Source: a virus (Duplodnaviria; Heunggongvirae; Uroviricota; Caudoviricetes). Taken from it: a stretch of 64,000 bases of DNA. The stretch is from positions 1 through 64,000 of IMG/VR virus record IMGVR_UViG_2713896899_000007. One strand, 5' to 3'. This document shows positions 1 through 64,000 of this stretch, piece by piece (positions within the stretch are counted from its first letter, which is position 1; each line of letters opens with the position of its first letter). The notes under the pieces were generated by a model. The model saw only the letters and a list, made by a program, of their open reading frames with translations. It was not told where the DNA came from and searched no databases. Made by a program: the position numbers and the translations under genes.

Positions 1-52
1 AAGTGATAACAGGTGTCTGGAAATATAGGGGCAAATCCAGCACCATAGCTCA
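1..52 (-). CDS. partial ORF (5' end only, runs off window) downstream of stf; possible tail fibre assembly or accessory gene
   Basis: ATG near 52 on minus strand with AAGGA about 8 nt upstream; only ~17 codons lie inside the window. Confidence 0.25.
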
Positions 53-143
53 TAAATATATCCTTATAACTGCGGTTGTGAGGCCATATTTATCGACCTC
101 ACAACCATCTTATAAATTATCCTTATTAGAAATAATGTCTAAA

Positions 144-3100
144 TCAGTTGCTTGTTGCCCCAACAGTACCGGCAAATTTCAGCCATTGACCTGACGGACT
201 TCTATTACTACGGTAGTGATAAACGAGGATTGCGTTTGTCACTCCACCGTAGTCAGCTTTATGTGACGTTGTTAAACGAATTGTATAATCACCGTTAGGT
301 AGATTAAAAACTTCGATTATAGATTCTGCTAATTCTACAGCACCAAATCCCGTTATATTGTTGATACTGCCAGCATTGAATCCCATAGCATCGCCAAAGC
401 CAATCCAATAACTTTTACTAAATGCCCCATTTGATTTAAGGTGGCTAATGAATGTGGACAAACTCATGCCCATATCCCCACCAGAAACAGAGGAAGTTCG
501 CACAGTCATGCTTGGAAGAGAACTGCTCTTCACATAGGAACTGAGAAGGTTTGTTACCTCTGTTTTCGTATAAGCATTAAGGTTAGCCGCAGTCAAAGTT
601 ATATCGGCAGAGCCATCAAACGCCACACCAGCAATTTTCCTTGCTGTCTGCAATTTTGTGGCGGTTGCAGCATTACCAGTAGTGTTCTGATTACCGGTCG
701 TATTCACACCAGGTAAGTTAATATTGGCTGTACCGTTAAAACTAACACCACCAATAGTACGAGCCGTTTGTAACTTCGTGGCTGAAGCAGCGTTACCAGT
801 CGTATTCTGATTACCCGCTATATTGACGCCCGGCAAGTTAATATTGGCGGTACCATTAAACGATACACCTCCAATTGTTCTGGCAGTTTGCAACTTCGTT
901 GCAGTGGCTGCGTTGCCAGTAGTGTTCTGATTACCGGTGGCATTGACACCTGGAATTGAGTCTTTGGACGTATAAACTTGCGCCCATTCAGACCAACTAG
1001 ATGTATCCGTATCTCGTCGCGAACGTACATGTACAGGTGCATGAGCACCACTTGTACCGCTCCAACCTATGAACAACTCACCTTCACCAACGGCCGTTGC
1101 GCCCTTAAGATGAAGCACATTCCCGTAAGTCGAAGGATAGCCGTTGTTATATGCCTCGTACATCTGCAATCCAGTAGCAGCGCCTTGCGTTGTGCCTGTG
1201 AGCGCAGTAACGCGTCCTCTGGACGTAATTGTTGGTATCGAAATATTCGCAGAGCCGTTAAACGACACCCCGTTAATAGTTCTAGCAGTTTGCAACTTGG
1301 TCGCTGTGGCCGCGTTACCGGTAGTATTCTGATTACCGGCAGCATTAACACCAGGCAAATTAATATTCGCAGTGCCATCGAAGCTAACACCACCGATGGT
1401 TCTTGCTGTCTGCAATTTTGTAGCTGTAGCAGCATTACCTGTGGTGCTTTGATTGCCAGCTTTGTTAACTCCGGGCAAGTCGATGTTGGCAGTTCCGTTA
1501 AATGAAACGCCACCAATCGTTCTTGCCGTTTGAAGTTTTGTAGCGGTTGCGGCATTACCAGTAGTGCTCTGATTACCTGCCGTGTTTACACCAGGCAAAT
1601 TTATGTTCGCAGATCCATCGAAGGCCACGCCGCCGATAGTTCTTGCAGTCTGCAATTTCGTGGCGGTACTCGCATTACCATTCAATGAACCAGTTAATCC
1701 ACCAGTAACAGACAACGGACCTGAAACCGTCCCTCCTGATGTTGATAATGCACCTATATCCGATGGCGTAGGTTTGTATTTTGTATTGTAGTCTCGTCGC
1801 CAGCCTGGAGAATAATCTGTCCCGTGGTTAATATAAGTAAATTGAGCGTTAGCAGTACCACCACCGCTAGATGTTGTTGGTGTGGTAACGCGGATCGTCA
1901 TTGCGGACTTTATCCCCATTACCTCAATTACTGCCCCGGCAAGATGAATATCGCCACAACCAGTATCAGTAATGATTTTGTTGTTGCCATACGACCATGA
2001 GCCTTTACACATCCAGTACGGATGATTAAACGCCCCTTGAGAGTCCAACCATTCGACAAACTGTGCCGTAGTCCAGTTTCCTGCTGTTGTGCTTACAGAG
2101 CCTCCAAATGCTCGACCAGCGCCAATATTTTTCGTGAAGGTATCCTTACCTGGTATATCAGCACCATTCTGGTTCTTCGCCAATCGGCTATTCGCATTGT
2201 CATTCGCAGCTTTAACTGCCTTTGGAGTTGCAGCCAGTGATTCACTGGTGCTATCTGTCGCACTACTAAGTTTCACAACACCTTTAGTTGTAAGGCTTGC
2301 GTCTTCCATCGCAACTGCACCGGCAATCTCTTCAGCACGATCAGCAGCAGCTTCTGCACGAGTCGCAGCAGATTCGGCAGCAGTTTTGCTCTGAGATGCA
2401 GCCGTCGCACTGCCTGCCGCCTCTGTTGCCTTTGTGGATGCCGTTGAAGCACTACCCTTCGCTGCTGATGCCTGCTTGGTCGCCTCATCTTTTGAAGCGG
2501 ATGCCGAGGTGGCTGATGCAGACGCAGAACTTGCAGATTCAGCAGCTGCCGTCTTAGAGGAAGCAGCATTGTCTTCTGAGGCCTTTGCATTTGTTTCAGA
2601 GGTTTTTGCTGCCGATGCTGAATTTTTAGCAGCTGTAGCCTGACTCGTCGCCTCTGTCGCTTTTGTGGTAGCTGTTGTCGCGGATGAAGACGCGCTTTCC
2701 GCAGATCTTCCTGCCGCAGTTGCACTCGATGAAGCACTATCCGCACTTGCTGAGGCTGCGCTGGCTGACGCTTCTGCCGCAGATTTCGAACTGTTTGCAG
2801 ACGATGCACTCTGTTCGGCTGCCGTTTCAGATGCTTTTGCGTTTGTCTCTGACGTTTTTGCTGCCTTAGACGAATTTGCAGCTTCTGTTGCCGATGATGC
2901 CGCCGCGTTTGCACTCGATGAAGCGTTAGTCTCTGATGCTTTGGCTGCATCCTTAGATGCAGAGGCACTGGACGCAGATGTTGCAGCCTCCGATGCTTTG
3001 GTCGATGCTACAGACGCTGATTCTGCTGCCGCTTCTTTTGCGGCTTCTGCGTTCGTTTCAGATTTTTTCGCAGCAGTTGCACTCGCACTTGCAGCACTTT

Positions 3101-3671
3101 GTGAGGAAGCCGCAGCGGATGCACTTTGAGACGCTTGAGAGGCTTTTTCTCCAGCGGTATTGGCGCTTTCTGCTGCTGCGGCAGCACTGGCCGCCGCCTC
3201 ACGAGCTTTGTCGCCAGCAGCGTCAATCGCGTCGGTGTTATTTTTATACCACTCAACGTTTTCGTTGTGCTCGTTGACGATCTGCATTAGCGGCTTAACG
3301 GTCACTTCTGTACCGTCTTCACGCTCGATTGTCACCTCATCCAGAGCAGTCAACCAACTGCGCATGGACTTGGAATCAGCCGACATACGCGACATTAGCG
3401 CAGTAAAGCGCGCGCTAAACTGTGTTAAGTCGCCTTCATAGGTCGTAATGATTCGGCACGGAACTTCAGACTGAGTTTCGCCGGTATAAGGTTCTGAGAG
3501 AACAATATTCGTATCGCTTGTTACGCGCTTGATCTCATACAGCTTATTGTCGGGGCCAATGACGATCATCCCCGGCAACACACCATTAGCTGTTACGTTC
3601 CAGGCTGTCCCAACCCCAACCAGAGTATTGCTACCCTGTGTAAATGTGATAGTACCTTCCCTGTACCACAT
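144..3671 (-). CDS. side tail fibre protein (Stf-like), 1175 aa
   Basis: Ala/Ser-rich low-complexity segment with SETNA...ATPKAVK motifs typical of lambdoid Stf; seven ~40-aa repeats NAATATKLQTARTIGGVSFNGTANINLPGVN (phage tail fibre repeat type). Confidence 0.85.
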   Translation of the reverse strand: MWYREGTITFTQGSNTLVGVGTAWNVTANGVLPGMIVIGPDNKLYEIKRVTSDTNIVLSEPYTGETQSEVPCRIITTYEGDLTQFSARFTALMSRMSADSKSMRSWLTALDEVTIEREDGTEVTVKPLMQIVNEHNENVEWYKNNTDAIDAAGDKAREAAASAAAAAESANTAGEKASQASQSASAAASSQSAASASATAAKKSETNAEAAKEAAAESASVASTKASEAATSASSASASKDAAKASETNASSSANAAASSATEAANSSKAAKTSETNAKASETAAEQSASSANSSKSAAEASASAASASADSASSSATAAGRSAESASSSATTATTKATEATSQATAAKNSASAAKTSETNAKASEDNAASSKTAAAESASSASASATSASASKDEATKQASAAKGSASTASTKATEAAGSATAASQSKTAAESAATRAEAAADRAEEIAGAVAMEDASLTTKGVVKLSSATDSTSESLAATPKAVKAANDNANSRLAKNQNGADIPGKDTFTKNIGAGRAFGGSVSTTAGNWTTAQFVEWLDSQGAFNHPYWMCKGSWSYGNNKIITDTGCGDIHLAGAVIEVMGIKSAMTIRVTTPTTSSGGGTANAQFTYINHGTDYSPGWRRDYNTKYKPTPSDIGALSTSGGTVSGPLSVTGGLTGSLNGNASTATKLQTARTIGGVAFDGSANINLPGVNTAGNQSTTGNAATATKLQTARTIGGVSFNGTANIDLPGVNKAGNQSTTGNAATATKLQTARTIGGVSFDGTANINLPGVNAAGNQNTTGNAATATKLQTARTINGVSFNGSANISIPTITSRGRVTALTGTTQGAATGLQMYEAYNNGYPSTYGNVLHLKGATAVGEGELFIGWSGTSGAHAPVHVRSRRDTDTSSWSEWAQVYTSKDSIPGVNATGNQNTTGNAATATKLQTARTIGGVSFNGTANINLPGVNIAGNQNTTGNAASATKLQTARTIGGVSFNGTANINLPGVNTTGNQNTTGNAATATKLQTARKIAGVAFDGSADITLTAANLNAYTKTEVTNLLSSYVKSSSLPSMTVRTSSVSGGDMGMSLSTFISHLKSNGAFSKSYWIGFGDAMGFNAGSINNITGFGAVELAESIIEVFNLPNGDYTIRLTTSHKADYGGVTNAILVYHYRSNRSPSGQWLKFAGTVGATSN
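560..1700 (-). repeat. tandem ~120-bp coding repeats inside stf (two blocks, 4+3 copies)
   Basis: near-identical DNA units recur about every 120 bp, matching the ATKLQTAR protein repeats. Confidence 0.6.
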
Positions 3672-3763
3672 GTTGAATATGCTCCTTGATTTGGCGGGCT
3701 ATCCTTGCCCGCCATTAAGTAAGTACATACTTATTTTTACCGATGTAAATATTTTTTTCTACA

Positions 3764-6700
3764 TTACAGAAGGCCAATTCTTACTCGTAGGACGTTGTTA
3801 TCGTCATAAACGTCAATCCGCTGACCATTTATGACCAGTCGCCCATTACCTCCGCTATTACCGTTGATCTCAAGCGTTCCATTTTTGCCGAACCGCCATC
3901 CAGATCTACCGCTAACAAAATTGGTAGATTGCAGATCGCCTACTTTTGCATTGGTGATTGTGCCATCCTTGATATACGCACCATTCATATAGGCGATACT
4001 GTTTTCTATAACAAATGGCGTGGTGATCTTCCCGTTAACAGAGTTGACCAAACCAAATCTGTCCGCCTGCACCAAAAACTGAGAAAGACCGGTGGTGTCG
4101 ATACCAAGCGCAATACCGGCAACATACTTCTGCCCTCCGCTCGTTGAAGTCTCCATTTTCAACGTCCACGCGGTTGAGACTTTTTTGTTGGTATCAGCAA
4201 TGGCCGTTGCCTGCTGTTGAATTGTCGCGGTATTTCCATCCACCTCTGCTTTCAGAGTATCGATTCGCCCACTCAGAGCATTATCTGCCTGCGTTCTCGC
4301 TGTCGTTTCAGTTGTTACCGCCGCGGAAATGTTGGCTGCCGTTTGAGACTCTAAGTTTGTGATTTGAGTCGCCAGTGCAGCATCTTGCTCTGTACGCGTT
4401 TTCGTTTCGGTTGCTACAGCCGCTTTAATATCCTCTTTGTATTGAGAGGTCAGCTTGGTGATCTGAGACGACAACGCCGAGTCAGCATCAGTTCGAGCCT
4501 GCGTTTCAACTGCAACGGCCGCACTAATATCTTTCGCTGTCTGTGCTTTTAAACTTGAAACCTCTTTTGTTAAAGCGGTATCACCATCAGCACGAGCCGT
4601 TGTTTCTCTGGCAAGAGATGCCTCGAGATCATTAGCTTTTGCTGTAAGAGACGTAATCTGAGTGGACAATGCACTATCGGCATCAGTCCTTGCCTTTGTC
4701 TCTACAGCAACCGCTGCGGCAATATCAGTTCCGGTCTGTGCTCGCAGGCTGTTAATTTCTCGTGAGAGCGCCTGGTCAGCACTTGCCCTGGCCTCCTGCT
4801 CCTGAGTGATGGCAGCGGATATATCACCGTCAACCTTTGACTGAAGCTGGTTTATTTGTTTGGCTAATGCAGAGTCCCCGCTTGCTCGAGCCTCCTGCTC
4901 ACTACGTATTGCAGCAGAAATATCATCATCAACCTTTGCCTGAAGTTGGGTGATCTGGCTTGCCAGAGCCGAATCTTCCGTTGCTCGGGCTTCTTGCTCT
5001 TCCTTAATAGCTGCGACGATATCGTTGCTTACTTTCGACTCAAGCTGAGTGATCTGTGTCGTCAGAGCTTCATCGGCAGATGTACGAGCCTCCTGCTCTG
5101 TACTAATCGCCGCGCTGATATCTCCTTCAAACTTAGATTGCAGCTGAGTGACACGCTTTGCCAACGCTTCATCGCCATCGGCACGAGCGGTGGACTCTTC
5201 CAGAATACTGGCCTTAATGTCTTCGCCAATTTCTACGCGAATTTCCTCAACCTTCGTGGCCATTGCAGACATATCATCAGCAAAGGTTTTCTGTGTTGTT
5301 GCGATCTTCGCGTTATTGACCATCTGCTTGTGCTGGTCTTCATCTTGACGAAGAGCCAGGTCAATATTTGTTTTGGCTAACGCCTCAATGTTCGTAGTCA
5401 GTTCTGCACTGGCACGATCGACCTCTGCAACCGTCTTTTTCATTTCTTCAACGGCAGCGGAGCTTTCCTCTACCGTTGACTGCAACACTTCCAGTTGTTT
5501 AGCGTTTGCAGCATCGCCTTCAACACGAGCCTCGCTTTCCTTAGCAATAAGAGCTGCTGCTTCATCTCTTGCAGCCTTTATTGCCTCGACTGTATTAGCG
5601 AGAGCTTTATCGTGTTCAGATACGGTGTTTTCGATTTCAACAATTGCAGCATCAGTAGCATCAATTTTTTCAAACGCTTCATTGACCTTGTCGATCGTTG
5701 CCGAAACCTCACCTTTAAGCTCGGTTTGTGCGTTCTCCAAAGCATCGCTACGCTCGTTGAATTTTATTTCAAAATCCGCGAGGTTATCGCTGAACTGCTT
5801 ATCTAATTCAGCTATATCTTCCTTAACGTCGTTTACCGACCCCTCCAAAGATTCGACGCTCTGGTTGATATGCTCATTTAACTCGTCAACTGCTTCTTGA
5901 GAGGCTTTGCTGTTGATGTCCTCAAGCAGAGCCTGACCAAGCTCGGAAGATGTAATTTTGCCAGCCAGGAACGACAGTACATCGCGAGTTGTCGCCTCTG
6001 TACCCAAGTTTGAGTTCGGAGGGCTTAACATACCTCGCTTGTTCGATGCTCGAACCCAGTAATACCACGTTTCGCTATCCCCAAGACCAGCATGTGTAAA
6101 GGTGGTGCTTGCAGACTCTGCGATCAGTTTCGCCGTATCCAGATTGTTGGTCTGGGATGCGTAAACATTAATGTGATCAAGGTCTACCGAATCTGGATTA
6201 ACCCAATTCAGTATCACATTACGATAGTCTCCAACGGCCGTTAATGACGTTGGTGCATCCGGCGGTGTCATTGTGCCCAGCACCTGATAAACGGTACTGA
6301 TAATTTCTGTTTTTTTACCGTTGAATGAAACCGCATACAGTTGGAAGTCGTAGCGTCCATTCTCCGCGACATTAACGATTTCGTATTGCTCTTCGGTTAC
6401 ACGCGCCGATTGCCAGTTCGATACATTGTTTTCATCAGAACGTCGCCAACTGATCCAATACTCTGGAGATTTCCCTTCCCATGTTGCAGTCAGTTTTACT
6501 GACAGGTTGCCCGGGCTTGAGAGGTAAGTCCCTTCAGTGATTTGCAAATTAGACGGCTTGGAGTAAGTCGGGTCCAATACCGTCGTATTCTGCGGGATAA
6601 GCGTTGCACCATTGTCGATCGCCTCATATTTAGACGGATTGTTTTCAACAGCGGTGATGTCAAAGCTACCCGACGTTTCCCCCTGAGCGATGTTAACGAT

Positions 6701-8494
6701 GCGAACGCGCATAGGTTCGAGATCTGGTTCTGTAATTGTCCAGACACCGTTCAAAACAGGCGTTTCCGCTGACGACAGGGCTTTTGAAAACGTAACCTTT
6801 GTTATGTTTTCGCCAGTTTCAAGAACATCGCGTTCAACGATTTTGCCTTCCTGATTCAATATCCGAATAAAGCTGCCGCTTTTAGCTAACGACACAGGCG
6901 CATCGAGAGTGATGCTGTTTTTGGTAAACTCCACAATTCGACCGGAGTTACGTTTACCTGCACGATATTTGTTCTGAATCAGAACGGTTTCACCAGGCAT
7001 CAGAAATGAGGCGTCTAAGCCGGCAGTAAATGTAATTACATCCGACTCCATTCTGGCGGTATACAAAAGCCACAAACCAACTCGGTGAGCCTGGCCTCGG
7101 CTTGTACATCCAAATGCTACGACTTCTGTTTTACGCTCACCATAACGGCGCATTGCGTCCTGATCTTCAACGTACTCGATATTTTGCTTATAACCGTCCT
7201 CCTTGTTGTTGTAGGTTACGAGCGCAACGGATGGGCGATCTTTACGCGCAGAACCTTTATAGGTAAACAGTCCATCTTTGACGTTGGAGTTGGTAAACAT
7301 CATTACCGGATCTGATGGGCTATCCTGCATGATGTTAACCATGCCACCAGCCCAAAACACCATGCCGCGGAATGCACCGGCAATATCCTGAATTAATCGG
7401 TATGCGTCTTGTCGACTGGTGATCTGCGTATTGATTGCAAAGCGTTTCTCTTTACCCCCAAAGCCATCATCGACCTCTTCGTCACAATATCGACCAATCT
7501 GGTAGAGCTGGCCGAGGTCAATCATGGATTCCGACACAAATTGCCCAAGACCATACCGAGTATTGGTAAGCAAATCGTAGAGAATCCACGCAGGGTTTGA
7601 AGAAGACAACAGCTTAAAAGTACCGTCCCATACGCCGACATAAGTATTGGTGTATTCGTTGTAGTTTGACGGTACTCGGATTTTGATACCGCGCACCAAA
7701 TACGAACGGGAAGGCATTGTGCTACCAAACTGCTCTGAATTGACCTTCAAGCCAACAAGAGCAGAGTTAGGGTAGTTCATTGGCGTGTCGACAATCTCAC
7801 CGATGGAATCAACCCATGTGTCGTTGTAGAGGTACTGGCTACTGTTATCATCTGTAAGACGAATTACCCTAACCTTGTATGCACGACCAGGCTTAGGCAG
7901 TTTCAGCTCATAGCTACGGTAATACACGCCGGTTTTCTTTGCCGTTAGCGTGATATCAACGCTTTTCTCACCTTCTGCCACTACATCAGAAAATGTTGCG
8001 TCTCCGTTGGCGATCTGGAATTTGTACTTCACCGTAGTGCCGTTTGTATCGCCAGAGCTTTTATCAACGCTACGTAAAGAGGGGAATTTCATGATGACAC
8101 GAACGCGATCAGCTTCATCGTTATCGATTGAAACCGTAACGTCGTGTGTTTTTTTAAGCTGAATATTTACGGACTTAGGCGTTTCGACAAAATCAAAACC
8201 AGCCATTGGCGTCTGGTCTTGTGAGCCGTCACGAAAATCCCATGTAATACCGCTGAAGTTGGAAGAGCCATCTTCATTCAAGATCGGTAAATCGTCGATG
8301 AAGATCGACTTTGCGCCATTTACCAGGCCACCGATAACCCCCTCGCCAAGAAGGTCGAGGATGGCTGCCATAGCACGAGAATTGACAGTATCATCAGCTT
8401 CAACCGGTGTACGGCTGGAGCTTTTACTTTTCTTGCCACCAGCACCGGCAATAAGAAGCGGTAATTTTTTCTTCTTGAACTGTTCCATGTCCAA
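3764..8494 (-). CDS. host specificity / central tail fibre protein, lambda J-like, 1576 aa
   Basis: N-terminal and central segments match lambda J motifs (SRSYLVRGIKIRVPSNYN...GVWDGTFK, AFGCTSRGQAHRVGLWLL, KYVAGIALG...SQFLVQADRFG); position after I/K/L/M. Confidence 0.9.
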   Translation of the reverse strand: MDMEQFKKKKLPLLIAGAGGKKSKSSSRTPVEADDTVNSRAMAAILDLLGEGVIGGLVNGAKSIFIDDLPILNEDGSSNFSGITWDFRDGSQDQTPMAGFDFVETPKSVNIQLKKTHDVTVSIDNDEADRVRVIMKFPSLRSVDKSSGDTNGTTVKYKFQIANGDATFSDVVAEGEKSVDITLTAKKTGVYYRSYELKLPKPGRAYKVRVIRLTDDNSSQYLYNDTWVDSIGEIVDTPMNYPNSALVGLKVNSEQFGSTMPSRSYLVRGIKIRVPSNYNEYTNTYVGVWDGTFKLLSSSNPAWILYDLLTNTRYGLGQFVSESMIDLGQLYQIGRYCDEEVDDGFGGKEKRFAINTQITSRQDAYRLIQDIAGAFRGMVFWAGGMVNIMQDSPSDPVMMFTNSNVKDGLFTYKGSARKDRPSVALVTYNNKEDGYKQNIEYVEDQDAMRRYGERKTEVVAFGCTSRGQAHRVGLWLLYTARMESDVITFTAGLDASFLMPGETVLIQNKYRAGKRNSGRIVEFTKNSITLDAPVSLAKSGSFIRILNQEGKIVERDVLETGENITKVTFSKALSSAETPVLNGVWTITEPDLEPMRVRIVNIAQGETSGSFDITAVENNPSKYEAIDNGATLIPQNTTVLDPTYSKPSNLQITEGTYLSSPGNLSVKLTATWEGKSPEYWISWRRSDENNVSNWQSARVTEEQYEIVNVAENGRYDFQLYAVSFNGKKTEIISTVYQVLGTMTPPDAPTSLTAVGDYRNVILNWVNPDSVDLDHINVYASQTNNLDTAKLIAESASTTFTHAGLGDSETWYYWVRASNKRGMLSPPNSNLGTEATTRDVLSFLAGKITSSELGQALLEDINSKASQEAVDELNEHINQSVESLEGSVNDVKEDIAELDKQFSDNLADFEIKFNERSDALENAQTELKGEVSATIDKVNEAFEKIDATDAAIVEIENTVSEHDKALANTVEAIKAARDEAAALIAKESEARVEGDAANAKQLEVLQSTVEESSAAVEEMKKTVAEVDRASAELTTNIEALAKTNIDLALRQDEDQHKQMVNNAKIATTQKTFADDMSAMATKVEEIRVEIGEDIKASILEESTARADGDEALAKRVTQLQSKFEGDISAAISTEQEARTSADEALTTQITQLESKVSNDIVAAIKEEQEARATEDSALASQITQLQAKVDDDISAAIRSEQEARASGDSALAKQINQLQSKVDGDISAAITQEQEARASADQALSREINSLRAQTGTDIAAAVAVETKARTDADSALSTQITSLTAKANDLEASLARETTARADGDTALTKEVSSLKAQTAKDISAAVAVETQARTDADSALSSQITKLTSQYKEDIKAAVATETKTRTEQDAALATQITNLESQTAANISAAVTTETTARTQADNALSGRIDTLKAEVDGNTATIQQQATAIADTNKKVSTAWTLKMETSTSGGQKYVAGIALGIDTTGLSQFLVQADRFGLVNSVNGKITTPFVIENSIAYMNGAYIKDGTITNAKVGDLQSTNFVSGRSGWRFGKNGTLEINGNSGGNGRLVINGQRIDVYDDNNVLRVRIGLL
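4170..5300 (-). repeat. ~99-bp tandem coding repeats (about ten 33-aa heptad-like units) inside the J-like gene
   Basis: protein units DISAAIxxEQEARxxADxALxxQITxLxSKV repeat in tandem; matching DNA periodicity visible. Confidence 0.6.
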
Positions 8495-8505
8495 AAAATC
8501 CTTGA

Positions 8506-9099
8506 TTACATAAGCTGGTCGATGGTGATAGAAGAACTCACGACCTGTGAGCCAACTAAAATTTCCTCGCCATAGATAAGCTGTACAGGGTTCCCCTGGT
8601 TTGTTGTGTTTTGAGGTCCATCAAAGTAATAAGAGTTCGAGTTATCCGCCTGCCTCACACTTTCGTTAGTGGCTTGCGGAGATATGATTTGCGCTATACC
8701 GCCCATCATCAGTGACAAACCGAGAGGCGCAAGAGCGGGCAAGCCAAAAAAAGATGCCACCAATAAAGTGGCTCCAACAACCGTCTGAAACCACCCAAAA
8801 GCAGATCCGCCGCTTCCTCGCGGAACAGGGGTAATGCGAATTTTGGCAATGTTTTCAGACTGCCCCATCATCTGATATTCACTCTCGTCCACAGACCACT
8901 TGTGGCCTTGTTTATTGGTGATCTGGATGTGGTATCTGTCATAGGTTTTGATGTTGCGCTTCATCCATGCTTTAAACCCAGGCTTGTTGGCCTCAATTAA
9001 ATCCAGAGCCTGTTTTGTATTGCGCACCTTTAGATGCCAGTGGCGGCCAAAATGTTTGGCCATAGGGCCGCCAAGCTGCACATGAACTAACTCAGACAC
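8506..9099 (-). CDS. tail assembly protein, lambda I-like
   Basis: position between K and J; C-terminal hydrophobic Gly/Ala-rich segment. Confidence 0.55.
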   Translation of the reverse strand: MSELVHVQLGGPMAKHFGRHWHLKVRNTKQALDLIEANKPGFKAWMKRNIKTYDRYHIQITNKQGHKWSVDESEYQMMGQSENIAKIRITPVPRGSGGSAFGWFQTVVGATLLVASFFGLPALAPLGLSLMMGGIAQIISPQATNESVRQADNSNSYYFDGPQNTTNQGNPVQLIYGEEILVGSQVVSSSITIDQLM

Positions 9100-9911
9100 G
9101 TCTCATCTCCCTTGAGCAAGTCTCTGTGACGCAAGTGATGCGTCGTATGTTTCTGATACATCCCGCCGTAATAAGCACGACAACTTAGGCGGTCGATCTG
9201 GTGATGAAGAATCATTCCATCGCCGATATAAACCGCGCAGTGGTCAGGCATTTTCCCGTATTGGATAAAGAAGATGTCCCCACGTTGAGGCTCTGTTCCG
9301 GGCGCAAGACGCACCAATCCCTCGTTACGGTAGTTCTGATCGAGAATGTCGTTATCGCCGGTGTACCACGATGGAATATGCAGGTGTGCGTTCGGGTTTA
9401 GTTCGACGTTAAACTCACGCTTCAAATAGTCCCGACACAACATCCAGCAATCGAATACGCCAAATACATACGGTCTGCCCAGGTATGGCATTTCGAAACC
9501 ATCAGGTGTGATCACATTCATCTCGCTAAAATGGAAAGGGGCATCTCCCTCAACATTCTTGCGAATAGCCAGAATCATCCACGGAACTTCCGTCGCTTCG
9601 CAGCCTGCACGATCGGCATCAGATGCTTCTGCTGATTCATCAGTATGTGAATGCCAGATTGCGATAACATCACCCGCATCCTCTGCCGCCATAATGTCGT
9701 CAACGTGCATTACAAAAGTGTTCTGCGGGTTCTCCGAAACATTCCGCGCTTCCATAAAGCGATATTTGTCGCCATTAGTTCTAACCAGAAAGCCACACGC
9801 TTCATTAGGGTAGCGATTTATGGCGCAGAGATAGATTTGCTGCATAACGTCAGAGCCAAGCTCAGGGATTGCTTTATTACCCATACCGCGTAGCTCCAAT
9901 AAATCCGCCAA
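9087..9911 (-). CDS. tail assembly protein, lambda K-like (JAMM/MPN plus NlpC/P60-type domains); start may be internal
   Basis: HSH metal-binding motif and Cys/His peptidase-like C-terminal region; position between L and I. Confidence 0.7.
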   Translation of the reverse strand: MADLLELRGMGNKAIPELGSDVMQQIYLCAINRYPNEACGFLVRTNGDKYRFMEARNVSENPQNTFVMHVDDIMAAEDAGDVIAIWHSHTDESAEASDADRAGCEATEVPWMILAIRKNVEGDAPFHFSEMNVITPDGFEMPYLGRPYVFGVFDCWMLCRDYLKREFNVELNPNAHLHIPSWYTGDNDILDQNYRNEGLVRLAPGTEPQRGDIFFIQYGKMPDHCAVYIGDGMILHHQIDRLSCRAYYGGMYQKHTTHHLRHRDLLKGDETCLS

Positions 9912-10608
9912 AATGGATCACACCGTCGGCAAAATAATTCCGACGCGCATTACAGGCGTCATAACGTTTTGTGCAGTAATCCGCACCAGACATAGACGTC
10001 TGCTGGTTATTTTTGTCGAAATATGGACCGGTATAGCCGCATTCTGGCCCTCGGTATTTCCACGGGCAGGTGTTTTTAATGATCTGACGATACGGCAGTT
10101 GCACCCCCATCAAATCGAACACACTGGACAATTCAAACTCGACAACCTGATGAGTTTCGAGAGTTTTCTGTTCGATAAACCACATTTCATCCGGGAAATG
10201 TTGGTTTGGATCTGCTGTTGGGTTGCCGTCTTTAAAATTAACGGCATCGAGGAAGCGAGCCAGCGTCATCTTGCGAATAATGCGGCAGCCAACAAGATCG
10301 TCGTTTGCCTGAACTTCCGCAGAGACGGTTCCGGCAAAGTTCGACACCTGAATTTTTGGACGTGGCAACGTTCCCTGGCCAGTTTTGTCAAAGCCTGATG
10401 CTTTGATTGGCCACGGCTCGTATGTCACTCCTTGCCAGACGACCGGTTGCATCAGTTCGTTTGTTCCGGCATGGAAGAATAGCTTCCCCCCTGAAGTTGT
10501 GTTCGACATATCCAGTACGAACAACTCAATGAGTGCAGAGGGAGATAAGCTCTGAATATCAGCTTTAATTCCCATTGTTTCATCCTTGAAATAAGTAGGC
10601 GCTAACAT
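9877..10608 (-). CDS. minor tail protein, lambda L-like
   Basis: VVWQGVTYEPWPIKASGF...ARFLDAVNF and C-terminal Cys cluster match lambda L. Confidence 0.8.
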   Translation of the reverse strand: MLAPTYFKDETMGIKADIQSLSPSALIELFVLDMSNTTSGGKLFFHAGTNELMQPVVWQGVTYEPWPIKASGFDKTGQGTLPRPKIQVSNFAGTVSAEVQANDDLVGCRIIRKMTLARFLDAVNFKDGNPTADPNQHFPDEMWFIEQKTLETHQVVEFELSSVFDLMGVQLPYRQIIKNTCPWKYRGPECGYTGPYFDKNNQQTSMSGADYCTKRYDACNARRNYFADGVIHFGGFIGATRYG

Positions 10609-10657
10609 CCTGTCAGCGCCACAATAATAGTAAATTAGTACTTACTTATCCAGATAC

Positions 10658-10993
10658 TTAAGCCTCAAATACTTGTCTGAATGGAGCGGTTAATACTGCG
10701 TACCCTTGATATCGCTTGACCGTATGACTGTCGCATACAACTACAATCCGTTTTCCTCTTGGATTAACCCAATAGAACGACTCAACACCTGCTCGCTCAG
10801 TCAGGAAGTCATCGATTGCATTAATTTCGTTGTATGATCTGGTAAAGGTTAACGACCATTCTTCTTTAATACGATTAAGACCTTGAGCCTGTCGCTGCTC
10901 GTAGTCATCACCAAAATTAAGTACCGTTACATTCGGTTTTACGCTTTTTTCAGATTCGTAATCTGGATACCAATTAAACGTTTGTCTTTCCAT
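10658..10993 (-). CDS. minor tail protein, lambda M-like
   Basis: 111 aa; position between tape measure and L. Confidence 0.65.
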   Translation of the reverse strand: MERQTFNWYPDYESEKSVKPNVTVLNFGDDYEQRQAQGLNRIKEEWSLTFTRSYNEINAIDDFLTERAGVESFYWVNPRGKRIVVVCDSHTVKRYQGYAVLTAPFRQVFEA

Positions 10994-11035
10994 CTCACAT
11001 CCTTGTGAGACAGCCCCGACCGGGGCAGTCGATAG

Positions 11036-14000
11036 TTAGTTACGTTGAGTGTTTGGGTTGAGTGATCCGCCAGGGCGTTTTTCTTGAGCGATAGTCTCAA
11101 GTACGACGGCTTTCACCCGTTTAGCAGCATTGTTCCATATGCTTTCTGTATCGCCGGATTCTGTCGTGCTACCGTCACTATGGACGTTGATCTCAATTGA
11201 TACAGGAGAAAGAACATTTCCGCCTCCACTCATACCATCGGTACTGAGCGTTACAGGGATTGTTCGGCCATCAGGCAATGGAACATACGCCTCATTCATA
11301 GAACCTTCCCCAAACAACGCTAATTGAGGTGAGTTAGCAATACCGCCTTTCTGGTATGCCCGGAGCGGGATCACGCCGTCTTTTCCGAATATTCCTCCAT
11401 TTGCAAACTTCGGGATTGCAGGAATGCCTTTAGTTCCGTCAGCCACACTGCTAGTTGCGGTTTTAGCAGAGCTTGATGTCACACTGTCGAAACCACCACC
11501 TGCCCATACTGAAACCAACCCAGATGCAACTGTCGCGCCGAAATTCAACCACTTATTACCAGAGCCGGAAGCATTAGCTCCAAGCATTGCAAACGCGGCA
11601 GACAGAGCACCGGTAACAGAGCTGAGGTTCTGCATCGAGAAGATGGAATCCTTCACTGCTTTTGTCTCAGCATCTTTGGCTTCGGTGCTATCAAATAGCC
11701 CTGATACCCAGCTACCAATCGCATTTGTTGCTGTGCCAATTGCGCTGGTGGTCTGCTGTGTCGTTTGCCCCAATCCAGTTACCGAACTGGACGTCTCCTT
11801 CGTGGCTTCTCCTACCGACTTGTCGCCGTTAACAGTGTTGCCCATTCGTACCCCTTGATTGGCAACGGCGGAAGCAACCCCGGTCAGCAAATTACCACTC
11901 TGTGAACTACCAGCTGCGGTGGTTCCCATCCCCAACATGTTCATTAGAGGCAGCGTGATCTGCGACTTCACGACCATATTGGTGATATCTTTCAAAATGG
12001 ACTGAGACAGGCTGGAGAAGCTCATCTTCCCGTTAATAACGAAATCAGTCAGGACATCAGTTAAGCCACTAAACAAATCAGTCCAGGTGCTTTCGATCTG
12101 CTCTGCCAGGTTTTCGTATTCCAGTGCCAACTTCTGCGTCGCAGTCCCCGTCTCTTTAATAAGCGCGGTATTGCCAGCAGCAATAAGTTGATTGATTTTC
12201 TTTGTATAAAGCGCCACGACTTTAGGATCAGACGCCTTATCACGAAGTTCTATCAACGCTTTGAGATTGCGGTTGTAGGTGTCTTCGAAATCAGCAACTT
12301 TCTCTTCACGAGACGGCGTATAGCCAGCACTAATAATGGAATCCGCCTCCGGTGCCCAAGTGGAGATCATCTGCTCAACATTGCGGCGATTAAACATCTC
12401 GCGATATTCAGGTGTCGCATTTTTGAGGTCCTCAAGACGTTTTTTCGCCTTGTCGATCATCTCTTGAGTGATGAACTCGTTAGGAACCGCATTAGCCAAA
12501 TCTGTCAGCGATTTCGTTGTATCGCGAAGAGACTGATCAAACGATACCGTAGCCTTAGAGCTTTCACCCATTTGCCCCATAAGCTGATCGGCTTTGTCCA
12601 GAGCCTTCTGGTATCCGGCTGCCAGTTTCTGTTGCGCTGCCTGTTCCTTCTTGGCCGCACGCTGCGAGGCGTTAGCTGATCGTTGGGCTGCTTTCTCGGC
12701 AGCTGCTGCATCCTGTTCACGAGCTTTAGTCAGTGCAGCAATGGCTGCGGCACGCTCTTCATCGCTCATTTTCTCCAGAGAGCTGGCACTGGATGCTTTC
12801 TGCAAATTAAGCTGCGTCTTGAGTTGTTTAGGCCCAATAATCGGCTTACCTTCGAAGTCCATCATCGGAGTGCCGTCAGGCAAAGTACGTTGATAAGTCG
12901 CAGAATCCATCTGGTTTCGCATATATTGCGCCAGCGCCTTCTGAGCTGCTTTATCAGTTGTACCTAACCCCAGAACAGTCCCCTGGTTTGACATTACGCC
13001 CTTACCAGTTTTGGCAGCGTTATCTCTCTCGAACTCTGCCTGAGTCAGTTCCTGAGCGACGACTTCCAAATTCTCCTGATAACCACGAATACTGCCTTGC
13101 AGTTTCTTGATCTGCTCGGTGTTTCCTTCCTTTTTCGCTTTTTCAAGCTGATCATTAAGAGTGGCTATTTGCCCCTCGACAGCATTCTTACGAGAAGAAA
13201 GTGAATCAACCAGTTTTTGCGCAGGCTCCAGATAGCTTTTGTTTACCGTTTCACGTAACGGTGCCAATAGTTTGTTCTTTTCGTCATCAGAAAGTGAATC
13301 GTCATCATTGATTTTTTGGATCTTCTCCAGAGCCTCTTGACGAGCTTTAGCGAATGTTGCCGCAAAGTCTCTATTCTCTTCCCGTATTTTCTCTATCTGT
13401 GATTCTGCCGCATCTTTTGCAAGACGTTTGGCTACAGCAATGTCTCCGCGTTCAATTGCCCCAGTAGTTTTATCGCGTTTCTTACGAAGGTCATTTAGCT
13501 CATTTTCTATACGCTTACGTTCATCCTGATTAATCTTTACTGTAGTTCCGGCCATACCCGGCCCATAAACCACCTTTTCGCCAGATTTTAACTCTTGTTC
13601 CTTTTGCGTGATTTGTTGCTCAAGACGCGCTTTATACTCCGCCATCTGTGCACGTTTGGCCGCTGTCATCGCCTCTGGTATTTTCCTAATCTCGTCAACG
13701 ACCTTTGAAGTTTCGCTGCGGAGCATGGTCATGTACGTGATTAGGCCAGCAACAGCTACAGTGGCAACTGTAAATGCTGCCCCTATAGGGTTTGCTGCAA
13801 TGAACGCCGTTAATCCAGCAAAAGCGCCTTTAAGCCCCGTAATCGCCCCACGGATGGCGAAAATAAGAGAGGGGATCGGAGCCAGCCCCATACGTGCCGC
13901 ACGATTGAATCGAGTTACTGCTGTAGCGCCGAGGTTAAATGGAGTCTGTATGGCGGTCGCCATCGTGGCAAAGGTGCTAACCATCTGGCTGCCAGCGCCA

Positions 14001-15622
14001 ACTCCCCCCATGATCCCTGCTCGCATCAGTTTGAACGCAACCATCGCGGCCACGACCTTACCGAGATTAATTACCAGCTCTTGGTTCTTTGCTAACCATT
14101 GAGCAAGCTGACGCAACCCATCGATTGCCGTCGTTAACCCCGAACCTAAAGAATTGGCAAACGAAATCCCTTCGGCGCTATTCATGATTGAAGCCAGTTC
14201 TTTCATCCCCTTTGATAGAGAATCCAGATATCCGGCCTGACCAACTCGATCAGCAAATAACGTGAATGACGTCTGAAGTTGCGCCAGCGCACCTGTGTAG
14301 GTTTGCATCATGTCTTTCGCTGCGTTCTCGTTCTCCGCACGCAGACCAACAAACATCAGAGACAACGCCTGCTTTGCCTCAACCGTACCGCTGGCAACGG
14401 CTTTAGTTAGTTCCCCCATAGTGATGCCTGCGGCGTCTGCCATTGCCTGCATCGCGTTAGGAACGGCTTCACCTAATTGCTGACGTAGCTCTTCCATTGA
14501 CACGACGCCCTTACCGGACATCTGCTGAACGGCCACAGCCGCACGTTTCAACAGCTCACTATCACCACCAAAACGAGCAACGGAGTCCACCAGCGCCTTC
14601 AGAGAACCATCGGTTGGATCTAAGCCAGCAGAACGAAACTTCACGAAGGAGTCTGTTAACGCCTGCATCGCGAACGGCGCATTTTGAGCCATGTCTACGA
14701 TGTACTTCATATCATCAGCGGCAGCCTGGCCAGGGTTGGACTTCTCCTTATTCAACCCTCGAAGCATCACCCGCATACGTTCCATTTCGGCCGCAGCTTC
14801 AACAATAGGCTTCTGCCACCCAAACATGATGTCAGTAACCGTTCTGGCTGCATCTCCGATCTCGCCAAGCAGGAAAATGTTGCCACGAAGGCCAGAGAAC
14901 ATACCTCCTTCGTTATTTTTACCGCTGTGGCCAGAAGCGCCGCTACGCTGCCTGCTACCGCTACCACCATCGCCACTTCCAGATGTACGAACGCGTACCG
15001 GCTTGCTAATCAGTTGCTGACGTCCGATAACTTCGTCCATCTGCTCACGAACCTTTTTCAGTCCCTCGGCAGCCTGACTCGTTGTGACACCCCAATTACT
15101 GAGTCGCTTCGTCGTGGTATTAAGGCGCGTATTCATGCCACTCACGGACGCAGAGGCTTCTTTGACCTCCGTACCAAAGCGGCTTGCGCTTTTGCTTGCA
15201 TAGGTCGCCCAATCAGAGAAATCATTTAGCTCTGATTGCACTTTACGTAATGACGCGGTGAGTTTATCTACTGAAGAAGTTGTCGTATCGACGCGCTCAA
15301 TCAGGGCTTTAAGACCAGAATTGAGGCTGGTGATGTTGCCACGCATTTTACGCGTAGCATCTGAAGCAAGCTCAAAACCGGCAGCTACATCCTGTAGTTT
15401 ATCTGCCGTAGAATCGAGCTTGCTTTCCAGAACGCCAATGATACGGGCGACCGAACCCAAAGAGCGTTCAAAGGTTTGGATTTTTTGAGCAGGCTTTGTT
15501 ACCTGCTCACCAAATCGAGTAAGCAGTTTCCCCGCACGATCGATTGACGCTGTAAACTGTTTGTCTTCCAGCGACAGGATAAACTCTACGTTTTGTGACA
15601 TTCCCTTGTCATCCTCTGCCAA
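11036..15622 (-). CDS. tail tape measure protein, 1528 aa
   Basis: very long helical protein with Gly/Ala-rich hydrophobic middle; sits between the G/T chaperone pair and M. Confidence 0.85.
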   Translation of the reverse strand: MAEDDKGMSQNVEFILSLEDKQFTASIDRAGKLLTRFGEQVTKPAQKIQTFERSLGSVARIIGVLESKLDSTADKLQDVAAGFELASDATRKMRGNITSLNSGLKALIERVDTTTSSVDKLTASLRKVQSELNDFSDWATYASKSASRFGTEVKEASASVSGMNTRLNTTTKRLSNWGVTTSQAAEGLKKVREQMDEVIGRQQLISKPVRVRTSGSGDGGSGSRQRSGASGHSGKNNEGGMFSGLRGNIFLLGEIGDAARTVTDIMFGWQKPIVEAAAEMERMRVMLRGLNKEKSNPGQAAADDMKYIVDMAQNAPFAMQALTDSFVKFRSAGLDPTDGSLKALVDSVARFGGDSELLKRAAVAVQQMSGKGVVSMEELRQQLGEAVPNAMQAMADAAGITMGELTKAVASGTVEAKQALSLMFVGLRAENENAAKDMMQTYTGALAQLQTSFTLFADRVGQAGYLDSLSKGMKELASIMNSAEGISFANSLGSGLTTAIDGLRQLAQWLAKNQELVINLGKVVAAMVAFKLMRAGIMGGVGAGSQMVSTFATMATAIQTPFNLGATAVTRFNRAARMGLAPIPSLIFAIRGAITGLKGAFAGLTAFIAANPIGAAFTVATVAVAGLITYMTMLRSETSKVVDEIRKIPEAMTAAKRAQMAEYKARLEQQITQKEQELKSGEKVVYGPGMAGTTVKINQDERKRIENELNDLRKKRDKTTGAIERGDIAVAKRLAKDAAESQIEKIREENRDFAATFAKARQEALEKIQKINDDDSLSDDEKNKLLAPLRETVNKSYLEPAQKLVDSLSSRKNAVEGQIATLNDQLEKAKKEGNTEQIKKLQGSIRGYQENLEVVAQELTQAEFERDNAAKTGKGVMSNQGTVLGLGTTDKAAQKALAQYMRNQMDSATYQRTLPDGTPMMDFEGKPIIGPKQLKTQLNLQKASSASSLEKMSDEERAAAIAALTKAREQDAAAAEKAAQRSANASQRAAKKEQAAQQKLAAGYQKALDKADQLMGQMGESSKATVSFDQSLRDTTKSLTDLANAVPNEFITQEMIDKAKKRLEDLKNATPEYREMFNRRNVEQMISTWAPEADSIISAGYTPSREEKVADFEDTYNRNLKALIELRDKASDPKVVALYTKKINQLIAAGNTALIKETGTATQKLALEYENLAEQIESTWTDLFSGLTDVLTDFVINGKMSFSSLSQSILKDITNMVVKSQITLPLMNMLGMGTTAAGSSQSGNLLTGVASAVANQGVRMGNTVNGDKSVGEATKETSSSVTGLGQTTQQTTSAIGTATNAIGSWVSGLFDSTEAKDAETKAVKDSIFSMQNLSSVTGALSAAFAMLGANASGSGNKWLNFGATVASGLVSVWAGGGFDSVTSSSAKTATSSVADGTKGIPAIPKFANGGIFGKDGVIPLRAYQKGGIANSPQLALFGEGSMNEAYVPLPDGRTIPVTLSTDGMSGGGNVLSPVSIEINVHSDGSTTESGDTESIWNNAAKRVKAVVLETIAQEKRPGGSLNPNTQRN

Positions 15623-15878
15623 ATATTTGCATCAGTTGCTCTTTGGCGTCAGGGTCTGCCTTATCCTGGCTTGGATCGTAGACTTTATCTGTTACGACTG
15701 GTCTTCCAATCCTGAGTTGCAAACCCTCCATGAACGCCTTCACAGCCTCGCCATCCGCCTGGGACGCACGGGCGACTTGTAAGTTGCGGACATCCTCTTC
15801 CGCACGCAGACGGTCTATATTGCGACTGAGCATCCAGAACATCGTGAGAGGTATGTTCAATAGCTCTAATGGCGACAC
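15609..15878 (-). CDS. T segment of tail assembly chaperone, probably expressed as a G-T fusion by -1 frameshift
   Basis: reading frame is -1 relative to G and stays open across the G stop by my translation; track start is a GTG. Confidence 0.5.
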   Translation of the reverse strand: MSPLELLNIPLTMFWMLSRNIDRLRAEEDVRNLQVARASQADGEAVKAFMEGLQLRIGRPVVTDKVYDPSQDKADPDAKEQLMQIFGRG

Positions 15879-15958
15879 GGCGTAGTGAGCAACTACACGA
15901 CTGAAATAGAATCCGAGATCTATTGAGACGGTCCTTGTCCCGGATTCATCACGGGAAA

Positions 15959-16276
15959 TTACTTTGCCCCTTCGCCAGCCGCTTTTTCGTTTTCTTCATC
16001 AATCACTTCCATAGCGAAGGTGAAGATCTGCTGGAGTTGCGGAACAGTCAGTTTTTCAAGAATTTCGTCAGGTACTGAAGGGATAACCTTACGAACCAGA
16101 TCTGCATAAGCTGTCACTTGCTCAACAGGAGACATGTTCATGAGATCTTTTCCTTCCATCTGCTTGATGGAAACGAACAGACCTACCGTCATTTCAACGA
16201 TGGGATATTCCTGACCGCCAAATTTGATGCTTTTCTTCGGAGGCAGAATGGAATCTAGATCGAGTAATTTGGTCAT
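15959..16276 (-). CDS. tail assembly chaperone, G-like
   Basis: small acidic protein between major tail gene and tape measure. Confidence 0.55.
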   Translation of the reverse strand: MTKLLDLDSILPPKKSIKFGGQEYPIVEMTVGLFVSIKQMEGKDLMNMSPVEQVTAYADLVRKVIPSVPDEILEKLTVPQLQQIFTFAMEVIDEENEKAAGEGAK

Positions 16277-16331
16277 TGGTTAAAATCCTTTTAAAAGAGA
16301 GGCCCATCCTGAGCCTCTGCTTAATTACTGA

Positions 16332-17078
16332 TTAATCTGCGGGGTTAATCGTTACTGACTTAGTTGCCTTCTTACCACCGCTATTGCTGGTGAAGGAGAT
16401 ATTTGTAGAACCCTGCGCCACACCACGTACCAGACCCGTTTGATCTACCGTGGCCTTTTCCTGGTCTTCGGATTCCCAAACACCGGTTTTGTCTGCGGCA
16501 TCAGCTGGAGTGATTTCGGCTGTCAGTTGCACAGTTTCTCCAGCTTTTACGGTTGGAGATTCCGGTGAGATCGACACAGTTTTTACCGGTTTAGGGCCGC
16601 TCATTCTTCCCAGAACGCCTTCGTCATCAGGGTACGCACTGAACTGAACAGAGAACACACGAACATCATCAGACTGGTAAGTCATGGTGAAGTTACCTGC
16701 GGTCGCAGCTTTCGGGATAGTCAGAACGTAGTCGGTAGTGTCCTGCGGAGTCAGAACCAGCTCTTTGGCTACGTCGATCAGGTTGACACCCTGTGCGGAA
16801 GTGATGGTCACCGCATTGTCGTCTTCGTTCAGAGTAGACCCCGGCATCAGATCGACCATATTTTTCAACACAGACTCGGCCAGCGGCGCAGTAATGGTAA
16901 TGTTACGACCCTGCACCAGCTCGGACATAATTGTCTGGCCGTGCTGGTCGACGGTGACTTTCAGCGTTTCAGTGGCTACTTCAACCTGAACACCACCTTT
17001 GGTGTAACCCAAATCCACACCACCAAACGACACCTTACAGGCACCAAGTTTGATGTTTTTTACATGGGTATTAGACAT
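16332..17078 (-). CDS. major tail (tube) protein with C-terminal Ig-like (Big_2) domain
   Basis: position upstream of G; C-terminal Big_2-like segment; start moved to MSNTHVK, which has an AAGGAG RBS. Confidence 0.7.
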   Translation of the reverse strand: MSNTHVKNIKLGACKVSFGGVDLGYTKGGVQVEVATETLKVTVDQHGQTIMSELVQGRNITITAPLAESVLKNMVDLMPGSTLNEDDNAVTITSAQGVNLIDVAKELVLTPQDTTDYVLTIPKAATAGNFTMTYQSDDVRVFSVQFSAYPDDEGVLGRMSGPKPVKTVSISPESPTVKAGETVQLTAEITPADAADKTGVWESEDQEKATVDQTGLVRGVAQGSTNISFTSNSGGKKATKSVTINPAD

Positions 17079-17152
17079 TGATGGAAAACTCCTTTTTCCG
17101 TTAATTCTACGCATTCATTGCGCTAATGGTAAGTATATACTTACCGATTAAC

Positions 17153-17659
17153 TTAATTCAATAAATAGCCAGCAAATTCAACAGGAATGCCTGCTTCTAT
17201 TAATGCCCCATCATTTTTGGGATAAATGATTGGCATCGCCATCGGTCGTACAAGTCGAAAATAAACACCACCAGATTCCGTTTCCTCTACTGGAAGCATC
17301 TCAATGATTTTATTGGCTTTCTCAACCGTCGTAGTGATTGACGAACCACGCACAATGATTGTGAATGATTCGTGATAAAAGCCCTGTAGCTCATGATCGA
17401 TGCTGATGCCGGTATTTGGGTTAATAAGCAGGACGCCAGATTTCACATTGGCAGGCAAGTAGTGACAGAAAATGTCAGTCCCGACCGTGCCAATCTTTGC
17501 CTTCTGCATCAAACTTGCAAACGCTTCGATAAACACATTAACCTCTCGTAAAACCGGCTTTTCTGGCAGCCTCAAGAATCGCTTCTGAGAACTGCTTCTC
17601 GCTAATTTCCACCGCTCTTTCCAGAAAGTGTGGCCCAACACGGGGTTTAACACCGGCAA
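17153..17659 (-). CDS. hypothetical tail component (tail terminator position); start possibly internal at MQKAKIG
   Basis: ORF in the slot lambda U occupies; no motif recognised. Confidence 0.4.
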   Translation of the reverse strand: MPVLNPVLGHTFWKERWKLARSSSQKRFLRLPEKPVLREVNVFIEAFASLMQKAKIGTVGTDIFCHYLPANVKSGVLLINPNTGISIDHELQGFYHESFTIIVRGSSITTTVEKANKIIEMLPVEETESGGVYFRLVRPMAMPIIYPKNDGALIEAGIPVEFAGYLLN

Positions 17660-18011
17660 TTGGTGGGTTTGTCACGTTCTTCATTCGAGAAAGATAACCG
17701 AGTCGGTATTTACCCAGCTCCATGTACTTAGCATAGTCACCTACTTCTACGCCCGGATGCCCCTGACGTGGTTTTGCTCCAGACACAGAAAGCTCAATAC
17801 GCAGCCCTGAATAACCTTCTTTAATCACCCTGGCAAAGATGGCTGTCTCCAGAGATCCGGTTTCCAGCGGGGCCATTGCACGGCTGAGACGCTCAACCAA
17901 ACGCGCCAGCTTTTCCATGTCCCGAATAAGATATCGCTTAAATGCTTTCTGGCTGTTGTTGAGTCGATTCCCCGCACGTTTGAACTGATGCGCATCGTAT
18001 TTCAGACCCAT
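17538..18011 (-). CDS. hypothetical head-tail joining / tail completion protein
   Basis: 157-aa ORF between head and tail modules. Confidence 0.4.
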   Translation of the reverse strand: MGLKYDAHQFKRAGNRLNNSQKAFKRYLIRDMEKLARLVERLSRAMAPLETGSLETAIFARVIKEGYSGLRIELSVSGAKPRQGHPGVEVGDYAKYMELGKYRLGYLSRMKNVTNPPIAGVKPRVGPHFLERAVEISEKQFSEAILEAARKAGFTRG

Positions 18012-18346
18012 ATATTCGCCCCTACTTCAAGATGCCCTGGTCTTCCTCGTAGTCCCCAGCGGCGATGAACACTGGACACCTTTAATTTTTGACCTTCAAG
18101 GATCAGTACATCATCAAGTTGTACAGCCGCTCCCAAAGGGACAACTAACACAGCATCAAACAGCTCCAGACTCGCCTTACCACGACTACCAGAGCTATCA
18201 GCACGAACTGACGATTTCTCATTACTCTGTTCGAACTTAACCACGCCGACATTCGTCTTCCTGACGAATTGTAATTGCGCCTCACCGTAAACGTTCTTTG
18301 CGCCAAAGCGGTAGATCGCAATTTCTGTTTGCCATGAAATATTCAT
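18002..18346 (-). CDS. hypothetical head-tail adaptor protein
   Basis: start moved to MNISWQ, which has a GGGAGAG RBS; position in head-tail module. Confidence 0.4.
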   Translation of the reverse strand: MNISWQTEIAIYRFGAKNVYGEAQLQFVRKTNVGVVKFEQSNEKSSVRADSSGSRGKASLELFDAVLVVPLGAAVQLDDVLILEGQKLKVSSVHRRWGLRGRPGHLEVGANIWV

Positions 18347-18425
18347 GCTCTCTCCCTGTTGTTGTCGGTCGCTCTCATTACTGGCCAAAAAACCTTTCGA
18401 CCAAAAGTAAATAATGCGACTGGCG

Positions 18426-19259
18426 TTACGCACGGCGAACAATCATACGGTTGTTGATGTAACTGACCAGCAAGCGCCAGGTACTGCGAGCCACATGCAC
18501 GTTTGCAGCTTTGCCGGTACGGTACATGTTGGTTGTTTCACCGATGGACTCTGACAAAATGCCATCTTCTCGTGCTGCGGCAACATCATTGCCATTTGCG
18601 ATCTCACACGCTTCGTTGACAACGGCAAGCATCAACGCTTCTTTGAAGTAGTCAGGGAACTCTTCAAACTTCTCCTGCGTCATCTTTTCCCAATCGACTA
18701 AATCATGCCGGTACGCTCCATCTGCTCCCCACGGAATGTCATACACATTCAGCATATTTTGAGGGCGATCGTATCGGTCAAAGTCGATACGTAGAATTTT
18801 GCGGATTGAGAACGGTAAAGTTTTAATTCGTCTGGTAGCCTCAATGAGACGCTTGCGCATTAAGCCTTCACCATCCGACAGCAAAGTGTCCCCATTCAGC
18901 ATATCGATCGCCTGCATTTGAGCATCAGCGACAGTTGCAAACGACTGTTCTGGTATCGACAGTTCAAAACTATTCAGCAGAACATACATTTGCCGCTCTT
19001 CATGCGTCAGACCCGATGCAACAGCCTTCACAATGACGTACCGCAGATCGCGTTCTTTCTCAGAGAGCTGGTTATATTCAGCCGACACGACAACCGGAAT
19101 CGACATTTGACCGCTGGTAATTTCTAGCGGCTCGCCATCAACGAGAATAGCCCCGGTGCTGTCCTTTACTGTGTAGGTGGCAGATTCGATATCCAGCACG
19201 TTGAAGGCAAATGAAAGAGAAACAGCTTCACCGCTACGATACGAGTCGATCTGCGCCAT
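18426..19259 (-). CDS. hypothetical structural / head completion protein
   Basis: 277-aa ORF in head module. Confidence 0.4.
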   Translation of the reverse strand: MAQIDSYRSGEAVSLSFAFNVLDIESATYTVKDSTGAILVDGEPLEITSGQMSIPVVVSAEYNQLSEKERDLRYVIVKAVASGLTHEERQMYVLLNSFELSIPEQSFATVADAQMQAIDMLNGDTLLSDGEGLMRKRLIEATRRIKTLPFSIRKILRIDFDRYDRPQNMLNVYDIPWGADGAYRHDLVDWEKMTQEKFEEFPDYFKEALMLAVVNEACEIANGNDVAAAREDGILSESIGETTNMYRTGKAANVHVARSTWRLLVSYINNRMIVRRA

Positions 19260-19693
19260 TACTCACCGCCTTGTGCTTTCAGGATGCCTTCAATCATCTC
19301 GACAATTCCTTTCGCTTTGACACCAACCTGATTACCAATCACACGTAGACCGGCAATGCCTTCATTGTCTGCAATTGACTCCAACTCTTCTCGTGTGAAA
19401 GTCTGGATCTGTTTGGCCGGTTCATCTGGTGTCCCACGTTTCATTGGCACAATGTCAGGTGCTGCTGGCTCGGTAATCAGGTCTGCGGTCAACTCGCCAC
19501 GATCACTGTATGCGGCAGACGGAGAAACATTTTTGCCCTCGACTGTTGATGCTCGCATTGAGGCACAAATCCTTTGCTGATCGATAAAAGGCAACTCCGC
19601 TACGGACACCCCGTTCTCGAACTGAACGCCGCACAACATTCCCGAATAACCGGAAAATTGCGGTTCTAATAAAACAATTTTTGCTGGTTTCAT
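19259..19693 (-). CDS. hypothetical head-module protein
   Basis: 144-aa ORF, start/stop coupled to neighbours. Confidence 0.4.
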   Translation of the reverse strand: MKPAKIVLLEPQFSGYSGMLCGVQFENGVSVAELPFIDQQRICASMRASTVEGKNVSPSAAYSDRGELTADLITEPAAPDIVPMKRGTPDEPAKQIQTFTREELESIADNEGIAGLRVIGNQVGVKAKGIVEMIEGILKAQGGE

Positions 19694-19737
19694 AACGCAT
19701 TCTCTCTACATGGGCGGCTTTCGCCGCCCAATATTGA

Positions 19738-20658
19738 TTATTCCTTTGCAGCAGTGACTTCTACGGTCGCTGTCGCTTTGTGGCTACCATCTTGGGTAGT
19801 AACCTCGATTGTGGCAGTACCAGCCGCAACGCCAGTTACAACACCGGTTTCGCTATCCACCGTTGCAAATTCGGTATTTTTGGATTCCCAAGTAACGGTT
19901 TTATTTGTTGCTCCTGCCGGCTCGACATTTGCGGTCAGCTGAACAGTTTTGTTTGCCTCAACGGTTGTGCTATTTGGGTCGATTTCGACGCCGGTAACAG
20001 CCACAACAGGCGCAGTTACTTCCACCGTTGCAGTTGCCTTTTTGCTGCCATCTTGGGAAACGATCTCAATCGTCGCAGTGCCAACTTCTACACCAGTAAC
20101 GTTCCCGCTCTGGTCTACCGTTGCCTTATCTTCATTTTTGGAAGACCAGGTAACAGTCTTATTCGTCGCATTTGACGGCTGAACATTCGCTTTCAGACTG
20201 ACTGATTTCCCTTTCTCAACAGAGGTTGAGTCTGGCGTTACCGTTACGGATTGAACGGCTACCGGATTTACGGTGACTTCCACTGAAGCGGAAAGCTGGG
20301 TTTCCTGATCAGTTGCAGTAATTTTTACTTTGCCTGGGGCTACGCCAGTTACTAATCCAGTGCCGTTAACGGTTGCAATTTGATCATTGGCTGACTTCCA
20401 GGTGAATGAACTGGCACTCTTACCCATACTAATACCTGCACTAAGTTGAACAGTTTTCCCAACCAAAACTGATGGTGAAGCCGGAGTTATGTTTACGGAT
20501 TGGGAGAGGGGAACCGCCTGCAAACAAGCAGATAGCTGACTTTGTTGCCGCTCGGTTAAAGGTTCATCGGAGATAGAATTGGTAAATCCGGCACGGCACA
20601 TATGCCCCGTAAAATCCGAAAATGCCTCTTCCGTAATCTTCATCTTTTGTTCTGGCAT
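19738..20658 (-). CDS. Ig-like (Big_2) repeat protein, probable head decoration protein
   Basis: three tandem Big_2-like units (KTVTW...ATVD...TGV..GTATI); immediately after capsid gene. Confidence 0.6.
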   Translation of the reverse strand: MPEQKMKITEEAFSDFTGHMCRAGFTNSISDEPLTERQQSQLSACLQAVPLSQSVNITPASPSVLVGKTVQLSAGISMGKSASSFTWKSANDQIATVNGTGLVTGVAPGKVKITATDQETQLSASVEVTVNPVAVQSVTVTPDSTSVEKGKSVSLKANVQPSNATNKTVTWSSKNEDKATVDQSGNVTGVEVGTATIEIVSQDGSKKATATVEVTAPVVAVTGVEIDPNSTTVEANKTVQLTANVEPAGATNKTVTWESKNTEFATVDSETGVVTGVAAGTATIEVTTQDGSHKATATVEVTAAKE

Positions 20659-20731
20659 TTCTCGCTCCTACAAAAAGGGTGGGCGTATAGCCCACCCTTT
20701 AACATAGATAACTACCTATCTACTACACTGA

Positions 20732-21607
20732 TTAAATTTTTACATTGGTCAGTGCAGCGATAGCCTTATCGTGCTTATTCGCCAGAGAGCAGTACCACTT
20801 CACACGGGTACGTACTGCGTCTTTGTTCTGTACAGTACCAATGTTTTCAACAACGATACCTGCGTTGTCGCCGCCATACAGACCAGTAACGCCGTTCTCT
20901 TCTGACAGATGCAGGCAGTAGATGCTTGCTTTGCCAGCATCGGTCGGGATGAAGTCGTTGATGATGAACGGAACGCCGTTATGACACAGCATCGGACGAC
21001 CGAAGTTCTCCATCATGATTTCAGACGGACCTACGTTTACTGTACGCAGCAGCGCACGGTAAGCACGAAGGTGCTCTGAACGCATCATGATGCAGTCAGC
21101 ACCAAGATCTTTCACCGCATCGACCAGTTCGTCGAACATAGAGAAAGTCATAGATGCACCGGCGATATCGATCTTCTGATCTGCGTGCATCAGGCGTGGA
21201 ATGCCGTCAAACGCTTTGTTGTTGGTGCTGGAGTCACCCAAAATCAGATTGCGACGGAACGCACGAGCCAGACCTTTAACTTTCTGACGAACCTGAATAG
21301 CCAACTGGTTATTGGTGTCGGCCATAGTGGTCGCCAGGAATTTATCAACGTCTACGTCACCAGCCAGAATACGCAGTTTCGCAACGCATTCTTCGAAGGT
21401 TGCTGCACCTTCCGGGATGGTGTCGTTAACGTCGATGAAGGTAGCTTCACTCAGCGTTTTTTCACGGTTGTACAGATATGCCTTTGAATTAATTTTCATA
21501 AAAGGCAGGATGGCAAACAGGTCATCGCGATCAATGATAGTTTCGATCACACCCTGTTCGAGTTCGTTGTTAGACAGCTTTTCAGCTTCTTCACGCAGTA
21601 ATGGCAT
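20732..21607 (-). CDS. putative major capsid protein
   Basis: 291-aa ORF following the scaffold-like gene; position only. Confidence 0.5.
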   Translation of the reverse strand: MPLLREEAEKLSNNELEQGVIETIIDRDDLFAILPFMKINSKAYLYNREKTLSEATFIDVNDTIPEGAATFEECVAKLRILAGDVDVDKFLATTMADTNNQLAIQVRQKVKGLARAFRRNLILGDSSTNNKAFDGIPRLMHADQKIDIAGASMTFSMFDELVDAVKDLGADCIMMRSEHLRAYRALLRTVNVGPSEIMMENFGRPMLCHNGVPFIINDFIPTDAGKASIYCLHLSEENGVTGLYGGDNAGIVVENIGTVQNKDAVRTRVKWYCSLANKHDKAIAALTNVKI

Positions 21608-21632
21608 CTATCAATTCCCTTTGATTTAGATG

Positions 21633-22520
21633 TTACTTAAGTCCAATTTTCCCCAGACCGGAGGCCAACTTATCCATAGTCGACTTGTTCTTCGGTTGGG
21701 ATATTGTGTAGGTCGATTTGGAATGTGAGCCTACACCCTGCTTGGCTTCGCTACGCATCAATGCGTCAGCTTCCGGATCTGCCCGCACAATGCGTTCAAT
21801 CGCGGATTCAAACGGCAACGGCTTACCTTCACCGTCAACCAGAACAGCTCGTTCTTTATGACCTGCCGGTTTGTCATAACCCACTACGCTACCGTCTTCA
21901 CCCACTTCAAAATGAGAACCGTAGATCACGCGGGCTTTTGCCGGAGTCATCAGAACTTTGTCACGTAGGAAGAGAGAGTTACTGAAGGAAGCGCCCACGG
22001 TCATCTCGACTAATTGAGATTTCAGTGATGCGTTTTCACTTTCCAGTGCTGCATAACGTTCGTCACGCTGTGCCAGCTCTGCCTGGTGTGCTTCGATCAT
22101 CTGTTTTTTAACAGCATCGAACTCACCACGACGCTCCAGTTCAGCTTGCTCCGCCTCACGACGTGCGTTTTCTGCGGCCTGTTCAGCTTCTAAAAGCTGG
22201 CGAGCACGCGCCGGATCGATATCACCGTACTGAGCAAGCTGATCGGCCAATGTGCGCTCTTTCTCTTTGCGCTTCATGTTCTCCTTCAGCAGTTCAGCAC
22301 CAGCTTTCTTGGTTTTACGAAGTTCGGCCAGTAACTCTTCCTGAGTCATGCCAGCGTATTCGTCATCGCCCTTCGGCTGCTCTTTTTGTTCACCCTGTTT
22401 GTCAGGATCTTGTGTACTCTGCTCATTATCAGCAGCTACACCGCCAGCGCCTCCACGCTCATGCGCCTCAGCGACATCCATCAGACCACGACGGGCCAAA
22501 AGCATTTGCCACAGATTCAT
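21633..22520 (-). CDS. putative scaffolding protein
   Basis: highly charged coiled-coil-like protein between portal and capsid. Confidence 0.45.
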   Translation of the reverse strand: MNLWQMLLARRGLMDVAEAHERGGAGGVAADNEQSTQDPDKQGEQKEQPKGDDEYAGMTQEELLAELRKTKKAGAELLKENMKRKEKERTLADQLAQYGDIDPARARQLLEAEQAAENARREAEQAELERRGEFDAVKKQMIEAHQAELAQRDERYAALESENASLKSQLVEMTVGASFSNSLFLRDKVLMTPAKARVIYGSHFEVGEDGSVVGYDKPAGHKERAVLVDGEGKPLPFESAIERIVRADPEADALMRSEAKQGVGSHSKSTYTISQPKNKSTMDKLASGLGKIGLK

Positions 22521-22541
22521 AAAAATTCCTTTTGTTACTTA

Positions 22542-24116
22542 TCACTCGTTCTCTTGAGTAGATGAGTCCCCATTCCCTCGGGGTTGATCTTGCCCGCTTT
22601 CTTGGGCTGCACCACGATCATAAGTAAGTGCTGACTTATTTTCAAGGGTATTTAGATCATTTTTTGGCGGAAAATTCAAGAGATCTTTATCAAATTCCTT
22701 TTTCATCGCCTCAGTAATGTTCGGGAAAATCTTCTCAATAAGCATTTCCATCTGGTGACGACGTACAGAGTCCGGTGCCTGAAGTAATGACAGTTTCTCG
22801 GCAACAGAAAATTCATCTGTAAGGCCACGAATATCGAAACTTTCTGGATACGCTATTAAAGAGTGGTCTTCGTCCAGATCTACCCCCATCCATTTCGCAA
22901 CCAGTAGCATGATTTGGCGTTCAGCCCTTTCCAGACGCTCTGCTTTTGTGACAAGCAAGCTATTTACACGCTGGAAGTCATACATTTTTGCGGCACCAGA
23001 TGAGTTATCGATTCCCTGTGCGTTGTCCTGCTTCGTTCGCTCACCAGCTACACCAACTGAATGGTAGATTTCGTTAATCACCGTCTTAATCGTAGTGATG
23101 ATCATCTGAGCTTGTTTCGGGTCTGGTGACAGATAAAACGGCTGGTTTCCACCTTCAGAATCGTAGGTGAAGACTCGCTTTGTGCCCATTTCAAGCACTT
23201 TAGTGTGGTTTTCATCACCAGGTAAAAGCGACTGTACCGGTATAGCCAACTGGCTAAATGTCTGATCCTGAATAATGGCATCAAGGTTTGACAGATAGTT
23301 TGCAACCGCACGATCAAGATAAGCGATATCATCGATCAACGATGGGCTGAAATACGGTGATTCACTTTCTCCAATACAATCAACAGGAAACACAGGAACT
23401 ACGCCGAGATTATGCTCACCGCTATCCTCTAAAATAACTTTTGCCTGACGGCGACCTGCTCCACCAGCGCCCTTCTTCACTTCCTCACGGAACAGATACC
23501 ACTCGTTTTGTGTCCACAGACGATAACGTTGGTATTCCTGACCTGTAGAAGTAAAAGGATCTGCGTCATCACGAGCGACTTCCACAATTAACGCCCACAA
23601 CATATTCCCGTCGTCGTCCCATGCCACATCCAGCATTTGCTGAGGTGAAATCCAGTAGGCGTAGGCGCGAGCATCTTTCTTTTTCTCGTCAGCTACTGAC
23701 TCAACATCACCACTCATCGTGCTATCGACAACAACCCATATGCGACCGTAAATAGACGACTGCAAATCAATAGCGGCCATAAATGAGTCAATAGAGGCAT
23801 TCTGGCGAGTCGCACGTTTCCAGAAATTGCGGATCTGCTCTGGTGCCTCTTCGATATTTCTATGAATGTCTTCTTTAAAGAGATATTTGTTGATGAGGTT
23901 TACCACCTCACGAGTGTGGTTGAAGCGATAAGCACGCTCAACTCGCTCCTTAAACTCCTGATCTCCCTCTTTAAAGTAACGAAAGATATTGTCTGTAAAC
24001 CAACCACGCCCGCCAGCGTAAGTGCTGGCGAGGAAGTCCCAATGTTCTTTTTTCTTTTCGTATTCCGGGTGGCGTCGCGCCACCAGATCCTTAATTTGTT
24101 TGTCGTTCAATTCCAT
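22542..24116 (-). CDS. putative portal protein
   Basis: 524-aa ORF directly after large terminase. Confidence 0.6.
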   Translation of the reverse strand: MELNDKQIKDLVARRHPEYEKKKEHWDFLASTYAGGRGWFTDNIFRYFKEGDQEFKERVERAYRFNHTREVVNLINKYLFKEDIHRNIEEAPEQIRNFWKRATRQNASIDSFMAAIDLQSSIYGRIWVVVDSTMSGDVESVADEKKKDARAYAYWISPQQMLDVAWDDDGNMLWALIVEVARDDADPFTSTGQEYQRYRLWTQNEWYLFREEVKKGAGGAGRRQAKVILEDSGEHNLGVVPVFPVDCIGESESPYFSPSLIDDIAYLDRAVANYLSNLDAIIQDQTFSQLAIPVQSLLPGDENHTKVLEMGTKRVFTYDSEGGNQPFYLSPDPKQAQMIITTIKTVINEIYHSVGVAGERTKQDNAQGIDNSSGAAKMYDFQRVNSLLVTKAERLERAERQIMLLVAKWMGVDLDEDHSLIAYPESFDIRGLTDEFSVAEKLSLLQAPDSVRRHQMEMLIEKIFPNITEAMKKEFDKDLLNFPPKNDLNTLENKSALTYDRGAAQESGQDQPRGNGDSSTQENE

Positions 24117-24142
24117 TTGAATAACCTTAGATAATTACTTAC

Positions 24143-25399
24143 CTATCTAGAACCACCAAGAATAACACGGTTTTTGACTGGATACCTACGATGTACTGGA
24201 TAGCCCAATGCGTCTGCACTATGCTCAATGCCACCTGTCTTATCCATATCTCGTGTTCCAGGCTTGTAGATGACTTTTTCCAGTGAATCAATCAAATGCT
24301 TGCACTTCGGATCGATATACAACCGGATATCTCCAGATGCGGTCATCAGCATTCGGTTAACAGCATTAACACGATCCGCAATTGGCGGGTGCTTTTTCGA
24401 ATAATCGACACGTAAGAATCCCTTCTCTTTGAAAATGTCGACGTCAGACTCCCCGCGAGCATGTTGGCGATAAGCACCTGCCGGATCTGGAAATACCGTT
24501 ATCTGTGATTTCCAGCGCCAGAAGCGTCTCTCAAGCTCATCACAAACCTCTGCCGTGTTAGAGGAAAAGAGCACCAATTCATCAATTGCCCATAGCTCAC
24601 CATTTGGCTGAGGTTGCAAAATTACTGAAGACATCGGGTCAATGTTGAAGTCCTGCCCTACCCATATAGGCAACCGAGGGTTGAACTGAAGCGGTTTTAC
24701 ATGCACGTTACGATCGAACGGGTAGTAAACGCGCCCGGACATGTTCTCAAAGCTCGCCAGGTACTCCTGAGCGAACGATTTCGGGTCCATATCGTTCTTA
24801 GCAGCTTCAATTTCCGCCGTAGGTACAAACGGAGAATCGGCAGTTACAAACTGCCAGCTCTTCCACTGTCCCTTTCTTTGCAGCTCTACGTTCTGGCCTA
24901 TAGTCCACAGTTTGTGAAATTCCGAGAAGCCTTTTGGCGTACCAATGATCAGTGCACCGCCGCGTGTCGATGAAAGAGTAGGTCGTAACACCTTGTACCA
25001 GGTGTCAGCCTTCATATCCTGAAATTCATCAAGCACTACAAAATGCAACGCTACGCCGCGCAGAGTGTCAGGCTTATCAGCACCTTTGAGGGCGATCTCC
25101 GAACCGTTCTTCAACACGATTGTCATCGTGGTGTCGTTCTTTTTCCTAACCCACTTACGAGGCAGAACTTCCTGTAGATCGTCCCACAAAATCTGGCGAG
25201 CCATCTGGTAAGTAGGAGCGACATACCAGACTCTTTGCTTTTTTTCCTTTGCCGCCGCACGAATAATAGTGGAGATCGACAACCGGGATTTTCCCCAGCG
25301 TCGACCAGCACAAACAACTTTAAATCGATGCGGAGACTGGAAGACTTTCATCTGTCCAGAATGCAGTTGCACAAGACTGAGCGAGGACGGGATTGCCAT
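24143..25399 (-). CDS. terminase large subunit
   Basis: N-terminal P-loop (CAGRRWGKS), acidic motif (VVLDEF), C-terminal nuclease-like region; gene order. Confidence 0.7.
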   Translation of the reverse strand: MAIPSSLSLVQLHSGQMKVFQSPHRFKVVCAGRRWGKSRLSISTIIRAAAKEKKQRVWYVAPTYQMARQILWDDLQEVLPRKWVRKKNDTTMTIVLKNGSEIALKGADKPDTLRGVALHFVVLDEFQDMKADTWYKVLRPTLSSTRGGALIIGTPKGFSEFHKLWTIGQNVELQRKGQWKSWQFVTADSPFVPTAEIEAAKNDMDPKSFAQEYLASFENMSGRVYYPFDRNVHVKPLQFNPRLPIWVGQDFNIDPMSSVILQPQPNGELWAIDELVLFSSNTAEVCDELERRFWRWKSQITVFPDPAGAYRQHARGESDVDIFKEKGFLRVDYSKKHPPIADRVNAVNRMLMTASGDIRLYIDPKCKHLIDSLEKVIYKPGTRDMDKTGGIEHSADALGYPVHRRYPVKNRVILGGSR

Positions 25400-26031
25400 T
25401 ATTCGTCCTCCCCTTCACTTCCATCATCTGTCGCATCAAATTCGCTTAGAGCTTCTTCTTCCAACGTCTCAAGCAATTCGTCATCGATGATTTCAGGCTC
25501 GTCGTCTTCCTGACGTAATTTCGCCACCTGGGAAGGCGTAAGCTCACCAAATACCAGGTTCGGAATTTCTTCCTCGTCATTTTCAGCATGATCCATGCCC
25601 AATGCTTTGGACGAAACTTCAAAGCATTTTGCAAGGGTATTACTGGCTCTCTGTAAGCTCTTGAGAGAATCCTCAATCGCCCCTAAAGGCTTACCATCAC
25701 GTTTGGCCGTAGTGACTTCGACCATCACCATCTGCCCCAACGCATACGCCCAGCCGTCATAACGTGTACGACGTTCTTCTATCTTTTCCGCACGGGCTTT
25801 AGCGCGAAGCTCTGCGTCAGATTTAAGAGACTCACGAACCATCTTCCCAACAGAGTCCGCGCCTTTCTCTAATCCTCGCTTTTTGAAATGTCTGGAGAGT
25901 GTTTCACGACGAATGCCGTACTCTTCCTCCAGCTTTGAGAGTGTATATTCGCCTGACGTCCATTTGGCTTCAGCTTCGGCCCACTCCGCTGGTGTCAGGC
26001 GAGTTTTTACCTCGTCTTTTTCGACCGTCAT
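25399..26031 (-). CDS. putative terminase small subunit
   Basis: N-terminal HTH-like segment, acidic C-terminus, start/stop coupled to large terminase; GAGGGA RBS. Confidence 0.5.
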   Translation of the reverse strand: MTVEKDEVKTRLTPAEWAEAEAKWTSGEYTLSKLEEEYGIRRETLSRHFKKRGLEKGADSVGKMVRESLKSDAELRAKARAEKIEERRTRYDGWAYALGQMVMVEVTTAKRDGKPLGAIEDSLKSLQRASNTLAKCFEVSSKALGMDHAENDEEEIPNLVFGELTPSQVAKLRQEDDEPEIIDDELLETLEEEALSEFDATDDGSEGEDE

Positions 26032-26039
26032 AGATCCCT

Positions 26040-26225
26040 CTAAAACACACAGAGCGCGTCCATGCGCTCTAAAACAACTTGTTTACTGCGTATGCTAACC
26101 AACTTGTTTTCTGGGGTGTTTAATTAGGTCTGGGCATGTCTTACTAAGCCTGCTTCCGTATATATTTAATAAGTTACTTATTATTTATATATACGGAAGC
26201 AGGTCTTTAAATAAGCTCCCAGACC
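26040..26225. promoter_or_regulatory. structured region upstream of terminase: short hairpin, motif-B-like element and a long imperfect palindrome; candidate late promoter and/or cos/pac region
   Basis: AGAGCGC...GCGCTCT hairpin; CCTGCTTCCGTATATA...TATATACGGAAGCAGG palindrome at ~26150-26205. Confidence 0.35.
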
Positions 26226-26227
26226 GA

Positions 26228-26494
26228 TTACATCACCAGTAACTTCGCTTTGGCTCGACCTAAAGTGGTTAACCCAAGAGTCCGGCGGTGATAGCGATTG
26301 TCACTGCGTTGGCGCGTATGCCCTTTCTCCACCAGCCCCTTTTTTATCAGAGCGCGAATTGAGAACTGAATACTTTGCTTGGTTGTCTTGTACGGCAAAA
26401 CTTCAAGCAATTCGTCCAGATCAAGTAGATGACCTCGCTCATAACCGAGATTGAGCGTTTTGATGATGTCCTTTTGTTTATCGGTTAACGTCAT
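26228..26494 (-). CDS. small basic protein, possible winged-helix DNA-binding protein
   Basis: 88 aa; last gene of the ParB/ABC/GNAT operon. Confidence 0.35.
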   Translation of the reverse strand: MTLTDKQKDIIKTLNLGYERGHLLDLDELLEVLPYKTTKQSIQFSIRALIKKGLVEKGHTRQRSDNRYHRRTLGLTTLGRAKAKLLVM

Positions 26495-26503
26495 GGCAAA
26501 TCC

Positions 26504-27394
26504 TTATGCCGGTAAAGCAATTTCTAACGGTTTATCCAAAGGTTGTTTGTCGAATGCCAGCAGTGGCAGCGTGTCAGGCAGTCGACGACCAAAGTCAGGG
26601 TTTCGATACACACCATACAACGGAGACGTAAAGCTCAGGTTGTGAATGTCCTTGAGCAGCTTCACAATGCTGGCCTCGTCCACCAGACTGTCGGCAATGT
26701 CCTGAATCGTCGTGCCACGATTCCGCCCAGCTTTTGCCAGGGAACTGTTCTTGTGGTAGTCCGCCACCAGATCACGCAGTGCACGGCGACGACGAGACTC
26801 GCTCATTGCGAACAACTCTTTGACGATCGCCTCGTTATCACCCGGGTCAGAACGGAAATGGCGCTGGAATACACGCAGTGCACTTTCATAGCTCTTCGGT
26901 CGCTCAGGGCGGATGAACTTAAACCCCGCTTTCATGGCGAAGGGATTGTATTTGCTCATCGAGGACTGGATCTCAATGATTGGCCGGTCATGCATCCTGC
27001 TAACCAGGTTAATCATTCGATAAGAGACGCCTACGCCACGATACTGAGTATCCACAACTGAGCGACTGATCACCGCAAAGTTGTTATTCACGTACCGACC
27101 CCAGTACTGGTTAGCCACGGTGGTATTAGTGGTTGGTTTCAACTTAGGAAACATGCGGTGGCGAGGTGCCAACAGTAGTTTCGGGTAAGCCATAACCACG
27201 ACGCCCACCAGACGGTCATCAAGTTCGCAGCGATAGTAAGTTGGCGCGAAAGGTTTGCCGTCTGTTTTGTAGTGAAGCGACTTAAGAGCGTGCCAGTCCT
27301 CTACAGTTCCCTTTGTAACAGTCATTCGCTCCAGAAAGTCCAGATGACGCGGAAACTCTTCAGGGCGGTAGCGTTTAATGATGATGTCCGTCAT
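26504..27394 (-). CDS. GNAT-like acyltransferase-fold protein with extra C-terminal domain (tentative)
   Basis: segment VISRSVVDTQYRGVGVS...FAMKAGFKFI resembles GNAT motifs; start overlaps ATPase stop. Confidence 0.4.
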   Translation of the reverse strand: MTDIIIKRYRPEEFPRHLDFLERMTVTKGTVEDWHALKSLHYKTDGKPFAPTYYRCELDDRLVGVVVMAYPKLLLAPRHRMFPKLKPTTNTTVANQYWGRYVNNNFAVISRSVVDTQYRGVGVSYRMINLVSRMHDRPIIEIQSSMSKYNPFAMKAGFKFIRPERPKSYESALRVFQRHFRSDPGDNEAIVKELFAMSESRRRRALRDLVADYHKNSSLAKAGRNRGTTIQDIADSLVDEASIVKLLKDIHNLSFTSPLYGVYRNPDFGRRLPDTLPLLAFDKQPLDKPLEIALPA

Positions 27395-28056
27395 GAATGG
27401 ACCTCATCGTGACTACCATTGTGATATTCCACCTTCACGCGTTCTTTGTAGTGCTTGGTGATCTGCATATCCGGGCGCAGCGCGTTCTTCAGGTCTTCGT
27501 GAGTCGTCGCCACCATTACCGTCGCACCAACCTTTCGAGCGGCACGCTGGAGGTTAGACGCCACAACCTGAGCGGTTACACGGTCGAGAACAGCGCCGAA
27601 CTCGTCAGCAGCCCACACTTTAGCGTCTGACTCAATCAGTTTGGCAATCTTGAGACGATATTTCTGGCCGTCTGACATTTCAGAAGGCTTGCGAACAAAC
27701 AGATATGCATCGTTCAGACCAGCCATAGATAACAACCCAAGCGCATCACTGGTCGTTTTGCCCAACTGATCGATGACGTTAACCTCATTATCGAAGGTAA
27801 AATCATCGATGGAGGCTACAGACAGCCCTTCATCCTTCATCTGTCGTTGCAACTCGCGCAGCACAACGGATTTGCCGGAACCGGATTGGCCGGTGATGTA
27901 CACCACATCGCCCTGCTTCACTTCCAGCTCCAGATTGTCGTAAAGCGTCCACTCTTTTTCGTCCAGGCCAAGCCCGAACGACTCAGCGATTTCCAATGTG
28001 CGCGTGGTTTTATTTACGCGTGTCTGAAACGATACGTTGATGATGTATTTGCTCAT
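27391..28056 (-). CDS. soluble ABC-type ATPase
   Basis: Walker A GQSGSGKS, signature LSDGQKYRL-like, Walker B AADEFGAVLD, H-loop; no membrane domain. Confidence 0.7.
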   Translation of the reverse strand: MSKYIINVSFQTRVNKTTRTLEIAESFGLGLDEKEWTLYDNLELEVKQGDVVYITGQSGSGKSVVLRELQRQMKDEGLSVASIDDFTFDNEVNVIDQLGKTTSDALGLLSMAGLNDAYLFVRKPSEMSDGQKYRLKIAKLIESDAKVWAADEFGAVLDRVTAQVVASNLQRAARKVGATVMVATTHEDLKNALRPDMQITKHYKERVKVEYHNGSHDEVHS

Positions 28057-28721
28057 GCAGCCATCTCCCCGGAAGAGATCTTCTCCGCATATGCCACAAA
28101 TGCGTCTACCCCGCTTTCTCCCGTCATTTCTTCCATGTGGGCAAGCAAATCACCAACAACAATGGCAGAGCCAGCAGGGAGCGTTTTAAAGCCCAATACG
28201 TCGACAACACGTACTTCTTCCGCTGCAACTTCACGACTGATCTCGGTGTGTTCATCCTTCTGTCGTTTAGTTTCTTCGCCAAGATCGATAACTAGCGAGT
28301 CGGTGTCCATTTCTTCTGTCATACTGCCAACGAGAACATTCAACTCACGCTCTTCAAAGCCGAAAACCTCGATATCGTCCAGAACAAGCGACTCAAGCTC
28401 TTTCTGTAGCTTAATTGCATCGTAATCAATGCTGGCAAGTCGGTTATCTTCAAGGCGCTTCGCACGAACCTCGTCATCACTGAGATCATCGCGAACAATA
28501 ACCGGTACGCGCTCAAGTCCAGCAAAAATTGCAGCCTCACGGCGGCCGTGGCCAGTAATAATTACGTCGTTCTTATCGACCGTAATTGGCTGGTCAAATC
28601 CGCGCTTTTTAATGGCTGCGGCTAGATCTCGGATCTGCTGTTCATCATGCTTTTTGGCATTCATCTCATAGGGAATAAGATCTGCCGGGTCGCGATATAC
28701 GATTTCAAACTTTTTGGTCAT
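28053..28721 (-). CDS. ParB/Srx-fold (ParB-like nuclease domain) protein
   Basis: ITGHGRREAAIFAGLERVPVIV motif; start moved to MTKKFEIVY, which has an AAGGAG RBS. Confidence 0.7.
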   Translation of the reverse strand: MTKKFEIVYRDPADLIPYEMNAKKHDEQQIRDLAAAIKKRGFDQPITVDKNDVIITGHGRREAAIFAGLERVPVIVRDDLSDDEVRAKRLEDNRLASIDYDAIKLQKELESLVLDDIEVFGFEERELNVLVGSMTEEMDTDSLVIDLGEETKRQKDEHTEISREVAAEEVRVVDVLGFKTLPAGSAIVVGDLLAHMEEMTGESGVDAFVAYAEKISSGEMAA

Positions 28722-29401
28722 TACATACGCTCCTTGTAGTAGTCGACCAGCCACACCAGAGCCTCACCAGCGTTCTCCATTTCATTACCGGTGTTAATAG
28801 CCTGCTCTTTGATGATGTTTTTTATGGTTTCTGCAACACGATCTGACGCATCGAAAGTTACTTTGAAGCGCATGGTCTGATGTTCCGCACCCACACGTTC
28901 GGTTTTCTCCCGTTTGTCGGTATCGACAGGCTCATCACTACCACGAGACAACGCCTCCAGTGCTTCAAGGTCGATTGCCGCCTCTTTTGCTAAAACCATC
29001 GAGATTTCGTCGTCATACGGGGCGATTTCAGACAGTTGATAGTCAAGTTCTGACTGAATTTCTTCAATGAAGCGTTGCAATGCGATTTGGTCGTCTTCAC
29101 CGTATCGCTCGTTGTCCACCAGTGACATCTGTTTTGCCACGACATCGCTAATTTTGCCCACAGAAAGCACCGGAACCGTTGAAATTCCTTGCTCAATAGC
29201 AGCACGCCAGCGATGTTCGCCGCCGAGGATTTCAAAAAATCCATCTTCAAGTTCACGAGCCAAAATTGGCTTAAAAAAGCCCAATTTTTCGATAGAACCT
29301 TTCAGTTTTTCAAAATTCTGCGCACCAACCGAATTGGTGTTCCAGGTATTCGGGCGAAGGTTGGCAACATCAACCTGCAAAATCGTGATTTTTACATCCA
29401 T
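28721..29401 (-). CDS. ParB/Srx-fold (ParB-like nuclease domain) protein
   Basis: GGEHRWRAAIEQGISTVPVLSV motif; track start is GTG, moved to next ATG (MDVKITIL). Confidence 0.7.
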   Translation of the reverse strand: MDVKITILQVDVANLRPNTWNTNSVGAQNFEKLKGSIEKLGFFKPILARELEDGFFEILGGEHRWRAAIEQGISTVPVLSVGKISDVVAKQMSLVDNERYGEDDQIALQRFIEEIQSELDYQLSEIAPYDDEISMVLAKEAAIDLEALEALSRGSDEPVDTDKREKTERVGAEHQTMRFKVTFDASDRVAETIKNIIKEQAINTGNEMENAGEALVWLVDYYKERM

Positions 29402-29483
29402 TTTATTGCTACAATCCACTAAGTAACTGCTTACTTATTATAATAGCCAAATAACATACAAAAGGCACTAAGGAAAGAGGTTT

Positions 29484-31043
29484 ATGACTGTTCGGATTGT
29501 ATCTAACGCAGTTAATGCGCTTATTTCTGGCGCAGATGACAAGGTAAAGCAACTGGTGCAGCAAATGTTGAGCTACGAAGTCGAGACTGGCGACTGGAAG
29601 GGCACAAGCACGATGTTCAACTGGAGTAAAAACTCGTTCCCTGCTGGCTTTGCCAAGCCTGTAGCGGCGAACTTGAACAAGGCGGGCATCAAATGTGTTC
29701 ATATCCGCAAAGACAAAGCCCCGGCGCTTGGTAAACCAAATCCGGCGGTTAACCCATTCCCATACAATCCTGATTATGCGTATCAGGATCAGACTGTGGA
29801 AACACTGGTTCGAGAGGGAATGATGATTGCGCAGATCGCTACTGGTGGCGGGAAATCTAACGTTGCCTGCAAAGCAGCTGCACGTATCGGTCGAATGACA
29901 TTATTTTTAACAACCCGCTCTGTTCTGATGTTTCAAATGGCCGAAAACTTCCAGAGATCCATCGACTACCGCGCCGAAAATGGCGAACCGTGGTTAAAAG
30001 ACCAAAAGGTTGGAGTCATTGGCTCGGGTGAGTTCCAGGTATCACGACATATCAACGTCGCTACAGTTCAAACTCTTGCAAGTTTCCTCGAAGAACCACC
30101 ACGCGATGCAACACCAGATAAGAAAAGCTACCACCTCAAACGTCGGGAGTTGGTGAAACGCTTCCTTTCAAGTGTCTCTCTTCTTATTCTGGAAGAGGCG
30201 CATGAGTCTTCAGGCTCAAATTTCTATGACATCGCCAGATTATGTGTGAACGCAGACTATCGTCTGGCGCTTACAGCCACGCCGTTCATGAAGGATTCGA
30301 CGGAAGCCAACATGCGCCTGATGGCGGTGGCCGGGCGAATTGAAATTAAAGTCACAGAAAAGTACCTGATTGATCGAGGCATTCTGGCAAAGCCGTACTT
30401 CCTTTATCATAAAGTTGCCTACAAACCAGACGAGGCCAGAATCAAGGCAGAACTTGCCAACAAACACCTCAATTTTAGAGTAGGTATGAGTACTGCCTAC
30501 CAAAAGGCTTATCAGTTGGGGATCGTGTATAATTTGGGACGTAACGAGGCCATTGTTCGCGAAGCATTGCTCTATAAGCAACATTCTCTCAATTGTATGA
30601 CTCTGGTTCGCCTTAAACGCCACGGGCAAATCCTGATGGAAATGATGAAAGAGTCCGGCCTTAGAGTTGACTTCATCTATGGGGAATCTAACCAGGCGAC
30701 AAGGCAAGCAAAGCTGAACAGTTTAGCGTCTGGAGAAATAGATGTTTTAATAGGCTCGACTATTCTGGATGTCGGTGTTGATGTGCCAAGCGTTGGTGCG
30801 GTCATTCTTGCTGGTGGTGGGAAAGCAGAAGTTGAAATGAGGCAGCGTGTCGGTCGTGGCTTACGAGCCAAGAAGAATCAGGCAAACGTGTGTTTTATCA
30901 CTGATTTCATTGACACTAGCAACAAATACCTGTTGTCTCACTCTTATGAGCGAAAACACATCATCGACACCACACCTGGCTTTGCAGAAGGTGTATTGCC
31001 TATTGATGGCGCATTCGATTTTGGAGTTCTGAAACGAGATTAG
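29484..31043 (+). CDS. superfamily-2 DEAH-type helicase
   Basis: motif I ATGGGKS, motif II LEEAHE, motif III LTATP, motif VI QRVGRGLR. Confidence 0.75.
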   Translation: MTVRIVSNAVNALISGADDKVKQLVQQMLSYEVETGDWKGTSTMFNWSKNSFPAGFAKPVAANLNKAGIKCVHIRKDKAPALGKPNPAVNPFPYNPDYAYQDQTVETLVREGMMIAQIATGGGKSNVACKAAARIGRMTLFLTTRSVLMFQMAENFQRSIDYRAENGEPWLKDQKVGVIGSGEFQVSRHINVATVQTLASFLEEPPRDATPDKKSYHLKRRELVKRFLSSVSLLILEEAHESSGSNFYDIARLCVNADYRLALTATPFMKDSTEANMRLMAVAGRIEIKVTEKYLIDRGILAKPYFLYHKVAYKPDEARIKAELANKHLNFRVGMSTAYQKAYQLGIVYNLGRNEAIVREALLYKQHSLNCMTLVRLKRHGQILMEMMKESGLRVDFIYGESNQATRQAKLNSLASGEIDVLIGSTILDVGVDVPSVGAVILAGGGKAEVEMRQRVGRGLRAKKNQANVCFITDFIDTSNKYLLSHSYERKHIIDTTPGFAEGVLPIDGAFDFGVLKRD

Positions 31044-31045
31044 TT

Positions 31046-31324
31046 ATGAGCGAAAAGAAAACAACTTATTGCCAAGTGGCATTGTCTGATAAGGCCAATG
31101 AAAAACTTGGAAAATTTCAAATAAAACTCAAAGAGAAAAAAATCAAGATGTCTAAGGCTGAAGTTATCAATGCCATTCTGGAGACGATGACTATGGCTGA
31201 ATTTGACAAAGTCACATCTGCCGTTGGGGTTTCCGCTAAGACGCGTGAGAAAATCATGCGCATCTATGAAAACTCCAATATGACAAAAAAAGATCTAGAG
31301 GAAATACTGAGCAGGTTGCCGTAA
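31046..31324 (+). CDS. hypothetical small protein
   Basis: 92-aa ORF coupled to helicase stop. Confidence 0.4.
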   Translation: MSEKKTTYCQVALSDKANEKLGKFQIKLKEKKIKMSKAEVINAILETMTMAEFDKVTSAVGVSAKTREKIMRIYENSNMTKKDLEEILSRLP

Positions 31325-31389
31325 CATTTCATATTTACCCCCTATCAACTAATTCTATGATGTGCTCACTTGTTAGAAAGGAGCACATC

Positions 31390-31956
31390 ATGAGTTGGTT
31401 AAAAGAATTATCATTTGTTGACACCACTGGCGCTAAGAAAAATCATTCTTTCTGGAAAGTCAGCGATCCTTCTGATTTTCTTGTTGGTGCTAATGCTGCT
31501 TTTGAATTGCTTAACTTTTATCAACGTTATCCTGAAATGAAACACAGTCCACTCCTGTACAGAATAACAAACGATATGAATAGGTCTGGTTTATTATCAA
31601 GTGAGTCAGCGAAAGGCTTTTTTAGCAAAATTACGCCACACATATCATTCGATGCAGCAAACGAAATTGATTGTCTATCCACGAAACCTCAAGAACAATT
31701 ATCTGTACCACCTGAGAAAAAACAAAGACGAATTGCCAGCATTGAAAATATATCGAAAGAGCTTCGCACAACAACGTTGAGGCTGCTGAACTTTCTTACG
31801 CTACTTAATTGGATAGATGATCAAACATTGATTCCATCAACCGATGCGTTGGATAACAGAGTACTTAGGCTGAACAAAAAATCGCAATTTGGTTTTGTGT
31901 TCACCAAAAAAGGTGAAGATTTAATCAAAAGAAAATATAGATTATTGAATGATTAA
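31390..31956 (+). CDS. hypothetical protein
   Basis: start moved to MSWLKEL, which has an AAAGGAG RBS. Confidence 0.4.
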   Translation: MSWLKELSFVDTTGAKKNHSFWKVSDPSDFLVGANAAFELLNFYQRYPEMKHSPLLYRITNDMNRSGLLSSESAKGFFSKITPHISFDAANEIDCLSTKPQEQLSVPPEKKQRRIASIENISKELRTTTLRLLNFLTLLNWIDDQTLIPSTDALDNRVLRLNKKSQFGFVFTKKGEDLIKRKYRLLND

Positions 31957-32101
31957 TAGTCTACATGCAGGTGTATGAGAGCACCTGCATGTGATATTCA
32001 TCACATTTTTTGAAGTACACACCTCCGGCTGAAAAAATTTCTTGATTGGCAGAACGATATTTGTAGGCTTTTCAATTGATAACTAAGGTCGGATACTGTA
32101 G

Positions 32102-32590
32102 ATGAGTATTTCCATAAACAAAATAATTAACTCTTTACGACATAAAATATCACATGGAAAAGATGTTCTTTTTAAAGACAAATATTATCTATTCAACCTA
32201 GAGTTGTACAAATGCACAAAATTTTATATCACTCGGAACCGTAAATATTCAGCTTCAATCACAAAAGACATGAAGAAAATCTCTTCAGAAGAGTACTTCA
32301 TATCACATATTTATATCTACCCATTTAAATTAGAACCATTAAATATAATTCTTCCAACAATAAAAGGGGTTGAACTTGAAGGTTATACTTTAAGCTCTAA
32401 CTTTAATGATATGGGTGTACAAAAACCAGGGACAAGGTCATACTACGCCTACAAAGTAAAATGCAATAACTACAACGCACTTAACATGCTAATCAGCAAA
32501 CTTGAAACGGAGATAGTCGAAGGAAATCTAAATGATGATCATGAAAAATTAGAACAAATAGAAAAACTTAGAAAGTGTGATGTTAAATAA
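32102..32590 (+). CDS. hypothetical protein (very AT-rich gene)
   Basis: 162-aa ORF, Lys/Asn/Ile/Tyr-rich. Confidence 0.4.
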   Translation: MSISINKIINSLRHKISHGKDVLFKDKYYLFNLELYKCTKFYITRNRKYSASITKDMKKISSEEYFISHIYIYPFKLEPLNIILPTIKGVELEGYTLSSNFNDMGVQKPGTRSYYAYKVKCNNYNALNMLISKLETEIVEGNLNDDHEKLEQIEKLRKCDVK

Positions 32591-33205
32591 TTGGATTATC
32601 ATGATATGAAAATGAAAATTTCGTTACTCCTTGCTTGTATATGCCTCCCGGCGTTTTCCGCCAACGCATTATCAGATTTCGTCTCTGACATGCAAAAAAC
32701 GTACAGCATGTTTACCTCCGAAGACGTAGTAGAATACAAATCACGAGGTCTGAATCAGCCAGTTTGGTTCAGATTCTCAGACAACGCAGAAGAAACAATA
32801 CTTAATGGAGGAAAAGAAAGATTACGGTTGCAAATTAACGGGACCGCTGTACCAGAAAACGTTAATGTAAACTCTGACGAAGCCATGAAGCCATCTGGAA
32901 TTGTTTTAGAAGTTCAAGACGGCACACTTTACTGTGATGAAATGGCTACAACAGGTTGCCAAGTAAACATTAGGGTTGGCAATGAAGAGCCTATCGTTAC
33001 TTACGCCAAGGCTGAAGGGAATACAAGTGGAAAGGTATTGTTTATCGATGAAAATATCTCAAAACGTATCGTTCGTGACATACAGAAAACAGCTAACTCT
33101 AAATCCGTCGATAAAAAAATCTATGTTGAGGTTCCCTTCTTTGTCGTTGGTAACAAAGAATTTAAATTTGGGTTGCTGAAAACACCTCTAAGAGTATCAG
33201 AATGA
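32591..33205 (+). CDS. exported protein with N-terminal signal peptide
   Basis: MKMKISLLLACICLPAFSANA signal-like N-terminus; coupled to neighbours. Confidence 0.45.
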   Translation: MDYHDMKMKISLLLACICLPAFSANALSDFVSDMQKTYSMFTSEDVVEYKSRGLNQPVWFRFSDNAEETILNGGKERLRLQINGTAVPENVNVNSDEAMKPSGIVLEVQDGTLYCDEMATTGCQVNIRVGNEEPIVTYAKAEGNTSGKVLFIDENISKRIVRDIQKTANSKSVDKKIYVEVPFFVVGNKEFKFGLLKTPLRVSE

Positions 33206-33726
33206 GAACATTGGACATCACCTACGGCATACCGGCTGAAGTCTGGCCGCGAGACTACGAACATGCTGAAAACATACTTATGTTCTGGCGGAAGAACAAC
33301 ATTCCTGTAAGAGTCACGCTTGAAGACGGTCAGGTGTTTTGCATGTACGTTCAGGGGACAATGCCTTCCCGCAATAAGCTAGATTTATGCCCGCTTCCAT
33401 ATGATAAAGAAAATCGTATAAGACTCCCACTTGAGCGCATTAGCACAATTGAATCAGGTGTAATCGATGGCATTGCTCGCGAGTTCAAAGGTAGGCTAAC
33501 AATACATCCAGACTATGTTGACAATCAGCCATCACGCCGTGACTTTTTTGCGATATGTCGCAAGGCTTATCAAAACGACCAATCTATAAGGGTCTACATG
33601 GCAGACGGTCGTGAAATTGAAGGGGTGTCAAGAGGCGTTGATGCTTGCCAGGTCACTCTTAAGTTAGAAGACGGCAGAAAAATACTTGTTTTCTTCGATT
33701 GGGTTGAACGAATCCTTCCATTTTAA
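33202..33726 (+). CDS. hypothetical protein (two beta-rich repeat halves)
   Basis: 174-aa ORF overlapping upstream stop. Confidence 0.4.
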   Translation: MRTLDITYGIPAEVWPRDYEHAENILMFWRKNNIPVRVTLEDGQVFCMYVQGTMPSRNKLDLCPLPYDKENRIRLPLERISTIESGVIDGIAREFKGRLTIHPDYVDNQPSRRDFFAICRKAYQNDQSIRVYMADGREIEGVSRGVDACQVTLKLEDGRKILVFFDWVERILPF

Positions 33727-33739
33727 ATCTATAAGGGTA

Positions 33740-33768
33740 ATAACCGGCTAAGCCCGGTTATTATTTTA
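33740..33768 (+). terminator. rho-independent terminator-like hairpin
   Basis: AACCGG-CTAAG-CCCGGTT stem-loop followed by T-rich run. Confidence 0.5.
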
Positions 33769-34012
33769 CATGCCATTCATTTAAAACTCTTTCAATGCCA
33801 CTCTGTATAAATATATAAGGTTAAAGGCCCGAATTGATTATTTATTTAGGGAACACCTTCGACGATCTCGCTTTTATTTCTAGGACTTTCACCCCTGCAA
33901 AAAATTTAAAAAAAACACTTGCAATCTTTTTTCACGTATCGATAATTGAACTCGTCGAAAGCGAGCTGGCTAACGACAGTAAAAAATAAATTCATTTTAA
34001 TTTTTCGTAAGG

Positions 34013-34672
34013 ATGTCCATCATGGCTAACATTATCATTTCTAAAAAATCCATCATTGAAGCTGCTTCCATTGTATCCGATGAACTGCGCGAAAAAGCAG
34101 ATCTGGCAACTCAAACATATAACGAACATTATAAAAATGGTACGCACACTAAAGCAGACAAAGCAAATATGCAAGCTGCGACCACTAAACTTGCTTACTT
34201 CATCAACAACGTCGTAAACGCAGTAGAAGACGAAAAATTATGCTCTGTTTTCTACTATGCGATTAAAGCAAGCAAACAAGCGCCAGAAGTATTTTTCCGT
34301 GATGCTATGACTAATAGTTATTCACTGGAAAAACTGGTTTATCTGGTTAAATCCATTAAAGCTGGTAAATGCGTTTATTCCGTCGCTGATATGTCAGGAT
34401 CTCGTGTATTCGCTTTAATCGATATGATTAACGACGAGATCGACACGTTCACCAATGGCGCTGTTTTCGATTTAATGAATGAAGCTAAAAAAGCGTGCGA
34501 AATTAAATTGGACGCTGGCTATACTCAAGCCAACCAGTTGATCAATCTTTGCGAACGTCTCGGACTTGTTGAAAAAGTCAAAGGAGCTGGGAGCGCCAAA
34601 GCTGGTACGCAGCAATATCGCTTCATTAAAAATGATTTCTACAATTATTTAGCTGATGCTTTTAAAGCGTAA
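34013..34672 (+). CDS. hypothetical protein
   Basis: 219-aa ORF with TTGCAA-16-GATAAT promoter-like sequence upstream. Confidence 0.45.
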   Translation: MSIMANIIISKKSIIEAASIVSDELREKADLATQTYNEHYKNGTHTKADKANMQAATTKLAYFINNVVNAVEDEKLCSVFYYAIKASKQAPEVFFRDAMTNSYSLEKLVYLVKSIKAGKCVYSVADMSGSRVFALIDMINDEIDTFTNGAVFDLMNEAKKACEIKLDAGYTQANQLINLCERLGLVEKVKGAGSAKAGTQQYRFIKNDFYNYLADAFKA

Positions 34673-34683
34673 TTAATGAAATC

Positions 34684-34705
34684 AAGCGCCCACTATGGGC
34701 GCTTT
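34684..34705 (+). terminator. hairpin GCGCCCA-CTA-TGGGCGC (copy 1)
   Basis: perfect 7-bp stem, 3-nt loop, after the 219-aa gene. Confidence 0.5.
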
Positions 34706-34721
34706 AAAGGAGCTTTCAAAA

Positions 34722-34925
34722 ATGGTCAGCTATGACAAGATCCGCGCGGAATATCGCGCAAAGTATCGCGCTTATAAACTGGAATTAATCGACGATTTGA
34801 TCGCGCAACGCGACCAATTAAATTTTACGTTTTCTGATTTGCTTAACAGTAAACGAGATTGTAAGCGTAAGCGTGAATATTTACGTTTAAGCGCATTAAT
34901 CGGAAAACTTCAAAATTCTATTTAA
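34722..34925 (+). CDS. hypothetical small protein
   Basis: start moved to MVSYDKIR, which has an AAAGGAG RBS. Confidence 0.35.
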   Translation: MVSYDKIRAEYRAKYRAYKLELIDDLIAQRDQLNFTFSDLLNSKRDCKRKREYLRLSALIGKLQNSI

Positions 34926-34945
34926 TTTTTTTAAGGAGCTTAATC

Positions 34946-35173
34946 ATGGTTATTTTCATCTCTGGCGTAAATATCAATAATCATACTCTTGTTTATGATA
35001 TTGCTGGTTTAGCTGGATATGCTCTAAGTTCTGAAGTGGTTGATGAAACAACGTTTAAAATAAACATCAATGACGTAGAACATAGAGCGCGCGTAGGAAT
35101 CAATGAAGCTGATGTTACTTTAATGCTTCAAGAATTTTTAAACGCTGGCTTTAATATTCACTTAGAAAAATAA
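34946..35173 (+). CDS. hypothetical small protein
   Basis: 75-aa ORF with AAGGAG RBS. Confidence 0.4.
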   Translation: MVIFISGVNINNHTLVYDIAGLAGYALSSEVVDETTFKININDVEHRARVGINEADVTLMLQEFLNAGFNIHLEK

Positions 35174-35180
35174 AAACAAT

Positions 35181-35320
35181 AGCGCCCACTATGGGCGCTT
35201 TTTTCGTTTACAATACACCCACCATAACGCGCCAATAATGGCGCTTTTTTATTGTCTTTAACTCACTCCAACAACATAAAAATAAGCGCCAAAATAACGC
35301 CATAGACGCGCTTTTATATC
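35181..35320 (+). terminator. stack of three to four terminator-like hairpins
   Basis: GCGCCCACTATGGGCGC+T6, GCGCCAATAATGGCGC+T6, further GC hairpin with T-run. Confidence 0.55.
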
Positions 35321-35399
35321 CTTGTCAGTACATACCCATTACTTAACACATTAACGCGCTTAAAATGCGTTATATTGCGCTATAACGTATGGCTAATCA

Positions 35400-35785
35400 T
35401 TAATTTTTATTCTTGCTATGTGATCCGCGTTTAATTGTCGGCGCGGATCGGCATTTTGTTTTGTTCCGTATCCGCTCGCGTATTATGTGCGCGTGATTTT
35501 TCACATAATCACACCACTTAATCACGTATGTGATTATGCTACGAAAGAAATCTGGATGTCTCAGGCGACGAAAGTCATCATAATTTTCCCCGCTCACCTG
35601 TCCGACAACCGCTGGTTGGATTCCACCAGCTTCCCGATGTTTTTTCTACATAAAGGCGAATGCAGCCGTTTCCCGAAAAAATCCTGGCCGTTTCCCGTCG
35701 GCTCATGAATGCGTTCCTTGCCGTTTCTGAAAATTTCCCTGCGGCAGCTGGTGGCTATAGAGAAAGGGCCGTTTCTGGCCCTCTT
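35400..35785. promoter_or_regulatory. candidate origin/partition region: palindromes, DnaA-box-like 9-mers and iteron-like direct repeats (cluster 1)
   Basis: GATCCGCG...CGCGGATC palindrome; TGTGATTAT-like boxes; four or five GCCGTTTC(C/T) repeats spaced ~22-35 bp. Confidence 0.4.
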
Positions 35786-35790
35786 CTCAG

Positions 35791-36273
35791 TTACACGCCA
35801 TCAAGGATGTGGATGCGGTTGCTTGCGTATACATTCAGCATAAAGTTAGCGCAAAACAGTTTCCATGTATCAACGCCAGCGGTATACGTAATGTTTTTGC
35901 ATTTAATTGCATTGTTGGCGATCTGCGTAGCCAGTGATATGGCTTCATGGTCAGTAAAGCCGTATGACGTTTGGGTCTTCATCCAGACAGAAATCTGCGT
36001 AGCGAACTCAATCAGCTTGGACTGGCAGAATCGCCCGGAGCGCACCGGAAAGACGAACGTTCCGAATCCAGAATTTACCACATACGCTTTCTCAAATACC
36101 CGAGAGTAACGACGATTGCCAATGATGTCGCGTGCAATAATGCATTTTTCTTGTTCTGACAGTTCTACCGTCTCATTGTGACGCCAGGCACCAAGTACTC
36201 GTTTTTCAATGTCAGAGAACGTTACAGCGATATTGCCATGTGCGGGTGCGTTTACAGTAGCGATAAAATTCAT
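35791..36273 (-). CDS. hypothetical protein
   Basis: 160-aa ORF with AAGGAA RBS and motif B upstream. Confidence 0.45.
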   Translation of the reverse strand: MNFIATVNAPAHGNIAVTFSDIEKRVLGAWRHNETVELSEQEKCIIARDIIGNRRYSRVFEKAYVVNSGFGTFVFPVRSGRFCQSKLIEFATQISVWMKTQTSYGFTDHEAISLATQIANNAIKCKNITYTAGVDTWKLFCANFMLNVYASNRIHILDGV

Positions 36274-36478
36274 GATTAATTCCTTATCGTAAATAACAAA
36301 TTGTTTTCTTGTTGGCGTTAATTATCGTTGTACGAATAAGGCGTCAAAGTGGAAAGTTGCGGTAGCCGGACGGGAACAGGTGGGTTTGTCGGTTGCCTGG
36401 AGGTAAGAGGTTGGTGTTTTTAGCCTGCGGGGAACAGGATGGTCATTTAAGGCCACCAGCGTTAACTGGTGGCGTTTG

Positions 36479-37177
36479 TCATGCTGGAATCATATCTAAT
36501 TGAAAAGATTCCATTATATATGTTGGTTCATCGATGTAGTCCTTCAGCCTATTGTCAAATGACTCAAGCGGATTGTATGGCGGATGATGCCGCTCCGAGT
36601 ATTCATTTAAAAGATGCCCCATTATCAGTTCGATACCCATCTCTACTCCTGAAACTCCGAACCATACATTGTGCGTTAGTTGCTGGGCGTCTGTATCCAG
36701 TACGCGAACGCCATCAACAAGATTTATTAGATTCCTGTGGTTTTCGTGTACTGTAACCTCTCCGCTGGTTAAGTCTATTTCAGCGAGAAAATATGGTCTT
36801 TTGCTTCCGTCGGACTTTTTGAAATGACCGTCATAAGCGATAGCAAACCACGCTTTACTAAAGTCCTTGTTGGCGTAAGTGGTGCACATACAACTAGGAT
36901 AATCATCAATGTTAAACCAATCAGGAAACGGATCATCTTTAGACGAGCCAGCAAAATCATCAGCTAGTTCGTAGCTAATGTCTGGGTTGTACTTGCTGAC
37001 AAAATCATCTACATCCTCTACATCCTCAACACCTTTCCAAACTTTACATCTCTCCGACCAAAAGAATCTCGCAATATCCGAAATGACTGGGAAACGTTTT
37101 TCAATTGAATTTATCAACTCTGCATGTTCTTTAAGAGATTTACGCTTGTTGATAAGCTTCTGAAGATGCGTACTCAT
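36479..37177 (-). CDS. hypothetical acidic protein
   Basis: 232-aa ORF with motif B upstream. Confidence 0.45.
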   Translation of the reverse strand: MSTHLQKLINKRKSLKEHAELINSIEKRFPVISDIARFFWSERCKVWKGVEDVEDVDDFVSKYNPDISYELADDFAGSSKDDPFPDWFNIDDYPSCMCTTYANKDFSKAWFAIAYDGHFKKSDGSKRPYFLAEIDLTSGEVTVHENHRNLINLVDGVRVLDTDAQQLTHNVWFGVSGVEMGIELIMGHLLNEYSERHHPPYNPLESFDNRLKDYIDEPTYIMESFQLDMIPA

Positions 37178-37291
37178 TTTTAATTCCTCGTTTGTTTTTG
37201 ATGTGATAATTATCGCAGTCAGATTAAGGCAGAAAACAAATTGTTATCGGGCATAAGAAAATGGCGCGGTTTACGCGCCATTTAAAGAGGA

Positions 37292-37687
37292 TTAAGCGAA
37301 TACGCTTTCAGGGATTAAGGTGTCAGCAGGAATGCCGGAGGTAATACGCAGACCGTACTGACCAATCCAGGTGGTGCTGGTGTTCAGGCTGGAGGTGAAT
37401 ACGGAATTAACCATATTCATCATGGTTTCAAACACCTCTTCATCAACCTGGCGGAAGTAGTTCTCGATTTTCAGCAGCAGCGGGTCAGTTGCATCGAGAA
37501 TGGACTGGTATTGCGTCGCGTACTCGCCGCCGGAGGCATCACCTTTACGCACGATCGTACTGGCCTGTACTTCGGCACCAGTTTCGGTGTTGTACGTAAC
37601 AACGGTGATTTTTGCCACATTCTTACCTTCGGCGGTTTCAGAGGCATAGTAAACATCAACTGTCAGTTTTTCGCGTTTAACGGTCAT
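37292..37687 (-). CDS. hypothetical protein
   Basis: 131-aa ORF with motif A upstream. Confidence 0.45.
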   Translation of the reverse strand: MTVKREKLTVDVYYASETAEGKNVAKITVVTYNTETGAEVQASTIVRKGDASGGEYATQYQSILDATDPLLLKIENYFRQVDEEVFETMMNMVNSVFTSSLNTSTTWIGQYGLRITSGIPADTLIPESVFA

Positions 37688-37813
37688 TTCACTCTCCGTA
37701 GTGTCTTGGTTATTTTTCTATTTTATAGCCGTAAGTATGTACTTACAATACAAAAAAGCCCCGTAAGGATGGCGGGGCTGTCGTACTGTCGACTAATTAC
37801 CACTTGCACATTA

Positions 37814-38155
37814 TCAGGCTATTGCCATCACTGATGCTCTCTGAATTTCTTGTTGGGCCACGCGGTTAACTTCCATCAAAGCCAGTTCGAGCTGATGTTC
37901 CGGCCACATTCTTTGAAATGCCACCCAGCCTTTTCCACGCTGGCGACGAACATTCATTACATAACGAGTAAAGGTGTTTTTATCGAAAGACACCGCTGTT
38001 TCACGGAACAGACGAATAGAGGTTCCATTGGCAACGATGTCCAGCAAAGTTAATTGAGCAACTAGCGCAGGCTTCTCTTTTCGCTTCTGGTCTTTGTCCA
38101 GACCAAGAACCAATGATTTTTTCATCACAACTCCGTAAACAACTTGTTTTCTCAA
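37814..38155 (-). CDS. hypothetical protein (start possibly internal at MKKSLV)
   Basis: ORF with motif B at its 5' end. Confidence 0.4.
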   Translation of the reverse strand: MRKQVVYGVVMKKSLVLGLDKDQKRKEKPALVAQLTLLDIVANGTSIRLFRETAVSFDKNTFTRYVMNVRRQRGKGWVAFQRMWPEHQLELALMEVNRVAQQEIQRASVMAIA

Positions 38156-38278
38156 TGGCGTAAATAATACCAGTAAGAAAACGGCTACAAAGCATAATGA
38201 TCAGGTGCATGATCGATATGCAGGTTCCTCCCTGCGGCTATAGAGAAATTAAGCCAGCATTGCTGGCTTTGGTTGAGG

Positions 38279-38608
38279 TTACGCGAATACTTCAAGAAAC
38301 TCCTGAACGTCCCAATGCTGGACAAGGTGAAGATAGACCTTAGAAATCACGTCATTCTCGCTATCGCATGTGAAGTAGTACTTCTGGCTGCGGTTGTATG
38401 TGTCCACACAAAATTCGCTCATATCCATAAAGTCAGCATCTTCTCCCATGTCGCAAATCATCAAAGCAGGTGCGTCATCACGAGTCATCAGCTCAAGCAC
38501 CCACCGCGAATTGATCAGAGTGGAAGACCAACCTTCCAGCTCACAGAACTGGTCAAACTCTTTTTGAGTCAATTTCTTAATTTGGTTGATGTCGATATGT
38601 GCAAACAT
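38279..38608 (-). CDS. hypothetical protein
   Basis: start moved to second Met (TAAGGAT RBS); the track ATG lies inside the conserved motif B leader. Confidence 0.4.
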   Translation of the reverse strand: MFAHIDINQIKKLTQKEFDQFCELEGWSSTLINSRWVLELMTRDDAPALMICDMGEDADFMDMSEFCVDTYNRSQKYYFTCDSENDVISKVYLHLVQHWDVQEFLEVFA

Positions 38609-38959
38609 AAAGCAATCCTTAAACAACATGTTTTCTTATTGGTGTTATTATCGCAATAACGCACAGGCGAAAAAGGATTTTATTCCGGTGAATGTGGTTT
38701 TGGCAGTGAGTTTTCAGGTTCAGTACCGAGTACACTTTTTACATTATTCTGATTTAGTGGCCGAAGATGGCTGGTGGGCAGAATAATCCTCTCCCCGAAA
38801 ACCTACTGAAATCGATTGTGACCCGCTGGCTGTCTGGCACAATTACGCTGTAGCTGGGCATTCAGAGGGAATCCAGCGGTAAGTTCGCCTGCACGTGAGC
38901 GCCTCTCTTCTTACCGCACATTACAGGTGGGTAGCCGCAACTCTCCCTCACGCTATACC

Positions 38960-39105
38960 GGTACGCCACCGTTCCTGAACCGGCATCGAGCCTTTTCCCG
39001 AAATCCACACAGGCAACTCTACCGTTTCCCTGAAAATCCCCAGCCGTTCCCCGAAGGCAACCCAGCCGTTTCTGTAGCGGGATGCAGCCTTTCCCTGTAT
39101 GGACC
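38960..39105. repeat. iteron-like direct repeats (cluster 2), about six copies at ~22-bp spacing
   Basis: CCGTTTCCCTGAAAATCCCCAG / CCGTTCCCCGAAGGCAACCCAG / CCGTTTCTGTAGCGGGATGCAG and flanking variants. Confidence 0.55.
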
Positions 39106-40176
39106 GAAGGCTGACCGTAGGGGTGTTACGGGGGATAAAATCAGGAGTTGAATAAATACGAAAAAGGAGGCGACACCCCTACTTCCCTCTCCACTTATAC
39201 ATACCAGGCTTCTTCGCTATACATGTTGTGTTTTCTTCGTGTTTTATCTGTCTCAACCTCTCTATAGGCGTTAATGCTCACTCCTACCAGAACGTTCTAT
39301 ACGGCGACTATTTCTGTTGGTGGATTAGGTGTGTTGTTTTCTCTGTCGGTGTATGTGGTTTCGTTCGTTTTGCGGTGGTTCTTCTATGGGGTGTTCTCGT
39401 CGTTTTGGTGATTGTTCTTCTCCGTATATGGAGTAATGGCAGGTGGGCGATTGCTTTCGTTATTGTGTTTGAGTTGTTTGTCTGGAGTGTGTGAAAGGCT
39501 TTTGTAGTTATTCGTGTATTGGGTAATGGCGTTTCCCGTGATTGTTATGTTTCGTGTCTTTTGGGATTGAGAGAAACCTTGCGGTTACAGGCTTCGTTGG
39601 GGTTTCAGTGATTCTGGTGTTTCTTCGCTGTTTGGGGAATGGCGTGTCGTGGGTATCGCGCGTGTGAATGTTTTCGGATTGCCTGTGAAAGTTAGGTTGG
39701 TTATCCGGTAGCCTGGGAAGAAGAGGTGGGTCTTTTCGGTAGCCTGCCATAAAGAGGTTGGTTGTTTTTGGGAATGGCATGTGTGTTATTTAGTTGTTTT
39801 GTTATGCCTGAAAATAAGTTGTTTATATGGTTGTGTAACGCAACGGGAGCGATTTTGAGCGTGTGTTTTTGTTGGTAGTGTGTTGAGTCGTCTGTGGTGA
39901 AAATTGGACGCTGTGGAGCTGTCTGCTGCGTAGGATTACGGGTATAAGAAGTGATGTGTGAAAACGTCAATTTTTTAGACCAAATCGGGAGAAAGCGTTG
40001 ATGTTTCGTTGATCTGTTATTTAGTTGTTTTCTTATTGGTATAAACAACTGTAACCTATTGATATTTAAGGATGTGATTGCAGGCATGGAAGGGGAGTAG
40101 TGGCGATCAACGGATTCTTATAGAAAAGAATCAAATTGTGACCGCCATTATCAACGGTTTGAATATGTTTGCAGAT

Positions 40177-40476
40177 TTACCAGTTCCAGCACTCAAGCCC
40201 TTCAACGACCGGCGCACCACAATCAAAATGTACAGAGTCAAAGCCTACATCAAGTACTTTCTGAATGTTAGCAATCGCGCCTTCGGATATACCATATCGA
40301 CGCAAGTCGTCTTTCCAGACATCATCCTGTAACCCGGCGTGGACAATACAACCGCCATCAATTTGTGAAACCCAATCCAGCTCATTGCTTGCGATCATGA
40401 ATCGGCGAGCATCTTCCTCTGATGTATGAGATGAACTGATCAATGCCACCTGGTAGGCTTGGGTAATGTTCAACAT
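40177..40476 (-). CDS. hypothetical protein
   Basis: track start is GTG; moved to next ATG, which has a GGAG RBS; motif B upstream. Confidence 0.35.
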   Translation of the reverse strand: MLNITQAYQVALISSSHTSEEDARRFMIASNELDWVSQIDGGCIVHAGLQDDVWKDDLRRYGISEGAIANIQKVLDVGFDSVHFDCGAPVVEGLECWNW

Positions 40477-40539
40477 TTCAACCACTCCAAAACAAGTTGT
40501 TTTCTTATGTGGCTTATTATCTCTAACAACAAAAGGCAG

Positions 40540-40690
40540 AAAACAAATTGTTTTAGGTACTGTGTAAATCAGAAGGGATTGTGTCTATATGAAAATGCCC
40601 GGCGTGTTGCCGGGCATTGCGAAGAGAGGTTGTTTAATTACTTAACCTGGTGGCCAGGTTTAGCACCGGCATCCGGCTGCAGGATGGGAG
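40540..40690. repeat. direct repeat copy 1: diverged duplicate of metG 3' end (last ~12 codons plus stop), terminator hairpin and motif B; att-like
   Basis: about 85 percent identical to 41398-41550 over ~150 bp. Confidence 0.6.
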
Positions 40691-41367
40691 GTTACGTTCG
40701 CGCTATGTTGATATTCTGATTGACGCCATTTGTGCCAAATCATCTCCTTATAGGATTCATATTGCGTTCGGTACTCTGGCTTCAAGTCAGATATGCCTTT
40801 ATTCACTACCGCTCGTACGTTTACTAATAATTCGTGCTCAATGCCTTTACTCTCTAAATATTCTACAACACCAGCATCGGGGCCAATTGCCCTGCCGTTA
40901 AAGACCATTTCCAGCATAAGCTCTGTTTCAGCAAAATAGATAGGTGAGGAACCAGGTGCACACAGCTTAATAGCAGTAAGATTGTCCAACAGGTCGGCCA
41001 ATTTAATCATTCGCGTCTGCATATCCAACGTCTTTTGCAATTCGCGAACATTAATAATGAATCTCGCAAGACTATCGCCGTCGTCTGGTTTGGCAACGTT
41101 TGCCAGCGCCAGTACCATCTCAGCTACACGATTCCCGAAATACTCGCGTACCATTTCGATAGTGATATGGGTATCTTCAATAACACCATGTAATAATGCA
41201 GCAGCCTGCATTTCGACAGTGCCTCCGTGCCAAGCAACAATCTCACGCACAGAAACTGGGTGTGTAACGTAGTCTTCCCCCGTATATCTACGCTTCTTAC
41301 CTACACCACCATACACTCCAACGGCAAACATATGAGCTTTATCAACAATCGACATAATTTGCTCCAT
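40660..41367 (-). CDS. SpoT/Rel-type HD-domain hydrolase paralogue, HG variant of the HD motif, chimeric C-terminus
   Basis: HPVSVREIV...ALLHGVIEDT...MIKLADLLDN; 3' end reads into the metG-derived repeat in another frame. Confidence 0.55.
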   Translation of the reverse strand: MEQIMSIVDKAHMFAVGVYGGVGKKRRYTGEDYVTHPVSVREIVAWHGGTVEMQAAALLHGVIEDTHITIEMVREYFGNRVAEMVLALANVAKPDDGDSLARFIINVRELQKTLDMQTRMIKLADLLDNLTAIKLCAPGSSPIYFAETELMLEMVFNGRAIGPDAGVVEYLESKGIEHELLVNVRAVVNKGISDLKPEYRTQYESYKEMIWHKWRQSEYQHSANVTSHPAAGCRC

Positions 41368-41397
41368 TATTTTGTTAATACTGTTACTCTAACTGAT

Positions 41398-41550
41398 AAT
41401 AGAACGCAGAAAACAAATTGTTTTAGGGGCTGAGTAAATCAGAAGGGATTGCGTCTATATGAAAATGCCCAGCAATACGCTGGGCATTGTGAAGAATGGT
41501 TGTTTAGTTACTTAACTTGGTGGCCTGGTTTAGCACCAGCATCCGGGCTT
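41398..41550. repeat. direct repeat copy 2, overlapping the true 3' end of metG
   Basis: homologous to 40540-40690. Confidence 0.6.
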
Positions 41551-43541
41551 AACAGGAAGATATCTTTCCCGCCGGGGCCAGCAGCCATCACCATGCCTTC
41601 GGAGATACCGAAGCGCATTTTACGCGGAGCCAGGTTAGCCACCATAATTGTGTGACGACCAATCAGTGCCTGTGGGTCTGGATAAGCAGAACGGATGCCT
41701 GAGAAGACATTACGCTTTTCACCACCGAGATCCAGTGTCAGGCGCAACAGTTTGTCAGAACCTTCAACAAACTCCGCGTTTTCAATCAGCGCCACACGCA
41801 GGTCAACTTTGGCGAAGTCGTCAAAGGTGATGGTTTCCTGAATCGGGTCGTCAGCCAGTGGGCCAGTAACTGGCGCGGCAGTAGCTTTCACTTCTTCTTT
41901 GGATGCTTCCACCAGTGCTTCCACCTGTTTCATATCGATACGGTTATACAGTGCCTTGAACGGATTCACTTTATGGCCCAGCAGCGGTTGCTGGATACCA
42001 TCCCAGGTCAGTTCTGTATTCAGGAATGCTTCTGCACGTTCAGTCAGTTTCGGCAGTACCGGTTTCAGATACGTCATCAGCACGCGGAACAGGTTAATGC
42101 CCATAGAGCAAATCGCCTGCAGATCTGCATCGCGACCTTCCTGCTTCGCCACCACCCACGGAGCCTGTTCATCGACATAGCGGTTAGCCAGGTCAGCCAA
42201 TGCCATGATTTCACGGATAGCTTTACCAAATTCGCGGCTTTCCCATGCTTCGCCAATCACTTCAGCGGCATCAGTAAAGGTTTTGTACAGTTGCGGGTCA
42301 GCCAGTTCGCTTGCCAGCACGCCGTCAAAACGCTTGTTGATAAAGCCTGCATTACGGGAGGCCAGGTTAACCACTTTGTTAACAATATCGGCATTCACTC
42401 GCTGAACGAAATCCTCCAGGTTGAGATCGATATCATCAATGCGCGAAGAGAGTTTCGCAGTGTAGTAGTAACGCAGGCTGTCAGCGTCAAAATGATTCAG
42501 CCAGGTGCTGGCTTTAATAAAGGTGCCGCGAGACTTGGACATCTTCGCACCGTTCACCGTCACATAGCCATGAACAAACAGGTTGGTCGGCTTGCGGAAG
42601 TTGCTGCCTTCCAGCATGGCAGGCCAGAACAGACTGTGGAAGTAAACGATATCTTTACCGATGAAGTGGTACAGCTCGGCGGTGGAGTCTTTCTTCCAGT
42701 ATTCATCGAAGCTGGTGGTATCGCCGCGCTTGTCGCACAGATTCTTGAAGGAACCCATGTAGCCAATCGGTGCGTCCAGCCAGACGTAGAAATATTTACC
42801 CGGCGCGTTCGGAATTTCAAAACCGAAGTAAGGTGCGTCGCGGGAGATATCCCACTGTTGCAGACCAGATTCAAACCACTCCTGCATTTTGTTTGCCACC
42901 TGCTCCTGCAACGCACCGCTGCGGGTCCATGCCTGCAACATTTCGCTGAAAGAGGGCAGATCAAAGAAGAAGTGTTCAGAATCACGCATTACCGGGGTAG
43001 CACCAGAAACCACCGATTTCGGCTCGATCAGTTCAGTCGGGCTGTAGGTCGCGCCACAAACTTCACAGTTATCGCCGTATTGATCTGGCGCTTTACATTT
43101 CGGGCAGGTGCCTTTCACAAAACGATCCGGCAGGAACATGCCTTTTTCCGGGTCGTACAACTGAGAGATAGTGCGGTTTTTAATAAAACCGTTCTCTTTC
43201 AGGCGAGTATAAATAAGCTCAGACAGCTGGCGGTTCTCTTCGCTGTGCGTCGAGTGATAGTTGTCATAGCTGATGTTAAAGCCTGCGAAATCAGTCTGGT
43301 GTTCCTGACTCATTTCGCCAATCATCTGCTCCGGTGTGATACCAAGTTGCTGTGCTTTCAGCATGATCGGCGTACCGTGGGCATCGTCGGCACAGATGAA
43401 ATTAACCTCGTGGCCGCGCATTCGCTGGTAACGAACCCAGACATCAGCCTGGATGTGCTCCAGCATATGGCCGAGGTGGATTGAGCCGTTAGCGTACGGC
43501 AGCGCGCACGTCACCAGAATTTTCTTCGCGACTTGGGTCAT
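41508..43541 (-). CDS. metG: methionyl-tRNA synthetase (host gene)
   Basis: 677-aa product with HIGH-type motif ([11 protein letters not shown]) and KMSKS; near-identical to enterobacterial MetG from MTQVAKK; the longer track ORF is an upstream in-frame extension. Confidence 0.95.
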
Positions 43542-43698
43542 AGTAGGCATTACTTCTTTGTAGTGAAAAGGGGCTTGATAGTAACAAAATGGCCTTATGT
43601 CTGCCATGTGATAACAGCATTTCTCATAAATGATTAAATGTCGTAGCTGGAGTACACTACAAGGCGACAATTGCGCAAATTAAAATAAAGGAGACGGG

Positions 43699-44799
43699 AT
43701 GAGCGAGTCCAAATCGCCGGATGCCCTGAGAGCAATGGTAGCCGGTACGCTGGCTAATTTTCAGCACCCAACCCTGAAACACAACCTGACTACGCTTAAA
43801 GCGTTACACCATGTTGCGTTGATGGATGACACACTGCATGTCGAACTAATCATGCCTTTCGTGTGGAATAAGCCTTTTGAAGACCTGAAAGAGCAATGTA
43901 GTGGTGATCTGCTCCGTATCACTGGCGCAAAGGCTATTGACTGGAAGCTGTCGTACAACATTGCCACGCTTAAGCGCGTCAAAAACCAACCAGGCATTAA
44001 TGGTGTTAAGAATATTATCGCCGTAAGCTCAGGCAAGGGCGGTGTAGGCAAATCGTCCACAGCAGTAAACTTGGCACTGGCGTTGGCTGCTGAAGGTGCG
44101 AAAGTTGGTATTTTGGATGCCGATATCTACGGGCCATCAATACCAACCATGCTGGGCGCGGAAAACCAACGTCCAACCTCACCGGACGGTACTCACATGG
44201 CACCTATCATGTCTCATGGCCTGGCAACCAATTCAATTGGCTATCTGGTCACCGACGACAATGCAATGGTGTGGCGTGGACCGATGGCCAGCAAGGCGCT
44301 GATGCAGATGTTGCAGGAAACACTGTGGCCTGATCTGGACTATCTCGTTCTCGATATGCCGCCGGGCACTGGTGATATTCAGTTGACGCTGGCGCAGAAC
44401 ATTCCTGTAACTGGTGCGGTTGTGGTAACTACGCCGCAAGACATCGCGCTGATCGATGCGAAGAAAGGCATTGTGATGTTCGAAAAAGTCGAAGTGCCAG
44501 TACTGGGTATCGTTGAAAACATGAGTGTGCATATTTGCAGTAACTGCGGTCATCACGAGCCAATTTTTGGCACCGGTGGCGCACAGAAACTGGCCGAGAA
44601 ATACAACACGCAGTTGTTAGGCCAAATGCCACTTCATATCTCTCTTCGTGAAGATCTGGATAACGGAACACCAACCGTTATTAGTCGTCCAGATAGTGAA
44701 TTTACGGCTATTTATCGTGACCTCGCAGATCGCGTTGCTGCCCAAATGTATTGGCAAGGTGAAGTAATACCTGGCGAAATCGCATTCCGCGCAGTGTGA
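43699..44799 (+). CDS. apbC: Fe-S cluster carrier ATPase ApbC/Mrp (host gene)
   Basis: deviant Walker A SGKGGVGKS and CxxC motif; divergent from metG as in E. coli. Confidence 0.95.
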   Translation: MSESKSPDALRAMVAGTLANFQHPTLKHNLTTLKALHHVALMDDTLHVELIMPFVWNKPFEDLKEQCSGDLLRITGAKAIDWKLSYNIATLKRVKNQPGINGVKNIIAVSSGKGGVGKSSTAVNLALALAAEGAKVGILDADIYGPSIPTMLGAENQRPTSPDGTHMAPIMSHGLATNSIGYLVTDDNAMVWRGPMASKALMQMLQETLWPDLDYLVLDMPPGTGDIQLTLAQNIPVTGAVVVTTPQDIALIDAKKGIVMFEKVEVPVLGIVENMSVHICSNCGHHEPIFGTGGAQKLAEKYNTQLLGQMPLHISLREDLDNGTPTVISRPDSEFTAIYRDLADRVAAQMYWQGEVIPGEIAFRAV

Positions 44800-44836
44800 T
44801 AAAAAGGTGGTGCATTGCACCACCTAAACAGTTCTC

Positions 44837-45226
44837 CTACATCACAGGACAATCATCAAACTCGCCACTTCTTGCGTCGTTGATAATGTGAGTGATCACA
44901 CCAAACACGGCATTGCTGCCCGTGCATCCATCGTCATCCTTTGGCAATGCTTCCTTCTTACCAGTTCTTAAATCCTCCAGATGCTGACGTGGATACTTCC
45001 GGTATCTTTTTACGCGATATTCCCCATCCAGAGCGCATACAAGCAGAGAACCATCAACCGGGGTAAGTGAGGAATCGACCACCAGCAATGCGCCCTGCAA
45101 TATTCCCTCACGATGATGGCTGTCAGCCGCTCTCATGAAGTAGGTCGCTGAAGGATGTCTAATTATCTGCTGATCAAGAGAAATACGGCTCTCAGCATAA
45201 TCCGCCGCAGGAGAAGGGAAGCCCAT
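44837..45226 (-). CDS. UmuD'-like S24 peptidase-fold protein (HumD-like, naturally lacks the UmuD N-terminal arm)
   Basis: begins MGFPSPAADY, i.e. at the residue after the UmuD Cys24-Gly25 cleavage site; Ser and Lys of the S24 dyad present. Confidence 0.7.
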   Translation of the reverse strand: MGFPSPAADYAESRISLDQQIIRHPSATYFMRAADSHHREGILQGALLVVDSSLTPVDGSLLVCALDGEYRVKRYRKYPRQHLEDLRTGKKEALPKDDDGCTGSNAVFGVITHIINDARSGEFDDCPVM

Positions 45227-45398
45227 AGCGTTTTGCCCTCAATACTGTTCATTTATACAGTATACATGAAAGAAGCTCACTCAGTGCAACTGATCGGTAC
45301 ATAGCACCAGACAAAGGAACATTATTTTCTCGAACAAGAAAAGGTAGAAAACAAATTGTTTAAGGCCACAGCTAGTGGCCTTAATGGAGAAGGGATGC

Positions 45399-45962
45399 TT
45401 ATTGGCTATGGCTAAAAATCAAATGAGACACTTCATTTGGTTGTAGCTCGTCAAGATCCGGGGCCACAAAACCTTTTCCGAAAGACTTCACAAGTGATTC
45501 ACCTGCCGCATCATTGTCACCTATTACGCGAAAGTCATACGGCAGCATTGCCAGTTGACGACGTAATCCTGCTGAGAAAGTCGAACCTAACAGCGCCCAC
45601 GAATTTCCGCCCGCGTTGTGCACTGCTGCACTTTTAAAAATCGACTCAGTTATCCATATCGGTCCATCTTTTAAAGGAAGATAGGTTCCCCATAGTAGCT
45701 GTCTGCCGTGCGCACGTGTGAAATACCGGGCCATCTTCGGATTGCTATGCTGCTTAGGAGCGCCTGGTCTGTATGTCTGATACCCGGCCAACATCCCATC
45801 AAACCTGTATAGAGGGAATGTAACAACTCCTTCGCTTTCATCGATCCACTGTCTATATGGATGCACATCATGGCGGTAGTTACGAGTTAGCAAATGAGCT
45901 TCCAGCTTTCCAAATTTAGTCATAACTTCGCATCCCTCATAACACTTCCCATTTATCACCAT
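45399..45962 (-). CDS. hypothetical protein, possible TOPRIM-like fold (tentative)
   Basis: VIGDNDAAG motif; start may be internal (MTKFGKLE). Confidence 0.35.
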   Translation of the reverse strand: MVINGKCYEGCEVMTKFGKLEAHLLTRNYRHDVHPYRQWIDESEGVVTFPLYRFDGMLAGYQTYRPGAPKQHSNPKMARYFTRAHGRQLLWGTYLPLKDGPIWITESIFKSAAVHNAGGNSWALLGSTFSAGLRRQLAMLPYDFRVIGDNDAAGESLVKSFGKGFVAPDLDELQPNEVSHLIFSHSQ

Positions 45963-46791
45963 ATTTCTCCATAGCTCTTAGCCAATAAACATGGCCACTA
46001 GGCATAGTGATGTGAGGCTCGCCAAACTCTTCTCCATGCACATCAAAGATGTCCCCAACAGAGAATTGGGGGATTTCTGTGCCGTTTTCACCTATATGCG
46101 TAATTCGTATACGTTTCGGTTGAGATTCGCCCCCTTTGAGCGAGTTGTTCACGGCTCTTGCAATCTTCTCCCGCAATTGCTGCGTTCCGTGATACGTAAC
46201 CGCAATATCCCTCAACTCGTTCACCAGTTCTCGAATCTGGTGATCTTTAAGCTCATTATTTGAGTGATTGGCAACAACTCTGGTTAATTCACCCTTGTCT
46301 TTTGCTCTTACGTATGCAGCTCTTGTGCATTCGACCCATGTATTACCGCCTACATTAACTTCGTAGATTAGGCTGGACTTATCTGTCAATTCGGAACAAA
46401 TACGGGCCGTGGTCTGGCAACTAGAGCATTCGCAGTTATCGCGGAAACCGTGGTCTACTGGCTTCGGTTTCACATCATCAACTTTTTCTACCCTATTGGA
46501 ATTTAAATACTTCGAAGCCTTGCTATGCCAATCGCTGGTTTTAGGATCTTGTCCATCCATCAAACGCCAGGCTTCAGCGATTAACTCATAACTAGTGACT
46601 GTAGCTTCCTGAGCATCACCAATAAGTCGTGTAATCTCTCTTTCAAGCCGACCGCCTAACTCCGTTTTAGTGCAATGTTCTGACCAATCGCCAGCCTCAA
46701 GAAGCGCGAGAATGTTTAAAATATCGTCCAATAGAACGGTAGTATTTTCGACTTCCTTCTGAAGCTCTCCGGCTGCTGATTTATGCGTCAT
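45937..46791 (-). CDS. hypothetical protein
   Basis: 284-aa ORF with Cys cluster CECSSCQ. Confidence 0.4.
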   Translation of the reverse strand: MTHKSAAGELQKEVENTTVLLDDILNILALLEAGDWSEHCTKTELGGRLEREITRLIGDAQEATVTSYELIAEAWRLMDGQDPKTSDWHSKASKYLNSNRVEKVDDVKPKPVDHGFRDNCECSSCQTTARICSELTDKSSLIYEVNVGGNTWVECTRAAYVRAKDKGELTRVVANHSNNELKDHQIRELVNELRDIAVTYHGTQQLREKIARAVNNSLKGGESQPKRIRITHIGENGTEIPQFSVGDIFDVHGEEFGEPHITMPSGHVYWLRAMEKYGDKWEVL

Positions 46792-47042
46792 TCATCATCC
46801 TCATCACAGGTTGAGAGTAGTGGGTTAGTCATTCGTCCTACTTGAGTGGCGTAGCCACGCCGACAGAGATTGCGCAGCACACTGTATATTTCGAACATCT
46901 CGGTTCGTTCATCGCCAACATCAAGCTCAGATGCCATAGCGTGGCATTCAGCCGCGAGAGCCGATATTTTCTGAAATAACTCTGCTTTATTCACTGTTCG
47001 ACTCCTGCGGCGGTTCTGGTAGTGGCATCCAGTGTGTGACAT
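46788..47042 (-). CDS. hypothetical small protein
   Basis: 84-aa ORF coupled to neighbours. Confidence 0.35.
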   Translation of the reverse strand: MSHTGCHYQNRRRSRTVNKAELFQKISALAAECHAMASELDVGDERTEMFEIYSVLRNLCRRGYATQVGRMTNPLLSTCDEDDE

Positions 47043-47286
47043 TGCTAATCAGACCATATTCATTAGTTTGAGGATGATTGCCGTTATCGTCTCCGTATTT
47101 AAGACTCTCCATAAAGCCATAATGCCTATCACCATTAACGCTCACAAAGCCGTAATAAGCAGGTATAACGCCGATCTCACACGTAACCAGCAAAGGAAAA
47201 CTAGTTCTCCAATTTAGCTCGCCGATTACAGGCATCTGCTCACTACAGCTTATCCAACCATCAGGAGTAACCGGATAGTTGCGCAT
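46987..47286 (-). CDS. hypothetical protein, possibly DUF551-like
   Basis: DGWISCSEQMP motif resembles a lambdoid early-region family. Confidence 0.35.
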   Translation of the reverse strand: MRNYPVTPDGWISCSEQMPVIGELNWRTSFPLLVTCEIGVIPAYYGFVSVNGDRHYGFMESLKYGDDNGNHPQTNEYGLISNVTHWMPLPEPPQESNSE

Positions 47287-47636
47287 TGCGACCTTAAATG
47301 CCTCATTTTCAGATTATTGAACTGACGCCCGTTTAGAGGGCCATGTTCTGTCAACATGTTGTGTAATTTCCATGCCGCGTCGTTAACTTCGTTGGATGAT
47401 CTGGGAGGCAACTTGCAAGTTTGGCTTACAGGTTCTGCACTATCAGCTTCGCGCCGCTTCTGTAGCTCTGCTGCCATCGCTCTCACGACTTCAACTGGTG
47501 CCCTTGCAGCAAACTCTATGTTGGTGATCAGCTCATTAAGATATTGCTCGCCTGGATACTGTTTCTTATCGGTTATAGTAGTCATATCACTCTCCTTTTC
47601 CCTGAAGCATAGCGGCACGGCAGGCGTTCCATCCAT
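47250..47636 (-). CDS. hypothetical protein (start possibly internal at MTTITDKK)
   Basis: ORF in tightly packed early operon. Confidence 0.35.
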   Translation of the reverse strand: MDGTPAVPLCFREKESDMTTITDKKQYPGEQYLNELITNIEFAARAPVEVVRAMAAELQKRREADSAEPVSQTCKLPPRSSNEVNDAAWKLHNMLTEHGPLNGRQFNNLKMRHLRSQCATIRLLLMVG

Positions 47637-48009
47637 CTGCGTAACAATCTCTGTGCGTCTTGAAATTTGTCACCGCTCTTGGTACATCCTTTACATCTAT
47701 TTCATCAGGCACAATCGGCGCTGGAGGGGCTGCGTAGACCTCAATAACTCCATTATCAATAGGCCACTCCCCATCCTTGATGTAGTCACTTGTGCCGTCA
47801 ACTTGCTGTTCTGCAATGTGGAATGCACCTATTGGTTTTGCTTCCAGCGAGGCCAGTGCAATTCGTGCCAGTTTTAGATCTCGTTCAACCATCTCAATAA
47901 CAACTTTGCAGTCCGCACCTTCTTTACTAACACGTCCTTTCAAGTCTTCCAGATAACTAACGCTTTCGCGTGCATGGGAGATTAACTGTTCTTTGGTTAA
48001 GGTGGTCAT
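47587..48009 (-). CDS. hypothetical protein
   Basis: 140-aa ORF. Confidence 0.4.
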   Translation of the reverse strand: MTTLTKEQLISHARESVSYLEDLKGRVSKEGADCKVVIEMVERDLKLARIALASLEAKPIGAFHIAEQQVDGTSDYIKDGEWPIDNGVIEVYAAPPAPIVPDEIDVKDVPRAVTNFKTHRDCYADGWNACRAAMLQGKGE

Positions 48010-48194
48010 TAGGCAGCTCTCTCAACAACAAGCAATTCGTCGTAGTCATAATCAGTTTCGGAACCATCCGTACCGAACAGAGTCACTTTGTCATCTTCCA
48101 TCCAAAAAGATTTAACCGCACATTGTTGACCTTTAGATGTTATGAGCACATCACCAGGGATTACGTCTTCAGCGCGAACTTCTAGTGTTCTCAT
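48009..48194 (-). CDS. hypothetical small protein
   Basis: 61-aa ORF, start/stop coupled. Confidence 0.3.
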   Translation of the reverse strand: MRTLEVRAEDVIPGDVLITSKGQQCAVKSFWMEDDKVTLFGTDGSETDYDYDELLVVERAA

Positions 48195-48736
48195 CGTGCT
48201 GACCCCTCTTTGGTTAAAATGCCTGCTGCAATGCTGTTTATGATGCTGTCAGTGCATGGAGTAGAAAGCTGGGCATCTCCAGCAATTTTCATGACTTCGA
48301 CATCCGCATATCGAATACCGAGGTGTATCAGACCTGCTATACCTGACTTAAGTCGAACATTTTCCATAAACAGATCCTTTTCCCGCTGTTTAACGGTCTC
48401 CAGCTCAACACGCAGTTTCTCAAGCGTTAGGGCCATCTCTACGTTCTCCTGCTCAAGACGTCGGATGTGTTGCTGTCTTTTATCCATTTCGTCCAGCAGT
48501 GCAATCACATCGGGATCACTATCATCAACTACTGTTACGCGTGATTTTTCATAATGTTCGTCTGCAAAAGTACGCCCTATCTTAAAATATCCGTCATCAC
48601 CCTCACCGGAACAGGCATAAACAACATGTGCTCCAGATATGCGCTGTATTGACATTTCCTCGCCACAAACAGAGCATTTAGGCGCTGGTTTTGGTGAATA
48701 ACGTTCACGTAACGTCAGGTAGTAAATCTCGCTCAC
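48191..48736 (-). CDS. hypothetical zinc-ribbon / coiled-coil protein
   Basis: CSVCGEE...YACSG Cys cluster then heptad-like region. Confidence 0.4.
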   Translation of the reverse strand: MSEIYYLTLRERYSPKPAPKCSVCGEEMSIQRISGAHVVYACSGEGDDGYFKIGRTFADEHYEKSRVTVVDDSDPDVIALLDEMDKRQQHIRRLEQENVEMALTLEKLRVELETVKQREKDLFMENVRLKSGIAGLIHLGIRYADVEVMKIAGDAQLSTPCTDSIINSIAAGILTKEGSAR

Positions 48737-49188
48737 TGTTTATTTCCTTTGCGAAGATCAGCGGCGAAGGCTACTGCGTGATCATGATGTTCAAGTGTGT
48801 ATGCACACTCAGCAAACATCTCCACGCCCTGCGCACGTACTTCAGCCAGAAAAGCATCGGTGGCTGGAGTCTCCGTTAATTCGCTAACCCAATTATCTCC
48901 GTGTTCCTCGGCACACATCGCATCGAATGCTCGCTCAGATTCTTTCAGGGCTGCATTCTCCGCCGCTAATGCGTCTCTCTGCGCCCGCAACTTCTCAATT
49001 TCGGCAGCCATGTAGTAACCAACCATAGCGAAAGTGGCGAAAGGGTAGTCCGAATCATCAGGAGATACGGAGGCCATTAGCAGACCATCGTGCATGTTCT
49101 GGCTTCCATCAGTGATAGATACCGCATAAGAATCGCTGGTTTCCCGCTTATACAATACGACGACCGGGTTCTTGATTTTCTCTCTCAT
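48733..49188 (-). CDS. hypothetical protein
   Basis: 151-aa ORF. Confidence 0.4.
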   Translation of the reverse strand: MREKIKNPVVVLYKRETSDSYAVSITDGSQNMHDGLLMASVSPDDSDYPFATFAMVGYYMAAEIEKLRAQRDALAAENAALKESERAFDAMCAEEHGDNWVSELTETPATDAFLAEVRAQGVEMFAECAYTLEHHDHAVAFAADLRKGNKQ

Positions 49189-49742
49189 TACGATGCCTCT
49201 AACTTGTCTAACTCTTTCAGCCCTTCACGTACCGCGTTCACAATGCGTTCCAGATACTGGTATTTCGGGTTTGGTACCGTTGGCCAGTCGGCATACCACG
49301 GATCATCACCAAAGAGATTCAGTAGTTTGTTACCGACGCCGAAACAGCAGCAGCTTTCTTTTACGTCATCGGCGTTTTCCGCCTCGTCCCACATTTCGCG
49401 AGCCAGTACGGCGTCTATTTCTCTCTCTCTTCGTAACTTTATGATTTCTGACTTCACGAAAAGCAGATTTGCATCGTTGTCATCGTCGACCGTGCTTCGC
49501 AGTTGAGGGTCGAAATAGCCGATTAGATACTCGTTGCTGACCCGCTTAATGAACGTCTGCACATCATCACCGCCCATAGCAAACCAAGCCGCAGTCCACG
49601 CTTTTCCGTAGCAGGTGATGGTGATTCTTCCCTTACCAGGTTCGTAGTTTTCAATCATCACTCGAACCGGATCGAGGCGTTCCAGATCCGTCAGCACAAA
49701 GGAAAGAACATCTATTTTTTCGATCTTCATGCAGCCTCCCAC
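49188..49742 (-). CDS. hypothetical protein
   Basis: 184-aa ORF. Confidence 0.4.
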   Translation of the reverse strand: MGGCMKIEKIDVLSFVLTDLERLDPVRVMIENYEPGKGRITITCYGKAWTAAWFAMGGDDVQTFIKRVSNEYLIGYFDPQLRSTVDDDNDANLLFVKSEIIKLRREREIDAVLAREMWDEAENADDVKESCCCFGVGNKLLNLFGDDPWYADWPTVPNPKYQYLERIVNAVREGLKELDKLEAS

Positions 49743-50368
49743 GCGCTCCAGATCAGCGATTTGTGTTTTTCATAACGTTTGATGTGTACCGGTTTCAGAA
49801 GCGCAATACCTTCAGTGACTTTCGCCATTGCGCTTAATAACAACGGGTGTTCTATACCTATCCTCTCCATGTACTCGACAACATCAGCGTTGGCACCAAT
49901 CTCCTTCCCGTTAAAAAGTACGTCCAGCATCAGCTCTTTCTCTGCAAGGTAGATAGCTGAAAACTCAGGATCGCGACTCACGATAGAAGAGGTATTGTCG
50001 AGCAGGTCAGCCAGCTTGATCATGCGCGTCTGCATGTCGAGATTTTGCTCCAGCTCCCGGACATTGATGATGAAACGCTGTATTCGATTGCCGTCTTCTG
50101 GCCTTGCGATGTTGGTCAGAGCCTGAACCATTTCAGCTACGCGCTCACCGAAGTGATCACGAACCATCTCTATGGTTACATTGGTGTCTTCGACCACATC
50201 ATGCAGAAGCGCCGCGATTTGCATCTCCACGGTTCCGTCATGCAATGCAACAATCTCTCGGACAGCAACCGGGTGGTTGATGTAGTCTTCGCCGGTATAT
50301 TTTCTTTTCTGACCAACGCCACCATGAGCGCCAGCGGCGAACATATGTGCTTCGGAAATACTAGACAT
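49727..50368 (-). CDS. SpoT/Rel-type HD-domain hydrolase (small alarmone hydrolase-like), intact HD motif
   Basis: HPVAVREIV...ALLHDVVEDT...MIKLADLLDN. Confidence 0.65.
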   Translation of the reverse strand: MSSISEAHMFAAGAHGGVGQKRKYTGEDYINHPVAVREIVALHDGTVEMQIAALLHDVVEDTNVTIEMVRDHFGERVAEMVQALTNIARPEDGNRIQRFIINVRELEQNLDMQTRMIKLADLLDNTSSIVSRDPEFSAIYLAEKELMLDVLFNGKEIGANADVVEYMERIGIEHPLLLSAMAKVTEGIALLKPVHIKRYEKHKSLIWSAWEAA

Positions 50369-50487
50369 TCTTAACTCCGTTGTTTTCTAGTTGTGGTTAT
50401 TTTCACAAATAAGAAAAGGTAGAAAACAATTTATTTAAGGCCACAACTTATGGCCTTTATTTATTCATGCAGAAGAATTTGTAGCGT

Positions 50488-50868
50488 CTAATTGCCGGAT
50501 AAAATGGGGTGAGGTGCTTGCCAGTAGGCTCCACCGTTCCATGTGAACCCCATGCGAATAAGAGTGTTTATTGCGGCTTTGGTAGACTCCGATTCGACAC
50601 TGGCTTTTCGAAACTCTTGAACCTCTTTCGCCAACTTGTATGTAATTGTGCAGGGTACGATTGCAGCCCAGCCTTTCTCATGACTGTTAATGACCATCTG
50701 GATGTGACCATCCAGAATAGGTTGATCAGGCATGTTATTGAAAACGTCTGCCTGTTTTTGAATGTGAAGAAAAAGCCTTGCCAGCTCCATTTGCTCACTA
50801 CGAGACAAGGGATTATCAAGAGGGCTTTTTGCAAAAGCGGCTATACGCTGTGCGTCAATGCCAAACAT
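50488..50868 (-). CDS. hypothetical protein
   Basis: 126-aa ORF. Confidence 0.4.
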   Translation of the reverse strand: MFGIDAQRIAAFAKSPLDNPLSRSEQMELARLFLHIQKQADVFNNMPDQPILDGHIQMVINSHEKGWAAIVPCTITYKLAKEVQEFRKASVESESTKAAINTLIRMGFTWNGGAYWQAPHPILSGN

Positions 50869-51572
50869 CAGCGCACCTCACCATCTTTATGGCTGGAGTT
50901 AACTTCCGCCATTAAATGTCTGACGTAATCGACAAGAGAGCCACCTGGTGGAATCTGGCATTCCTCAACTAACTGGAAGTAGATATCCGCTGCATTACGT
51001 GTATTGCTACCCGCGCATATTCTTTCTTCCCGAAGTGCATGAAGCTCGTTGACCAAACGGTCACACTCTCCGTTACGCTGATCCACAACGGCCTCAAGCT
51101 CTGCGACGCGTTCACCTGGCGTCTTACCTTCTTTGCGTTGGATGGTAACGACGAAATCGCCAATTGCAGGGACGTTGTAATCCAGCTCAAGGTAGTTTTT
51201 GGCACCGCTGCGGACGAACTCACCCGCGAACATGGTGGCGAACATCGCAGAGGCCACTTCGCCGTTGAAAAGTGACTCCAGATCTAACGGAGTCCCGGCA
51301 GCAATAGCCTCTTTTGCTGTATCCATTGCATCCATGAACCGATCAAACTCACTAGCGCGCTTTTCCAGGTCTTTCCATTGCTCGCTCCAACGTTTGGCAA
51401 CGAAGTCTATGAATGTTTTCGCGGATTCATCAAAATTCCCCTCAAACTTAACGATGCCTTTATCAATAATGATCTGGCCTACCGCATCCTCTGCATAACC
51501 TTTCAATGTAAACTTGAAAGGAAAATCAGAATGGCCTGTGACGTTAAAATGCTCTAACTGGAGGTCGTTCAT
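50868..51572 (-). CDS. hypothetical protein
   Basis: 234-aa ORF. Confidence 0.4.
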   Translation of the reverse strand: MNDLQLEHFNVTGHSDFPFKFTLKGYAEDAVGQIIIDKGIVKFEGNFDESAKTFIDFVAKRWSEQWKDLEKRASEFDRFMDAMDTAKEAIAAGTPLDLESLFNGEVASAMFATMFAGEFVRSGAKNYLELDYNVPAIGDFVVTIQRKEGKTPGERVAELEAVVDQRNGECDRLVNELHALREERICAGSNTRNAADIYFQLVEECQIPPGGSLVDYVRHLMAEVNSSHKDGEVR

Positions 51573-51633
51573 GTGTTTTTCTCTTATCGTTTAGTTACTA
51601 CATTCTTACACAAATTAAGTAAGTATTTACCTA

Positions 51634-53319
51634 TCATTTAACGCGTTTGAAAACGTATACGCTGACTGTGATCCCTGTGTCTTCAAACTCGTTGGTAAAC
51701 GACTTCCCTCTGGCATAAACGTAATTATCCATCGTCATCCAGTCCAGTATTGGCGCAGTGCCCGGCAATACTGCTACAAGACGCCCGCCGACTTTCAGAT
51801 GCCCCAGCGCAGCCATCGTGTGCTCTCTATGACGACCAAGCGAGTACGGCGGGTTCATAACGATTTTGTCGAACTGATAACCTGCGTTGTCCTCAGACCA
51901 CTTTATGAAGTCGCAGCAAATCGTGTTCGTATACCCTTTTCCACGCAGGATATCAGCGAAGAGAGGTGCGATTTCTATGCAGGTAACATCTTCCAGATCG
52001 GCGTTAATATAGGCCAGAAGATCCCCACGTCCGGCTTGAGGCTCCAGCAGCTTCTCACCAGGCTTCAATTCAGTGGCTCTGGCAACGTACTCAGCAATCA
52101 AGCGTGGGGTAGGGTAGAACTGGTGTGATTTTGTATCCGGTATTAAACCGGTAGCCACAATCGTATTTAGCGTATGGCCGATGTCATACGGGAACTGCCA
52201 GTGCTTTTTCTCCTGCACGCCGCCAATGAAGCTCAGTGTGCGCTCAAGCTCTTCCACCTGCGACTTCTGGAGAGCTGAATCAGAGAAGTACCATACGCCT
52301 TTGTCTTTGCTCAATCGCCCGTCACGAAGCGCAGTGCGAACCGGCACGGAGATCGTCTTCTGGATTAACCCGAACTGCTTTGGTGCCCGTGTTTTTGGCG
52401 CAGTGCGGCATGGCGCGGGGATTGCAGCAGGCATACTGTAAGCCAGCACCTCATTCAACTTCCAGGCCACGTCAGGATGTATTTCAAAGTGAACGTTGCC
52501 GTTCTTGAACATCTTCACGCGCATCAGATTTCCATCGACGTTCATCCAGTCACCGGTCTGGCAGTCGTTTGCCCGATACGCAGCTGATAGCACCTCAGCA
52601 GTGCGGTTGATGGTAATAAATTCTTTGTGCGCGAAGAAATGAAGCAAGACACGCAGATCGTCGATGTAGTCCTCTTTGCGATAGTTCACGCTAACGCTGT
52701 CCCGCCAGAAATCAGAAATGCAGTCAGCGATTATCAGCCGCTCGCTGAAACCGTTTGTCTTATTCGTCTTGTGCGCAGGACTCAGCGCCTTAAACAAGCC
52801 ATACACGCGCTCAGAGAGATATTTGTGCCTGTCATTCAGCAAATTAAGCATCGTGGGTATGACCGTTTCTGCTTTGAACTCCGGTACACCAACGAACTCT
52901 TTAACCTTCATCTGGTAGCCGGTTCTGTCAGTTTTGATGACTTCCTGTTTGCCCTCTATAAACTGCTCGCGCCACTCATCTCGACGGGAAGCTGGCATGA
53001 TCAGCAAAACGTTAGTCATGTCCGTGACCTTCCTCCAGTACTCGGCCCAAATATTCTGTTTCACCCATTCCAGATCGACTTTATCCAACCAACCTCGATT
53101 TAAACGCGAGCGATCTTCATCTGGTCGATGGTTTAGTCGCAGCAGGCGATTAATCATGTTGTGGCGTTCGTCGCCATAAACGAAGTCGTGTACCTGATAC
53201 ATGAAGGCGATCTCTTTCTCGCACTCGGCCACGATTTCGTGGATGACATTCATTTCCTGACGATAGTCGATAGCCGTGTTTGAGCTGGCATCGTCGATGA
53301 TGGAAAGGGCTGTATTCAT
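51634..53319 (-). CDS. N6-adenine-type methyltransferase with ~400-aa N-terminal domain of unknown function
   Basis: C-terminal motif I LLEPQAGRGDL and motif IV NPPY about 45 aa apart. Confidence 0.6.
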   Translation of the reverse strand: MNTALSIIDDASSNTAIDYRQEMNVIHEIVAECEKEIAFMYQVHDFVYGDERHNMINRLLRLNHRPDEDRSRLNRGWLDKVDLEWVKQNIWAEYWRKVTDMTNVLLIMPASRRDEWREQFIEGKQEVIKTDRTGYQMKVKEFVGVPEFKAETVIPTMLNLLNDRHKYLSERVYGLFKALSPAHKTNKTNGFSERLIIADCISDFWRDSVSVNYRKEDYIDDLRVLLHFFAHKEFITINRTAEVLSAAYRANDCQTGDWMNVDGNLMRVKMFKNGNVHFEIHPDVAWKLNEVLAYSMPAAIPAPCRTAPKTRAPKQFGLIQKTISVPVRTALRDGRLSKDKGVWYFSDSALQKSQVEELERTLSFIGGVQEKKHWQFPYDIGHTLNTIVATGLIPDTKSHQFYPTPRLIAEYVARATELKPGEKLLEPQAGRGDLLAYINADLEDVTCIEIAPLFADILRGKGYTNTICCDFIKWSEDNAGYQFDKIVMNPPYSLGRHREHTMAALGHLKVGGRLVAVLPGTAPILDWMTMDNYVYARGKSFTNEFEDTGITVSVYVFKRVK

Positions 53320-53460
53320 AATTACACCATTAAATAATTTGTTTTCTTATTGGTGTAATTATCGCAAACTTGAAAAGGCATAAAAGCTGCATTCATAGGC
53401 GTTACAGCAGATTTAAGGCGTAAAAATGGGGGCTTTCGCCCCCTGTCGACTGGTGCAGTA

Positions 53461-54027
53461 TTAGAGTGCGTATTGCGTTTTGTGCGGCTGCTTATTCAAG
53501 TCATGGCGATGCGTGAGCTCCCGCATCATGTCTTCAAGGCGACTCTTTGTGTCGTCGAGCTGGTCGGCCATTGCACCTAAAAGCTGGCGAACGGCCATCG
53601 GATTGTCGCTGTTTAGTGATGGCATTTTATAACCTGCTTTAGAAGACATAAGGTTAATTGCAGACATCAACATCGTTAGAGAGGATTTAAGCCCGGCAAT
53701 TTCACGATCTTTGCTGGCAATAATCGTCTCACTTTTGTTACCGTCATGAGTTCCTTGAGTCTCGCTCACCATATCCAAAGTCGCTTGCAACTTATCGGCT
53801 CTCTCTTTTTCAGCAAGGTAATGAACGCCGAAATGATGTGCTAAAGCTACAACCTGAGTTGGTTCTTCAAAGGTGGAATTAAAATTAAGTACTGTAAACA
53901 GTCTCTCAAATATGGAAACGTCTTCTGTTCCCCGAACAATGCCTAACATTTTGACAAGTTCATTAGCATCCATTTCTTCGAATAGGGCGTTTTGTTCATC
54001 AGCTATTGCTTTGCATTTCTCGCACAT
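53461..54027 (-). CDS. hypothetical protein
   Basis: 188-aa ORF with motif B upstream. Confidence 0.4.
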   Translation of the reverse strand: MCEKCKAIADEQNALFEEMDANELVKMLGIVRGTEDVSIFERLFTVLNFNSTFEEPTQVVALAHHFGVHYLAEKERADKLQATLDMVSETQGTHDGNKSETIIASKDREIAGLKSSLTMLMSAINLMSSKAGYKMPSLNSDNPMAVRQLLGAMADQLDDTKSRLEDMMRELTHRHDLNKQPHKTQYAL

Positions 54028-54324
54028 GTGTTTTCCTTAATGCTTAAACAAGTTGTTTTCTTATTGGCTTTATTGTGATGTGGCATATAAGGGGAGCAAG
54101 CTAAACGTAAAGGTGCAAACTCTCTATTTTGGTCAACGAAACACAAGGGCCATTTGGCCCTTGTCATTAACACTTTGCTTTACGGACTAGCGGATAGGCG
54201 AAGTAGATCGCCAAACCAATGAGGACGCCATCAGAAATGACAGACATCATCTTTCCCGTAAAATCCACCAACACCGCCATCACCAGAAGAGCAATGACGG
54301 TCACAAGCCGGAATCTCTCAAGCA

Positions 54325-54750
54325 TTAGAGATAAGCATCCAGTGACAACTGAAGCGCCTGGGCGATCTTTTTCAGTGCCTGCTCTTCTTGTTCACCAATG
54401 CCGTCCTGGTCGGCAATATCAAGGCACAGACACAGAACATCGACCGCCTCTGGAGTGCCCGCAATATCAGCCAGCTCACGCATAGCCTGTGCATTAGCGG
54501 AACGAGGGGACGCTTCGTAACGAGCACGGATATTGGCGCTCATTTGGGCAATCTCACCAGCAAACGGAGAAAACGCAGGCAGAGCTGCAATTGTCTTCTC
54601 AAGAATGGCAATTTCTTTTGCGTCACATGTGCCGTCGGCATAGGAGATCATGTACGCGCCCCACACGGTGGCCTCAACCGCATCACGGTTCTCCATTTTT
54701 TTGACTTCGATAACTGCTTTACGAGTTTTCTTTTTGAAGAAACCTAACAT
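54325..54750 (-). CDS. TerB-like domain protein (tentative)
   Basis: two ADG/ADQDG...E motifs as in TerB/DjlA-N family. Confidence 0.4.
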   Translation of the reverse strand: MLGFFKKKTRKAVIEVKKMENRDAVEATVWGAYMISYADGTCDAKEIAILEKTIAALPAFSPFAGEIAQMSANIRARYEASPRSANAQAMRELADIAGTPEAVDVLCLCLDIADQDGIGEQEEQALKKIAQALQLSLDAYL

Positions 54751-54843
54751 GTGTTTTCCTTTTGTTATTTGTCAAAACAAGTTGTTTTCTAGTTAAATAA
54801 ATTGCTTACGCAAAGACGGTCAATGCATATGCACTAACAACCG

Positions 54844-55032
54844 TCAGAAGTAACCAAGTACCGAACCGACTGGAAAAATAAAAATCCCAACTACACGAGC
54901 CAAGGTCATGCCAGCCTGAAACTGGAGATCGCCAGAGCAAACAAGTTTTATAATGTTCGATACCCAACCGGCGGCCATGAGGGCCAGAATTGCCAGCCAA
55001 ATTTTTCCAAAGTGATTTGAAAACCAGTTCAT
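54844..55032 (-). CDS. small membrane protein (two predicted TM helices)
   Basis: 62 aa, hydrophobic; overlaps a less protein-like 76-aa ORF in another frame. Confidence 0.35.
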   Translation of the reverse strand: MNWFSNHFGKIWLAILALMAAGWVSNIIKLVCSGDLQFQAGMTLARVVGIFIFPVGSVLGYF

Positions 55033-55280
55033 ACAACCGCCTTAGTCACAGCATGATCCTGAGTAACTGGATGAATTTGAGGTATCGCATCCACCGCCAT
55101 CCCATCCAGAGTGACAGGACGCTCCACTGGAGTGGTGGTAATTGTCGTCGACGAAGGTGTGGTGATGGATGAATCCGGCATCAAAAGGCTCTGACCGGCT
55201 GGAACTGCTACCGTCGCCAGTGAAACTATAATGAGAACGTAGGCCATTGGTTTCAGCCTCTTTCTTTGAAAATTTTCCAT
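55029..55280 (-). CDS. small exported protein (signal peptide)
   Basis: MAYVLIIVSLATVAVPAGQS N-terminus; overlaps the 3' half of ORF 55042-55536 in another frame. Confidence 0.35.
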   Translation of the reverse strand: MENFQRKRLKPMAYVLIIVSLATVAVPAGQSLLMPDSSITTPSSTTITTTPVERPVTLDGMAVDAIPQIHPVTQDHAVTKAVV

Positions 55281-55536
55281 TCGAACTGTCCTTGTTGTTT
55301 TTCTCCTTCACTAAAGGCCGTGCATTTTTCGCTTCGCGTGAAGAACCAGAGGCAACAATCGCCCCCACGTTCGCAACAACTGACGCTTGATTATCTAAAC
55401 GTTCATTCAGCAACCGAACGGTAGTCTCTAGTTCATCAAGACGTGACATAACACGACCGCTAAATAATTCGGCCAAAATTTGACGTAAAGAACGAGGACG
55501 TTTAGTTGCAGAAGTGAAATAGGTTTGACGTGCCAT
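55042..55536 (-). CDS. hypothetical protein; only the N-terminal ~70 aa look protein-like
   Basis: N-terminal helical segment, then Ser/Gly/His-rich low-complexity tail; conflicting overlap. Confidence 0.3.
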   Translation of the reverse strand: MARQTYFTSATKRPRSLRQILAELFSGRVMSRLDELETTVRLLNERLDNQASVVANVGAIVASGSSREAKNARPLVKEKNNKDSSNGKFSKKEAETNGLRSHYSFTGDGSSSSRSEPFDAGFIHHHTFVDDNYHHSSGASCHSGWDGGGCDTSNSSSYSGSCCD

Positions 55537-55684
55537 GTGGACTCCATCCAGTGTCAGAAAGAGTTGCGGCTGGCGATTGCCAGCCGCCTTTCTCGTTCCA
55601 TCCTGGAACTGTGTCTTACCGACACATTGTCATCCTGACGCCGATAAGATACATGATTTAAAATAATAGGTAAATACTTACTTA

Positions 55685-56275
55685 CTAATTGTTATAAACA
55701 AAACCAATATCTTTCTTGTGAGGCATATCTGCTGCTGAAAAAGCTGCGATCTTCGCGAGTCGATCACATATTTCATTTTCACGATGCCCGGCGTGACCTT
55801 TAACCCACTTCCAGCGAACATTATGTCGACTTGCGGCCTCATCCAGACGCTTCCACAGATCAACATTCTTTACCGGTTTTTTGTCAGAAGTCATCCATCC
55901 ATTGCGTTTCCACCATTTCATCCACTGTGTCATGCCGTTTTTCAGATACTGGCTATCAGAGTGCAAAATAACGTTGCATGGATATTTCAAACGCTCCAGC
56001 CCGATAAGTGCCCCCATCATCTCCATGCGGTTATTGGTGGTGCTATGAAAACCATCTGAGAACTCGCGTTCCTCACCACGATACTGGAGAACTATACCGT
56101 AACCGCCCGGGCCACCCGGATTTTTAAGGCAAGAGCCATCACTGAAGATTTTCACGGTTTTAAGCTGGGGATTGAACTCTACGACAGGCGTTGTGGGATT
56201 GGTGCGGGGAGAATTTTTGTTTTTGTCTTTTTTGCGAGTTTTTGCTTGCGATCGGGCTGGTGTCTTCGACGTCAT
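55685..56275 (-). CDS. ribonuclease HI with basic N-terminal extension
   Basis: FSDGSC...TTNNRME...HSDSQY...[12 protein letters not shown] match RNase HI; track ORF extends to 56329. Confidence 0.8.
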
Positions 56276-56339
56276 ATAAACTCCTGAATCAAGCGCCGCG
56301 CCGATTTTTTTCCTCGCGCGTGCGCACACGCGTGCGTGT

Positions 56340-56857
56340 AATAATTATTAAAATAAACAAATTACTTCCCAGTACAGGTTTTTATAAACCTGAACTGAAC
56401 GAACGAAGTGAGTGAAGTTCACCTCGAACGAAGTGAGAGGTTGTCTTTTCAGGTAATACTCTCCCAGGGAGGTGAGTATAAAATTCCTCACCAACCTGGT
56501 CGTTTCATAACCTGAAAAGCTATGGTCTAAGTCTACTGCCAGCTTAGACTTGGGAAGTTATGGATGACAGCACCCCAGAACCGAGATCTTCCCACACTTT
56601 ATGAAGGGGAGTACTGGATTCAACCTCTCGAAACACCCCAGACTCGACAATCATAAAGTGACCCTTGTCTCTGCTCACTTTGGTTCCCCCTTCCCCGACA
56701 CCTAAACGGCACCGGTTCTACGCTGGTAGTGAGCTTTTTTAAACCTGACGCCAGTGACGCTTACCCCCACCCATCAGGTCGAGTCTCCAGTCTATGACTG
56801 GAAACTATCAGATCTTAGCACTTACAATTCATCTTATGAATAGTTTGTACTTATCTA
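56340..56857. other. ~520-bp ORF-free structured region (direct repeats and hairpins); candidate ncRNA or cis-acting site
   Basis: no ORF of 60 aa or more; GAACGAAGTGAG direct repeat; several 6-7-bp stem-loops. Confidence 0.3.
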
Positions 56858-57088
56858 TCATTTCGATTGATTATTTTCTCGACCATGTAGTTGAACATTC
56901 AAGGCAAACACCTCGTTGATCAACTCACCTAAAAGCTGTTCAACAAGTTCGCGATGCTCCCCAAGATGCAAGCACTTAATTGCCCATTCGTACAAGTTGA
57001 AAGCCTGCTCGCGATCTTTCATCATTTCACGAGCCTTAGCCAGAAAATCGCTCTCTACGAGCGCAACAACATTGGTCGGGTATGACAT
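56858..57088 (-). CDS. hypothetical small protein
   Basis: 76-aa ORF. Confidence 0.4.
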   Translation of the reverse strand: MSYPTNVVALVESDFLAKAREMMKDREQAFNLYEWAIKCLHLGEHRELVEQLLGELINEVFALNVQLHGRENNQSK

Positions 57089-57273
57089 GTTAGTTTTCCT
57101 TAAAGTGGTTCATAAAATCGATTTTAAAGCGTCTGAGAAGGGGTTCTAGTGGATTCTGTAGTGGTGTTCAGGTCTGGGAGTCTCTGATACAAAACAGCCT
57201 GCTTCCGTATATTAATAATTAATATGTAGTTATTTATATACAGAAGCAGGTTAATTACACTCGCCAGAACAAA

Positions 57274-57867
57274 CTAAGCAGCCTTCTTTGATGGTCTTTT
57301 TTTCCTGACCACATTCGCAGGATCATACCCTCCCAGACTTTTCATTACGTCCAAAGGGATCTTGCTTATAGAGTGCCCAGCGTCCTGACAGAATCCTCGA
57401 AAAACAACGAGCATACTGCCACCGGGGTTGATGTTTACTTCTACCTGACCCAAATTGACGTCAGGCTCGACAAACGCTACGCGGCCACCAGACAGAATAA
57501 TCGTCTCATTCGCATACTCTGTTGCACGCTCATACCACTTTGTATCGAGGGATTGAGGAATTAGCATCACTGTTGTAACTCCGCGAGCCTGCTCACGTAT
57601 AGCAGCATCAATCCAGGGGGAGATTTTGGAGTAGGGTGGATTGAGGAAGGCAATTGTACCTGGCTGTCCCCATTCAGATTTCAAAGCATCGCGCTCAACG
57701 CCTATGAAATTAGGCAGCTTTGCATTGTCCTTGTTGCAGGCAACGTCAACATCAAATGTCACTCCAAGATAACGTTGAATGGCAGAAAACAGCCAATCAG
57801 GTGTTCTCCAGAGGTCACGAAGAGAGTTGTCGCGCTTTCGCTGTTTGATTTTTTCGGCTGCAATCAT
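57274..57867 (-). CDS. phage Dam-family DNA N6-adenine methyltransferase
   Basis: WRTPDWLF...FDVDVA...AFLNPPYS motifs. Confidence 0.8.
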   Translation of the reverse strand: MIAAEKIKQRKRDNSLRDLWRTPDWLFSAIQRYLGVTFDVDVACNKDNAKLPNFIGVERDALKSEWGQPGTIAFLNPPYSKISPWIDAAIREQARGVTTVMLIPQSLDTKWYERATEYANETIILSGGRVAFVEPDVNLGQVEVNINPGGSMLVVFRGFCQDAGHSISKIPLDVMKSLGGYDPANVVRKKRPSKKAA

Positions 57868-58049
57868 CTTCTTTCTCGATAGGTAAGTGATTACCTATTT
57901 TTGCATTTGATTTTATGTATGGCAATCAAATAAAACACGCCAGAAATGCGAACAAGAAGCTCTCTGGCGCGTTTTTGTGGTGCTGGGTATGGGTTAGCTT
58001 ACCCAGCACTATAAAGCTCTCTATGGGCTTTATTTTCAGTAGGGGAACG

Positions 58050-58859
58050 TCATCCAATAGTGTACTCCGCGACAAACTTCTTAACGATCGGTGATTCTTC
58101 GTTCAATGTTAGATTTCCACCGTCTCTAACAGCAATTCCTGTAGCTGGAAATACAGCCATCATTTGCCCAGCCTGAGTTGACGCAGTGTTAAGCGGATAC
58201 GGTTTTTCTGGATTGCTCATTAAAGCAATCTTAATACTATTACTTGTAGCCTTCCTTTCTGTGAGAAGGTGTCTCATGGAAATTACCGTGTAAACACTAA
58301 TATCTGGACCTCCGCTAAACCAATTAAGAAGGTTTAATATCTTATCCTTTGCTTTGACAGGCGCGTTTTCGTAAGCGTCTAAGAAAATATCTTTTTCTAA
58401 GCCTGCTTTATTGAAAAACGAATCATCTTTATCACTTAAAGTAAAACGAGGACCTCTTGCAGTACGAGCTTTTTTATTTGTATTGCTATCATTTGACTGT
58501 TGAACTTTTAATTCATCATTAACCTCAACACAATCTTCAACCTCAATAAATCCCAATTGTTCTGGCTCGTTTTCGGCAGCTTCACCACTTTCAGTGTTAA
58601 TTACGTTTATAGGCTCATGCGCTAACTCCAACTCATTTAAAGCGGAGCTGAAATCACCTGCTTTTTCTTCATTGAACAGTTCTTCGGCAACATCATCAGA
58701 ACTCATGGCTACGCCAGCATCGAGGCCTAGAAGCAGATCGTCAATATCATCAGTATTCTCAACCTGTGCAGCTTTTTTTACCGGTTCATCAAGTGATTGC
58801 AACATAGCTGTCAGTTCGTCCAGATCATCATTTGTCATTACATTTTCAACCGAACTCAT
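58050..58859 (-). CDS. hypothetical highly acidic protein
   Basis: 269 aa, Asp/Glu-rich N-terminal half. Confidence 0.4.
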   Translation of the reverse strand: MSSVENVMTNDDLDELTAMLQSLDEPVKKAAQVENTDDIDDLLLGLDAGVAMSSDDVAEELFNEEKAGDFSSALNELELAHEPINVINTESGEAAENEPEQLGFIEVEDCVEVNDELKVQQSNDSNTNKKARTARGPRFTLSDKDDSFFNKAGLEKDIFLDAYENAPVKAKDKILNLLNWFSGGPDISVYTVISMRHLLTERKATSNSIKIALMSNPEKPYPLNTASTQAGQMMAVFPATGIAVRDGGNLTLNEESPIVKKFVAEYTIG

Positions 58860-59019
58860 GTAAGTCTCCTTCTGTTTGGTTACATTTGCGTTTCGATGGC
58901 TACATTTTGACTAAACCTATCAGGCGGAAAAGTATTAAATACAGGCAGGAAATGATTGAAAGGCGACTGTTCTTTAAAAGAAAGCCTACTTTAAACTCTC
59001 TTTAAAGTAGGCTTTTGCT

Positions 59020-59577
59020 TTACACAATTTCAGAGGGTAATTTAAAAAATCCGTACTTATTACGTGCCTTAAAGAAGCATTGCATCATTAAGTTTGTGTC
59101 ATATAAGGCACTATGTGCTTTGGCATGATCGTATATAAAGCCAAGAGAGAAGGCCAACTCTTCAAGGCGGGGACGTTTACCGTCTTCTGTGGCCCACAAT
59201 CCCGATAACATAGTATCTATAACAGGAACGTCTGGCAGTCTTACTCCATACCCTGAAAACTCGTGTCGAATAAATGGTATATCAAACGCTTCACCGTTAT
59301 GAGCAATCCACGCACTACATGCCCCCATATAAGCGCCAATTTCGCTGGCATGATTTGACAACAAAGGTTCAGCTGCGAGCTGTTCCAATGAAATGCCATG
59401 AACGGCTTGAGCTTTCGGATCTATGTTTCTGCGAGGGTTAAAACGCATCTCCAGACTATCAATATGTCTCTGTGTCTCCAGTTCATAGCGGGTAATTGCG
59501 ATTTCAATAATTTTATGACCAGCAAGGAAATCCAGTCCCGTAGACTCGATATCGATGCCTGCAACAATCGTTGTCAT
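59020..59577 (-). CDS. DnaQ-like 3'-5' exonuclease (DEDDh)
   Basis: GIDIESTG, HNGEAFDIPF, YDHAKAHSALYD motifs. Confidence 0.75.
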   Translation of the reverse strand: MTTIVAGIDIESTGLDFLAGHKIIEIAITRYELETQRHIDSLEMRFNPRRNIDPKAQAVHGISLEQLAAEPLLSNHASEIGAYMGACSAWIAHNGEAFDIPFIRHEFSGYGVRLPDVPVIDTMLSGLWATEDGKRPRLEELAFSLGFIYDHAKAHSALYDTNLMMQCFFKARNKYGFFKLPSEIV

Positions 59578-59586
59578 CAGAACTCC

Positions 59587-60006
59587 TTACAACTTCTTAG
59601 CGCCCTTAAGTAGTGCGCTACGTACAAATTGAGCCGCTTTTTTCAAAGTTTCTTCACTGGTTTCACAGACAATCGGATCTTTCCACTTACCTGACGCAGT
59701 GTTGAGAATATTGATTTGGTTGCTATCCAGACAAACAGAGATATAAAGCACCGTGCCACCAGCCAGCATCAAATGCATAGGAAACAGAGGCTTTTTACTG
59801 TCTTCACTGAACTGAGACATGGCGATGTTAATGGCTTCACCTACTTGTGCGCCAACAAGCCCCTGCGCAGTTTCGAATATGGCACGAATAGCCAGACGAG
59901 CCTCTCGATCGGTCATAAGCGACCGGGAATGTTCGTCCGCTACACGAATCAAAGCCTCTGTTGTTTTCCGATCCAGTTCATCTTCAAGCAACATTTCACT
60001 AAACAT
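59587..60006 (-). CDS. hypothetical protein
   Basis: 139-aa ORF. Confidence 0.4.
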   Translation of the reverse strand: MFSEMLLEDELDRKTTEALIRVADEHSRSLMTDREARLAIRAIFETAQGLVGAQVGEAINIAMSQFSEDSKKPLFPMHLMLAGGTVLYISVCLDSNQINILNTASGKWKDPIVCETSEETLKKAAQFVRSALLKGAKKL

Positions 60007-60067
60007 TTTTTATCCTTAACCCATTTTGAGAGTTTTATTGTCGCAATGTCGAAGAGGCGAACAATTT

Positions 60068-60712
60068 CTAATGAACGGTTACTCGGCCACAGAACCGGTT
60101 TTCTATCTTTTCTACAGCGTTATCTAGCATTCTCATCACTGATCTGGCTCTTGCTTCAACCGTGCGATATCGGTTGGAAACGACGAAGGTTTGCAGATCT
60201 CCCCTTTGCGGATGCAGGTGAATTTTTGTCAGTTCCCCGCACATCAACGCATCAATACGAGCGACATACAGACGGTCTAATGATGCTCGTTGTGATCGCA
60301 AGTAATCTCGCTCTGAGAGAGCGACTCCCGGGCGTAAGCCAGCAATGGCGTTAAAGTTTGAAATAGCAGTTTTGTGGCAAAACTTTTCGATATCGAGGGC
60401 TAACTCAATACACCGATCTTCATTTGTATGGCCGACCAAATCCAACGTGTAGGCCATAACATCAGCAGGTGTGCGATCGATAACAAAGCCTTCAACACCA
60501 CGCGTAAGTAGCTCTATATGCTTTGCTATTTCCATTTGAATCTGAAGCCGCTCATATAGAGGCATAGACTCACCTACTCGAACACCGAGGCGGCTCATCA
60601 AACTTCCGACACCAGCATCCACGTAAGGGATTCCGTAATGTTTGTCGATATATTTAGCCAGGGTTGTTTTCCCACTGCCCTGAGCACCAGTGATCCCAAT
60701 CCGGTAATCCAT
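60068..60712 (-). CDS. P-loop nucleotide kinase (probable dNMP kinase)
   Basis: Walker A GAQGSGKTT at N-terminus; placement beside DHFR and ThyA-like genes. Confidence 0.6.
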   Translation of the reverse strand: MDYRIGITGAQGSGKTTLAKYIDKHYGIPYVDAGVGSLMSRLGVRVGESMPLYERLQIQMEIAKHIELLTRGVEGFVIDRTPADVMAYTLDLVGHTNEDRCIELALDIEKFCHKTAISNFNAIAGLRPGVALSERDYLRSQRASLDRLYVARIDALMCGELTKIHLHPQRGDLQTFVVSNRYRTVEARARSVMRMLDNAVEKIENRFCGRVTVH

Positions 60713-61188
60713 TACGACCTTCTGTATACGATCTGCGAAAAGCCAGGCTCTTCCTCGCTGGCTCGTTGGGTATAAGCTGTTTCAACAGGCACAAAGCCTA
60801 AGTTACGCATCATGCTTGCCGGGAAGAATGCATCGGCGTTTGGTACATCAACGCCGATGTGGGAGAGCCAAATCTCTTCAACATGCGGCATGAATAGCGA
60901 GTAAATTTGTTCCCCGCCAATCACCCACACAGGCTCTGGTAATCGCAACACATCATCCACACCAGCAGGGTAGAATCCATTTGGTACAAAGCCATGAGAG
61001 CGCGTCAAAACGAGGTTATGACGCTCTGGAAGAGGGCGTTTGAGACTTTCCATCGTTTTACGCCCCATAACGACAGTGGCGTTTTTGGTGAGTCTCTTAA
61101 ATAGCTTCAGATCGGTAGAACAACGCCAGGGCAGTTCGTTCGCTATGCCGATCTCATAGTTACGGCCAACAGCAGCTATCATCTTCAT
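60712..61188 (-). CDS. dihydrofolate reductase
   Basis: MIAAVGRNYEIG...LPW...VMGRKT..S...PLP.R.N.VL...VIGG pattern of FolA. Confidence 0.8.
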   Translation of the reverse strand: MKMIAAVGRNYEIGIANELPWRCSTDLKLFKRLTKNATVVMGRKTMESLKRPLPERHNLVLTRSHGFVPNGFYPAGVDDVLRLPEPVWVIGGEQIYSLFMPHVEEIWLSHIGVDVPNADAFFPASMMRNLGFVPVETAYTQRASEEEPGFSQIVYRRS

Positions 61189-61646
61189 TTGCTCACCTCA
61201 TAGATGACCGGTCTATGATGAGAGTCAGCTAAAGCGGCACGGAGTCGAGGATCGTGCACCAGCGCAGCGATAAGCAGATCGCCTTTATGCTCCGCTAATG
61301 TGCGCTTAATATGCTTCTCATAACTGGTGCCATTCGGTACAAGATGAAGCCAGTCGTAATCAACGCCAAAATCTTTCAGCCATCGTTTAGTGGGCGCTTC
61401 AAGAGTTTCAGAGCGGCTACTGATAAGCACCACTTCAGCCCCTGAGCGAGCAAAACCACGCAACATACGGCTGGTGGGGAAAATGAGTTCATCACCGGCA
61501 ATGAGCTGGCCTGCATCCGCGTCAGATACAGATTTACGATGGCTGGTATTTGCCAGCACACCTTCAATTTCGCATAAGACATACATACCTCTTGCCATAT
61601 CACACCGCCACTGGAACCTTGATCCACGGTAGAGGGTCATAGCCAA
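61185..61646 (-). CDS. HAD-like fold protein with E-x-E in place of the D-x-D nucleophile motif (tentative)
   Basis: YVLCEIEGVL, VVLISSRSE, GDLLIAALVHD; start may be internal. Confidence 0.35.
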   Translation of the reverse strand: MAMTLYRGSRFQWRCDMARGMYVLCEIEGVLANTSHRKSVSDADAGQLIAGDELIFPTSRMLRGFARSGAEVVLISSRSETLEAPTKRWLKDFGVDYDWLHLVPNGTSYEKHIKRTLAEHKGDLLIAALVHDPRLRAALADSHHRPVIYEVSK

Positions 61647-62730
61647 GAATCAGAATATCGTCCCATTTGAAATCATCCAGCTCAGACCATTCATGAGGGA
61701 AAATAACGACCGGATCTGAATGCTCTGGAGCCTGTCGTTTCATTAGCTCACACACACTTTCCATGTGGTTATTGTATAAATGCACGTCAAAGCCAAAATG
61801 CACAAATGCACCGGCCATGTGACCCGTAATCTTCGCGAGAAAATGAGTGAGAATGCCATAGCCAGCAATATTGAATGGCATACCAACAAAAGTGTCTACG
61901 CTACGCTGTACGAGGCAGGAGTTGAGGATGCGTTTGGGGATTCCAAGTTCATCCAGTTCAGTTTCAGTAACACTGCCGTCCATCTCCAGATCGTATAGCA
62001 TCTTGGTGTAGATAGACTCGTAACCGAGGCGACTGTGTTGAAGACCAATGTCTGTTGCCATCGTTAAACGAGTTTCAAAATCAAGCTCACGACTCCACAA
62101 AGAGAAGGCAAAGTGGCAAGGTGGCAGTTTCATATCCTCAAGCTCGCCTACGTTCCATGCGTTAAGCATGATGCGACGATCGGTAGGGTTCGTGCGCAGT
62201 GTATCGACAATACGCTGTAGCTGATCGATTTCACGGGACAGCACTACGCGATCTTCACTGATACCCAGGTATCCCTCGACTTTGTACCCGCGTTCACGGA
62301 AAGTATCGATCTTGCTCAGATATTCACTATGGCTCACGATGCGGGTATCTTCCCATCGACGCCACTGCTTACCGTAAACCGGCCCCAAATCGCCATTCTC
62401 ATCGGCCCATGCATCCCAAATTTTAACGCCGTTATCCTTGAGAAATTGGATGTTGCCCGTGCCTTTCAGATACCACTCAAGTTCGACAAGTAGTGGCTTA
62501 AGATTTACCGCCTTTCCAGAAATAAGCGGCACAGTCCCACCAGTAAGCATGTAGTAAGAGGGAACGTAGCAGGTGCTTAAAGTACCAGTGCCTGTGCGAT
62601 CATCAGCCTGCACGCCGCTTTTAAGCACCGTCTCAATAACTTTTGCATACGATGCGTTTGTTACCTGACCGTTCGTATGCTCACGATTCAAAAGGAGTGA
62701 CACAAAAACCTCACAAAGATAAGTAACCAC
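61600..62730 (-). CDS. thymidylate synthase family enzyme (ThyA-like) with two large insertions
   Basis: DRTGTGT, WADENGDLGPVYGKQWRRW, PPCHFAFSLW (catalytic Cys), MPFNIAGYG (Asn, uracil-type), DVHLYNNH. Confidence 0.8.
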   Translation of the reverse strand: MVTYLCEVFVSLLLNREHTNGQVTNASYAKVIETVLKSGVQADDRTGTGTLSTCYVPSYYMLTGGTVPLISGKAVNLKPLLVELEWYLKGTGNIQFLKDNGVKIWDAWADENGDLGPVYGKQWRRWEDTRIVSHSEYLSKIDTFRERGYKVEGYLGISEDRVVLSREIDQLQRIVDTLRTNPTDRRIMLNAWNVGELEDMKLPPCHFAFSLWSRELDFETRLTMATDIGLQHSRLGYESIYTKMLYDLEMDGSVTETELDELGIPKRILNSCLVQRSVDTFVGMPFNIAGYGILTHFLAKITGHMAGAFVHFGFDVHLYNNHMESVCELMKRQAPEHSDPVVIFPHEWSELDDFKWDDILILGYDPLPWIKVPVAV

Positions 62731-62874
62731 TTATTCATTGCGTGAGTTTACATTCATTGAGAGAACAAGACCAGACAGATAAAAAAATGGTGGCCATAGG
62801 CCACCAAAAACGAATAGTTGTTTCAGAAATTTAACGCGCCAACGCAATATACACAGATAGATAACTACCTACAA

Positions 62875-63744
62875 TTATTTTTTGATCATTCCGTACATTG
62901 CTGAGGCTTTAGCTTGCTCAACAAAGGAGGATAAATCGACATCACTATAGGTTGGAGACTTCAGAATCTTTCCATCGGAAATTCGAAAACCGATCATCTT
63001 ATCGGTGCCATCAGCATGGCGAAATCCCAGGTCAGAAGAGTCGTATTTGCAGTTGGCCACAGCATGGCGACGCTCTTCGGCATCTGCAGGCCATAATTTT
63101 GTCATGTTGGACCGATGAATTTCGCCAACCAGCTCGACGACATTGATACCGAGGAAATCAGCCAGTCGATAGGTCATCATGCACGCCACATAGATTTTGT
63201 TCATTACACGGCGCAGTTCCTGAATCAGCTCAGAATCCTTAACAGTCTTGTTCTCAAGTTTATCTGCCAGCTCTTCGAGCATACATGACGCCTCACGAGC
63301 TTCCTGAAATGGCATTGCCATATCATCGAAAACAGTGTTACCAGGCACAAAAATTGTCTGCATAAAGCGATCAATGCTCTGTTCCTGCGTGTAATAGGTC
63401 ATGCCGGTAGAAATACCACCTTTGATGGCGACCATCGTACCAACACCAACGTATAAAAAGTCGGCCATTGCATCCAGCAGTTGCTCAATATCCCCATTCA
63501 TTGCGGCTGGAATACCTTCCACTACAGCTTCTTCATGAATCAGGCTTGCACGGAGACGAAGCAGCTCTGGTGTCGGCATAACGCGTCTCGGATGCTGGAA
63601 GAGTTCATGAAACTGATCGACCATCTTGTAAATACTTTCAGTGGCTACACCATGGCCTTCATGCAACTCATATGGTTCTGGCTTAAATCCAATGAGTCGA
63701 TCGGTGGCAAGTTTCAGGTGGTCAGTCAGTTTGGTAAAGTTCAT
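62875..63744 (-). CDS. hypothetical protein, possible all-alpha NTP pyrophosphohydrolase (MazG-like), low confidence
   Basis: helical protein with EE-containing segments; placement in nucleotide-metabolism cluster. Confidence 0.3.
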   Translation of the reverse strand: MNFTKLTDHLKLATDRLIGFKPEPYELHEGHGVATESIYKMVDQFHELFQHPRRVMPTPELLRLRASLIHEEAVVEGIPAAMNGDIEQLLDAMADFLYVGVGTMVAIKGGISTGMTYYTQEQSIDRFMQTIFVPGNTVFDDMAMPFQEAREASCMLEELADKLENKTVKDSELIQELRRVMNKIYVACMMTYRLADFLGINVVELVGEIHRSNMTKLWPADAEERRHAVANCKYDSSDLGFRHADGTDKMIGFRISDGKILKSPTYSDVDLSSFVEQAKASAMYGMIKK

Positions 63745-64000
63745 GCTAGTTTTGTTCCTTCTTAATTCTTGTGATCCATTGTGGCCCAGCGTTGCCAGGC
63801 CACATAATGCTTTGTATCGGTTTACAGGTCTGCAAACTGGCTTAGAGAAGCCTTATCCACAGTAGAATCGATCTGACCTACCAGATATGTGCTTTGCTCT
63901 GCCTCTTGTGGTGCAATTTGCAGTGTGTCGGTTAACAACCACTTGTTCATCCAGACCAGCGGATCGGTGGTAACCTCTGGAAATAAAGCCTTCAGGCCAA

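Follow-up and report, generated by a model that had tools for sequence, protein, structure and literature searches.

Centromeres of type Ib and type II partition systems, as exemplified by parC1/parC2 of pB171, parC of R1, parC of pSK41 and parH of TP228, consist of short direct repeats on a helical lattice, sometimes distributed over two clusters, to which small RHH proteins, the activators of a ParA or ParM motor, bind cooperatively. Such centromeres are usually found directly at the par promoter, for which they also act as operator. In the linear phage-plasmid N15 (SopAB), the centromere sites are located far from the par operon among phage genes, and they are single palindromic sites of a type Ia SopB. 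The locus described in this study shares features of both. As in the type Ib and type II systems, it contains short direct repeats on a helical lattice, in an element that also encodes a ParA and a small RHH-like protein as a gene pair, and, as in N15, the candidate sites reside in a phage-plasmid at a location remote from the par operon. It differs from the former by the distance of about 41 kb between its two arrays and the par genes, by the unrelated cargo that the arrays flank and by an asymmetric core of 12-14 bp recurring every 22-33 bp, whose binding is putative, and from the latter by the organization of its sites as arrays of asymmetric direct repeats. Most likely, both arrays are cis-acting, helically phased putative protein-binding sites with a part in the plasmid maintenance, and not the phage functions, of the phage-plasmid and, with a confidence that stays somewhat below even, we interpret them as remote bipartite centromere-like sites of its ParA/RHH-like system, comparable to parC1/parC2.

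The window, by which we refer to the entire stretch of 64,000 nucleotides that was analysed, is identified by its matches as a portion of an SSU5/pHCM2-type phage-plasmid of about 110 kb. This assignment is based on the region of about 4.1 kb around the repeats, which shows 99.3% identity to the E. coli plasmid p009_B (NZ_CP048306.1, where record position 72244 corresponds to window position 35300) and 96% identity to the phage Cyrano (pLF82), which matches Klebsiella phage-plasmids more weakly and from which the Salmonella phage SSU5 was also reached in a more sensitive search. Nearly all genes are directed leftward, on the minus strand, with the exception of a block of 5.7 kb (29484-35173), which is read rightward and thus converges on cluster 1. 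The element carries its own replication genes, encoding a helicase, a primase, Pol III alpha, RecA, RNase H and a UvsW-type helicase, and a plasmid copy number of about 5.5 was reported in strain LF82 (PMC9928086). The actual plasmid replicon is located about 37 kb outside the window, where it spans the record origin of p009_B. It encodes a RepA of the RepB/RepFIB type with iterons of the sequence GTATGCTGYCAGCGGT, four upstream and 12 downstream of repA, with GATC repeats and DnaA-box-like sequences alongside, and it is recognizable as a complete P1/RepFIB-like replicon, whose repeats are unrelated to both arrays, as no sequence is shared between the array units and the iterons. The features of the locus are listed below in window coordinates:

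35181-35199, 35229-35244, 35421-35450 and 35477-35493, plus strand: three or four tandem terminator-like hairpins closing the rightward operon (scored within 35181-35493)
35660-35745, plus strand: array 1 (cluster 1), three or four units aGCC(G/T)TT(T/C)CC at 35665-35745 on an 11-bp lattice
35752-35781, minus strand: intrinsic terminator of the 160-aa gene, consisting of a hairpin (35766-35781) and a T-tract
35791-38629, minus strand: five small genes (160, 232, 131, 103 and 116 aa), all provided with a promoter/leader cassette of their own
36357-36444, plus strand: B repeats, set 1, with GGTAGCCnG-N6-8-A(A/G)AGGTGGGT present three times, upstream of the promoter that serves the 160-aa gene
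38963-39101, plus strand: array 2 (cluster 2), six units aGCC(G/T)TT(T/C)CC at 38969-39101
39102-39185, no strand assigned: conserved junction (GGACCGAAGGCTGACCGTAGGGGTGTTACGGGGGATAAAA...) that closes with a terminator-like hairpin and its T-run on the minus strand (hairpin 39165-39180)
39200-39940, no strand assigned: untranslated strand-asymmetric region of 0.75 kb, with 40% T, 31% G, 16% A and 14% C on the plus strand
39703-39763, plus strand: B repeats, set 2, two copies
39942-39970, minus strand: leftward promoter-like element 1, -35 TTGACG (39970-39965), 17-nt spacer, -10 TTATAC (39947-39942)
40013-40047, minus strand: leftward promoter-like element 2, a promoter/leader cassette read from sequence

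The six units of array 2 are defined by cores of the pattern CC[GT]TT[TC]C on the plus strand (38969, 38991, 39022, 39044, 39066 and 39088) at spacings of 22/31/22/22/22 bp, in line with the first-pass annotation, which had described about six repeats in the same orientation at intervals of about 22 bp. In cluster 1, the same pattern is found on the plus strand at 35666, 35688, 35721 and 35769, with initial spacings of 22 and 33 bp, and the array is composed of aGCCGTTTCCC at 35665 and 35687 and GCCGTTTCTG at 35720, with degenerate units at about 35710 (GCGTTCC) and 35733 (TTTCCCTGCGG). All cores of both clusters thus share one strand, as had been stated, and the earlier count of four or five repeats in cluster 1 is lowered to three or four, since the core at 35769 constitutes the loop of the terminator hairpin GGGCC-GTTTCT-GGCCC (35766-35781) and is not an array unit. 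Compiled from 167 sequences, the unit reads a(C/T)C(C/T)(a/g)G-CC(G/T)TT(T/C)C-CC, with a weak G-A-A-A after it. The units are asymmetric, and a TTTC...GAAA arrangement with a spacer of 1-3 nt is found in some of them only. The densest 150 bp of the window contains six cores compared to a maximum of three in 300 Markov-1 simulations, and five pairs are separated by exactly 22 bp where 0.007 would be expected. In both clusters, T[TC]CC recurs with a periodicity of 10.5-11 bp (power 6.1-6.2 compared to a shuffle 95th percentile of 3.2-3.4), so that the spacings of 22, 31 and 33 bp correspond to whole helical turns and the proposed iteron-like anatomy, with direct repeats phased at about two turns, is sustained.

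The repeats are also not conserved protein-coding sequence, as among relatives the arrays differ in length by whole units (22 or 53 bp), and many indels to the right of array 2 are not multiples of three. RefSeq annotation is absent at the arrays and over 38.63-40.18 kb, the few ORFs that other records place there do not agree, and of the 40 plasmid records listed for the cluster 2 region, out of 835 matching, nearly all carry no annotation under it. The repeats are therefore real, non-coding and far beyond chance. Position-weight-matrix and 7-mer array scans of about 110 kb revealed no third array, the RepA iterons being the sole other arrays, and a dispersed regulon was rejected since the position-weight-matrix scan gave no further strong sites. 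A scan of IMG/VR with the exact pattern of two phased units returned mostly chance matches, and a reading of GCTGGTGG inside array 1 as Chi site was abandoned, as the sequence is not strictly conserved and changes to GTTGGTGG in SSU5 and to ACTGGTGG in pMT1.

Both arrays are located at sites of transcription termination. The first-pass annotation had described a 15-bp element recurring at about 35752 and 38235; the recurrence is genuine, although the match covers 13 nt (GGCTATAGAGAAA, at 35752-35764 and 38236-38248), and both copies constitute the T-tract side of two paralogous minus-strand terminators. The first of them terminates the 160-aa gene, and its stem co-varies from GGGCC/GGCCC to GGGGC...GCCCC in SSU5, Klebsiella and pMT1. 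The palindrome GATCCGCG...CGCGGATC, previously noted upstream of cluster 1, scores at 35421-35450 as one of several tandem intrinsic terminators on the plus strand. These rightward terminators, which have similar counterparts in pMT1 and the relative L139, shield array 1 from rightward transcription. With the hairpin at 39165-39180, array 2 is, too, placed just past the end of a leftward transcription unit. Each array hence occupies a pocket bounded by terminators just past the end of such a unit, and the pocket of array 1 is promoter-free and lies between convergent terminators.

None of the five genes enclosed by the arrays shows a match in Pfam. Four of the five match PHROG families of unknown function only and the 232-aa gene matches none, and for the 160-aa protein a confident predicted model found no match to a known fold. 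The cargo between the arrays varies by relative, the arrays of 63 viral contigs being 2.9-4.5 kb apart, and in a Moellerella relative both arrays are present without the 160-aa gene. The B repeats also occur in two sets, and the distance of set 2 from array 2 is about equal to the distance of set 1 from array 1.

The same core and phasing are found in relatives from E. coli, Salmonella, Klebsiella, Enterobacter, Citrobacter, Cronobacter, Yersinia and Moellerella, with exactly two arrays per genome, each just past the terminator of a leftward transcription unit, the exception being Yersinia pMT1, where cluster 2 has been lost along with neighbouring DNA and array 1 has been kept. Both arrays are present in Cyrano, PhiR41_1, CMS-2020a, SSU5, three Klebsiella phages, plasmids of Citrobacter, Enterobacter and Cronobacter and 63 IMG/VR contigs, and equally in a distant Klebsiella lineage, where the identity of the 160-aa protein drops to 33%, and in a phage-plasmid of Moellerella (Morganellaceae). 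Array 1 is conserved in SSU5, Klebsiella, pMT1, L139 and Moellerella, and the cluster 2 region is found in 835 PLSDB plasmids. Both arrays are kept in four plasmids, now 52-62 kb in size, that were reduced independently of each other (Cronobacter, 51.6 kb; E. ludwigii, 61 kb; E. coli, 52 kb; E. albertii, 62 kb). For three of them (Cronobacter, E. coli and E. albertii), it was confirmed that structural and packaging genes are lost and that RepA and the pair of ParA and a 117-aa protein are kept; the E. ludwigii plasmid was read over 10.5 kb only. The literature searched contains no description of these repeats, nor of a centromere, lytic origin or pac site of SSU5/pHCM2-type phage-plasmids, and the arrays thus appear undescribed in these sources.

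The par pair, located outside the window (p009_B 31877-32904), encodes a 222-aa ATPase of the ParA/MipZ type, which matches MipZ/CbiA/AAA_31 in Pfam and 'ParA-like partition protein' in PHROG, and downstream of it the 117-aa protein (p009_B locus GZS17_RS24770), which combines a basic N-terminal tail with an RHH-like core and whose Moellerella homologue matches RHH_1 with a weak, sub-threshold E-value of 0.035. Within about 300 bp upstream of the par operon and in the flank read downstream of it, no array-like unit was found in three lineages, which leaves its centromere unaccounted for and makes the arrays the only candidate repeat centromere of a par system that would otherwise be an orphan. 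The putative DNA-reading strand IKSRTxSxEDE of the 117-aa protein is invariant between E. coli, the distant Klebsiella lineage (55% identity) and Moellerella (32%), and the array core CCGTTTCCCGAAA is unchanged in the same lineages. The protein is found in 797 plasmids from the same genera as the cluster 2 region (835), Yersinia being absent from the genera listed, and pMT1 lacks both the protein pair and cluster 2. This co-distribution, together with the co-retention of arrays and par genes in the reduced plasmids (arrays in four of four, of which three are confirmed with RepA and the par pair), suggests that the arrays serve plasmid maintenance, on evidence that we grade as moderate. The insulation of both arrays from transcription by bounding terminators and the copy number of about 5.5 are also consistent with a centromere. 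We infer a partition function and the identity of the binding protein from such comparisons. The partition site that had been among the initial proposals is in this way favoured, although for the ParA/RHH-like pair outside the window and not for the ParB-like proteins that had been named.

Several observations stand against a centromere. The arrays are far from the operon that would act on them, and in all three lineages the par promoter contains no array-like unit. The RHH assignment is based on a sequence pattern and one sub-threshold Pfam match, and an asymmetric core of 12-14 bp at a spacing of 22 bp exceeds most RHH sites. Moreover, pMT1 retains array 1 despite lacking the 117-aa protein, the retention in reduced plasmids may reflect linkage within the same segment of about 10 kb, and the tight conserved coupling of array 2 to the neighbouring G+T-skewed, promoter-bearing region is left unexplained. 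If the arrays are a centromere, dimers of a small RHH-type protein, for which the 117-aa protein is the candidate, would coat one face of the DNA at intervals of 2-3 turns and thereby build a partition complex, and the basic N-terminal tail would stimulate the ATPase activity of ParA, which would in turn segregate a plasmid prophage of about five copies. The flanking terminators would stop RNA polymerase from stripping this complex.

The skewed region next to array 2, which ends at the hairpin at 39165-39180, is the most unusual feature at the locus. With a G+T fraction of 0.746, compared to 0.50 +/- 0.03, it contains the 500 bp of strongest skew in the sequences that were scanned (L003 and the window), and the skew is held at 0.70-0.75 in all lineages despite identities down to about 67%. 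It carries four GG(G/T)AATGGC(G/A) motifs (at about 39432, 39522, 39635 and 39770), and both leftward promoter-like elements (39942-40050) read into it. These elements were recognized by reading the sequence and are not listed by a consensus promoter scan, and the bases around both hexamers of element 1 are invariant in eight genomes. For CYRAN_103, an ORF annotated on the C/A-rich strand, expression in the LF82 lysogen lies at the floor of detection (PMC9928086). Rfam contained nothing relevant in 33000-42000, and plus-strand RNA of 38940-39960 is less stable than its shuffles (-289.5 compared to -322.9 +/- 8.6), for which reason the complementarity of array units with GGGTAATGGC motifs is not evidence of structure. 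A CsrA sponge was dropped, as by eye the GGA motifs are inconsistent and located outside loops, an Hfq sponge was rejected, as A-R-N tracts are not enriched compared to shuffles, and both an ancient duplication of a whole module and a degraded remnant of the 160-aa gene within the skewed region were discarded since the similarity is found at the motif level only, with no tblastn match.

It is this region that gives weight to the main rival explanation, in which the locus would be a lytic-cycle replication origin or origin enhancer whose arrays would bind a putative phage initiator, with R-loop or D-loop initiation in the skewed region and array 1 as distant second cis site. Bipartite or iteron-bearing phage origins are known from P4, with its ori and crr, and from T4, where oriE combines iterons with a primer transcript. 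The present locus resembles these systems by the occurrence of the same short motif in two clusters kilobases apart and by early promoters, an untranslated transcript and adjoining small early genes, and it differs by having no known initiator, no unwinding element and by its retention in non-phage derivatives. The iteron-like phasing of the units, the extreme and preserved skew, the position of array 2 next to 0.75 kb of non-coding DNA with invariant leftward promoter hexamers and a terminator, the expression of this region at the floor in a lysogen, as should be the case for a lytic element, and the replisome genes of the element, including RNase H and the UvsW-type helicase, would all suit such an origin. 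However, no initiator gene was identified, and neither an AT-rich unwinding element nor a DnaA box is found, array 1 resides in its promoter-free pocket between convergent terminators, and both arrays are intact in four plasmid-only derivatives that are incapable of forming virions (with gene loss shown for three). Finally, the transcript from the conserved promoters would be C/A-rich and not of the G-rich kind that favours R-loops. We regard a lytic origin as the main alternative, though an unlikely one. Somewhat less probable still is that array 2 and the skewed region form one unit, either a new type of R-loop/D-loop lytic origin or a dual-use locus whose protein array would function in partition in the plasmid state and as origin or in replication control in the lytic state. 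If true, the strand asymmetry would be the footprint or a functional requirement of a strand that repeatedly becomes single-stranded, and phage-plasmids carrying their own replisome would possess a new type of origin.

Improbable is also a role of the arrays as parS-like loading or binding sites of ParB_N (CTPase-type) proteins in segregation, condensation or silencing. Two such proteins are encoded at 28053-29419, beside two ABC-like ATPases and 6 kb from array 1, one of them with a GxxRxxA-like motif (GGEHRWRAA), and they are conserved in every array-bearing lineage including pMT1 and Moellerella. The units contain GTTTC(C), in some cases as GTTTC-CC-GAAAC, which resembles the arms of chromosomal parS and of Noc sites and P1 box A, a likeness that provides a lead and not a test. 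With ParB proteins of solved structure, homology extends over the N-terminal domain only and stops before the DNA-binding domain, and the DNA-binding specificity can therefore not be deduced. Moreover, the asymmetric units, with their TTTC...GAAA spacer of 1-3 nt, do not form the 16-bp parS palindrome, and the 51.6-kb Cronobacter plasmid, where one ParB-like gene is deleted and the other truncated, is maintained with both arrays.

Slightly more doubtful is a function as transcription insulators or roadblocks that would stop or regulate read-through past leftward terminators at the borders of the small-gene block. While such a function would match the location of both arrays directly past minus-strand terminators and a solitary unit-like TTCCTCCCTGCGG after a third terminator (38222-38269), other leftward terminators in the window (e.g. 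40590-40630) are found without such units, six phased sites far exceed the needs of a roadblock and no regulator was identified.

A packaging site, with the arrays as pac- or cos-like sites of a small terminase or as borders of terminal repeats, is very improbable. The core CGTTTCC is shared with the R sites of lambda cosB, to which gpNu1 binds, and two arrays of the same orientation around small genes of the early type recall the repeat arrays beside the terminal repeats of T7 and T5. Yet the terminase genes (24143-26031) are 10-13 kb away from the arrays, TerL is of the T4-like Terminase_6 type and not lambda gpA-like, and the putative small subunit (TerS-like, 210 aa) shows no similarity to a gpNu1 sequence. 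The arrays also persist after the loss of packaging genes, with loss of TerS and truncation of TerL tested directly in one derivative, and viral-contig ends do not pile up at the arrays. These ends cluster about 5 kb from them, matching the distance of a host-derived metG-apbC segment, and they were rejected as proxy for virion ends, since they probably reflect assembly breaks.

The plasmid-type origin proposed initially, in which the arrays would be iterons flanking their initiator gene, has the 22-bp phasing and the two clusters around a gene block in its favour and recalls the P1/RepFIB replicon (incC - repA - incA), where two direct-repeat sets phased at about 22 bp bracket genes, but it is already largely refuted, as the replicon of this type sits elsewhere in the element and uses GTATGCTGYCAGCGGT, pMT1 replicates without cluster 2, the cargo between the arrays differs among relatives and the arrays come without Rep gene, DnaA box or unwinding element. 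A Rep initiator gene was found neither beside nor between the arrays by Pfam, PHROG and fold searches. The 9-mers that had been likened to DnaA boxes do not hold up, with no box of at most one mismatch near the clusters and counts of three and six at two mismatches, close to the expected 1.7 and 4.2, and the AT-rich stretches noted upstream of cluster 1 do not amount to an unwinding element, the richest 40-mer near either cluster containing 77.5% A+T. The choice between origin and centromere offered at the outset still frames the right short list, with the plasmid-origin version being rejected and the centromere version favoured.

Collectively, our study rejects the repeats as replication origin of the plasmid and suggests that they most likely serve a partition protein as docking sites. 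Phage-plasmids of the SSU5/pHCM2 type count among the most frequent large plasmids in E. coli, Klebsiella, Salmonella and Enterobacter and they spread resistance genes, and their maintenance has so far been described by replicon typing alone (IncFIB(pHCM2)). In this respect, a defined and deeply conserved pair of cis-sites provides a target for work on stability, incompatibility and curing, and the arrays give a handle for telling plasmid from phage functions in these hybrids. They could also explain why shrunken derivatives that are no longer phages retain this segment. If the interpretation as centromere is true, the locus would be a clear case of a repeat-array centromere that is located far from its par genes.

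The untranslated stretch to the right of array 2, one of the two phased direct-repeat clusters of this phage-plasmid, is conserved and stands out by the extreme strand asymmetry of its base composition. On the plus strand, T accounts for 40% and G for 31% of the bases between 39200 and 39940, and their combined content peaks at 0.75, exceeding the mean of the scanned sequences by about 7-8 s.d. Between E. coli and Moellerella it is this skew, more than the sequence itself, that has been conserved. The region, delimited by a terminator and by leftward promoter hexamers that do not vary, shows no expression in the LF82 lysogen, which carries the phage-plasmid Cyrano. The following repeats are found in the skewed region and to the right of array 1:

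39432-39445, 39522-39535, 39635-39648 and 39770-39782: GG(G/T)AATGGC(G/A), four copies inside the skewed region
36357-36444: GGTAGCCnG-N6-8-A(A/G)AGGTGGGT, second conserved repeat family, three copies
39703-39763: the same family, two copies

Each GG(G/T)AATGGC(G/A) copy is preceded by a TTCTTCTCCGTGTATGG-like sequence, and the motifs are kept in all lineages, with the distant Klebsiella lineage containing the form GGGTGATGGC. They look similar to array units in inverted orientation that carry two fixed mismatches. The two sets of the second family are each found on the right of one array, at a distance of about 700 bp, an arrangement that makes the array 1 and array 2 loci look like paralogous modules. 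The skewed region has also remained intact in a 52-kb reduced E. coli derivative, despite an insertion next to array 2 which cost the array at most its first unit while leaving the other five intact:

CP057431.1 (locus L206), 39774-41741: IS100, directly left of array 2

Two sets of genes with partition-type or ATPase features are located away from the arrays, the first of them outside the window in the related E. coli plasmid p009_B (NZ_CP048306.1):

p009_B record 31877-32904 (locus L003): ParA/MipZ-type ATPase of 222 aa and, just downstream, an RHH-like protein of 117 aa
26504-29419: conserved set of four genes, for ABC-like ATPases of 296 and 221 aa and ParB_N-domain proteins of 233 and 232 aa

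The 117-aa protein carries a basic N-terminal tail and is conserved to at least 90% between E. coli and Klebsiella. Taken together, its gene and that of the ATPase resemble a type Ib partition cassette without adjacent repeats. The four-gene set adjoins the terminase genes, and in the reduced Cronobacter plasmid just an N-terminal ParB fragment of it remains. Upstream of the TerS-like gene, two further elements overlap or abut each other:

26115-26237: large AT-rich inverted repeat with 51-nt arms
26225-26491: 88-aa ORF

The product of this ORF has a winged-helix-like look, with a weak match to LexA_DNA_bind (E = 0.07), and the two elements could constitute the actual pac region, or else a late regulator.

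The TerS-like and ParA-like genes are among many minus-strand genes that share a near-palindrome in their promoter-leader region:

26072, 38137, 38621, 40490, 40541, 41411, 45349, 54046 and 54775, and p009_B 32940-32960: AAAACAAnTTGTTTT (context AAGAAAACAAnTTGTTT)

At every site inspected by eye, the near-palindrome lies downstream of the -10 element and ahead of the Shine-Dalgarno sequence, and it has the look of an operator or leader element through which a single regulator acts genome-wide. An intergenic cassette of about 120 bp, composed of a terminator hairpin and this palindromic candidate operator, is found at 40500-40650 and again at 41380-41510, in each case after one of two successive minus-strand genes. 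The long ORFs at the window's left end contain tandem repeats of 120 bp and 99 bp (613-950, 1276-1680 and 4791-4999); one of these ORFs is annotated in p009_B as a phage tail protein.

The phage-plasmid also carries full-length host-type genes, metG (methionyl-tRNA synthetase) and apbC/mrp (41508-44799), which are probably the cause of the breaks in metagenome contigs about 5 kb from the arrays. A 174-aa protein encoded at 33202-33726 strongly matches the Pfam family Flag1_repress (E = 5e-81), the family of the phase-1 flagellin repressor FljA. This protein is conserved in the Salmonella phage SSU5, the Yersinia relative pMT1 and the reduced plasmids, and may be a lysogenic-conversion factor that acts on the flagellin of the host.

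Follow-up and report, generated by a model that had tools for sequence, protein, structure and literature searches.

What could several hundred base pairs of gene-free, strongly G/T-rich DNA be doing in a phage genome? The question was raised by a first-pass annotation of the window (the whole 64-kb stretch of DNA analysed here), which singled out positions 39200-40070 and offered three readings: a structured ncRNA, a recombination- or replication-associated repeat region, or a decayed coding region. The context had been taken to be an integrated prophage, which we correct: the window represents an SSU5/pHCM2-type phage-plasmid and is 99.8% identical to E. coli plasmid p009_B. Phage-plasmids of this type are common in E. 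coli, Klebsiella, Salmonella and Enterobacter, and they can carry resistance genes; dfrA51 is present in the window. We reconstructed the wider element at 110 kb, and several of the scans reported below were run across all 110 kb.

The conserved non-coding unit spans ~38960-40165 (~1.3 kb), exceeding the segment originally marked, and is the largest non-coding region of the 110-kb element. The gene-free stretch has six 22-bp-spaced iterons on one side and a 31-bp repeat array with an operator-like palindrome on the other. The region is carried by 835 PLSDB records and occurs in more than 800 sequenced Enterobacteriaceae plasmids. The literature that we searched contains no description of it, and nothing on a switch from plasmid to lytic replication in SSU5/pHCM2-type phage-plasmids.

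Coding status

The ORFs within the segment had been put down to base composition, and they are indeed artefacts. Of 46 homologues, only 2 keep ORF 39228-39494(+) intact, 11 keep 39508-39780(-) and 8 keep 39701-40087(-), and frameshifts or stops break these ORFs even among relatives that are 96-97% identical. None of the three has a Pfam match, and Fourier and autocorrelation analyses revealed no 3-base periodicity (period-3 z about 0). PGAP calls no gene in the region of the p009_B record, and RefSeq annotation leaves a gap of ~1.4-1.6 kb at this place in every lineage examined (PGAP was checked directly for p009_B). The region is non-coding. A coding region in decay can also be rejected, as not one homologue has an intact gene here and the DNA is conserved far beyond neutral sites.

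Strand asymmetry

The reported G+T skew proved to be as strong as claimed. Between 39200 and 40070 the plus strand contains 346 T, 256 G, 151 A and 118 C (G+T 0.691), and G+T stays at 0.69-0.71 across 39200-40100, ~7 SD over the mean of the window. The most G/T-rich 800-bp interval of the 64-kb stretch begins at 39301 (G+T 0.709; mean 0.498, sd 0.029). A sliding-window check, which had been proposed as a test of the skew, gave a GC skew of +0.44 to +0.54 and an AT skew of -0.36 to -0.62 in 200-bp windows. When the 110-kb element was scanned in 300-bp windows, only 39176-40151 was clearly above 0.62 G+T (maximum 0.763; mean 0.501, sd 0.038). One further single 300-bp window elsewhere in the element barely touches 0.62. 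The G+C content of the region is 44% and the skewed track is ~700 bp long. The C residues of the G/T-rich strand lie mostly within T-rich tracts (TTC, TCT, CTC), and an enrichment scan of this strand for a primase-type trinucleotide gave nothing specific. GC skew at four-fold sites along the 110-kb element, a noisy test, has no step at the region.

Repeats and motifs

The GG(G/T)AATGGC-type units described in the first-pass annotation are real: GTAATGGC occurs at 39433 and 39523 and GGAATGGC at 39636 and 39771, all on the plus strand. The pattern G[GT]AATGGC is found four times against 0.019 expected, a count reached in 0 of 20,000 shuffles. The sequence said to occur twice does so as well (CGGTAGCCTG, at 39706 and 39737). 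What did not survive was the ~100-bp periodicity. Successive motifs are 90, 113 and 135 bp apart, Tandem Repeats Finder returned 0 rows at a minimum score of 30, and Fourier and autocorrelation analyses produced nothing near 100 bp and no autocorrelation peak. Neither is the region a tandem-repeat or satellite array, since only the 31-bp type C units are in tandem (~2.5 copies). The features that we recognise are collected in Table 1.

Table 1. Features of the conserved non-coding region (module 2) and of the paralogous module 1
Feature	Position	Strand	Description
Module 1 type A iterons	35655..35790	+	GCCGTTTCCC at 35665 and 35687; other copies degenerate
Module 1 type C array	36355..36445	+	Three 31-bp units
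Type A iterons	38960..39102	+	Six direct repeats (core GCCGTTTCCC and variants); conserved in alignment
Highly conserved block	39105..39202		Inverted repeat GTAGGGGTGT / ACACCCCTAC around a ~45-bp A/T-rich stretch
Variable spacer	39203..39290		Gapped, unconserved; insertion specific to the E. coli lineage
Keto-skewed core	39291..39700	+	Type B repeats of ~28 nt, consensus GTTCTTCTCCGTGTATGGRGTAATGGCR, cores at 39433, 39523 and 39636
Type C array	39690..39767	+	~2.5 tandem 31-bp units, GGTAGCCTG-N7-AGAGGTKGGT
Operator-like palindrome	39808..39826		GAAAATAAGTTGTTTA here, GAAAACAACTTGTTTA in SSU5
Conserved G/T-rich segment	39827..39959	+	Near-invariant TAACGCAACGGGAGCG and GGGTATAAGA
Best-conserved block	39960..40040		Majority identity 0.93-0.97; GAAAACGTCAAnTTTTTAGACCAAATC, then CGTTGAT x2
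Right boundary block	40097..40160	-	GGCGATCAACGG ... GACCGCCA ... ATCAACGG, nested minus-strand hairpin

The type A repeats start near 38969, 38991, 39021, 39043, 39065 and 39088, at a spacing of 22-30 bp, and are conserved in the SSU5 and Klebsiella lineages; they conform roughly to the helical-phase spacing of direct repeats (about 19-22 bp) at an iteron-type origin. In the adjacent block, the inverted repeat reads GGGGGAT / ATCCCCC in most lineages, its consensus pairing is accompanied by a few compensatory changes, and the loop sequence is still recognisable in a distant lineage (L064). The A/T-rich stretch contains CTTGAATAAATACG, and the block closes with an invariant CTTATAC. The conserved, A/T-richer ~45 bp enclosed by the G5 and C5 arms (39133-39172) represent a candidate unwinding stretch, although, judged by eye, they reach only ~60-68% A+T. 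The type B motif table was built from 37 sites in 8 lineages. Type B repeats number 3-6 and all have the same orientation; a fourth core, at 39771, lies outside the keto-skewed core and immediately to the right of the type C array.

The operator-like palindrome is a member of the dispersed AGAAAACAAnTTGTTT family, which has 21 sites. Further right, GGGTATAAGA is an inverted copy of the CTTATAC at 39194; an invertible segment between the two copies (39194 and 39941) was considered and rejected, as the orientation is the same in 47 of 47 homologues. In the best-conserved block, the two CGTTGAT copies are followed by a copy of the early-leader/operator motif, TTGTTTTCTTATTGG, lacking the usual GATAAT -10 hexamer. 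The upstream DUF5983 gene has its stop codon at 40177, and the hairpin of the right boundary block, which follows this codon directly, has no U-tract and is conserved even where the upstream gene differs. It drives a fold z of -4.06, and the block may be a terminator or a boundary element.

Scans for DnaA boxes, IHF sites, GATC and G-runs revealed nothing origin-specific. There are no canonical DnaA boxes in 38600-40250, where TTWTNCACA is matched only with one mismatch; a single IHF-consensus match lies at 40149, and G3 runs are too widely spaced for canonical quadruplexes. Chi sites number 15 in 64 kb and 0 in the core. Resemblances to Chi, KOPS, boxA, the type I-E CRISPR repeat and 16S rRNA were dropped as chance.

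Both the iteron and the 31-bp arrays are duplicated 3.3 kb leftward in a smaller paralogous module (module 1), the region itself holding module 2. Within the 110-kb element, type A and type C arrays are present only in these two places, module 1 having the sole other copy of type C, and no iteron arrays were found in the three other large intergenic gaps examined. The distance from A to C is ~620-700 bp in both modules (three lineages), and the two modules bracket five operator-controlled genes. The C array of module 1 is upstream of the promoter of a 160-aa gene (35791-36273, PHROG 1641). The region is not a decayed paralogue of that gene, as neither tblastn nor blastn detected any similarity.

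The only other iteron-rich place in the element is the plasmid origin. The plasmid replicon, with repA ~33 kb from the region, has its own iterons (4 upstream and 11 downstream of repA; record 110058-1632). These are GTATGCTGTCAGCGGT, a different sequence from the local GCCGTTTCCC, and no local repeats were found near repA. The element thus does possess an IncFIB/P1-type oriR with an incA-like array, whereas the repeats of our region differ from it in both iteron sequence and location; the idea that the region is part of the RepA (IncFIB/P1-like) origin or its incA array was rejected on these grounds.

Conservation and selection

Is the region conserved or variable among homologues? This comparison, left open by the first-pass annotation, came out clearly in favour of conservation. 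Over 650 aligned columns the region is 0.68 identical to SSU5, whereas in the two flanking genes only 0.34-0.47 of four-fold sites are identical to SSU5; the corresponding values for codon positions 1-2 are 0.68-0.81. Since its identity far exceeds that of the four-fold sites, the region is under purifying selection. Its anchor-to-anchor length is 906-1035 bp in 46 of 47 distinct homologues, the exception (L008) being interrupted by an IS. In those 46, G+T over the whole region is 0.63-0.67, and the richest 500-bp window reaches 0.67-0.75 in all 47.

The asymmetry persists even where the sequence itself can hardly be aligned. K. pneumoniae pRHBSTW-00636_4 belongs to a distant lineage, in which a flanking gene is 33% identical at the protein level. 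Its syntenic 1.5-kb gap contains ~900 bp at G+T 0.61-0.73, a stretch of the same composition (A.16, C.16, G.30, T.38) with the motif TGGG(T/A)GATGGC, and the alignment of the core barely rises above shuffles (0.62 vs 0.60). The persistence of the skew in a lineage whose core barely aligns suggests that the skew itself is under selection. Among low-frequency variants of the E. coli clade, changes away from the skew outnumber those towards it (37 keto->amino vs 23 amino->keto), a small excess that speaks weakly against ongoing mutation pressure as the origin of the skew. Counts of substitution classes were discarded as a test of selection on G/T identity, as they are confounded by composition.

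Selection for the region does not seem to come from plasmid life. Y. pestis pMT1 keeps module 1 and has neither the type B motif nor the skewed stretch; gene order beside IS1541 points to a loss of ~28 kb that included module 2. In the Kluyvera plasmid pSCW13-2, an IS3 is inserted inside the region. As pMT1 does without the region and the Kluyvera plasmid has it interrupted, the region is evidently dispensable for plasmid maintenance.

RNA and transcription

A structured ncRNA, one of the readings initially offered, found no support. Rfam gave no match at E<=1 on either strand of 36000-43000, and the plus-strand RNA folds no better than shuffles (z=+0.48). The minus-strand RNA is nearly structure-free, at -58 kcal/mol for 501 nt; its core has z=-2.3 with almost no pairing. 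The consensus fold of the best-conserved block amounts to -10.8 kcal/mol for 236 nt, with negligible covariation. A minus-strand transcript of 39200-40070 would consist of A.40, C.29, U.17 and G.135, with a C/G ratio in 78-nt windows of 2.55 at the median and 7.7 at the maximum. Such an RNA would stay untranslated, because it has only 3 potential start codons in 650 nt.

Neither a consensus scan nor a conservation-aware scan identified a conserved sigma-70 promoter on either strand, and the end of the upstream gene has no predicted intrinsic terminator with a U-tract. According to a published RNA-seq table for Cyrano lysogens, CYRAN_103, annotated inside the region (39692-40048), is at the floor in 10 of 10 samples. 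The neighbouring CYRAN_102 is expressed (about 57 FPKM), the signal falling to the floor at CYRAN_103.

A candidate control site of the lytic mode

Among the initial readings, the evidence leans towards a recombination- or replication-associated repeat region: iterons and repeat arrays are present, the plasmid state can do without the region, and expression in lysogens is at the floor. Its role in replication is something that we infer. On the whole, the region is probably a DNA control site of the phage lytic mode and perhaps its replication origin. Put more specifically, we tentatively see in it a DNA platform that acts in cis during the lytic mode and is most likely a lytic origin zone with a presumed role in replication; we assign this reading a probability of roughly 0.3.

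The element encodes its own replication and recombination proteins, namely DnaE, a DnaB-like helicase, primase, ligase, RNase HI, a 5'-3' exonuclease, RecA and an SbcCD-like pair, and should therefore need a lytic start site; none is named in the literature searched. The setting is origin-like, with three same-orientation classes of direct repeats beside an A/T-rich block flanked by an inverted repeat. If ~38960-40165 is there for the phage (lytic) mode and not for maintaining the plasmid, a phage protein would bind the six 22-bp-spaced iterons, and the adjacent A/T-rich stretch, clamped by the G5/C5 inverted repeats, would open. The neighbouring 650-750 bp would then offer a long hairpin- and promoter-free track with two sharply different strands. 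Its G/T-rich plus strand runs 5'->3' away from the iterons, a polarity that would suit a DnaB-type helicase and primase moving rightwards; primers on this strand would be extended leftwards, in line with the transcription of nearly all genes. Proteins could also bind at the type B repeats (3-6) and the 31-bp C array, the other A+C module, at a distance of 3.3 kb, could be a partner site comparable to crr, the partner of ori in phage P4, and the operator-like palindromes might hold the region shut in lysogens. We infer all of the replication steps, the binding proteins and the reason for the skew in this scheme. No candidate for the initiator emerged, because searches of Pfam, PHROG and PDB with the flanking genes yielded nothing informative.

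How does such an arrangement compare with known origins? Iteron-type phage origins (P4 ori with crr, lambda ori) likewise have direct repeats spaced by about two helical turns beside an A/T-rich stretch, with nearby transcription that is apparently repressor-controlled. In P4, as here, a second cluster of repeats in the same orientation lies a few kb away (crr is ~4.5 kb from ori), and the separation of the region from the plasmid-mode replicon recalls P1 oriL versus oriR. In contrast to these origins, we found no initiator gene beside or around the repeats and no canonical DnaA boxes in the region; such boxes are frequent at iteron-type origins, though not universal. Described unwinding elements do not fit a region of G+C 44% and ~700 bp either. 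Moreover, known origins lack a 650-750-bp keto-skewed track with its own repeat family; since, to our knowledge, no known origin has so long a track of this kind, the proposed reason for the skew is a construction rather than a precedent. R-loop origins (ColE1 RNA II, T4 oriF/oriG, mitochondrial OH) share a non-coding stretch of preprimer length (several hundred bp) and a strong G/C strand asymmetry, and the element encodes RNase HI and a 5'-3' exonuclease. There, however, the RNA is the G-rich strand, whereas here the only plausible transcription, leftward from early promoters, gives a C/A-rich RNA; a G-rich R-loop would need a promoter that escaped detection, because none was found on the plus strand.

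Alternative explanations

The A/C-rich sense strand fits explanations at the RNA level equally well. One of them, which we regard as rather unlikely, is a Rho-loading zone, terminator or insulator. Leftward early-operon transcripts would become untranslated, C-rich, G-poor and unstructured within the region, and Rho would halt transcription before the iterons and the small genes beyond, or antitermination would lift the block during the lytic phase. As at rut regions, the predicted RNA downstream of an operon is untranslated and unstructured (-58 kcal/mol per 501 nt) and has more C than G (.29 vs.135) over at least the about 80 nt that Rho would require; the missing U-tract terminator at the end of the upstream gene and the drop of the Cyrano lysogen signal from ~57 FPKM at CYRAN_102 to the floor within the region point the same way. 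Yet Rho loading is sequence-independent, and the region is conserved like codon positions 1-2, with invariant GTAATGGC cores, repeated motifs and a fixed length. For a rut site, C-rich RNA of roughly 80-100 nt is enough, and with about 700 nt the region is some ten times as long. The A>U skew, which Rho does not require, equals the C>G skew, and the B and C repeats resemble arrays acting at the DNA level upstream of the module 1 promoter. Less likely still is an unstructured A/C-rich minus-strand RNA of ~0.7-0.9 kb made in the lytic phase, which would act by base-pairing or would, as a sponge, sequester or recruit an RNA-binding factor through its 3-6 GCCAUYACCC-type motifs; in our estimate this is improbable. 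In its favour, one short motif recurs in several single-stranded copies, in one orientation relative to the genes, in close and distant lineages, much as sponge RNAs (CsrB/RsmZ, CrcZ) present a short motif in several copies over a few hundred nt of accessible RNA. The apparently selected skew is exactly the kind that abolishes RNA pairing, and the region is downstream of operator-controlled early promoters on the minus strand. Unlike sponge RNAs, however, the region has no promoter or terminator of its own that would delimit a discrete RNA, no loop-presenting structure, no Rfam family and no detected expression in lysogens, where the single ORF measured inside it is at the floor. The minus-strand motif GCCAUYAC(C/U)C (three to six copies) is not known to correspond to any RNA-binding site, being unlike GGA or AAnAAnAA. 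A and C repeats are found next to each other upstream of a promoter too, a position from which no RNA would be expected; this suggests that the repeats act on DNA.

If the repeats do act on DNA, their role need not be replication. The region could be a partition centromere bound by the two ParB_N proteins and the ABC-type ATPase, or modules 1 and 2 could pair in a looping or silencing complex that regulates the small early genes between them; we hold such a platform to be about as improbable as the A/C-rich RNA, if perhaps slightly less so. Arrays of direct repeats are a usual feature of type I and II centromeres, no ParA/ParB pair was found in the portions of the element examined, a trio of two ParB_N proteins and an ABC-type ATPase is conserved (pMT1 included), and the modules bracket the five operator-controlled genes. 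None of this explains the strand skew. The plasmid pMT1 is stably inherited with neither module 2 nor the skewed stretch, pSCW13-2 has an IS inside the region, and the nearest ParB_N genes are 10 kb away, whereas centromeres normally adjoin their par genes. Finally, the region might have no function and be either what is left of a gene or the outcome of strand-biased mutation, for example by deamination of a strand that is often single-stranded. Deamination of such a strand (C->T, A->G) would enrich G+T and is established for vertebrate mitochondrial H strands and for non-transcribed strands. Conservation far above neutral sites, fixed length, conserved motif positions, a gene in 0 homologues, no similarity to the gene of the paralogous module and recent variants that oppose the skew all stand against this reading, which is already disfavoured and which we consider highly improbable.

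Single-strand function and wider significance

Maintenance of an extreme G+T/A+C asymmetry beyond alignable sequence is unusual and suggests a function that needs an unfoldable single strand. It is conceivable, though doubtful, that the skew itself is the selected property and that the region acts as a single-stranded nucleic acid. It would then be either a structure-free loading track for a helicase/primase or a RecA-type recombinase, an undescribed kind of phage lytic origin, or an 'unfoldable' A/C-only RNA of the lytic phase whose GCCAUYACCC motifs capture Rho or another host RNA-binding factor; our doubt applies to the two forms taken together. If true, this would be a functional class defined by base composition and a short repeat rather than by sequence or structure.

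Being under clear selection and dispensable for plasmid life, the region is the obvious place to seek the lytic origin or a master cis-control site. It also offers a practical marker, in that its absence, as in pMT1 and several other relatives, may flag derivatives without phage functions.

A gene-free segment with extreme strand asymmetry

The first-pass annotation had described the ORF-free segment at 39200–40070 as strongly G/T-rich on the plus strand, and quantitative analysis bears this out. Its G+T content is 0.691, the most G+T-rich 800-bp window anywhere in the 64 kb begins at 39301 (0.709; mean 0.498, s.d. 0.029), GC skew rises to +0.54 and AT skew falls to −0.62. A sliding-window search places the 300-bp G+T maximum of the 110-kb element (0.763) in the same region, with nothing elsewhere coming close. 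The GG(G/T)AATGGC-type units proposed near 39430, 39520, 39625 and 39765 were located at 39433 and 39523 (GTAATGGC) and at 39636 and 39771 (GGAATGGC), and the sequence said to occur twice, CGGTAGCCTG, lies at 39706 and 39737. The expected number of G[GT]AATGGC copies is 0.019 against the four observed, a count reached in none of 20,000 shuffles. The suggested ~100-bp periodicity did not hold up: motif spacings are 90, 113 and 135 bp instead, the output of Tandem Repeats Finder was empty, and spectral and autocorrelation analysis of the region gave no peak near 100 bp.

The region is not a gene, neither living nor recently dead. We collected 47 distinct homologues delimited by two conserved anchors and scored ORF intactness in 46 of them. 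The three ORFs are intact in just 2, 11 and 8, in line with their earlier dismissal as composition artefacts, and are broken even among 96–97% identical relatives, which speaks against the decayed coding region offered as an option. The region lacks 3-base periodicity and has no Pfam match. RefSeq leaves a 1.4–1.6-kb annotation gap here in E. coli, Enterobacter, Citrobacter, Buttiauxella and Klebsiella plasmids, as does a K. oxytoca record with depositor annotation; phage records draw hypothetical genes in the region, on strands that vary between records.

Conservation and selection

An alignment of the window's skewed stretch with that of Salmonella phage SSU5 gives 68% identity across 650 columns. 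In two flanking genes compared between the same elements (a third pair, out of register, was left out), four-fold degenerate sites are 34–47% identical and codon positions 1–2 are 68–81% identical. The region is therefore conserved like amino-acid-determining positions and is under selection. Conservation is patchy, peaking at 39291–39350, at each type B repeat core, at 39840–39860 and, highest of all, in the block near the right end (Table). The anchor-to-anchor length is 906–1035 bp in 46 of the 47 homologues, the exception bearing an insertion sequence (IS); these 46 have a whole-region G+T of 0.63–0.67, and G+T in the richest 500-bp window of each of the 47 is 0.67–0.75.

The asymmetry extends to a distant lineage. 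Klebsiella pneumoniae pRHBSTW-00636_4 has another replicon type, and its flanking 160-aa gene shares 33% protein identity. Synteny is kept, with a 1.5-kb gene-free gap that contains recognisable iteron-like CCGTTCCCC repeats, a CTTGAATTTCTACG loop and operator palindromes. After these come ~900 bp at G+T 0.61–0.73, with three copies of TGGG(T/A)GATGGC and a base composition indistinguishable from that of the skewed stretch in the window; aligned to its counterpart in the window, this core scarcely exceeds shuffled sequence (identity 0.62 versus 0.60 ± 0.009). The skew itself looks selected. Low-frequency variants in the E. coli clade run mostly against it (37 keto-to-amino versus 23 amino-to-keto), a small difference that argues against present-day mutation pressure as its cause without excluding it. 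This extreme keto/amino strand asymmetry, apparently selected and conserved beyond alignable sequence, is what makes the region unusual, and we found no description of it in the full-text literature searched, phage-plasmid papers included.

Anatomy of the region and related elements

Three classes of direct repeats, types A, B and C, organize the region (Table). Type B repeats occur in 3–6 copies per element, in a single orientation throughout. The near-invariant inverted-repeat block shows a few compensatory changes, the TTGTTTTCTTATTGG copy ending the best-conserved block is without the GATAAT hexamer present ahead of it at real promoters, and the hairpin block is kept even where the upstream gene differs.

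Types A and C recur at one other place only. In this module 1 they bracket the 160-aa gene (PHROG 1641); in module 2, 3.3 kb away, they enclose the skewed non-coding stretch. The A-to-C distance is ~620–700 bp in both modules, and the two-module layout is conserved in the SSU5 and Klebsiella lineages. Three other large intergenic gaps examined contain no iteron arrays. The palindrome AGAAAACAAnTTGTTT occurs in 21 copies over 110 kb, typically at minus-strand gene promoters, where it usually overlaps the GATAAT −10 element or sits just downstream and is often paired around the promoter. Together these sites probably serve as a dispersed operator for the main regulator of the element; their distribution resembles that of the C1 operators of phage P1, which are likewise dispersed.

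Table. Features of the region and of the element that carries it (window coordinates unless stated)
Feature	Position	Strand	Description
Six type A iterons (module 2)	38960–39102	+	core GCCGTTTCCC, spacing 22–30 bp
Near-invariant block	right of iterons		G-rich/C-rich inverted repeats around ~45 bp of A/T-richer DNA
Variable spacer	between near-invariant block and skewed core
Skewed core with type B repeats			consensus GTTCTTCTCCGTGTATGGRGTAATGGCR (37 sites, 8 lineages)
Type C array (module 2)			~2.5 tandem 31-bp units at 39690–39767, GGTAGCCTG-N7-AGAGGTKGGT
Operator-like palindrome	39808–39826
Conserved segment	between operator-like palindrome and best-conserved block
Best-conserved block	39960–40040		terminal copy of early-leader motif TTGTTTTCTTATTGG
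Hairpin block	40097–40160		immediately past stop codon of upstream gene
Module 1, type A	35655–35790
Module 1, type C	36355–36445
AGAAAACAAnTTGTTT sites (examples)	36288, 37224, 38131, 38616, 40490, 40537, 41407, 45345, 50430, 53342, 54056, 54785
Plasmid replicon	p009_B record 110058–1632 (outside window; loci L011, L012)		RepB-family initiator gene, iterons both sides
ParB_N-domain genes and ATPase gene	27391–29419
Low-G+C island	31200–35200	+	33–39% G+C
FljA homologue	33202–33726		homologous to the phase-1 flagellin repressor
180-nt direct repeats	40497–40676, 41367–41546		81% identity
HD-domain gene	40660–41367
metG	41508–43670	−	methionyl-tRNA synthetase
apbC	43699–44799	+	ApbC/Mrp

The host element

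The 951 bases around the region match Escherichia phages PhiR41_1 and Cyrano at 96–98%, SSU5 at 70%, and 835 plasmid records, nearly all non-mobilizable, from Klebsiella, Escherichia, Enterobacter, Salmonella, Citrobacter and Cronobacter; the top plasmid match is E. coli p009_B (99.8%). Judging from these matches, the window is a piece of an SSU5/pHCM2-type phage-plasmid, which rules out an integrated prophage. In p009_B the minus strand holds nearly all genes, and the plasmid replicon, of P1-like organization, has its initiator gene ~33 kb away from the region. The RepA iterons (core GTATGCTGTCAGCGGT), of which 4 precede and 11 follow repA, are unrelated to the type A repeats. The element encodes DnaE, a DnaB-like helicase, primase, ligase, RNase HI, a 5′–3′ exonuclease, RecA and NrdAB.

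Natural deletions indicate that the region is unnecessary for plasmid replication or inheritance. Yersinia pestis pMT1 retains module 1 (A iterons, 160-aa gene and C array); type B motifs and a skewed stretch are both absent. A gene-order comparison implies that ~28 kb, module 2 included, was lost beside IS1541, which in strain A1122 (NC_017169.1 6698–21174; locus L063) lies at the site of the missing segment. In SSU5-type elements this segment carries nrdAB, thyA, dfrA, the primase and RNase HI genes, the skewed region and module 2; the block of two ParB_N genes, ATPase and DEAD-helicase is retained in pMT1. In Kluyvera cryocrescens pSCW13-2 (NZ_MN178640.1; L008) an IS3-family element sits mid-region, setting the anchors 2216 bp apart versus ~1000. 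The skewed stretch is present in 67 of 80 viral-contig loci fetched via the 160-aa gene; among the other 13, 6 are truncated and the region is wholly or partly lost from 7.

RNA-level analysis

The option of a structured ncRNA found no support. Rfam has no match for the region, predicted folding of plus-strand RNA is no more stable than that of shuffled sequence (z = +0.48), and minus-strand RNA forms almost no pairs (−58 kcal/mol for 501 nt). Since its consensus fold is weak and without covariation, the best-conserved block is conserved as primary sequence, a pattern that DNA bound by proteins would show. Scans of both strands, one by consensus and one taking conservation into account, detected no sigma-70 promoter within the region. 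In RNA-seq of Cyrano lysogens (PMC9928086, supplementary table; counts possibly not strand-specific), CYRAN_103, covering 39692–40048, is at floor level in all 10 samples and the adjoining CYRAN_102 is 10–80 times higher, so lysogen transcription appears to stop at the right border of the region.

Possible role

The evidence is consistent with a DNA platform that acts in cis during the phage mode, and the region is most suitably classed among repeat-rich cis-control or origin regions of phages. Our preferred, tentative reading (probability roughly 0.3) is a lytic origin zone. The iterons and the partner module favor the replication-associated repeats suggested earlier; the absence of canonical DnaA boxes from the region counts against them. 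Type A iterons with the neighboring, putatively openable stretch would form the putative origin, under operator control and with a partner module a few kb off, comparable to ori and crr of P4. The element has its own replisome genes, and the literature searched on these phage-plasmids names no lytic origin. The skewed stretch would provide a hairpin-free, promoter-free track, the polarity of whose G/T-rich strand would suit a 5′→3′ helicase and primase moving away from the iterons; primers on that strand would extend leftward, co-directionally with nearly all genes. We infer all of these replication steps; no initiator for the putative origin was identified, and we know of no origin with such a track.

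A Rho-loading terminator or insulator is a possible but less probable explanation: the minus-strand RNA is a textbook rut substrate, yet this would not explain why ~700 nt are conserved in sequence and why the motifs are fixed. A centromere or looping platform would account for the repeats, leaving the skew and the absence from pMT1 unexplained, and we consider it unlikely. At least as doubtful is a sponge function of an unstructured, A/C-rich RNA made in the lytic phase, which suits the motif layout and the selected skew but for which no promoter, terminator or expression was detected. Neutral decay or mutation bias, contradicted by the conservation, is very improbable.

Other observations on the element

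The low-G+C island, which includes the FljA homologue, is the sole sizeable rightward-transcribed block. Two adjoining ParB_N-domain proteins and an ABC-type ATPase are encoded near the terminase genes; no canonical ParA/ParB pair was found in the annotated portions examined (record 1–37500 and 62000–110182). At the DNA level, the full-length metG and apbC genes share ~90% identity with their E. coli chromosomal counterparts; they are present on 222 E. coli plasmid records, so this housekeeping locus was captured long ago or from a foreign source. The 180-nt repeats flank the HD-domain gene, and both copies, by eye, contain the early promoter/operator motif and an apparent metG 3′ end, which suggests that cargo was inserted via recombination between promoter cassettes.

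Two contigs of other assignment, one labelled 'Bacillota bacterium MAG' and a 604-bp Catenulispora contig (L015 and L017), match the conserved 26-mer of the region; they align over hundreds of bases to the enterobacterial phage-plasmid region and are probably assembly contamination. Outside the window, the 'hypothetical protein' locus CYRAN_43 (OV696614.1 40268–40822), two genes from the repressor gene and adjoining the integrase gene, is by far the top-expressed locus of the element, with lysogen reads 723-fold over local background (PMC9928086), and may represent either an RNA gene or a moron.

Follow-up and report, generated by a model that had tools for sequence, protein, structure and literature searches.

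The metG and apbC genes as probable cargo of an SSU5-type phage-plasmid of Escherichia, with a duplicated metG 3' end as the likely scar of a small cassette

The window analyzed here, a 64,000-nt stretch of a tailed-phage record (IMG/VR IMGVR_UViG_2713896899_000007), raises the question of why two chromosomal housekeeping genes stand between phage-type DNA on both sides, and why the 3' end of one of them, metG, is found a second time less than 1 kb away. An earlier note, made from the sequence alone, had read this as the signature of site-specific integration into the 3' end of metG, with capture of host DNA by a phage as the fallback and assembly chimerism as a point to be checked. We consider the best explanation, with good confidence, to be an SSU5-type phage-plasmid with an old metG-apbC capture, in which the duplicated metG tail is a cassette scar (feature coordinates in Table 1).

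Over the 5.5-kb region examined, the window is 100% identical to the circular E. coli plasmid p009_B (~110 kb), and elsewhere the two differ when compared base for base. The annotation of the p009_B record places a RepB initiator and two ParB-family genes on one circular replicon together with portal, major capsid, tape measure, tail, tail fibre and terminase genes, as well as NrdAB, ThyA and DHFR; the complete phage module and the plasmid replication and partition genes are thus those of the database annotation of this matching record. TerL of the window lineage is 96.4% identical to that of SSU5 and 95.2% identical to those of Klebsiella SSU5-like phages, and near-identical genomes have been deposited both as phages (Cyrano, PhiR41_1, CMS-2020a) and as plasmids. 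The prototype phage-plasmids, SSU5 and pHCM2 of S. Typhi, have structural genes in common with the window lineage. SSU5 also has the same order of NrdAB, ThyA, DHFR, exonuclease, methyltransferase and RNase H genes, with a PaSpo-type HD gene at the locus equivalent to that of the window's home hydrolase. The 5.5-kb region, however, has no match in SSU5 at the megablast level; the accessory region beyond the hydrolase gene is different, and metG-apbC is specific to the Escherichia/Shigella lineage. These comparisons, which we take as settling the replicon type, indicate that the window is part of an SSU5/pHCM2-supergroup phage-plasmid of Escherichia, predicted to be a temperate siphovirus maintained as a ~110-kb circular plasmid, and not a chromosome with a prophage in metG.

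As had been claimed, metG and apbC are ordinary enterobacterial genes. MetG is 98.8% identical to the K-12 protein (8 differences in 677 aa; 93.8% nucleotide identity), and its translation has the HLGH and KMSKS motifs, the zinc-knuckle cysteines (CPKC...CEVC) and the C-terminal tRNA-binding domain, with Pfam tRNA-synt_1g, Anticodon_3 and tRNA_bind recorded for identical copies. ApbC has intact Walker A (GKGGVGKS) and CxxC motifs and is 94% identical to K-12 Mrp in amino acids, yet 82% in nucleotides. The divergent orientation of the two genes is the same as on the K-12 chromosome. Genes so typical of chromosomes could have entered a phage or plasmid contig through misjoined chromosomal metG-apbC reads, but at 94% (metG) and 82% (apbC) nucleotide identity the copy diverges from the E. 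coli chromosomal genes, so host reads cannot be its source. Moreover, the block occupies the same place in ~200 plasmid records, 4 phage records and many independent contigs, and the same arrangement as in the window recurs in 2 complete plasmids and 15 independent contigs. We regard a chimeric assembly as next to impossible.

Homology to 81 enterobacterial chromosomes spans exactly the metG stop to the apbC stop. Neither outer flank has a match in any of the 81, and a native chromosomal context for metG is rejected on that ground and on that of the identity to circular p009_B. Against K-12, homology covers 41508-43592 (metG and 51 nt upstream), ending at the metG stop, and a separate apbC segment, 43706-44792, which ends 7 nt before the end of the stop. 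Alignment of the intergenic region to Escherichia is limited to the metG-proximal 51 nt, and up to 132 nt of it align to Citrobacter (78%). A metG-less relative, pTB212, matches the window up to motif B (40553) and resumes at the humD stop (44837), with a DUF4145 gene where the metG module would sit; the hairpin at 44805-44825 has no match in the chromosomes or in pTB212. Phage genes do resume just after apbC, where 40 bp had been given: humD, with 86-88% nucleotide identity to P1-family humD, stands 37 bp beyond the apbC stop. On the other side, the DUF5983 gene has the same position in four relatives (L003, L004, L085, L102). The stop-to-stop homology and the metG-less relative bear out the fallback of the earlier note, and indicate that metG-apbC is cargo of the phage-plasmid, not an integration target.

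The capture is old and selected, because dN/dS is ~0.01 and dS reaches 0.33. Among phage-plasmid alleles, dN/dS is 0.004-0.015 for metG (0.004-0.02 for this gene overall) and 0-0.007 for apbC, with dS of up to 0.33 and up to 0.2, respectively, which points to strong purifying selection on both genes; five of the six phage-plasmids compared encode the same ApbC protein, and L087 has one non-synonymous difference. We treat the capture boundaries and the selection as demonstrated by these alignments. Phage-plasmid alleles are monophyletic (bootstrap 96% for metG, 100% for apbC), but the depths of divergence are discordant, metG being nested within the genus Escherichia (dS ~0.3) and apbC being sister to Escherichia on a long branch (dS ~1.7). 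Co-capture in one event would thus require that the two genes evolved at very different rates, or that metG was replaced afterwards.

The region is carried by 163 of 5,426 complete E. coli genomes (~3%) and is also found in plasmids of E. albertii, E. marmotae, E. fergusonii and S. sonnei. The metG-apbC block and its humD flank are 97.4-97.7% identical in nucleotides to S. sonnei plasmids of 107-109 kb; with monophyletic alleles, the intact extra metG of this SSU5-like phage-plasmid is of the same lineage as the S. sonnei copies. That phage-plasmids of Shigella and E. coli carry metG as cargo has been reported before (Tam et al., 2024, medRxiv 10.1101/2024.10.27.24316207, as relayed by PMC12452169). 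Elements of the pWPMR2 type, including those of E. coli, have been placed in the SSU5 supergroup and are widespread in E. coli, as here (bioRxiv 10.1101/2025.09.12.675607). As far as the accessible accounts describe them, the pWPMR2-like phage-plasmids of S. sonnei and E. coli are the same kind of replicon (SSU5-type TerL, 96%) with the same cargo. The window differs from them in an extra 870-bp cassette after metG, with a hydrolase paralogue and a second terminator/motif copy.

Table 1. Features of the metG-apbC region and the home hydrolase locus (window coordinates)
Feature	Position	Strand	Description
DUF5983 gene	40177-40398	-	Pfam PF19419, E = 4e-9; backbone gene downstream of metG module in most relatives
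Palindrome copy, AAAACAA-N-TTGTTTT (7-1-7)	40486-40505	-	Directly upstream of DUF5983 ORF
Repeat copy R1, core	40538-40676	-	Motif B 40538-40557, spacer, hairpin, metG remnant; whole repeat reaches 40497
Terminator-like hairpins	R1 40594-40618; R2 41464-41488	-	10-bp stems
metG 3'-end remnant in R1	40637-40676	-	40 nt
Extra HD_4-domain gene	40660-41355/41367	-	Pfam HD_4 PF13328, E = 2e-15; PaSpo-type paralogue
Repeat copy R2	41367-41546	-	HD-type upstream region 41367-41407, motif B 41408-41427, spacer, hairpin, metG end
True metG 3' end in R2	41508-41546	-	3' end of the intact gene
metG	41508-43541	-	677 aa; class I methionyl-tRNA synthetase, intact
metG-apbC intergenic	43542-43698	.	Divergent region retained from donor chromosome
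apbC (mrp)	43699-44799	+	366 aa; Fe-S cluster carrier P-loop ATPase
Hairpin	44805-44825	-	9-bp stem then minus-strand T-run, terminator-like; between apbC and humD stops
humD / S24 peptidase (UmuD-like)	44837-45226	-	Pfam PF00717; first backbone gene on right
Third motif B copy	45346-45365	-	Upstream of humD; overlaps 10-bp hairpin 45360-45384
Home PaSpo-type hydrolase gene	49727-50368	-	Intact HD dyad; upstream motif B 50421-50440 and hairpin

The diverged duplicate of the metG 3' end reported by the earlier note is present, at a spacing of 870 bp (0.86 kb had been given) and with the pairing given there ~10 nt out of register. A repeat search found a direct repeat of 180 nt (40497-40676 against 41367-41546) with 81% identity, rising to 87% (121/139) in the core (40538-40676 against 41408-41546). 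The outermost 41 nt (40497-40537) are 59% identical, and identity drops to 15-23% directly outside 40497-40676. The best other ungapped match of the 139-nt core on the window's plus strand is 58/139, and the repeat is far beyond chance. Its metG part, 40 nt, is 90% identical between copies, and non-host DNA makes up 99 of the 139 conserved repeat nucleotides; the longest identical run is 22 nt and corresponds to motif B, while the longest within the metG part is 11 nt. The R1 and R2 hairpins (z = -4.8 and -3.8) differ by one compensatory stem change. The remnant departs from metG at three positions; read in the metG frame, each change is synonymous, and each also occurs in functional metG alleles. 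Relatives with an empty site have one copy each and no HD gene, of the R1 type directly after metG in L003 and L004 and of the R2 type in L085. R2 matches the one copy present in E. albertii pEA11_2 at 99% identity from 41403 rightward, and the deepest-branching phage-plasmid, L087, has an R2-like terminator.

Such a repeat might be taken for attL and attR of an element that integrated at the 3' end of metG and restored the gene, the HD gene being the element's remainder. The last 40 nt of metG are indeed repeated at 90% identity, relatives have single-copy empty sites, and the plasmid does carry a tyrosine recombinase; set against L004, the closest backbone, the extra 870 bp are delimited by 8 identical bp, TGGTGGCC, within metG, which formally resembles a Campbell-type crossover. 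Single-copy empty sites, however, are predicted by homologous recombination as well as by att integration, and compared with L085 the exchange point falls in motif B, not in metG. The sole annotated tyrosine recombinase lies at plasmid position 18627-19730, ~58 kb off and outside the window. No integrase was found in, between or near the repeats, where the HD gene stands alone in the 870-bp interval, and this gene is a paralogue of a native SSU5-family gene with the family's own upstream motif. Prophages and islands in gene 3' ends likewise have a gene-end direct repeat around extra DNA and a single copy in relatives, but here the insert has no integrase in or next to it, the "target" is itself phage-plasmid cargo, the repeat is mostly non-host regulatory DNA, and the junctions lie at a dispersed motif, with motif B at the left one. 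Site-specific integration, the principal proposal of the earlier note, with its remnants of tandem integrations, is not supported for a circular phage-plasmid with these features, and we consider it very improbable.

Mosaic temperate phages swap modules at conserved intergenic boundaries, as in the "linker" sequences of lambdoid phages. Motif B, AGAAAACAAATTGTTTTAGG, is likewise a short intergenic element at module boundaries and, unlike the lambdoid linkers, is a 7-1-7 palindrome. It is found on both flanks of metG-apbC (40538, 41408, 45346), in agreement with the phage-type motifs first noticed there; the whole window has 11 copies when up to 3 mismatches are allowed, where 0.03 would be expected. 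Motif B lies at the left edge of both the metG module and the hydrolase cassette, and it also stands upstream of the home hydrolase. The palindrome at 40486-40505, an inverted repeat (94% complementary) that matches motif B on the opposite strand with 3 mismatches, is probably the "motif A" described earlier. Motif B is probably a protein-binding site, and the three junctions suggest that it has a role in recombination. A regulatory role is conjectural, because we found no consensus sigma-70 promoter adjoining motif B on the gene strand.

Between the repeat copies, the extra HD ORF is the single gene, and its 3' end is rewritten by the junction, much as had been described: the ancestral stop TAA is now CAA, and translation continues for a further 21 aa, the final ~9 codons of which run through the metG remnant out of frame. 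The protein is 63% identical to that of the window's other HD gene, 74% identical to P0002 and 67.6% identical over 210 residues to the SSU5 hydrolase, encoded by the one HD_4 gene that a search of SSU5 turned up. All HD genes compared (3/3) have motif B and a similar upstream region, and donor homology stops 2-4 nt past the ancestral stop. No donor context closer than 74% amino acid identity was found, nor was a source for the ~30 nt that separate the HD stop from the metG remnant. The cassette, with the invariable gene order metG-HD-DUF5983, occurs in only 2 complete E. coli plasmids and 15 contigs, and the home hydrolase gene in 41 of the 5,426 E. coli genomes. As cassette alleles differ by ~3%, like the backbone, the cassette is not very recent. 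We take its homologies and junction positions as directly observed; the order and direction of events is what we infer.

The arrangement could also go back to an event in which the entire metG module (metG, terminator and motif B) was duplicated in tandem, the second metG having been replaced by the hydrolase gene save for its last 40 nt, and the single-copy R1 and R2 forms being alternative deletion products of an older two-copy state. Each type does occur as a single copy after metG in different plasmids, and a crossover in the metG 3' end would leave the R1 type and one in motif B the R2 type; the R2-like terminator of L087 and the backbone-like divergence of the cassette alleles are also consistent with this history. 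Yet none of the plasmids examined has two full copies of metG, the cassette is rare (2 of ~163 E. coli carriers), and the repeat copies differ by 13-19%, far above the cassette alleles, so that either the duplication would have to be very old or there was import from a different lineage. The homology of the left junction to other HD upstream regions, in addition, favours exchange at motif B over replacement inside metG. We consider the duplication unlikely, though clearly less so than integration at an att site.

Under the preferred reading of capture and cassette scar, an ancestor would have picked up 3.29 kb of chromosome from a donor of the Escherichia lineage, comprising the divergent metG and apbC and their shared promoter region, trimmed exactly to both stops. 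The block is a module in the variable accessory region, bounded on the left by its own terminator and motif B and on the right by the humD stop. The metG 3'-end duplicate would then be the right-hand scar of a small cassette found in few members. This cassette carries the hydrolase paralogue together with a motif-B upstream region of its own; behind it stand the final 40 nt of another, formerly functional metG allele, and the terminator and motif B belonging to that allele. The most likely route would be homologous exchange at motif B for the left junction and, for the right, a single illegitimate event that fused the region around the hydrolase stop with the 3' end of a metG gene; a tandemly duplicated metG or a different phage-plasmid could have been the setting. 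Homologous crossover between the repeat copies can delete the cassette again. Gain of the cassette by an HD-less ancestor and an old HD-bearing state with two alternative deletions both fit, because R1 and R2 types occur as single-copy alleles in different plasmids. The arrangement is one of ordinary mosaic recombination.

PaSpo, the small alarmone hydrolase of SSU5, neutralizes small alarmone synthetases that are toxic (PMC7229694) and strips off the pyrophosphate that they attach to the tRNA 3' end (bioRxiv 10.1101/2024.07.05.602228). The inserted gene is of the same length class (~210 aa, single HD_4 domain) and has the same upstream motif, but the His-Asp dyad, intact as LLHD in SSU5, the window's home copy and L091, is His-Gly (LLHG) in the window and 8 contigs and Asn-Gly (LLNG) in the L086 allele. 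Hydrolase activity of the extra copy is doubtful, because of the altered dyad and the loss of the ancestral stop with its junction-encoded tail, and classing this copy as an active hydrolase is not warranted; a dN/dS of ~0.2 nevertheless argues that the gene is not simply decaying. With metG and apbC intact and under strong purifying selection, a host of the phage-plasmid would gain a second MetRS and a second ApbC, and phage-plasmid metG has been linked to a subpopulation surviving antimicrobials (Tam et al., 2024, as relayed by PMC12452169).

The genomic context of metG and apbC places the window on a phage-plasmid. Over the 5.5 kb around the two genes, the window shows 100% identity to the circular plasmid p009_B (110,182 bp) from E. 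coli strain 9. Identity is 95-99% to plasmids found in 163 of the 5,426 complete E. coli genomes, but only 80-90% to every E. coli chromosome. The annotation of p009_B includes a RepB initiator and two ParB-family genes, a complete siphovirus module (portal, capsid, tape measure, tail fibre, and terminase), and also DNA polymerase III alpha, NrdAB, ThyA, DHFR, and tRNAs. The window's large terminase shares 96.4% identity with that of Salmonella phage SSU5, its nucleotide-metabolism genes and HD gene follow the SSU5 order, and some near-identical genomes have database entries as phages (Cyrano, PhiR41_1, and CMS-2020a). The source of the window is an SSU5-supergroup phage-plasmid. The window follows p009_B base for base across the region studied. 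Small indels give coordinate offsets of 36944, 36950, and 36960 (near 36300-40000 and 44000-48000), and 60-mers sampled from the window's first 8 kb had no match to p009_B; the source is therefore a close relative of that plasmid and not the exact record. At about 60710-61190 (plasmid 97672-98148) lies the phage DHFR gene, an SSU5_083 homologue annotated by NCBI as trimethoprim-resistant DfrA51, which makes this backbone gene a possible intrinsic resistance determinant.

A metG gene on a phage-plasmid, the central feature here, is already published. Expression of phage-plasmid metG has been described as yielding a subpopulation predisposed to acquiring resistance (Tam et al. 2024, cited in PMC12452169), and the same summary mentions multiple, highly variable metG copies. 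A 2025 preprint (bioRxiv 2025.09.12.675607) assigns pWPMR2-like elements to the SSU5 supergroup and reports them in E. coli clonal complexes. Shigella sonnei plasmids match the metG-apbC block and its humD flank at 97.4-97.7%. Since phage-plasmid metG has been described in these sources, the window is an added member and not a discovery.

In the window, metG and apbC are divergent, in the same order as in E. coli K-12, and a humD-like S24 peptidase gene starts 37 bp past the apbC stop. On the other side, a direct repeat carries a second metG 3' end; we call its copies R1 (the metG remnant side) and R2 (the true metG 3' end).

Features of the metG-apbC region and further copies of the palindromic element
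Feature	Position	Strand	Details
metG	41508-43541	-	intact
apbC/mrp	43699-44799	+	intact
Direct repeat (R1 vs R2)	40497-40676 vs 41367-41546		180 nt, 81% identical, 870 bp apart; repeat search
HD_4-domain ORF	40660-41355	-	domain search
Further 7-1-7 palindrome copies	26068-26087, 37231-37250, 38133-38152, 38617-38636, 53328-53347, 54042-54061

The repeat core (40538-40676 vs 41408-41546) is identical at 121 of 139 positions (87%), against 58/139 for its next-best ungapped match on the window's plus strand, and the 40 nt derived from metG are 90% identical between copies. Identity drops to 15-23% directly outside 40497-40676. Read on the metG strand, each copy holds the final 13 metG codons with the stop codon, followed by a 10-bp hairpin ending in UUUUCAU (z = -3.8 and -4.8), in which one stem pair shows a compensatory change between copies, and then by a conserved spacer and the element AGAAAACAAATTGTTTTAGG. 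A single HD-domain ORF lies between the two copies. The repeat search and gene calls thus bear out the earlier note's duplicate of the metG 3' end beside phage DNA, with coordinates moved by about 10 nt. In the E. marmotae plasmid NZ_CP146383.1 the terminator hairpin 3' of metG (41464-41488 in the window) has been inverted as a whole, its 25-nt stem-loop matching 6062-6086 at 100% on the opposite strand with the loop flipped.

The earlier note preferred to read the repeats as att sites of an element integrated into metG. We rejected this reading: there is no recombinase nearby, the insert is a paralogue from the same family, the repeat consists mostly of non-host DNA, and its boundaries fall on a dispersed motif. 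Its fallback, that a phage had captured host DNA, proved right. Homology to K-12 falls into two separate segments, one spanning metG with 51 nt upstream (41508-43592) and ending at the metG stop codon, the other covering apbC (43706-44792) and ending 7 nt before the last base of the apbC stop codon; the capture, with apbC included, runs exactly from stop to stop. The 148 nt past metG and the 100 nt past apbC had no match in 81 enterobacterial chromosomes. In pTB212, a relative lacking metG, similarity to the window extends to 40553, within the palindromic element, and picks up once more at the humD stop (44837), with a DUF4145 gene occupying the gap. These chromosomal and pTB212 homology limits delimit a module of terminator/spacer, metG, native intergenic region, apbC, and short hairpin, set between motif B (the dispersed palindromic element) and humD. 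On this sequence evidence, metG-apbC is captured cargo and not an integration target.

The same site is a swap point, holding DUF4145 in the metG-less relative and an extra der beside apbC in the E. marmotae plasmid. There, der (a ribosome-biogenesis GTPase gene; 9656-11128) directly follows apbC and replaces the humD/S24 gene. As der is a second host-type housekeeping gene at this position, the capture site seemingly collects translation-related host genes. The window's own humD (UmuD-like) with its upstream region (44837-45496) has 86-88% nucleotide identity to the P1-family phage-plasmids P1, P7, SJ46, D6, and RCS47, which indicates exchange between SSU5-type and P1-type phage-plasmid groups.

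Regarding the origin of the cargo, phage-plasmid metG shares 92.4-94.3% identity with its counterpart in each Escherichia species sampled, 85-87% with that of Citrobacter and most other sampled genera, and 83% with that of one Salmonella enterica genome, while apbC is only 77-83% identical to anything sampled. Among 80 species representatives no chromosomal donor could be named, the best matches being 83% (nucleotide) for apbC and 94.3% (E. ruysiae) for metG. Neighbour-joining trees grouped the six phage-plasmid alleles into one clade per gene (bootstrap 96% for metG and 100% for apbC). The metG clade is nested within Escherichia; the apbC clade, on a long branch, is the sister group of Escherichia. 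GC3 of apbC has fallen to 0.51 vs 0.62 in K-12. Recent conversion of the phage-plasmid gene by host metG was rejected for this allele, as 150-nt windows showed 2-19 differences each against every Escherichia chromosome tested, with no identical patch.

Both genes bear marks of constraint. The dN/dS among phage-plasmid metG alleles is 0.004-0.015, against chromosomal copies it is 0.02 for metG and for apbC, and MetRS signature motifs are legible in the metG translation. Phage-plasmid alleles differ from one another by a dS of up to 0.33 in metG and up to 0.2 in apbC. The apbC dN is 0 except in pairs with the E. marmotae plasmid, which has one non-synonymous site; the other five phage-plasmids of the six compared encode the same ApbC protein. 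Because ApbC is near-invariant although dS reaches 0.2, apbC is probably no mere passenger. We conclude from these comparisons that there was a single old capture from the Escherichia lineage and that selection retains both genes; the two genes differ in depth.

The ORF between the repeats encodes an extra HD protein, 63% identical to the product of the window's other such gene, the home copy (49727-50368, minus strand), and 67.6% to that of the sole HD_4 gene that our search found in SSU5. The SSU5 protein, PaSpo, has been tested by experiment as a small alarmone hydrolase; it neutralises toxic alarmone synthetases (PMC7229694) and removes the tRNA modification that they make (bioRxiv 10.1101/2024.07.05.602228). 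Protein searches for a donor of the cassette returned nothing nearer than 74% identity and no intermediate. The home copy is itself variable, occurring in 41 of 5,426 complete E. coli genomes, or about a quarter of metG-bearing phage-plasmids. The extra copy is seldom found: 2 complete E. coli plasmids and 15 contigs have it, and its context is invariably metG-HD-DUF5983, including in every contig encoding the 231-aa protein.

At the left junction, the extra copy shares motif B and a similar stretch up to the start codon with both the home copy and the 74% relative. At the right junction, homology to this relative stops 2-4 nt past the ancestral stop; as that stop is now CAA, the ORF runs on for 21 codons and ends in the metG remnant in another frame. 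SSU5 keeps the catalytic His-Asp dyad, as do the home copy and the 74% relative. In the extra copy, the window and eight contigs have His-Gly instead, and the second complete plasmid has Asn-Gly. The extra HD alleles differ by 9 synonymous vs 6-8 non-synonymous changes, giving a dN/dS of 0.19-0.25 that resembles that of the home copy vs SSU5; a back-of-envelope binomial estimate puts the synonymous excess at P roughly 0.002.

The HD-less relatives (L003, L004, and E. albertii pEA11_2) have one repeat copy each. In L003 and L004 it is of R1 type, joined to metG within the 8-bp identity TGGTGGCC; in pEA11_2 it is of R2 type (99% identical), joined to an R1-type left part within motif B. The remnant has three differences from the live metG 3' end; as all are synonymous in the metG frame and each is found in functional alleles, it derives from a metG allele that once worked. 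The two plasmids with the cassette differ in the remnant by substitutions and a 4-nt indel, as expected for a scar. The simplest account of these junctions would have two steps: a homologous exchange at motif B, which would have made the left junction, and a single illegitimate join of the hydrolase stop region to a metG 3' end, on a molecule offering a second metG-module end. Either an HD-less ancestor acquired the cassette, or the forms with one copy arose by deletion from an old state with two.

Motif B recurs throughout the window, with AGAAAACAAATTGTTTTAGG found 11 times at ≤3 mismatches vs 0.03 expected; its core is a 7-1-7 palindrome. Two motifs, A and B, had been proposed earlier. Their presence on both flanks holds, and they are most likely one palindrome in two orientations (inverted repeats I14-I18). 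The copies checked against gene calls are intergenic and precede minus-strand ORFs, either abutting them or up to about 120 nt away. Among the further copies in the table, those in gene sense lie 0-14 nt before start codons, beside the ribosome-binding site, and those in the opposite orientation 40-120 nt upstream; one copy precedes the small terminase gene. Promoter and terminator counts in 39900-45600 were not above those in shuffles, and the same scan found no sigma-70-like site beside motif B on the gene strand, so we do not call it a promoter. We infer a putative binding site of a phage-plasmid regulator.

Rfam, run with gathering thresholds on the full window, gave no matches, and neither did Tandem Repeats Finder on the gene-poor 1.5 kb at 38500-40300. 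The roughly 1.5 kb at 38660-40176 have no annotated genes, are 96-98% conserved in relatives, and are rich in short dispersed repeats (three GGGAATGGCGTGT-like copies, a 31-nt tandem pair at 39706-39767, and further palindrome copies); a role as an origin, or in partition or regulation, is possible.

As a practical point for genome scanning, duplication of a host gene's 3' end beside phage DNA is insufficient for an att call. The medical interest of a widespread phage-plasmid with a housekeeping aminoacyl-tRNA synthetase is real, since published work, as summarised in the sources cited here, ties phage-plasmid metG to antimicrobial survival in epidemic Shigella. Our additions to this picture are modest: a cassette with a mutated hydrolase paralogue, a near-invariant ApbC, and motif-bounded module swapping. 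A bolder reading, which we consider improbable, is that the PaSpo paralogue is kept as a non-catalytic or re-specialised cargo partner and not as a decaying duplicate. It has its basis in a dyad changed to HG/NG yet a dN/dS of ~0.2, and in the position directly downstream of a second MetRS. If true, the paralogue and metG, perhaps with the invariant ApbC, might form a module tuning tRNA charging and alarmone signalling, and such a module would tune host dormancy or blunt tRNA-targeting anti-phage toxins. A separate and likewise improbable reading makes the 7-1-7 palindrome the operator bound by a global regulator of the phage-plasmid and a preferred crossover point for accessory-module swaps.

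Follow-up and report, generated by a model that had tools for sequence, protein, structure and literature searches.

How might a UmuD'-like protein act when its gene encodes no N-terminal arm and has no umuC partner, and in what kind of genome does such a gene reside? In E. coli, UmuD needs RecA*-dependent cleavage at Cys24-Gly25 to become UmuD'. A UmuD' dimer joins UmuC to form Pol V, which also needs RecA*. The locus studied here encodes a protein that starts with MGFPSPAADY. An earlier note, made from the DNA sequence, took it to be a pre-processed relative of UmuD' resembling HumD of phage P1, encoded by the last gene of an early operon beside the host gene apbC. The window referred to below is the whole stretch of DNA that was analysed, 64,000 nucleotides in length.

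The gene is an ortholog of P1 humD

The gene, referred to as humD, has the following position.

44837..45226, minus strand: humD coding sequence (CDS), 129 aa, with the stop codon TAG at 44837-44839

The product passes the NCBIfam equivalog model NF051876, which is titled "HumD family translesion DNA polymerase" and has P1 HumD as its type member. Its score of 219.8 bits clears the cutoff of 120 (E 8e-66), and residues 1-129 align with positions 1-129 of the 129 positions of the model. In a BLASTP comparison with the HumD CDS of the P1 record AF234173, 118 of the 129 residues are identical without gaps (91%). The gene is a HumD ortholog and not merely HumD-like, so that the resemblance to P1 HumD drawn in the earlier note was, if anything, understated.

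Other profiles place the protein in the same fold family. It matches PF00717 with 37.9 bits (cutoff 23.3) and the UmuD' structure 1umu_A with an E value of 6.7e-23, and it also matches 1i4v_A. The model for full-length UmuD as a Pol V subunit, NF007621, gives 87 bits, below its cutoff of 110. A reading as full-length UmuD was rejected on this score and on the lack of both an arm and a umuC operon. With 27.2 bits, the LexA/CI-type model TIGR00498 stays below its cutoff of 110.95, and only the C-terminal domain is matched. A LexA/CI-type repressor was also rejected, as the 129 residues comprise the S24 domain only, with neither a DNA-binding domain nor a cleavable linker.

Among phage records searched by tblastn, the product has 100% identity with CYRAN_98 of Escherichia phage Cyrano and 91-93% with its counterparts in P1, RCS47, SJ46, and D6. 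A 100% identical CDS is present on plasmid p009_B, where its RefSeq label is S24 family peptidase. On five of the listed related plasmids, the same locus carries the RefSeq label "HumD family translesion DNA polymerase". The gene is therefore already known: HumD has its own NCBIfam model, and close plasmid relatives carry the name at this locus. In P1, HumD was reportedly characterised by McLenigan et al. in 1999.

The protein database contains 561 clusters of humD homologs at E<=1e-5, nearly all of 126-130 aa. MGFPSP occupies residues 1-6 in 106 of the 120 best of these clusters. A few entries are longer because their start was called further upstream, so that the translation passes through the operator region. 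Between this humD and P1 humD, dS is 0.87 and dN is 0.042, giving a dN/dS of 0.048. The product is under strong purifying selection by this comparison.

Translation starts at the equivalent of UmuD Gly25

The match of the humD product to full-length UmuD, taken from the Pol V entry 8gmt_B, spans UmuD residues 25-136. Gly2 of the product is paired there with UmuD residue 25, and in 1umu_A, a UmuD' chain, with residue 1. Gly2 is therefore the equivalent of Gly25, the residue exposed by RecA-mediated cleavage. Alignment with UmuD reveals no Cys-Gly cleavage site in the humD product.

The frame upstream of the ATG reads NEQY-stop-GQNA-M, with an in-frame TGA at 45241-45239, five codons upstream. 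This stop codon leaves humD without an N-terminal arm. The four codons from the TGA to the ATG (GGG CAA AAC GCT) include no start codon, and no remnant of the UmuD arm was found in the 174 nt upstream translated in all three frames. The open reading frame, the upstream TGA and the Gly2/Gly25 alignment all agree with the proposed post-cleavage start, and the search for an in-frame extension with its own start codon met the TGA first. A putative ribosome-binding site lies over this stop codon.

45236..45240, minus strand: Shine-Dalgarno-like GAGGG, 9 nt before the ATG, overlapping the in-frame upstream TGA (45239-45241)

Active-site motif and C-terminal tail

In the family alignment, Ser36 and Lys73 of the humD product align with Ser60 and Lys97 of UmuD, and both residues are present in P1 HumD too. 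Where UmuD, LexA, and CI have GDSM, the HumD family has x-[S/T]-H-[F/Y/H]-R-E and has lost one residue. In the copy studied, the motif is A-DSHHRE. The nucleophile position was compared in 106 clusters of the family: 61 have Ser, 43 have Thr, and 2 have Ala. Lys is kept in 104 of them. Thus the Ser/Lys dyad said to be retained is indeed aligned in this copy, but the GDSM motif around the nucleophile is remodelled and the nucleophile itself varies across the family. This pattern suggests that HumD proteins have no further need of catalysis.

The protein ends in a conserved tail, NDARSGEFDDCPV, at residues 116-129, which includes RSGEFDDCPV and is found family-wide. The 13-residue C-terminal tail of HumD is absent from UmuD. 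Given the remodelled motif and the extra tail, HumD is not a simple copy of UmuD' and may have additional or different partners. A stronger version of this idea, which we consider unlikely, is that the HumD family has become a specialised, catalytically retired subunit whose acidic tail may serve in escape from the host UmuD/ClpXP control that acts on UmuD', or in contacts with other partners such as the element's own DnaE or RecA. Were it true, the HumD of SSU5-like elements would be a strongly stress-induced factor, with a rise of about 30-fold in macrophages, and would shape mutagenesis or element replication independently of the regulation of host umuD.

A predicted LexA-controlled cassette

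The regions flanking the humD CDS contain four predicted regulatory elements.

45243..45262: predicted LexA (SOS) box, TACTGTATAAATGAACAGTA as read on the minus strand, 16 nt upstream of the ATG
45259..45289, minus strand: possible promoter, with TTGCAC at 45289-45284, a 19-nt spacer, and TATACT at 45264-45259
45360..45384, minus strand: terminator-like hairpin of 10 bp after the toprim gene (-16.2 kcal/mol, z -4.16)
44805..44825, minus strand: putative intrinsic-terminator hairpin, 9 bp and GC-rich (-15.3 kcal/mol, z -3.71)

The sequence TACTGTATAAATGAACAGTA alone in the 64-kb window fits the 20-nt LexA consensus with no more than three mismatches, and none of 100 shuffles matched. It is identical to the site described in the P1 record as "LexA binding site in the regulatory region of lxr and humD". 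CTGT-N8-ACAG is also found upstream of the humD homologs in N15, phiKO2, and HK140, and in the phiKO2 record the lexA site upstream of the homolog was annotated by its authors. PMC9603915 calls humD LexA-regulated. A second LexA-like CTGT-N8-ACAG in the window, at 37996-38011, was discarded; it has a GC-rich spacer, and about one chance match is expected per window.

The candidate -10 hexamer TATACT would overlap the LexA box, and TTGCAC is conserved in P1. A scan with the sigma-70 consensus found no promoter upstream of humD. Its only match, at 45126-45099, lies inside the humD CDS and is within chance expectation. The pair TTGCAC-19-TATACT was not called because its spacer is outside the range of 16-18 nt. 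Its proposed role as the humD promoter is weak, because the scan found no sigma-70 site upstream.

The upstream toprim gene, at 45399-45962, is on the same strand as humD, and the hairpin at 45360-45384 stands between the two genes. The T-tract of this hairpin is imperfect (ACAATTTGTTTT). At the other end, read along the humD strand, UUUUUAUCAC comes after the hairpin at 44805-44825; along the strand of the convergent apbC gene, it is UAAACAG, which has no U-tract. By sequence, this hairpin would belong to humD more than to apbC. The last base of the apbC stop codon is 44799, which leaves 37 bp to the humD stop codon, and the gap of about 40 bp with a hairpin reported in the earlier note is confirmed at this length.

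Nucleotide homology with P1-like plasmids, at about 85-87%, extends only from 44838 to about 45276. The segment in common comprises the CDS, the ribosome-binding site, and the LexA box, with a further 14 nt or so on its far side. P1 does not share the humD terminator, but N15 and phiKO2 have analogous ones. These predicted elements make humD a self-contained cassette composed of a LexA operator, a ribosome-binding site, a CDS, and a terminator.

Expression of the identical gene in strain LF82

The Cyrano element of LF82 encodes an identical HumD protein, CYRAN_98. Its RNA level is available from the re-analysed LF82 RNA-seq data in S1 Table of PMC9928086, of which the part used here covers CYRAN_74-123 as log2 values in two replicates. 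The condition codes follow the accompanying text of that paper, with BLB taken as stationary phase in LB and MB as inside macrophages, at 1 h and 6 h. The values for CYRAN_98 are 7.44 and 6.94 in BLB, 9.56 and 9.89 in B1, 9.14 and 9.03 in B6, 11.37 and 11.30 in MB1, and 12.12 and 12.31 in MB6 (PMC9928086). In the same table, humD RNA in macrophages is about 30-fold above LB and about 8-fold above the 6-h non-macrophage control, and in MB6 it is the highest among CYRAN_74-123. Basal humD RNA in LB is already about 15 times the median of the element.

The neighbouring genes behave differently in this part of the data set. From BLB to MB6, apbC is flat (6.7 and 6.4 to 5.9 and 6.0), metG goes from 4.2 and 3.9 to 3.2 and 3.1, and the upstream gene CYRAN_97 rises by about 2 log2 units, from 5.0 to 7.0 (PMC9928086). 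The increase of humD is thus uncoupled from both neighbours, which supports an autonomous unit. The macrophage is described in PMC9928086 as a genotoxic, SOS-inducing environment, and the profile supports humD as a damage-inducible unit, although the RNA profile alone does not prove control by LexA.

The window is part of a phage-plasmid with a captured metG-apbC pair

Positions 40-64000 of the window align with positions 36984-100960 of p009_B as one collinear piece at 99.9% identity. p009_B is a circular plasmid of 110,182 bp from E. coli strain 9 and is close to the phage Cyrano/pLF82, an SSU5-like phage-plasmid. It contains genes for tail, capsid, portal, terminase, ParB, RepB, integrase, and tRNAs, and it also encodes dnaE, recA, nrdAB, and thyA. 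The element encodes a DnaB-like helicase as well. According to PMC9928086, Cyrano (pLF82) is an SSU5-like siphovirus phage-plasmid with about 5.5 copies per cell that forms virions and is induced 39-fold by ciprofloxacin.

Two genes of chromosomal type lie next to humD.

43699..44799, plus strand: apbC (mrp), element-borne, convergent with humD
41508-43541, minus strand: metG, element-borne, forming with apbC a captured chromosomal pair

In related records, metG-apbC is flanked on both sides by phage-plasmid genes. The pair is about 90% identical to the chromosomal pair, which is present in all 5426 of 5426 complete E. coli genomes, and 95-100% identical on about 220 plasmids. As the window belongs to a 110-kb phage-plasmid, apbC and metG are cargo inside the element and not a host flank, and the difference between the chromosomal and the plasmid identities identifies apbC as a captured second copy. 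The apbC gene had been assigned to the host, an assignment that the 99.9% collinearity with a circular plasmid, the element genes on both sides, and the identity of about 90% to the chromosome contradict.

Homology to the chromosome ends at about 44792-44795, just before the end of the apbC open reading frame. The joint between apbC and humD is found in 208 records and in 207 of 5426 genomes, and the matches listed are plasmids of about 109-112 kb. DNA resembling humD is present in 777 of 5426 complete E. coli genomes. Judged by these alignments, the apbC/humD boundary is an internal mosaic joint. A literature search found no paper linking SSU5 with metG.

The element encodes no detectable UmuC

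A tblastn search of the window and of p009_B for a UmuC homolog, with an approximate E. coli UmuC sequence as the query, gave nothing better than E 4. No Y-family polymerase is present among the 131 PGAP features of p009_B. The absence of umuC after humD, first remarked from the local gene order, therefore holds for the window and for the whole matching plasmid in both searches. PADLOC models at E<=0.01 matched neither HumD, nor the toprim protein, nor the next upstream protein, and a role as part of a defence system was set aside on this result.

Proposed mechanism

With 91% identity to P1 HumD, the same operator, and no umuC, a LexA-controlled UmuD' mimic is the most likely reading. The gene very probably encodes a HumD-type UmuD' homolog on an SSU5-like E. 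coli phage-plasmid, an SOS-induced mimic that would use host UmuC.

In the undamaged cell, host LexA on the box, which would overlap or abut the promoter, would hold humD expression down. DNA damage would derepress humD through RecA*-driven cleavage of LexA. As its translation begins at the counterpart of UmuD Gly25, the HumD protein would be ready with no need for RecA-mediated self-cleavage. It would then dimerise and join UmuC of the host, since the element encodes none, in a Pol V-like translesion polymerase that would still depend on RecA*. The net effect would be removal of the slow UmuD-to-UmuD' step, with earlier or stronger damage tolerance and mutagenesis. Earlier tolerance would aid replication of the damaged element and of the host.

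Dimerisation, binding of UmuC and RecA*, and mutagenesis by this humD copy are expected by analogy with work on P1 HumD and with the biology of Pol V. P1 HumD is said, in the study of McLenigan et al. from 1999, to restore mutagenesis in cleavage-deficient backgrounds, to dimerise, and to bind UmuC and RecA filaments; good complementation was reportedly obtained only from a high-copy plasmid. Pol V with a UmuD'-type subunit still requires RecA* and host UmuC, which limits the proposal that HumD could prime mutagenesis independently of SOS cleavage. That proposal stands for the RecA-mediated cleavage step, but expression of the gene looks LexA-controlled. Citing papers present P1 HumD as a functional homolog of UmuD', with a role in facilitating SOS mutagenesis.

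Alternative explanations

HumD could instead act mainly on partners other than host UmuC: induced by SOS, it might slow or modulate the replisome, the DnaE-type polymerase of the element included, or it could use its tail to escape UmuD/ClpXP control. The products of umuD bind Pol III subunits, which is the basis of the replisome analogy (cf. Silva et al. 2012). The element has its own dnaE, DnaB-like helicase, and recA but no umuC, the tail segment RSGEFDDCPV is HumD-specific and strongly conserved, and the active-site motif is remodelled. However, the 91%-identical P1 protein is cited, in the papers mentioned, as a functional UmuD' homolog. A role specific to DnaE cannot be general, because P1, N15, and the lambdoid carriers of the HumD family encode no DnaE. 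This explanation is rated improbable. Still less credit is given to an active S24 peptidase that would use Ser36 and Lys73 to cleave host UmuD or a LexA/CI-like repressor in trans. UmuD-like proteins reportedly undergo intermolecular cleavage (McDonald et al., 1998), and the two residues are kept here and in P1 HumD, with Lys in 104 of 106 clusters. Against this, Ser is replaced by Thr in 43 and by Ala in 2 of the 106 clusters, leaving Ser in 61, and GDSM is replaced with a deletion. The variation and the loss of GDSM fit relaxed constraint on catalysis, and a trans-acting peptidase is very improbable.

The two remaining explanations concern the origin of the locus. The convergent arrangement with apbC, whose stop is 37 bp away, and the upstream genes on the same strand gave some ground for viewing humD as the last gene of a prophage early operon at a junction with the host chromosome, beside host apbC. 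This is exceedingly improbable: the window and a circular 110-kb plasmid are collinear at 99.9%, genes of the phage-plasmid are found on the far side of metG as well, the joint recurs on 208 plasmid records, and apbC has only about 90% identity with its chromosomal counterpart. Plasmid collinearity and this level of apbC identity refute the host junction. The operon part of the claim is probably wrong too, as the hairpin at 45360-45384 and a LexA box of its own precede humD, and its RNA level is independent of its neighbours, including CYRAN_97. Least credible of all is that humD is what remains of a decaying umuDC operon and has no function. It has neither an N-terminal arm nor a umuC partner, as a remnant might, but the dN/dS of 0.048 at a dS of 0.87 and the same start in nearly all of the 561 homolog clusters argue otherwise. 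The regulatory box is conserved, and humD expression is both high and inducible. The dN/dS, the conserved start, and the expression exclude a dead remnant.

Comparison with known systems

The LexA-controlled UmuD' mimic proposed here is closest to P1 HumD (AAQ14181, AF234173). Both proteins have 129 residues, an MGFPSP start, and the C-terminal tail, and both genes have an identical 20-nt LexA box. In both cases, humD is carried by a phage-plasmid and has no umuC. However, the settings differ. In P1, humD is divergent from lxr, followed by phd-doc, whereas here humD follows a toprim gene and a hairpin and converges on captured apbC. The distance from the LexA box to the ATG is 16 nt here and 19 nt in P1. 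The carrier here is an SSU5-like siphovirus phage-plasmid and not a P1-like myovirus, and the nucleotide identity between the two humD genes is only about 85%.

E. coli UmuD' (1UMU, 1I4V, 8GMT) has the same S24 fold, an N terminus at Gly25, and Ser and Lys residues that align with those of HumD. UmuD' arises by RecA-mediated cleavage, whereas HumD is made directly by translation. Compared with UmuD, HumD is about 44% identical in the multiple alignment. It has A-DSH in place of GDSM, an insertion near residues 99-104, and a C-terminal tail of 13 aa, and its gene is not in an operon with umuC.

More distant relatives in N15 (gp26), phiKO2 (Gp23), HK140, HK639, and other phages have 60-71% identity to the humD product by tblastn. 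N15 gp26, phiKO2 Gp23, and HK140 gp28, given as 66-73% identical, are likewise truncated and stand-alone, with CTGT-N8-ACAG upstream and a terminator downstream. These homologs behave as morons beside tail-fibre, partition, or att regions. Unlike the copy studied here, they have Thr for Ser at the nucleophile (ATHY, NTCY), and some members of this group adjoin a dinI homolog.

Implications

The window represents a phage-plasmid and hence contains no host junction. Within it, humD is an SOS-boxed cassette common to P1-like and SSU5-like phage-plasmids. In the Crohn's-associated strain LF82, humD has the highest expression among CYRAN_74-123 inside macrophages, which makes it a reasonable candidate for a part in stress-induced mutagenesis in a setting of clinical relevance.

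Conserved features of the HumD family

In the alignment of 106 HumD-family clusters, the column of the S24 nucleophile (within window residues 33-41) is occupied by Ser in 61 clusters, Thr in 43 and Ala in 2, and the GDSM motif is gone across the family. The C-terminal tail RSGEFDDCPV (within window residues 116-129) is acidic and strongly conserved, whereas UmuD lacks it. The variable nucleophile position, the loss of GDSM and the conserved tail together suggest that HumD is a subunit that has given up catalysis and bears an interaction tail peculiar to the family.

Several database HumD entries (P0023, P0024, P0031, P0048, P0070, P0071 and P0082) are 148-167 residues long and extended at the N terminus, as in MDIQYLYCVF...NMGFPSP. 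The extensions derive from upstream start calls and look like mis-annotated starts rather than genuine arms.

Expression of humD in LF82

Cyrano (pLF82) is a close SSU5-like relative in E. coli LF82, in which humD is CYRAN_98. Its expression in LB is 148 normalised counts (PMC9928086 S1 Table, sheet Cyrano), above both the moron cutoff of 49 used in that study and the value for CYRAN_99 (92). Despite exceeding the cutoff, CYRAN_98 does not appear in the main-text moron table, whose stated criteria exclude genes typical of a phage, the master regulator among them. The passages of PMC9928086 covered here contain no comment on the strong macrophage induction of CYRAN_98.

Genes flanking humD

Three genes lie near humD in the window:
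41508-43541, minus strand, metG
43699-44799, plus strand, apbC
45399-45962, minus strand, stand-alone toprim-domain protein of 174-187 residues, immediately upstream of humD

The metG and apbC genes (41508-44799) form a divergent captured pair aboard the phage-plasmid. The window pair shares about 90% identity with its chromosomal counterpart, which all E. coli genomes carry, and 95-100% identity with copies on approximately 220 plasmids. Chromosomal homology stops slightly before the end of the apbC reading frame. A literature search found no paper that discusses SSU5-like elements carrying an additional methionyl-tRNA synthetase. The apbC gene of LF82 (CYRAN_99) is listed as a moron expressed at 9 times background in PMC9928086; its label there, 'MinD', is a mis-annotation.

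The toprim protein matches phage primase profiles in their middle only, the phrog_849 match spanning profile positions 142-333 of 435 (E 1.9e-53). Pfam and NCBIfam searches with it return zero matches. The protein appears to be a primase that has been truncated or split. Its gene carries no annotation in the Cyrano record.

Nucleotide metabolism and replication genes

The element also carries the following genes:
60712-61188 and 61600-62703 of the window, dihydrofolate reductase and thymidylate synthase, phage nucleotide-metabolism block
6501-7574 and 10545-14063 of p009_B, outside the window, the element's own RecA and DnaE-type Pol III alpha

The dihydrofolate reductase gene adjoins that of thymidylate synthase within this block and is labelled 'trimethoprim-resistant DfrA51' in RefSeq; a housekeeping phage enzyme is tallied as a resistance gene. 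Cyrano is mildly induced by trimethoprim, according to PMC9928086.

Other LexA-like sites

Besides the humD box, the window contains a sole other exact CTGT-N8-ACAG:
37996-38011, CTGTTTCACGGAACAG, with a GC-rich spacer

About one such match is expected in the window by chance (mean 0.97), so this sequence is probably not a LexA site. Beyond the window, a further CTGT-N8-ACAG occurs at 19759-19774 of the plasmid record (L004), where the integrase and glutaredoxin genes flank it.

Modules in common with P1

In P1 (locus L003), divergent lxr precedes humD and phd-doc comes after it, whereas neither accompanies humD on the SSU5-like element. The element has P1 modules besides humD, namely TciA/TciB-like and TerB-family ones (window 54325-54750 and neighbours). 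These common modules point to cassette exchange between the SSU5-like and P1 phage-plasmid lineages of E. coli.
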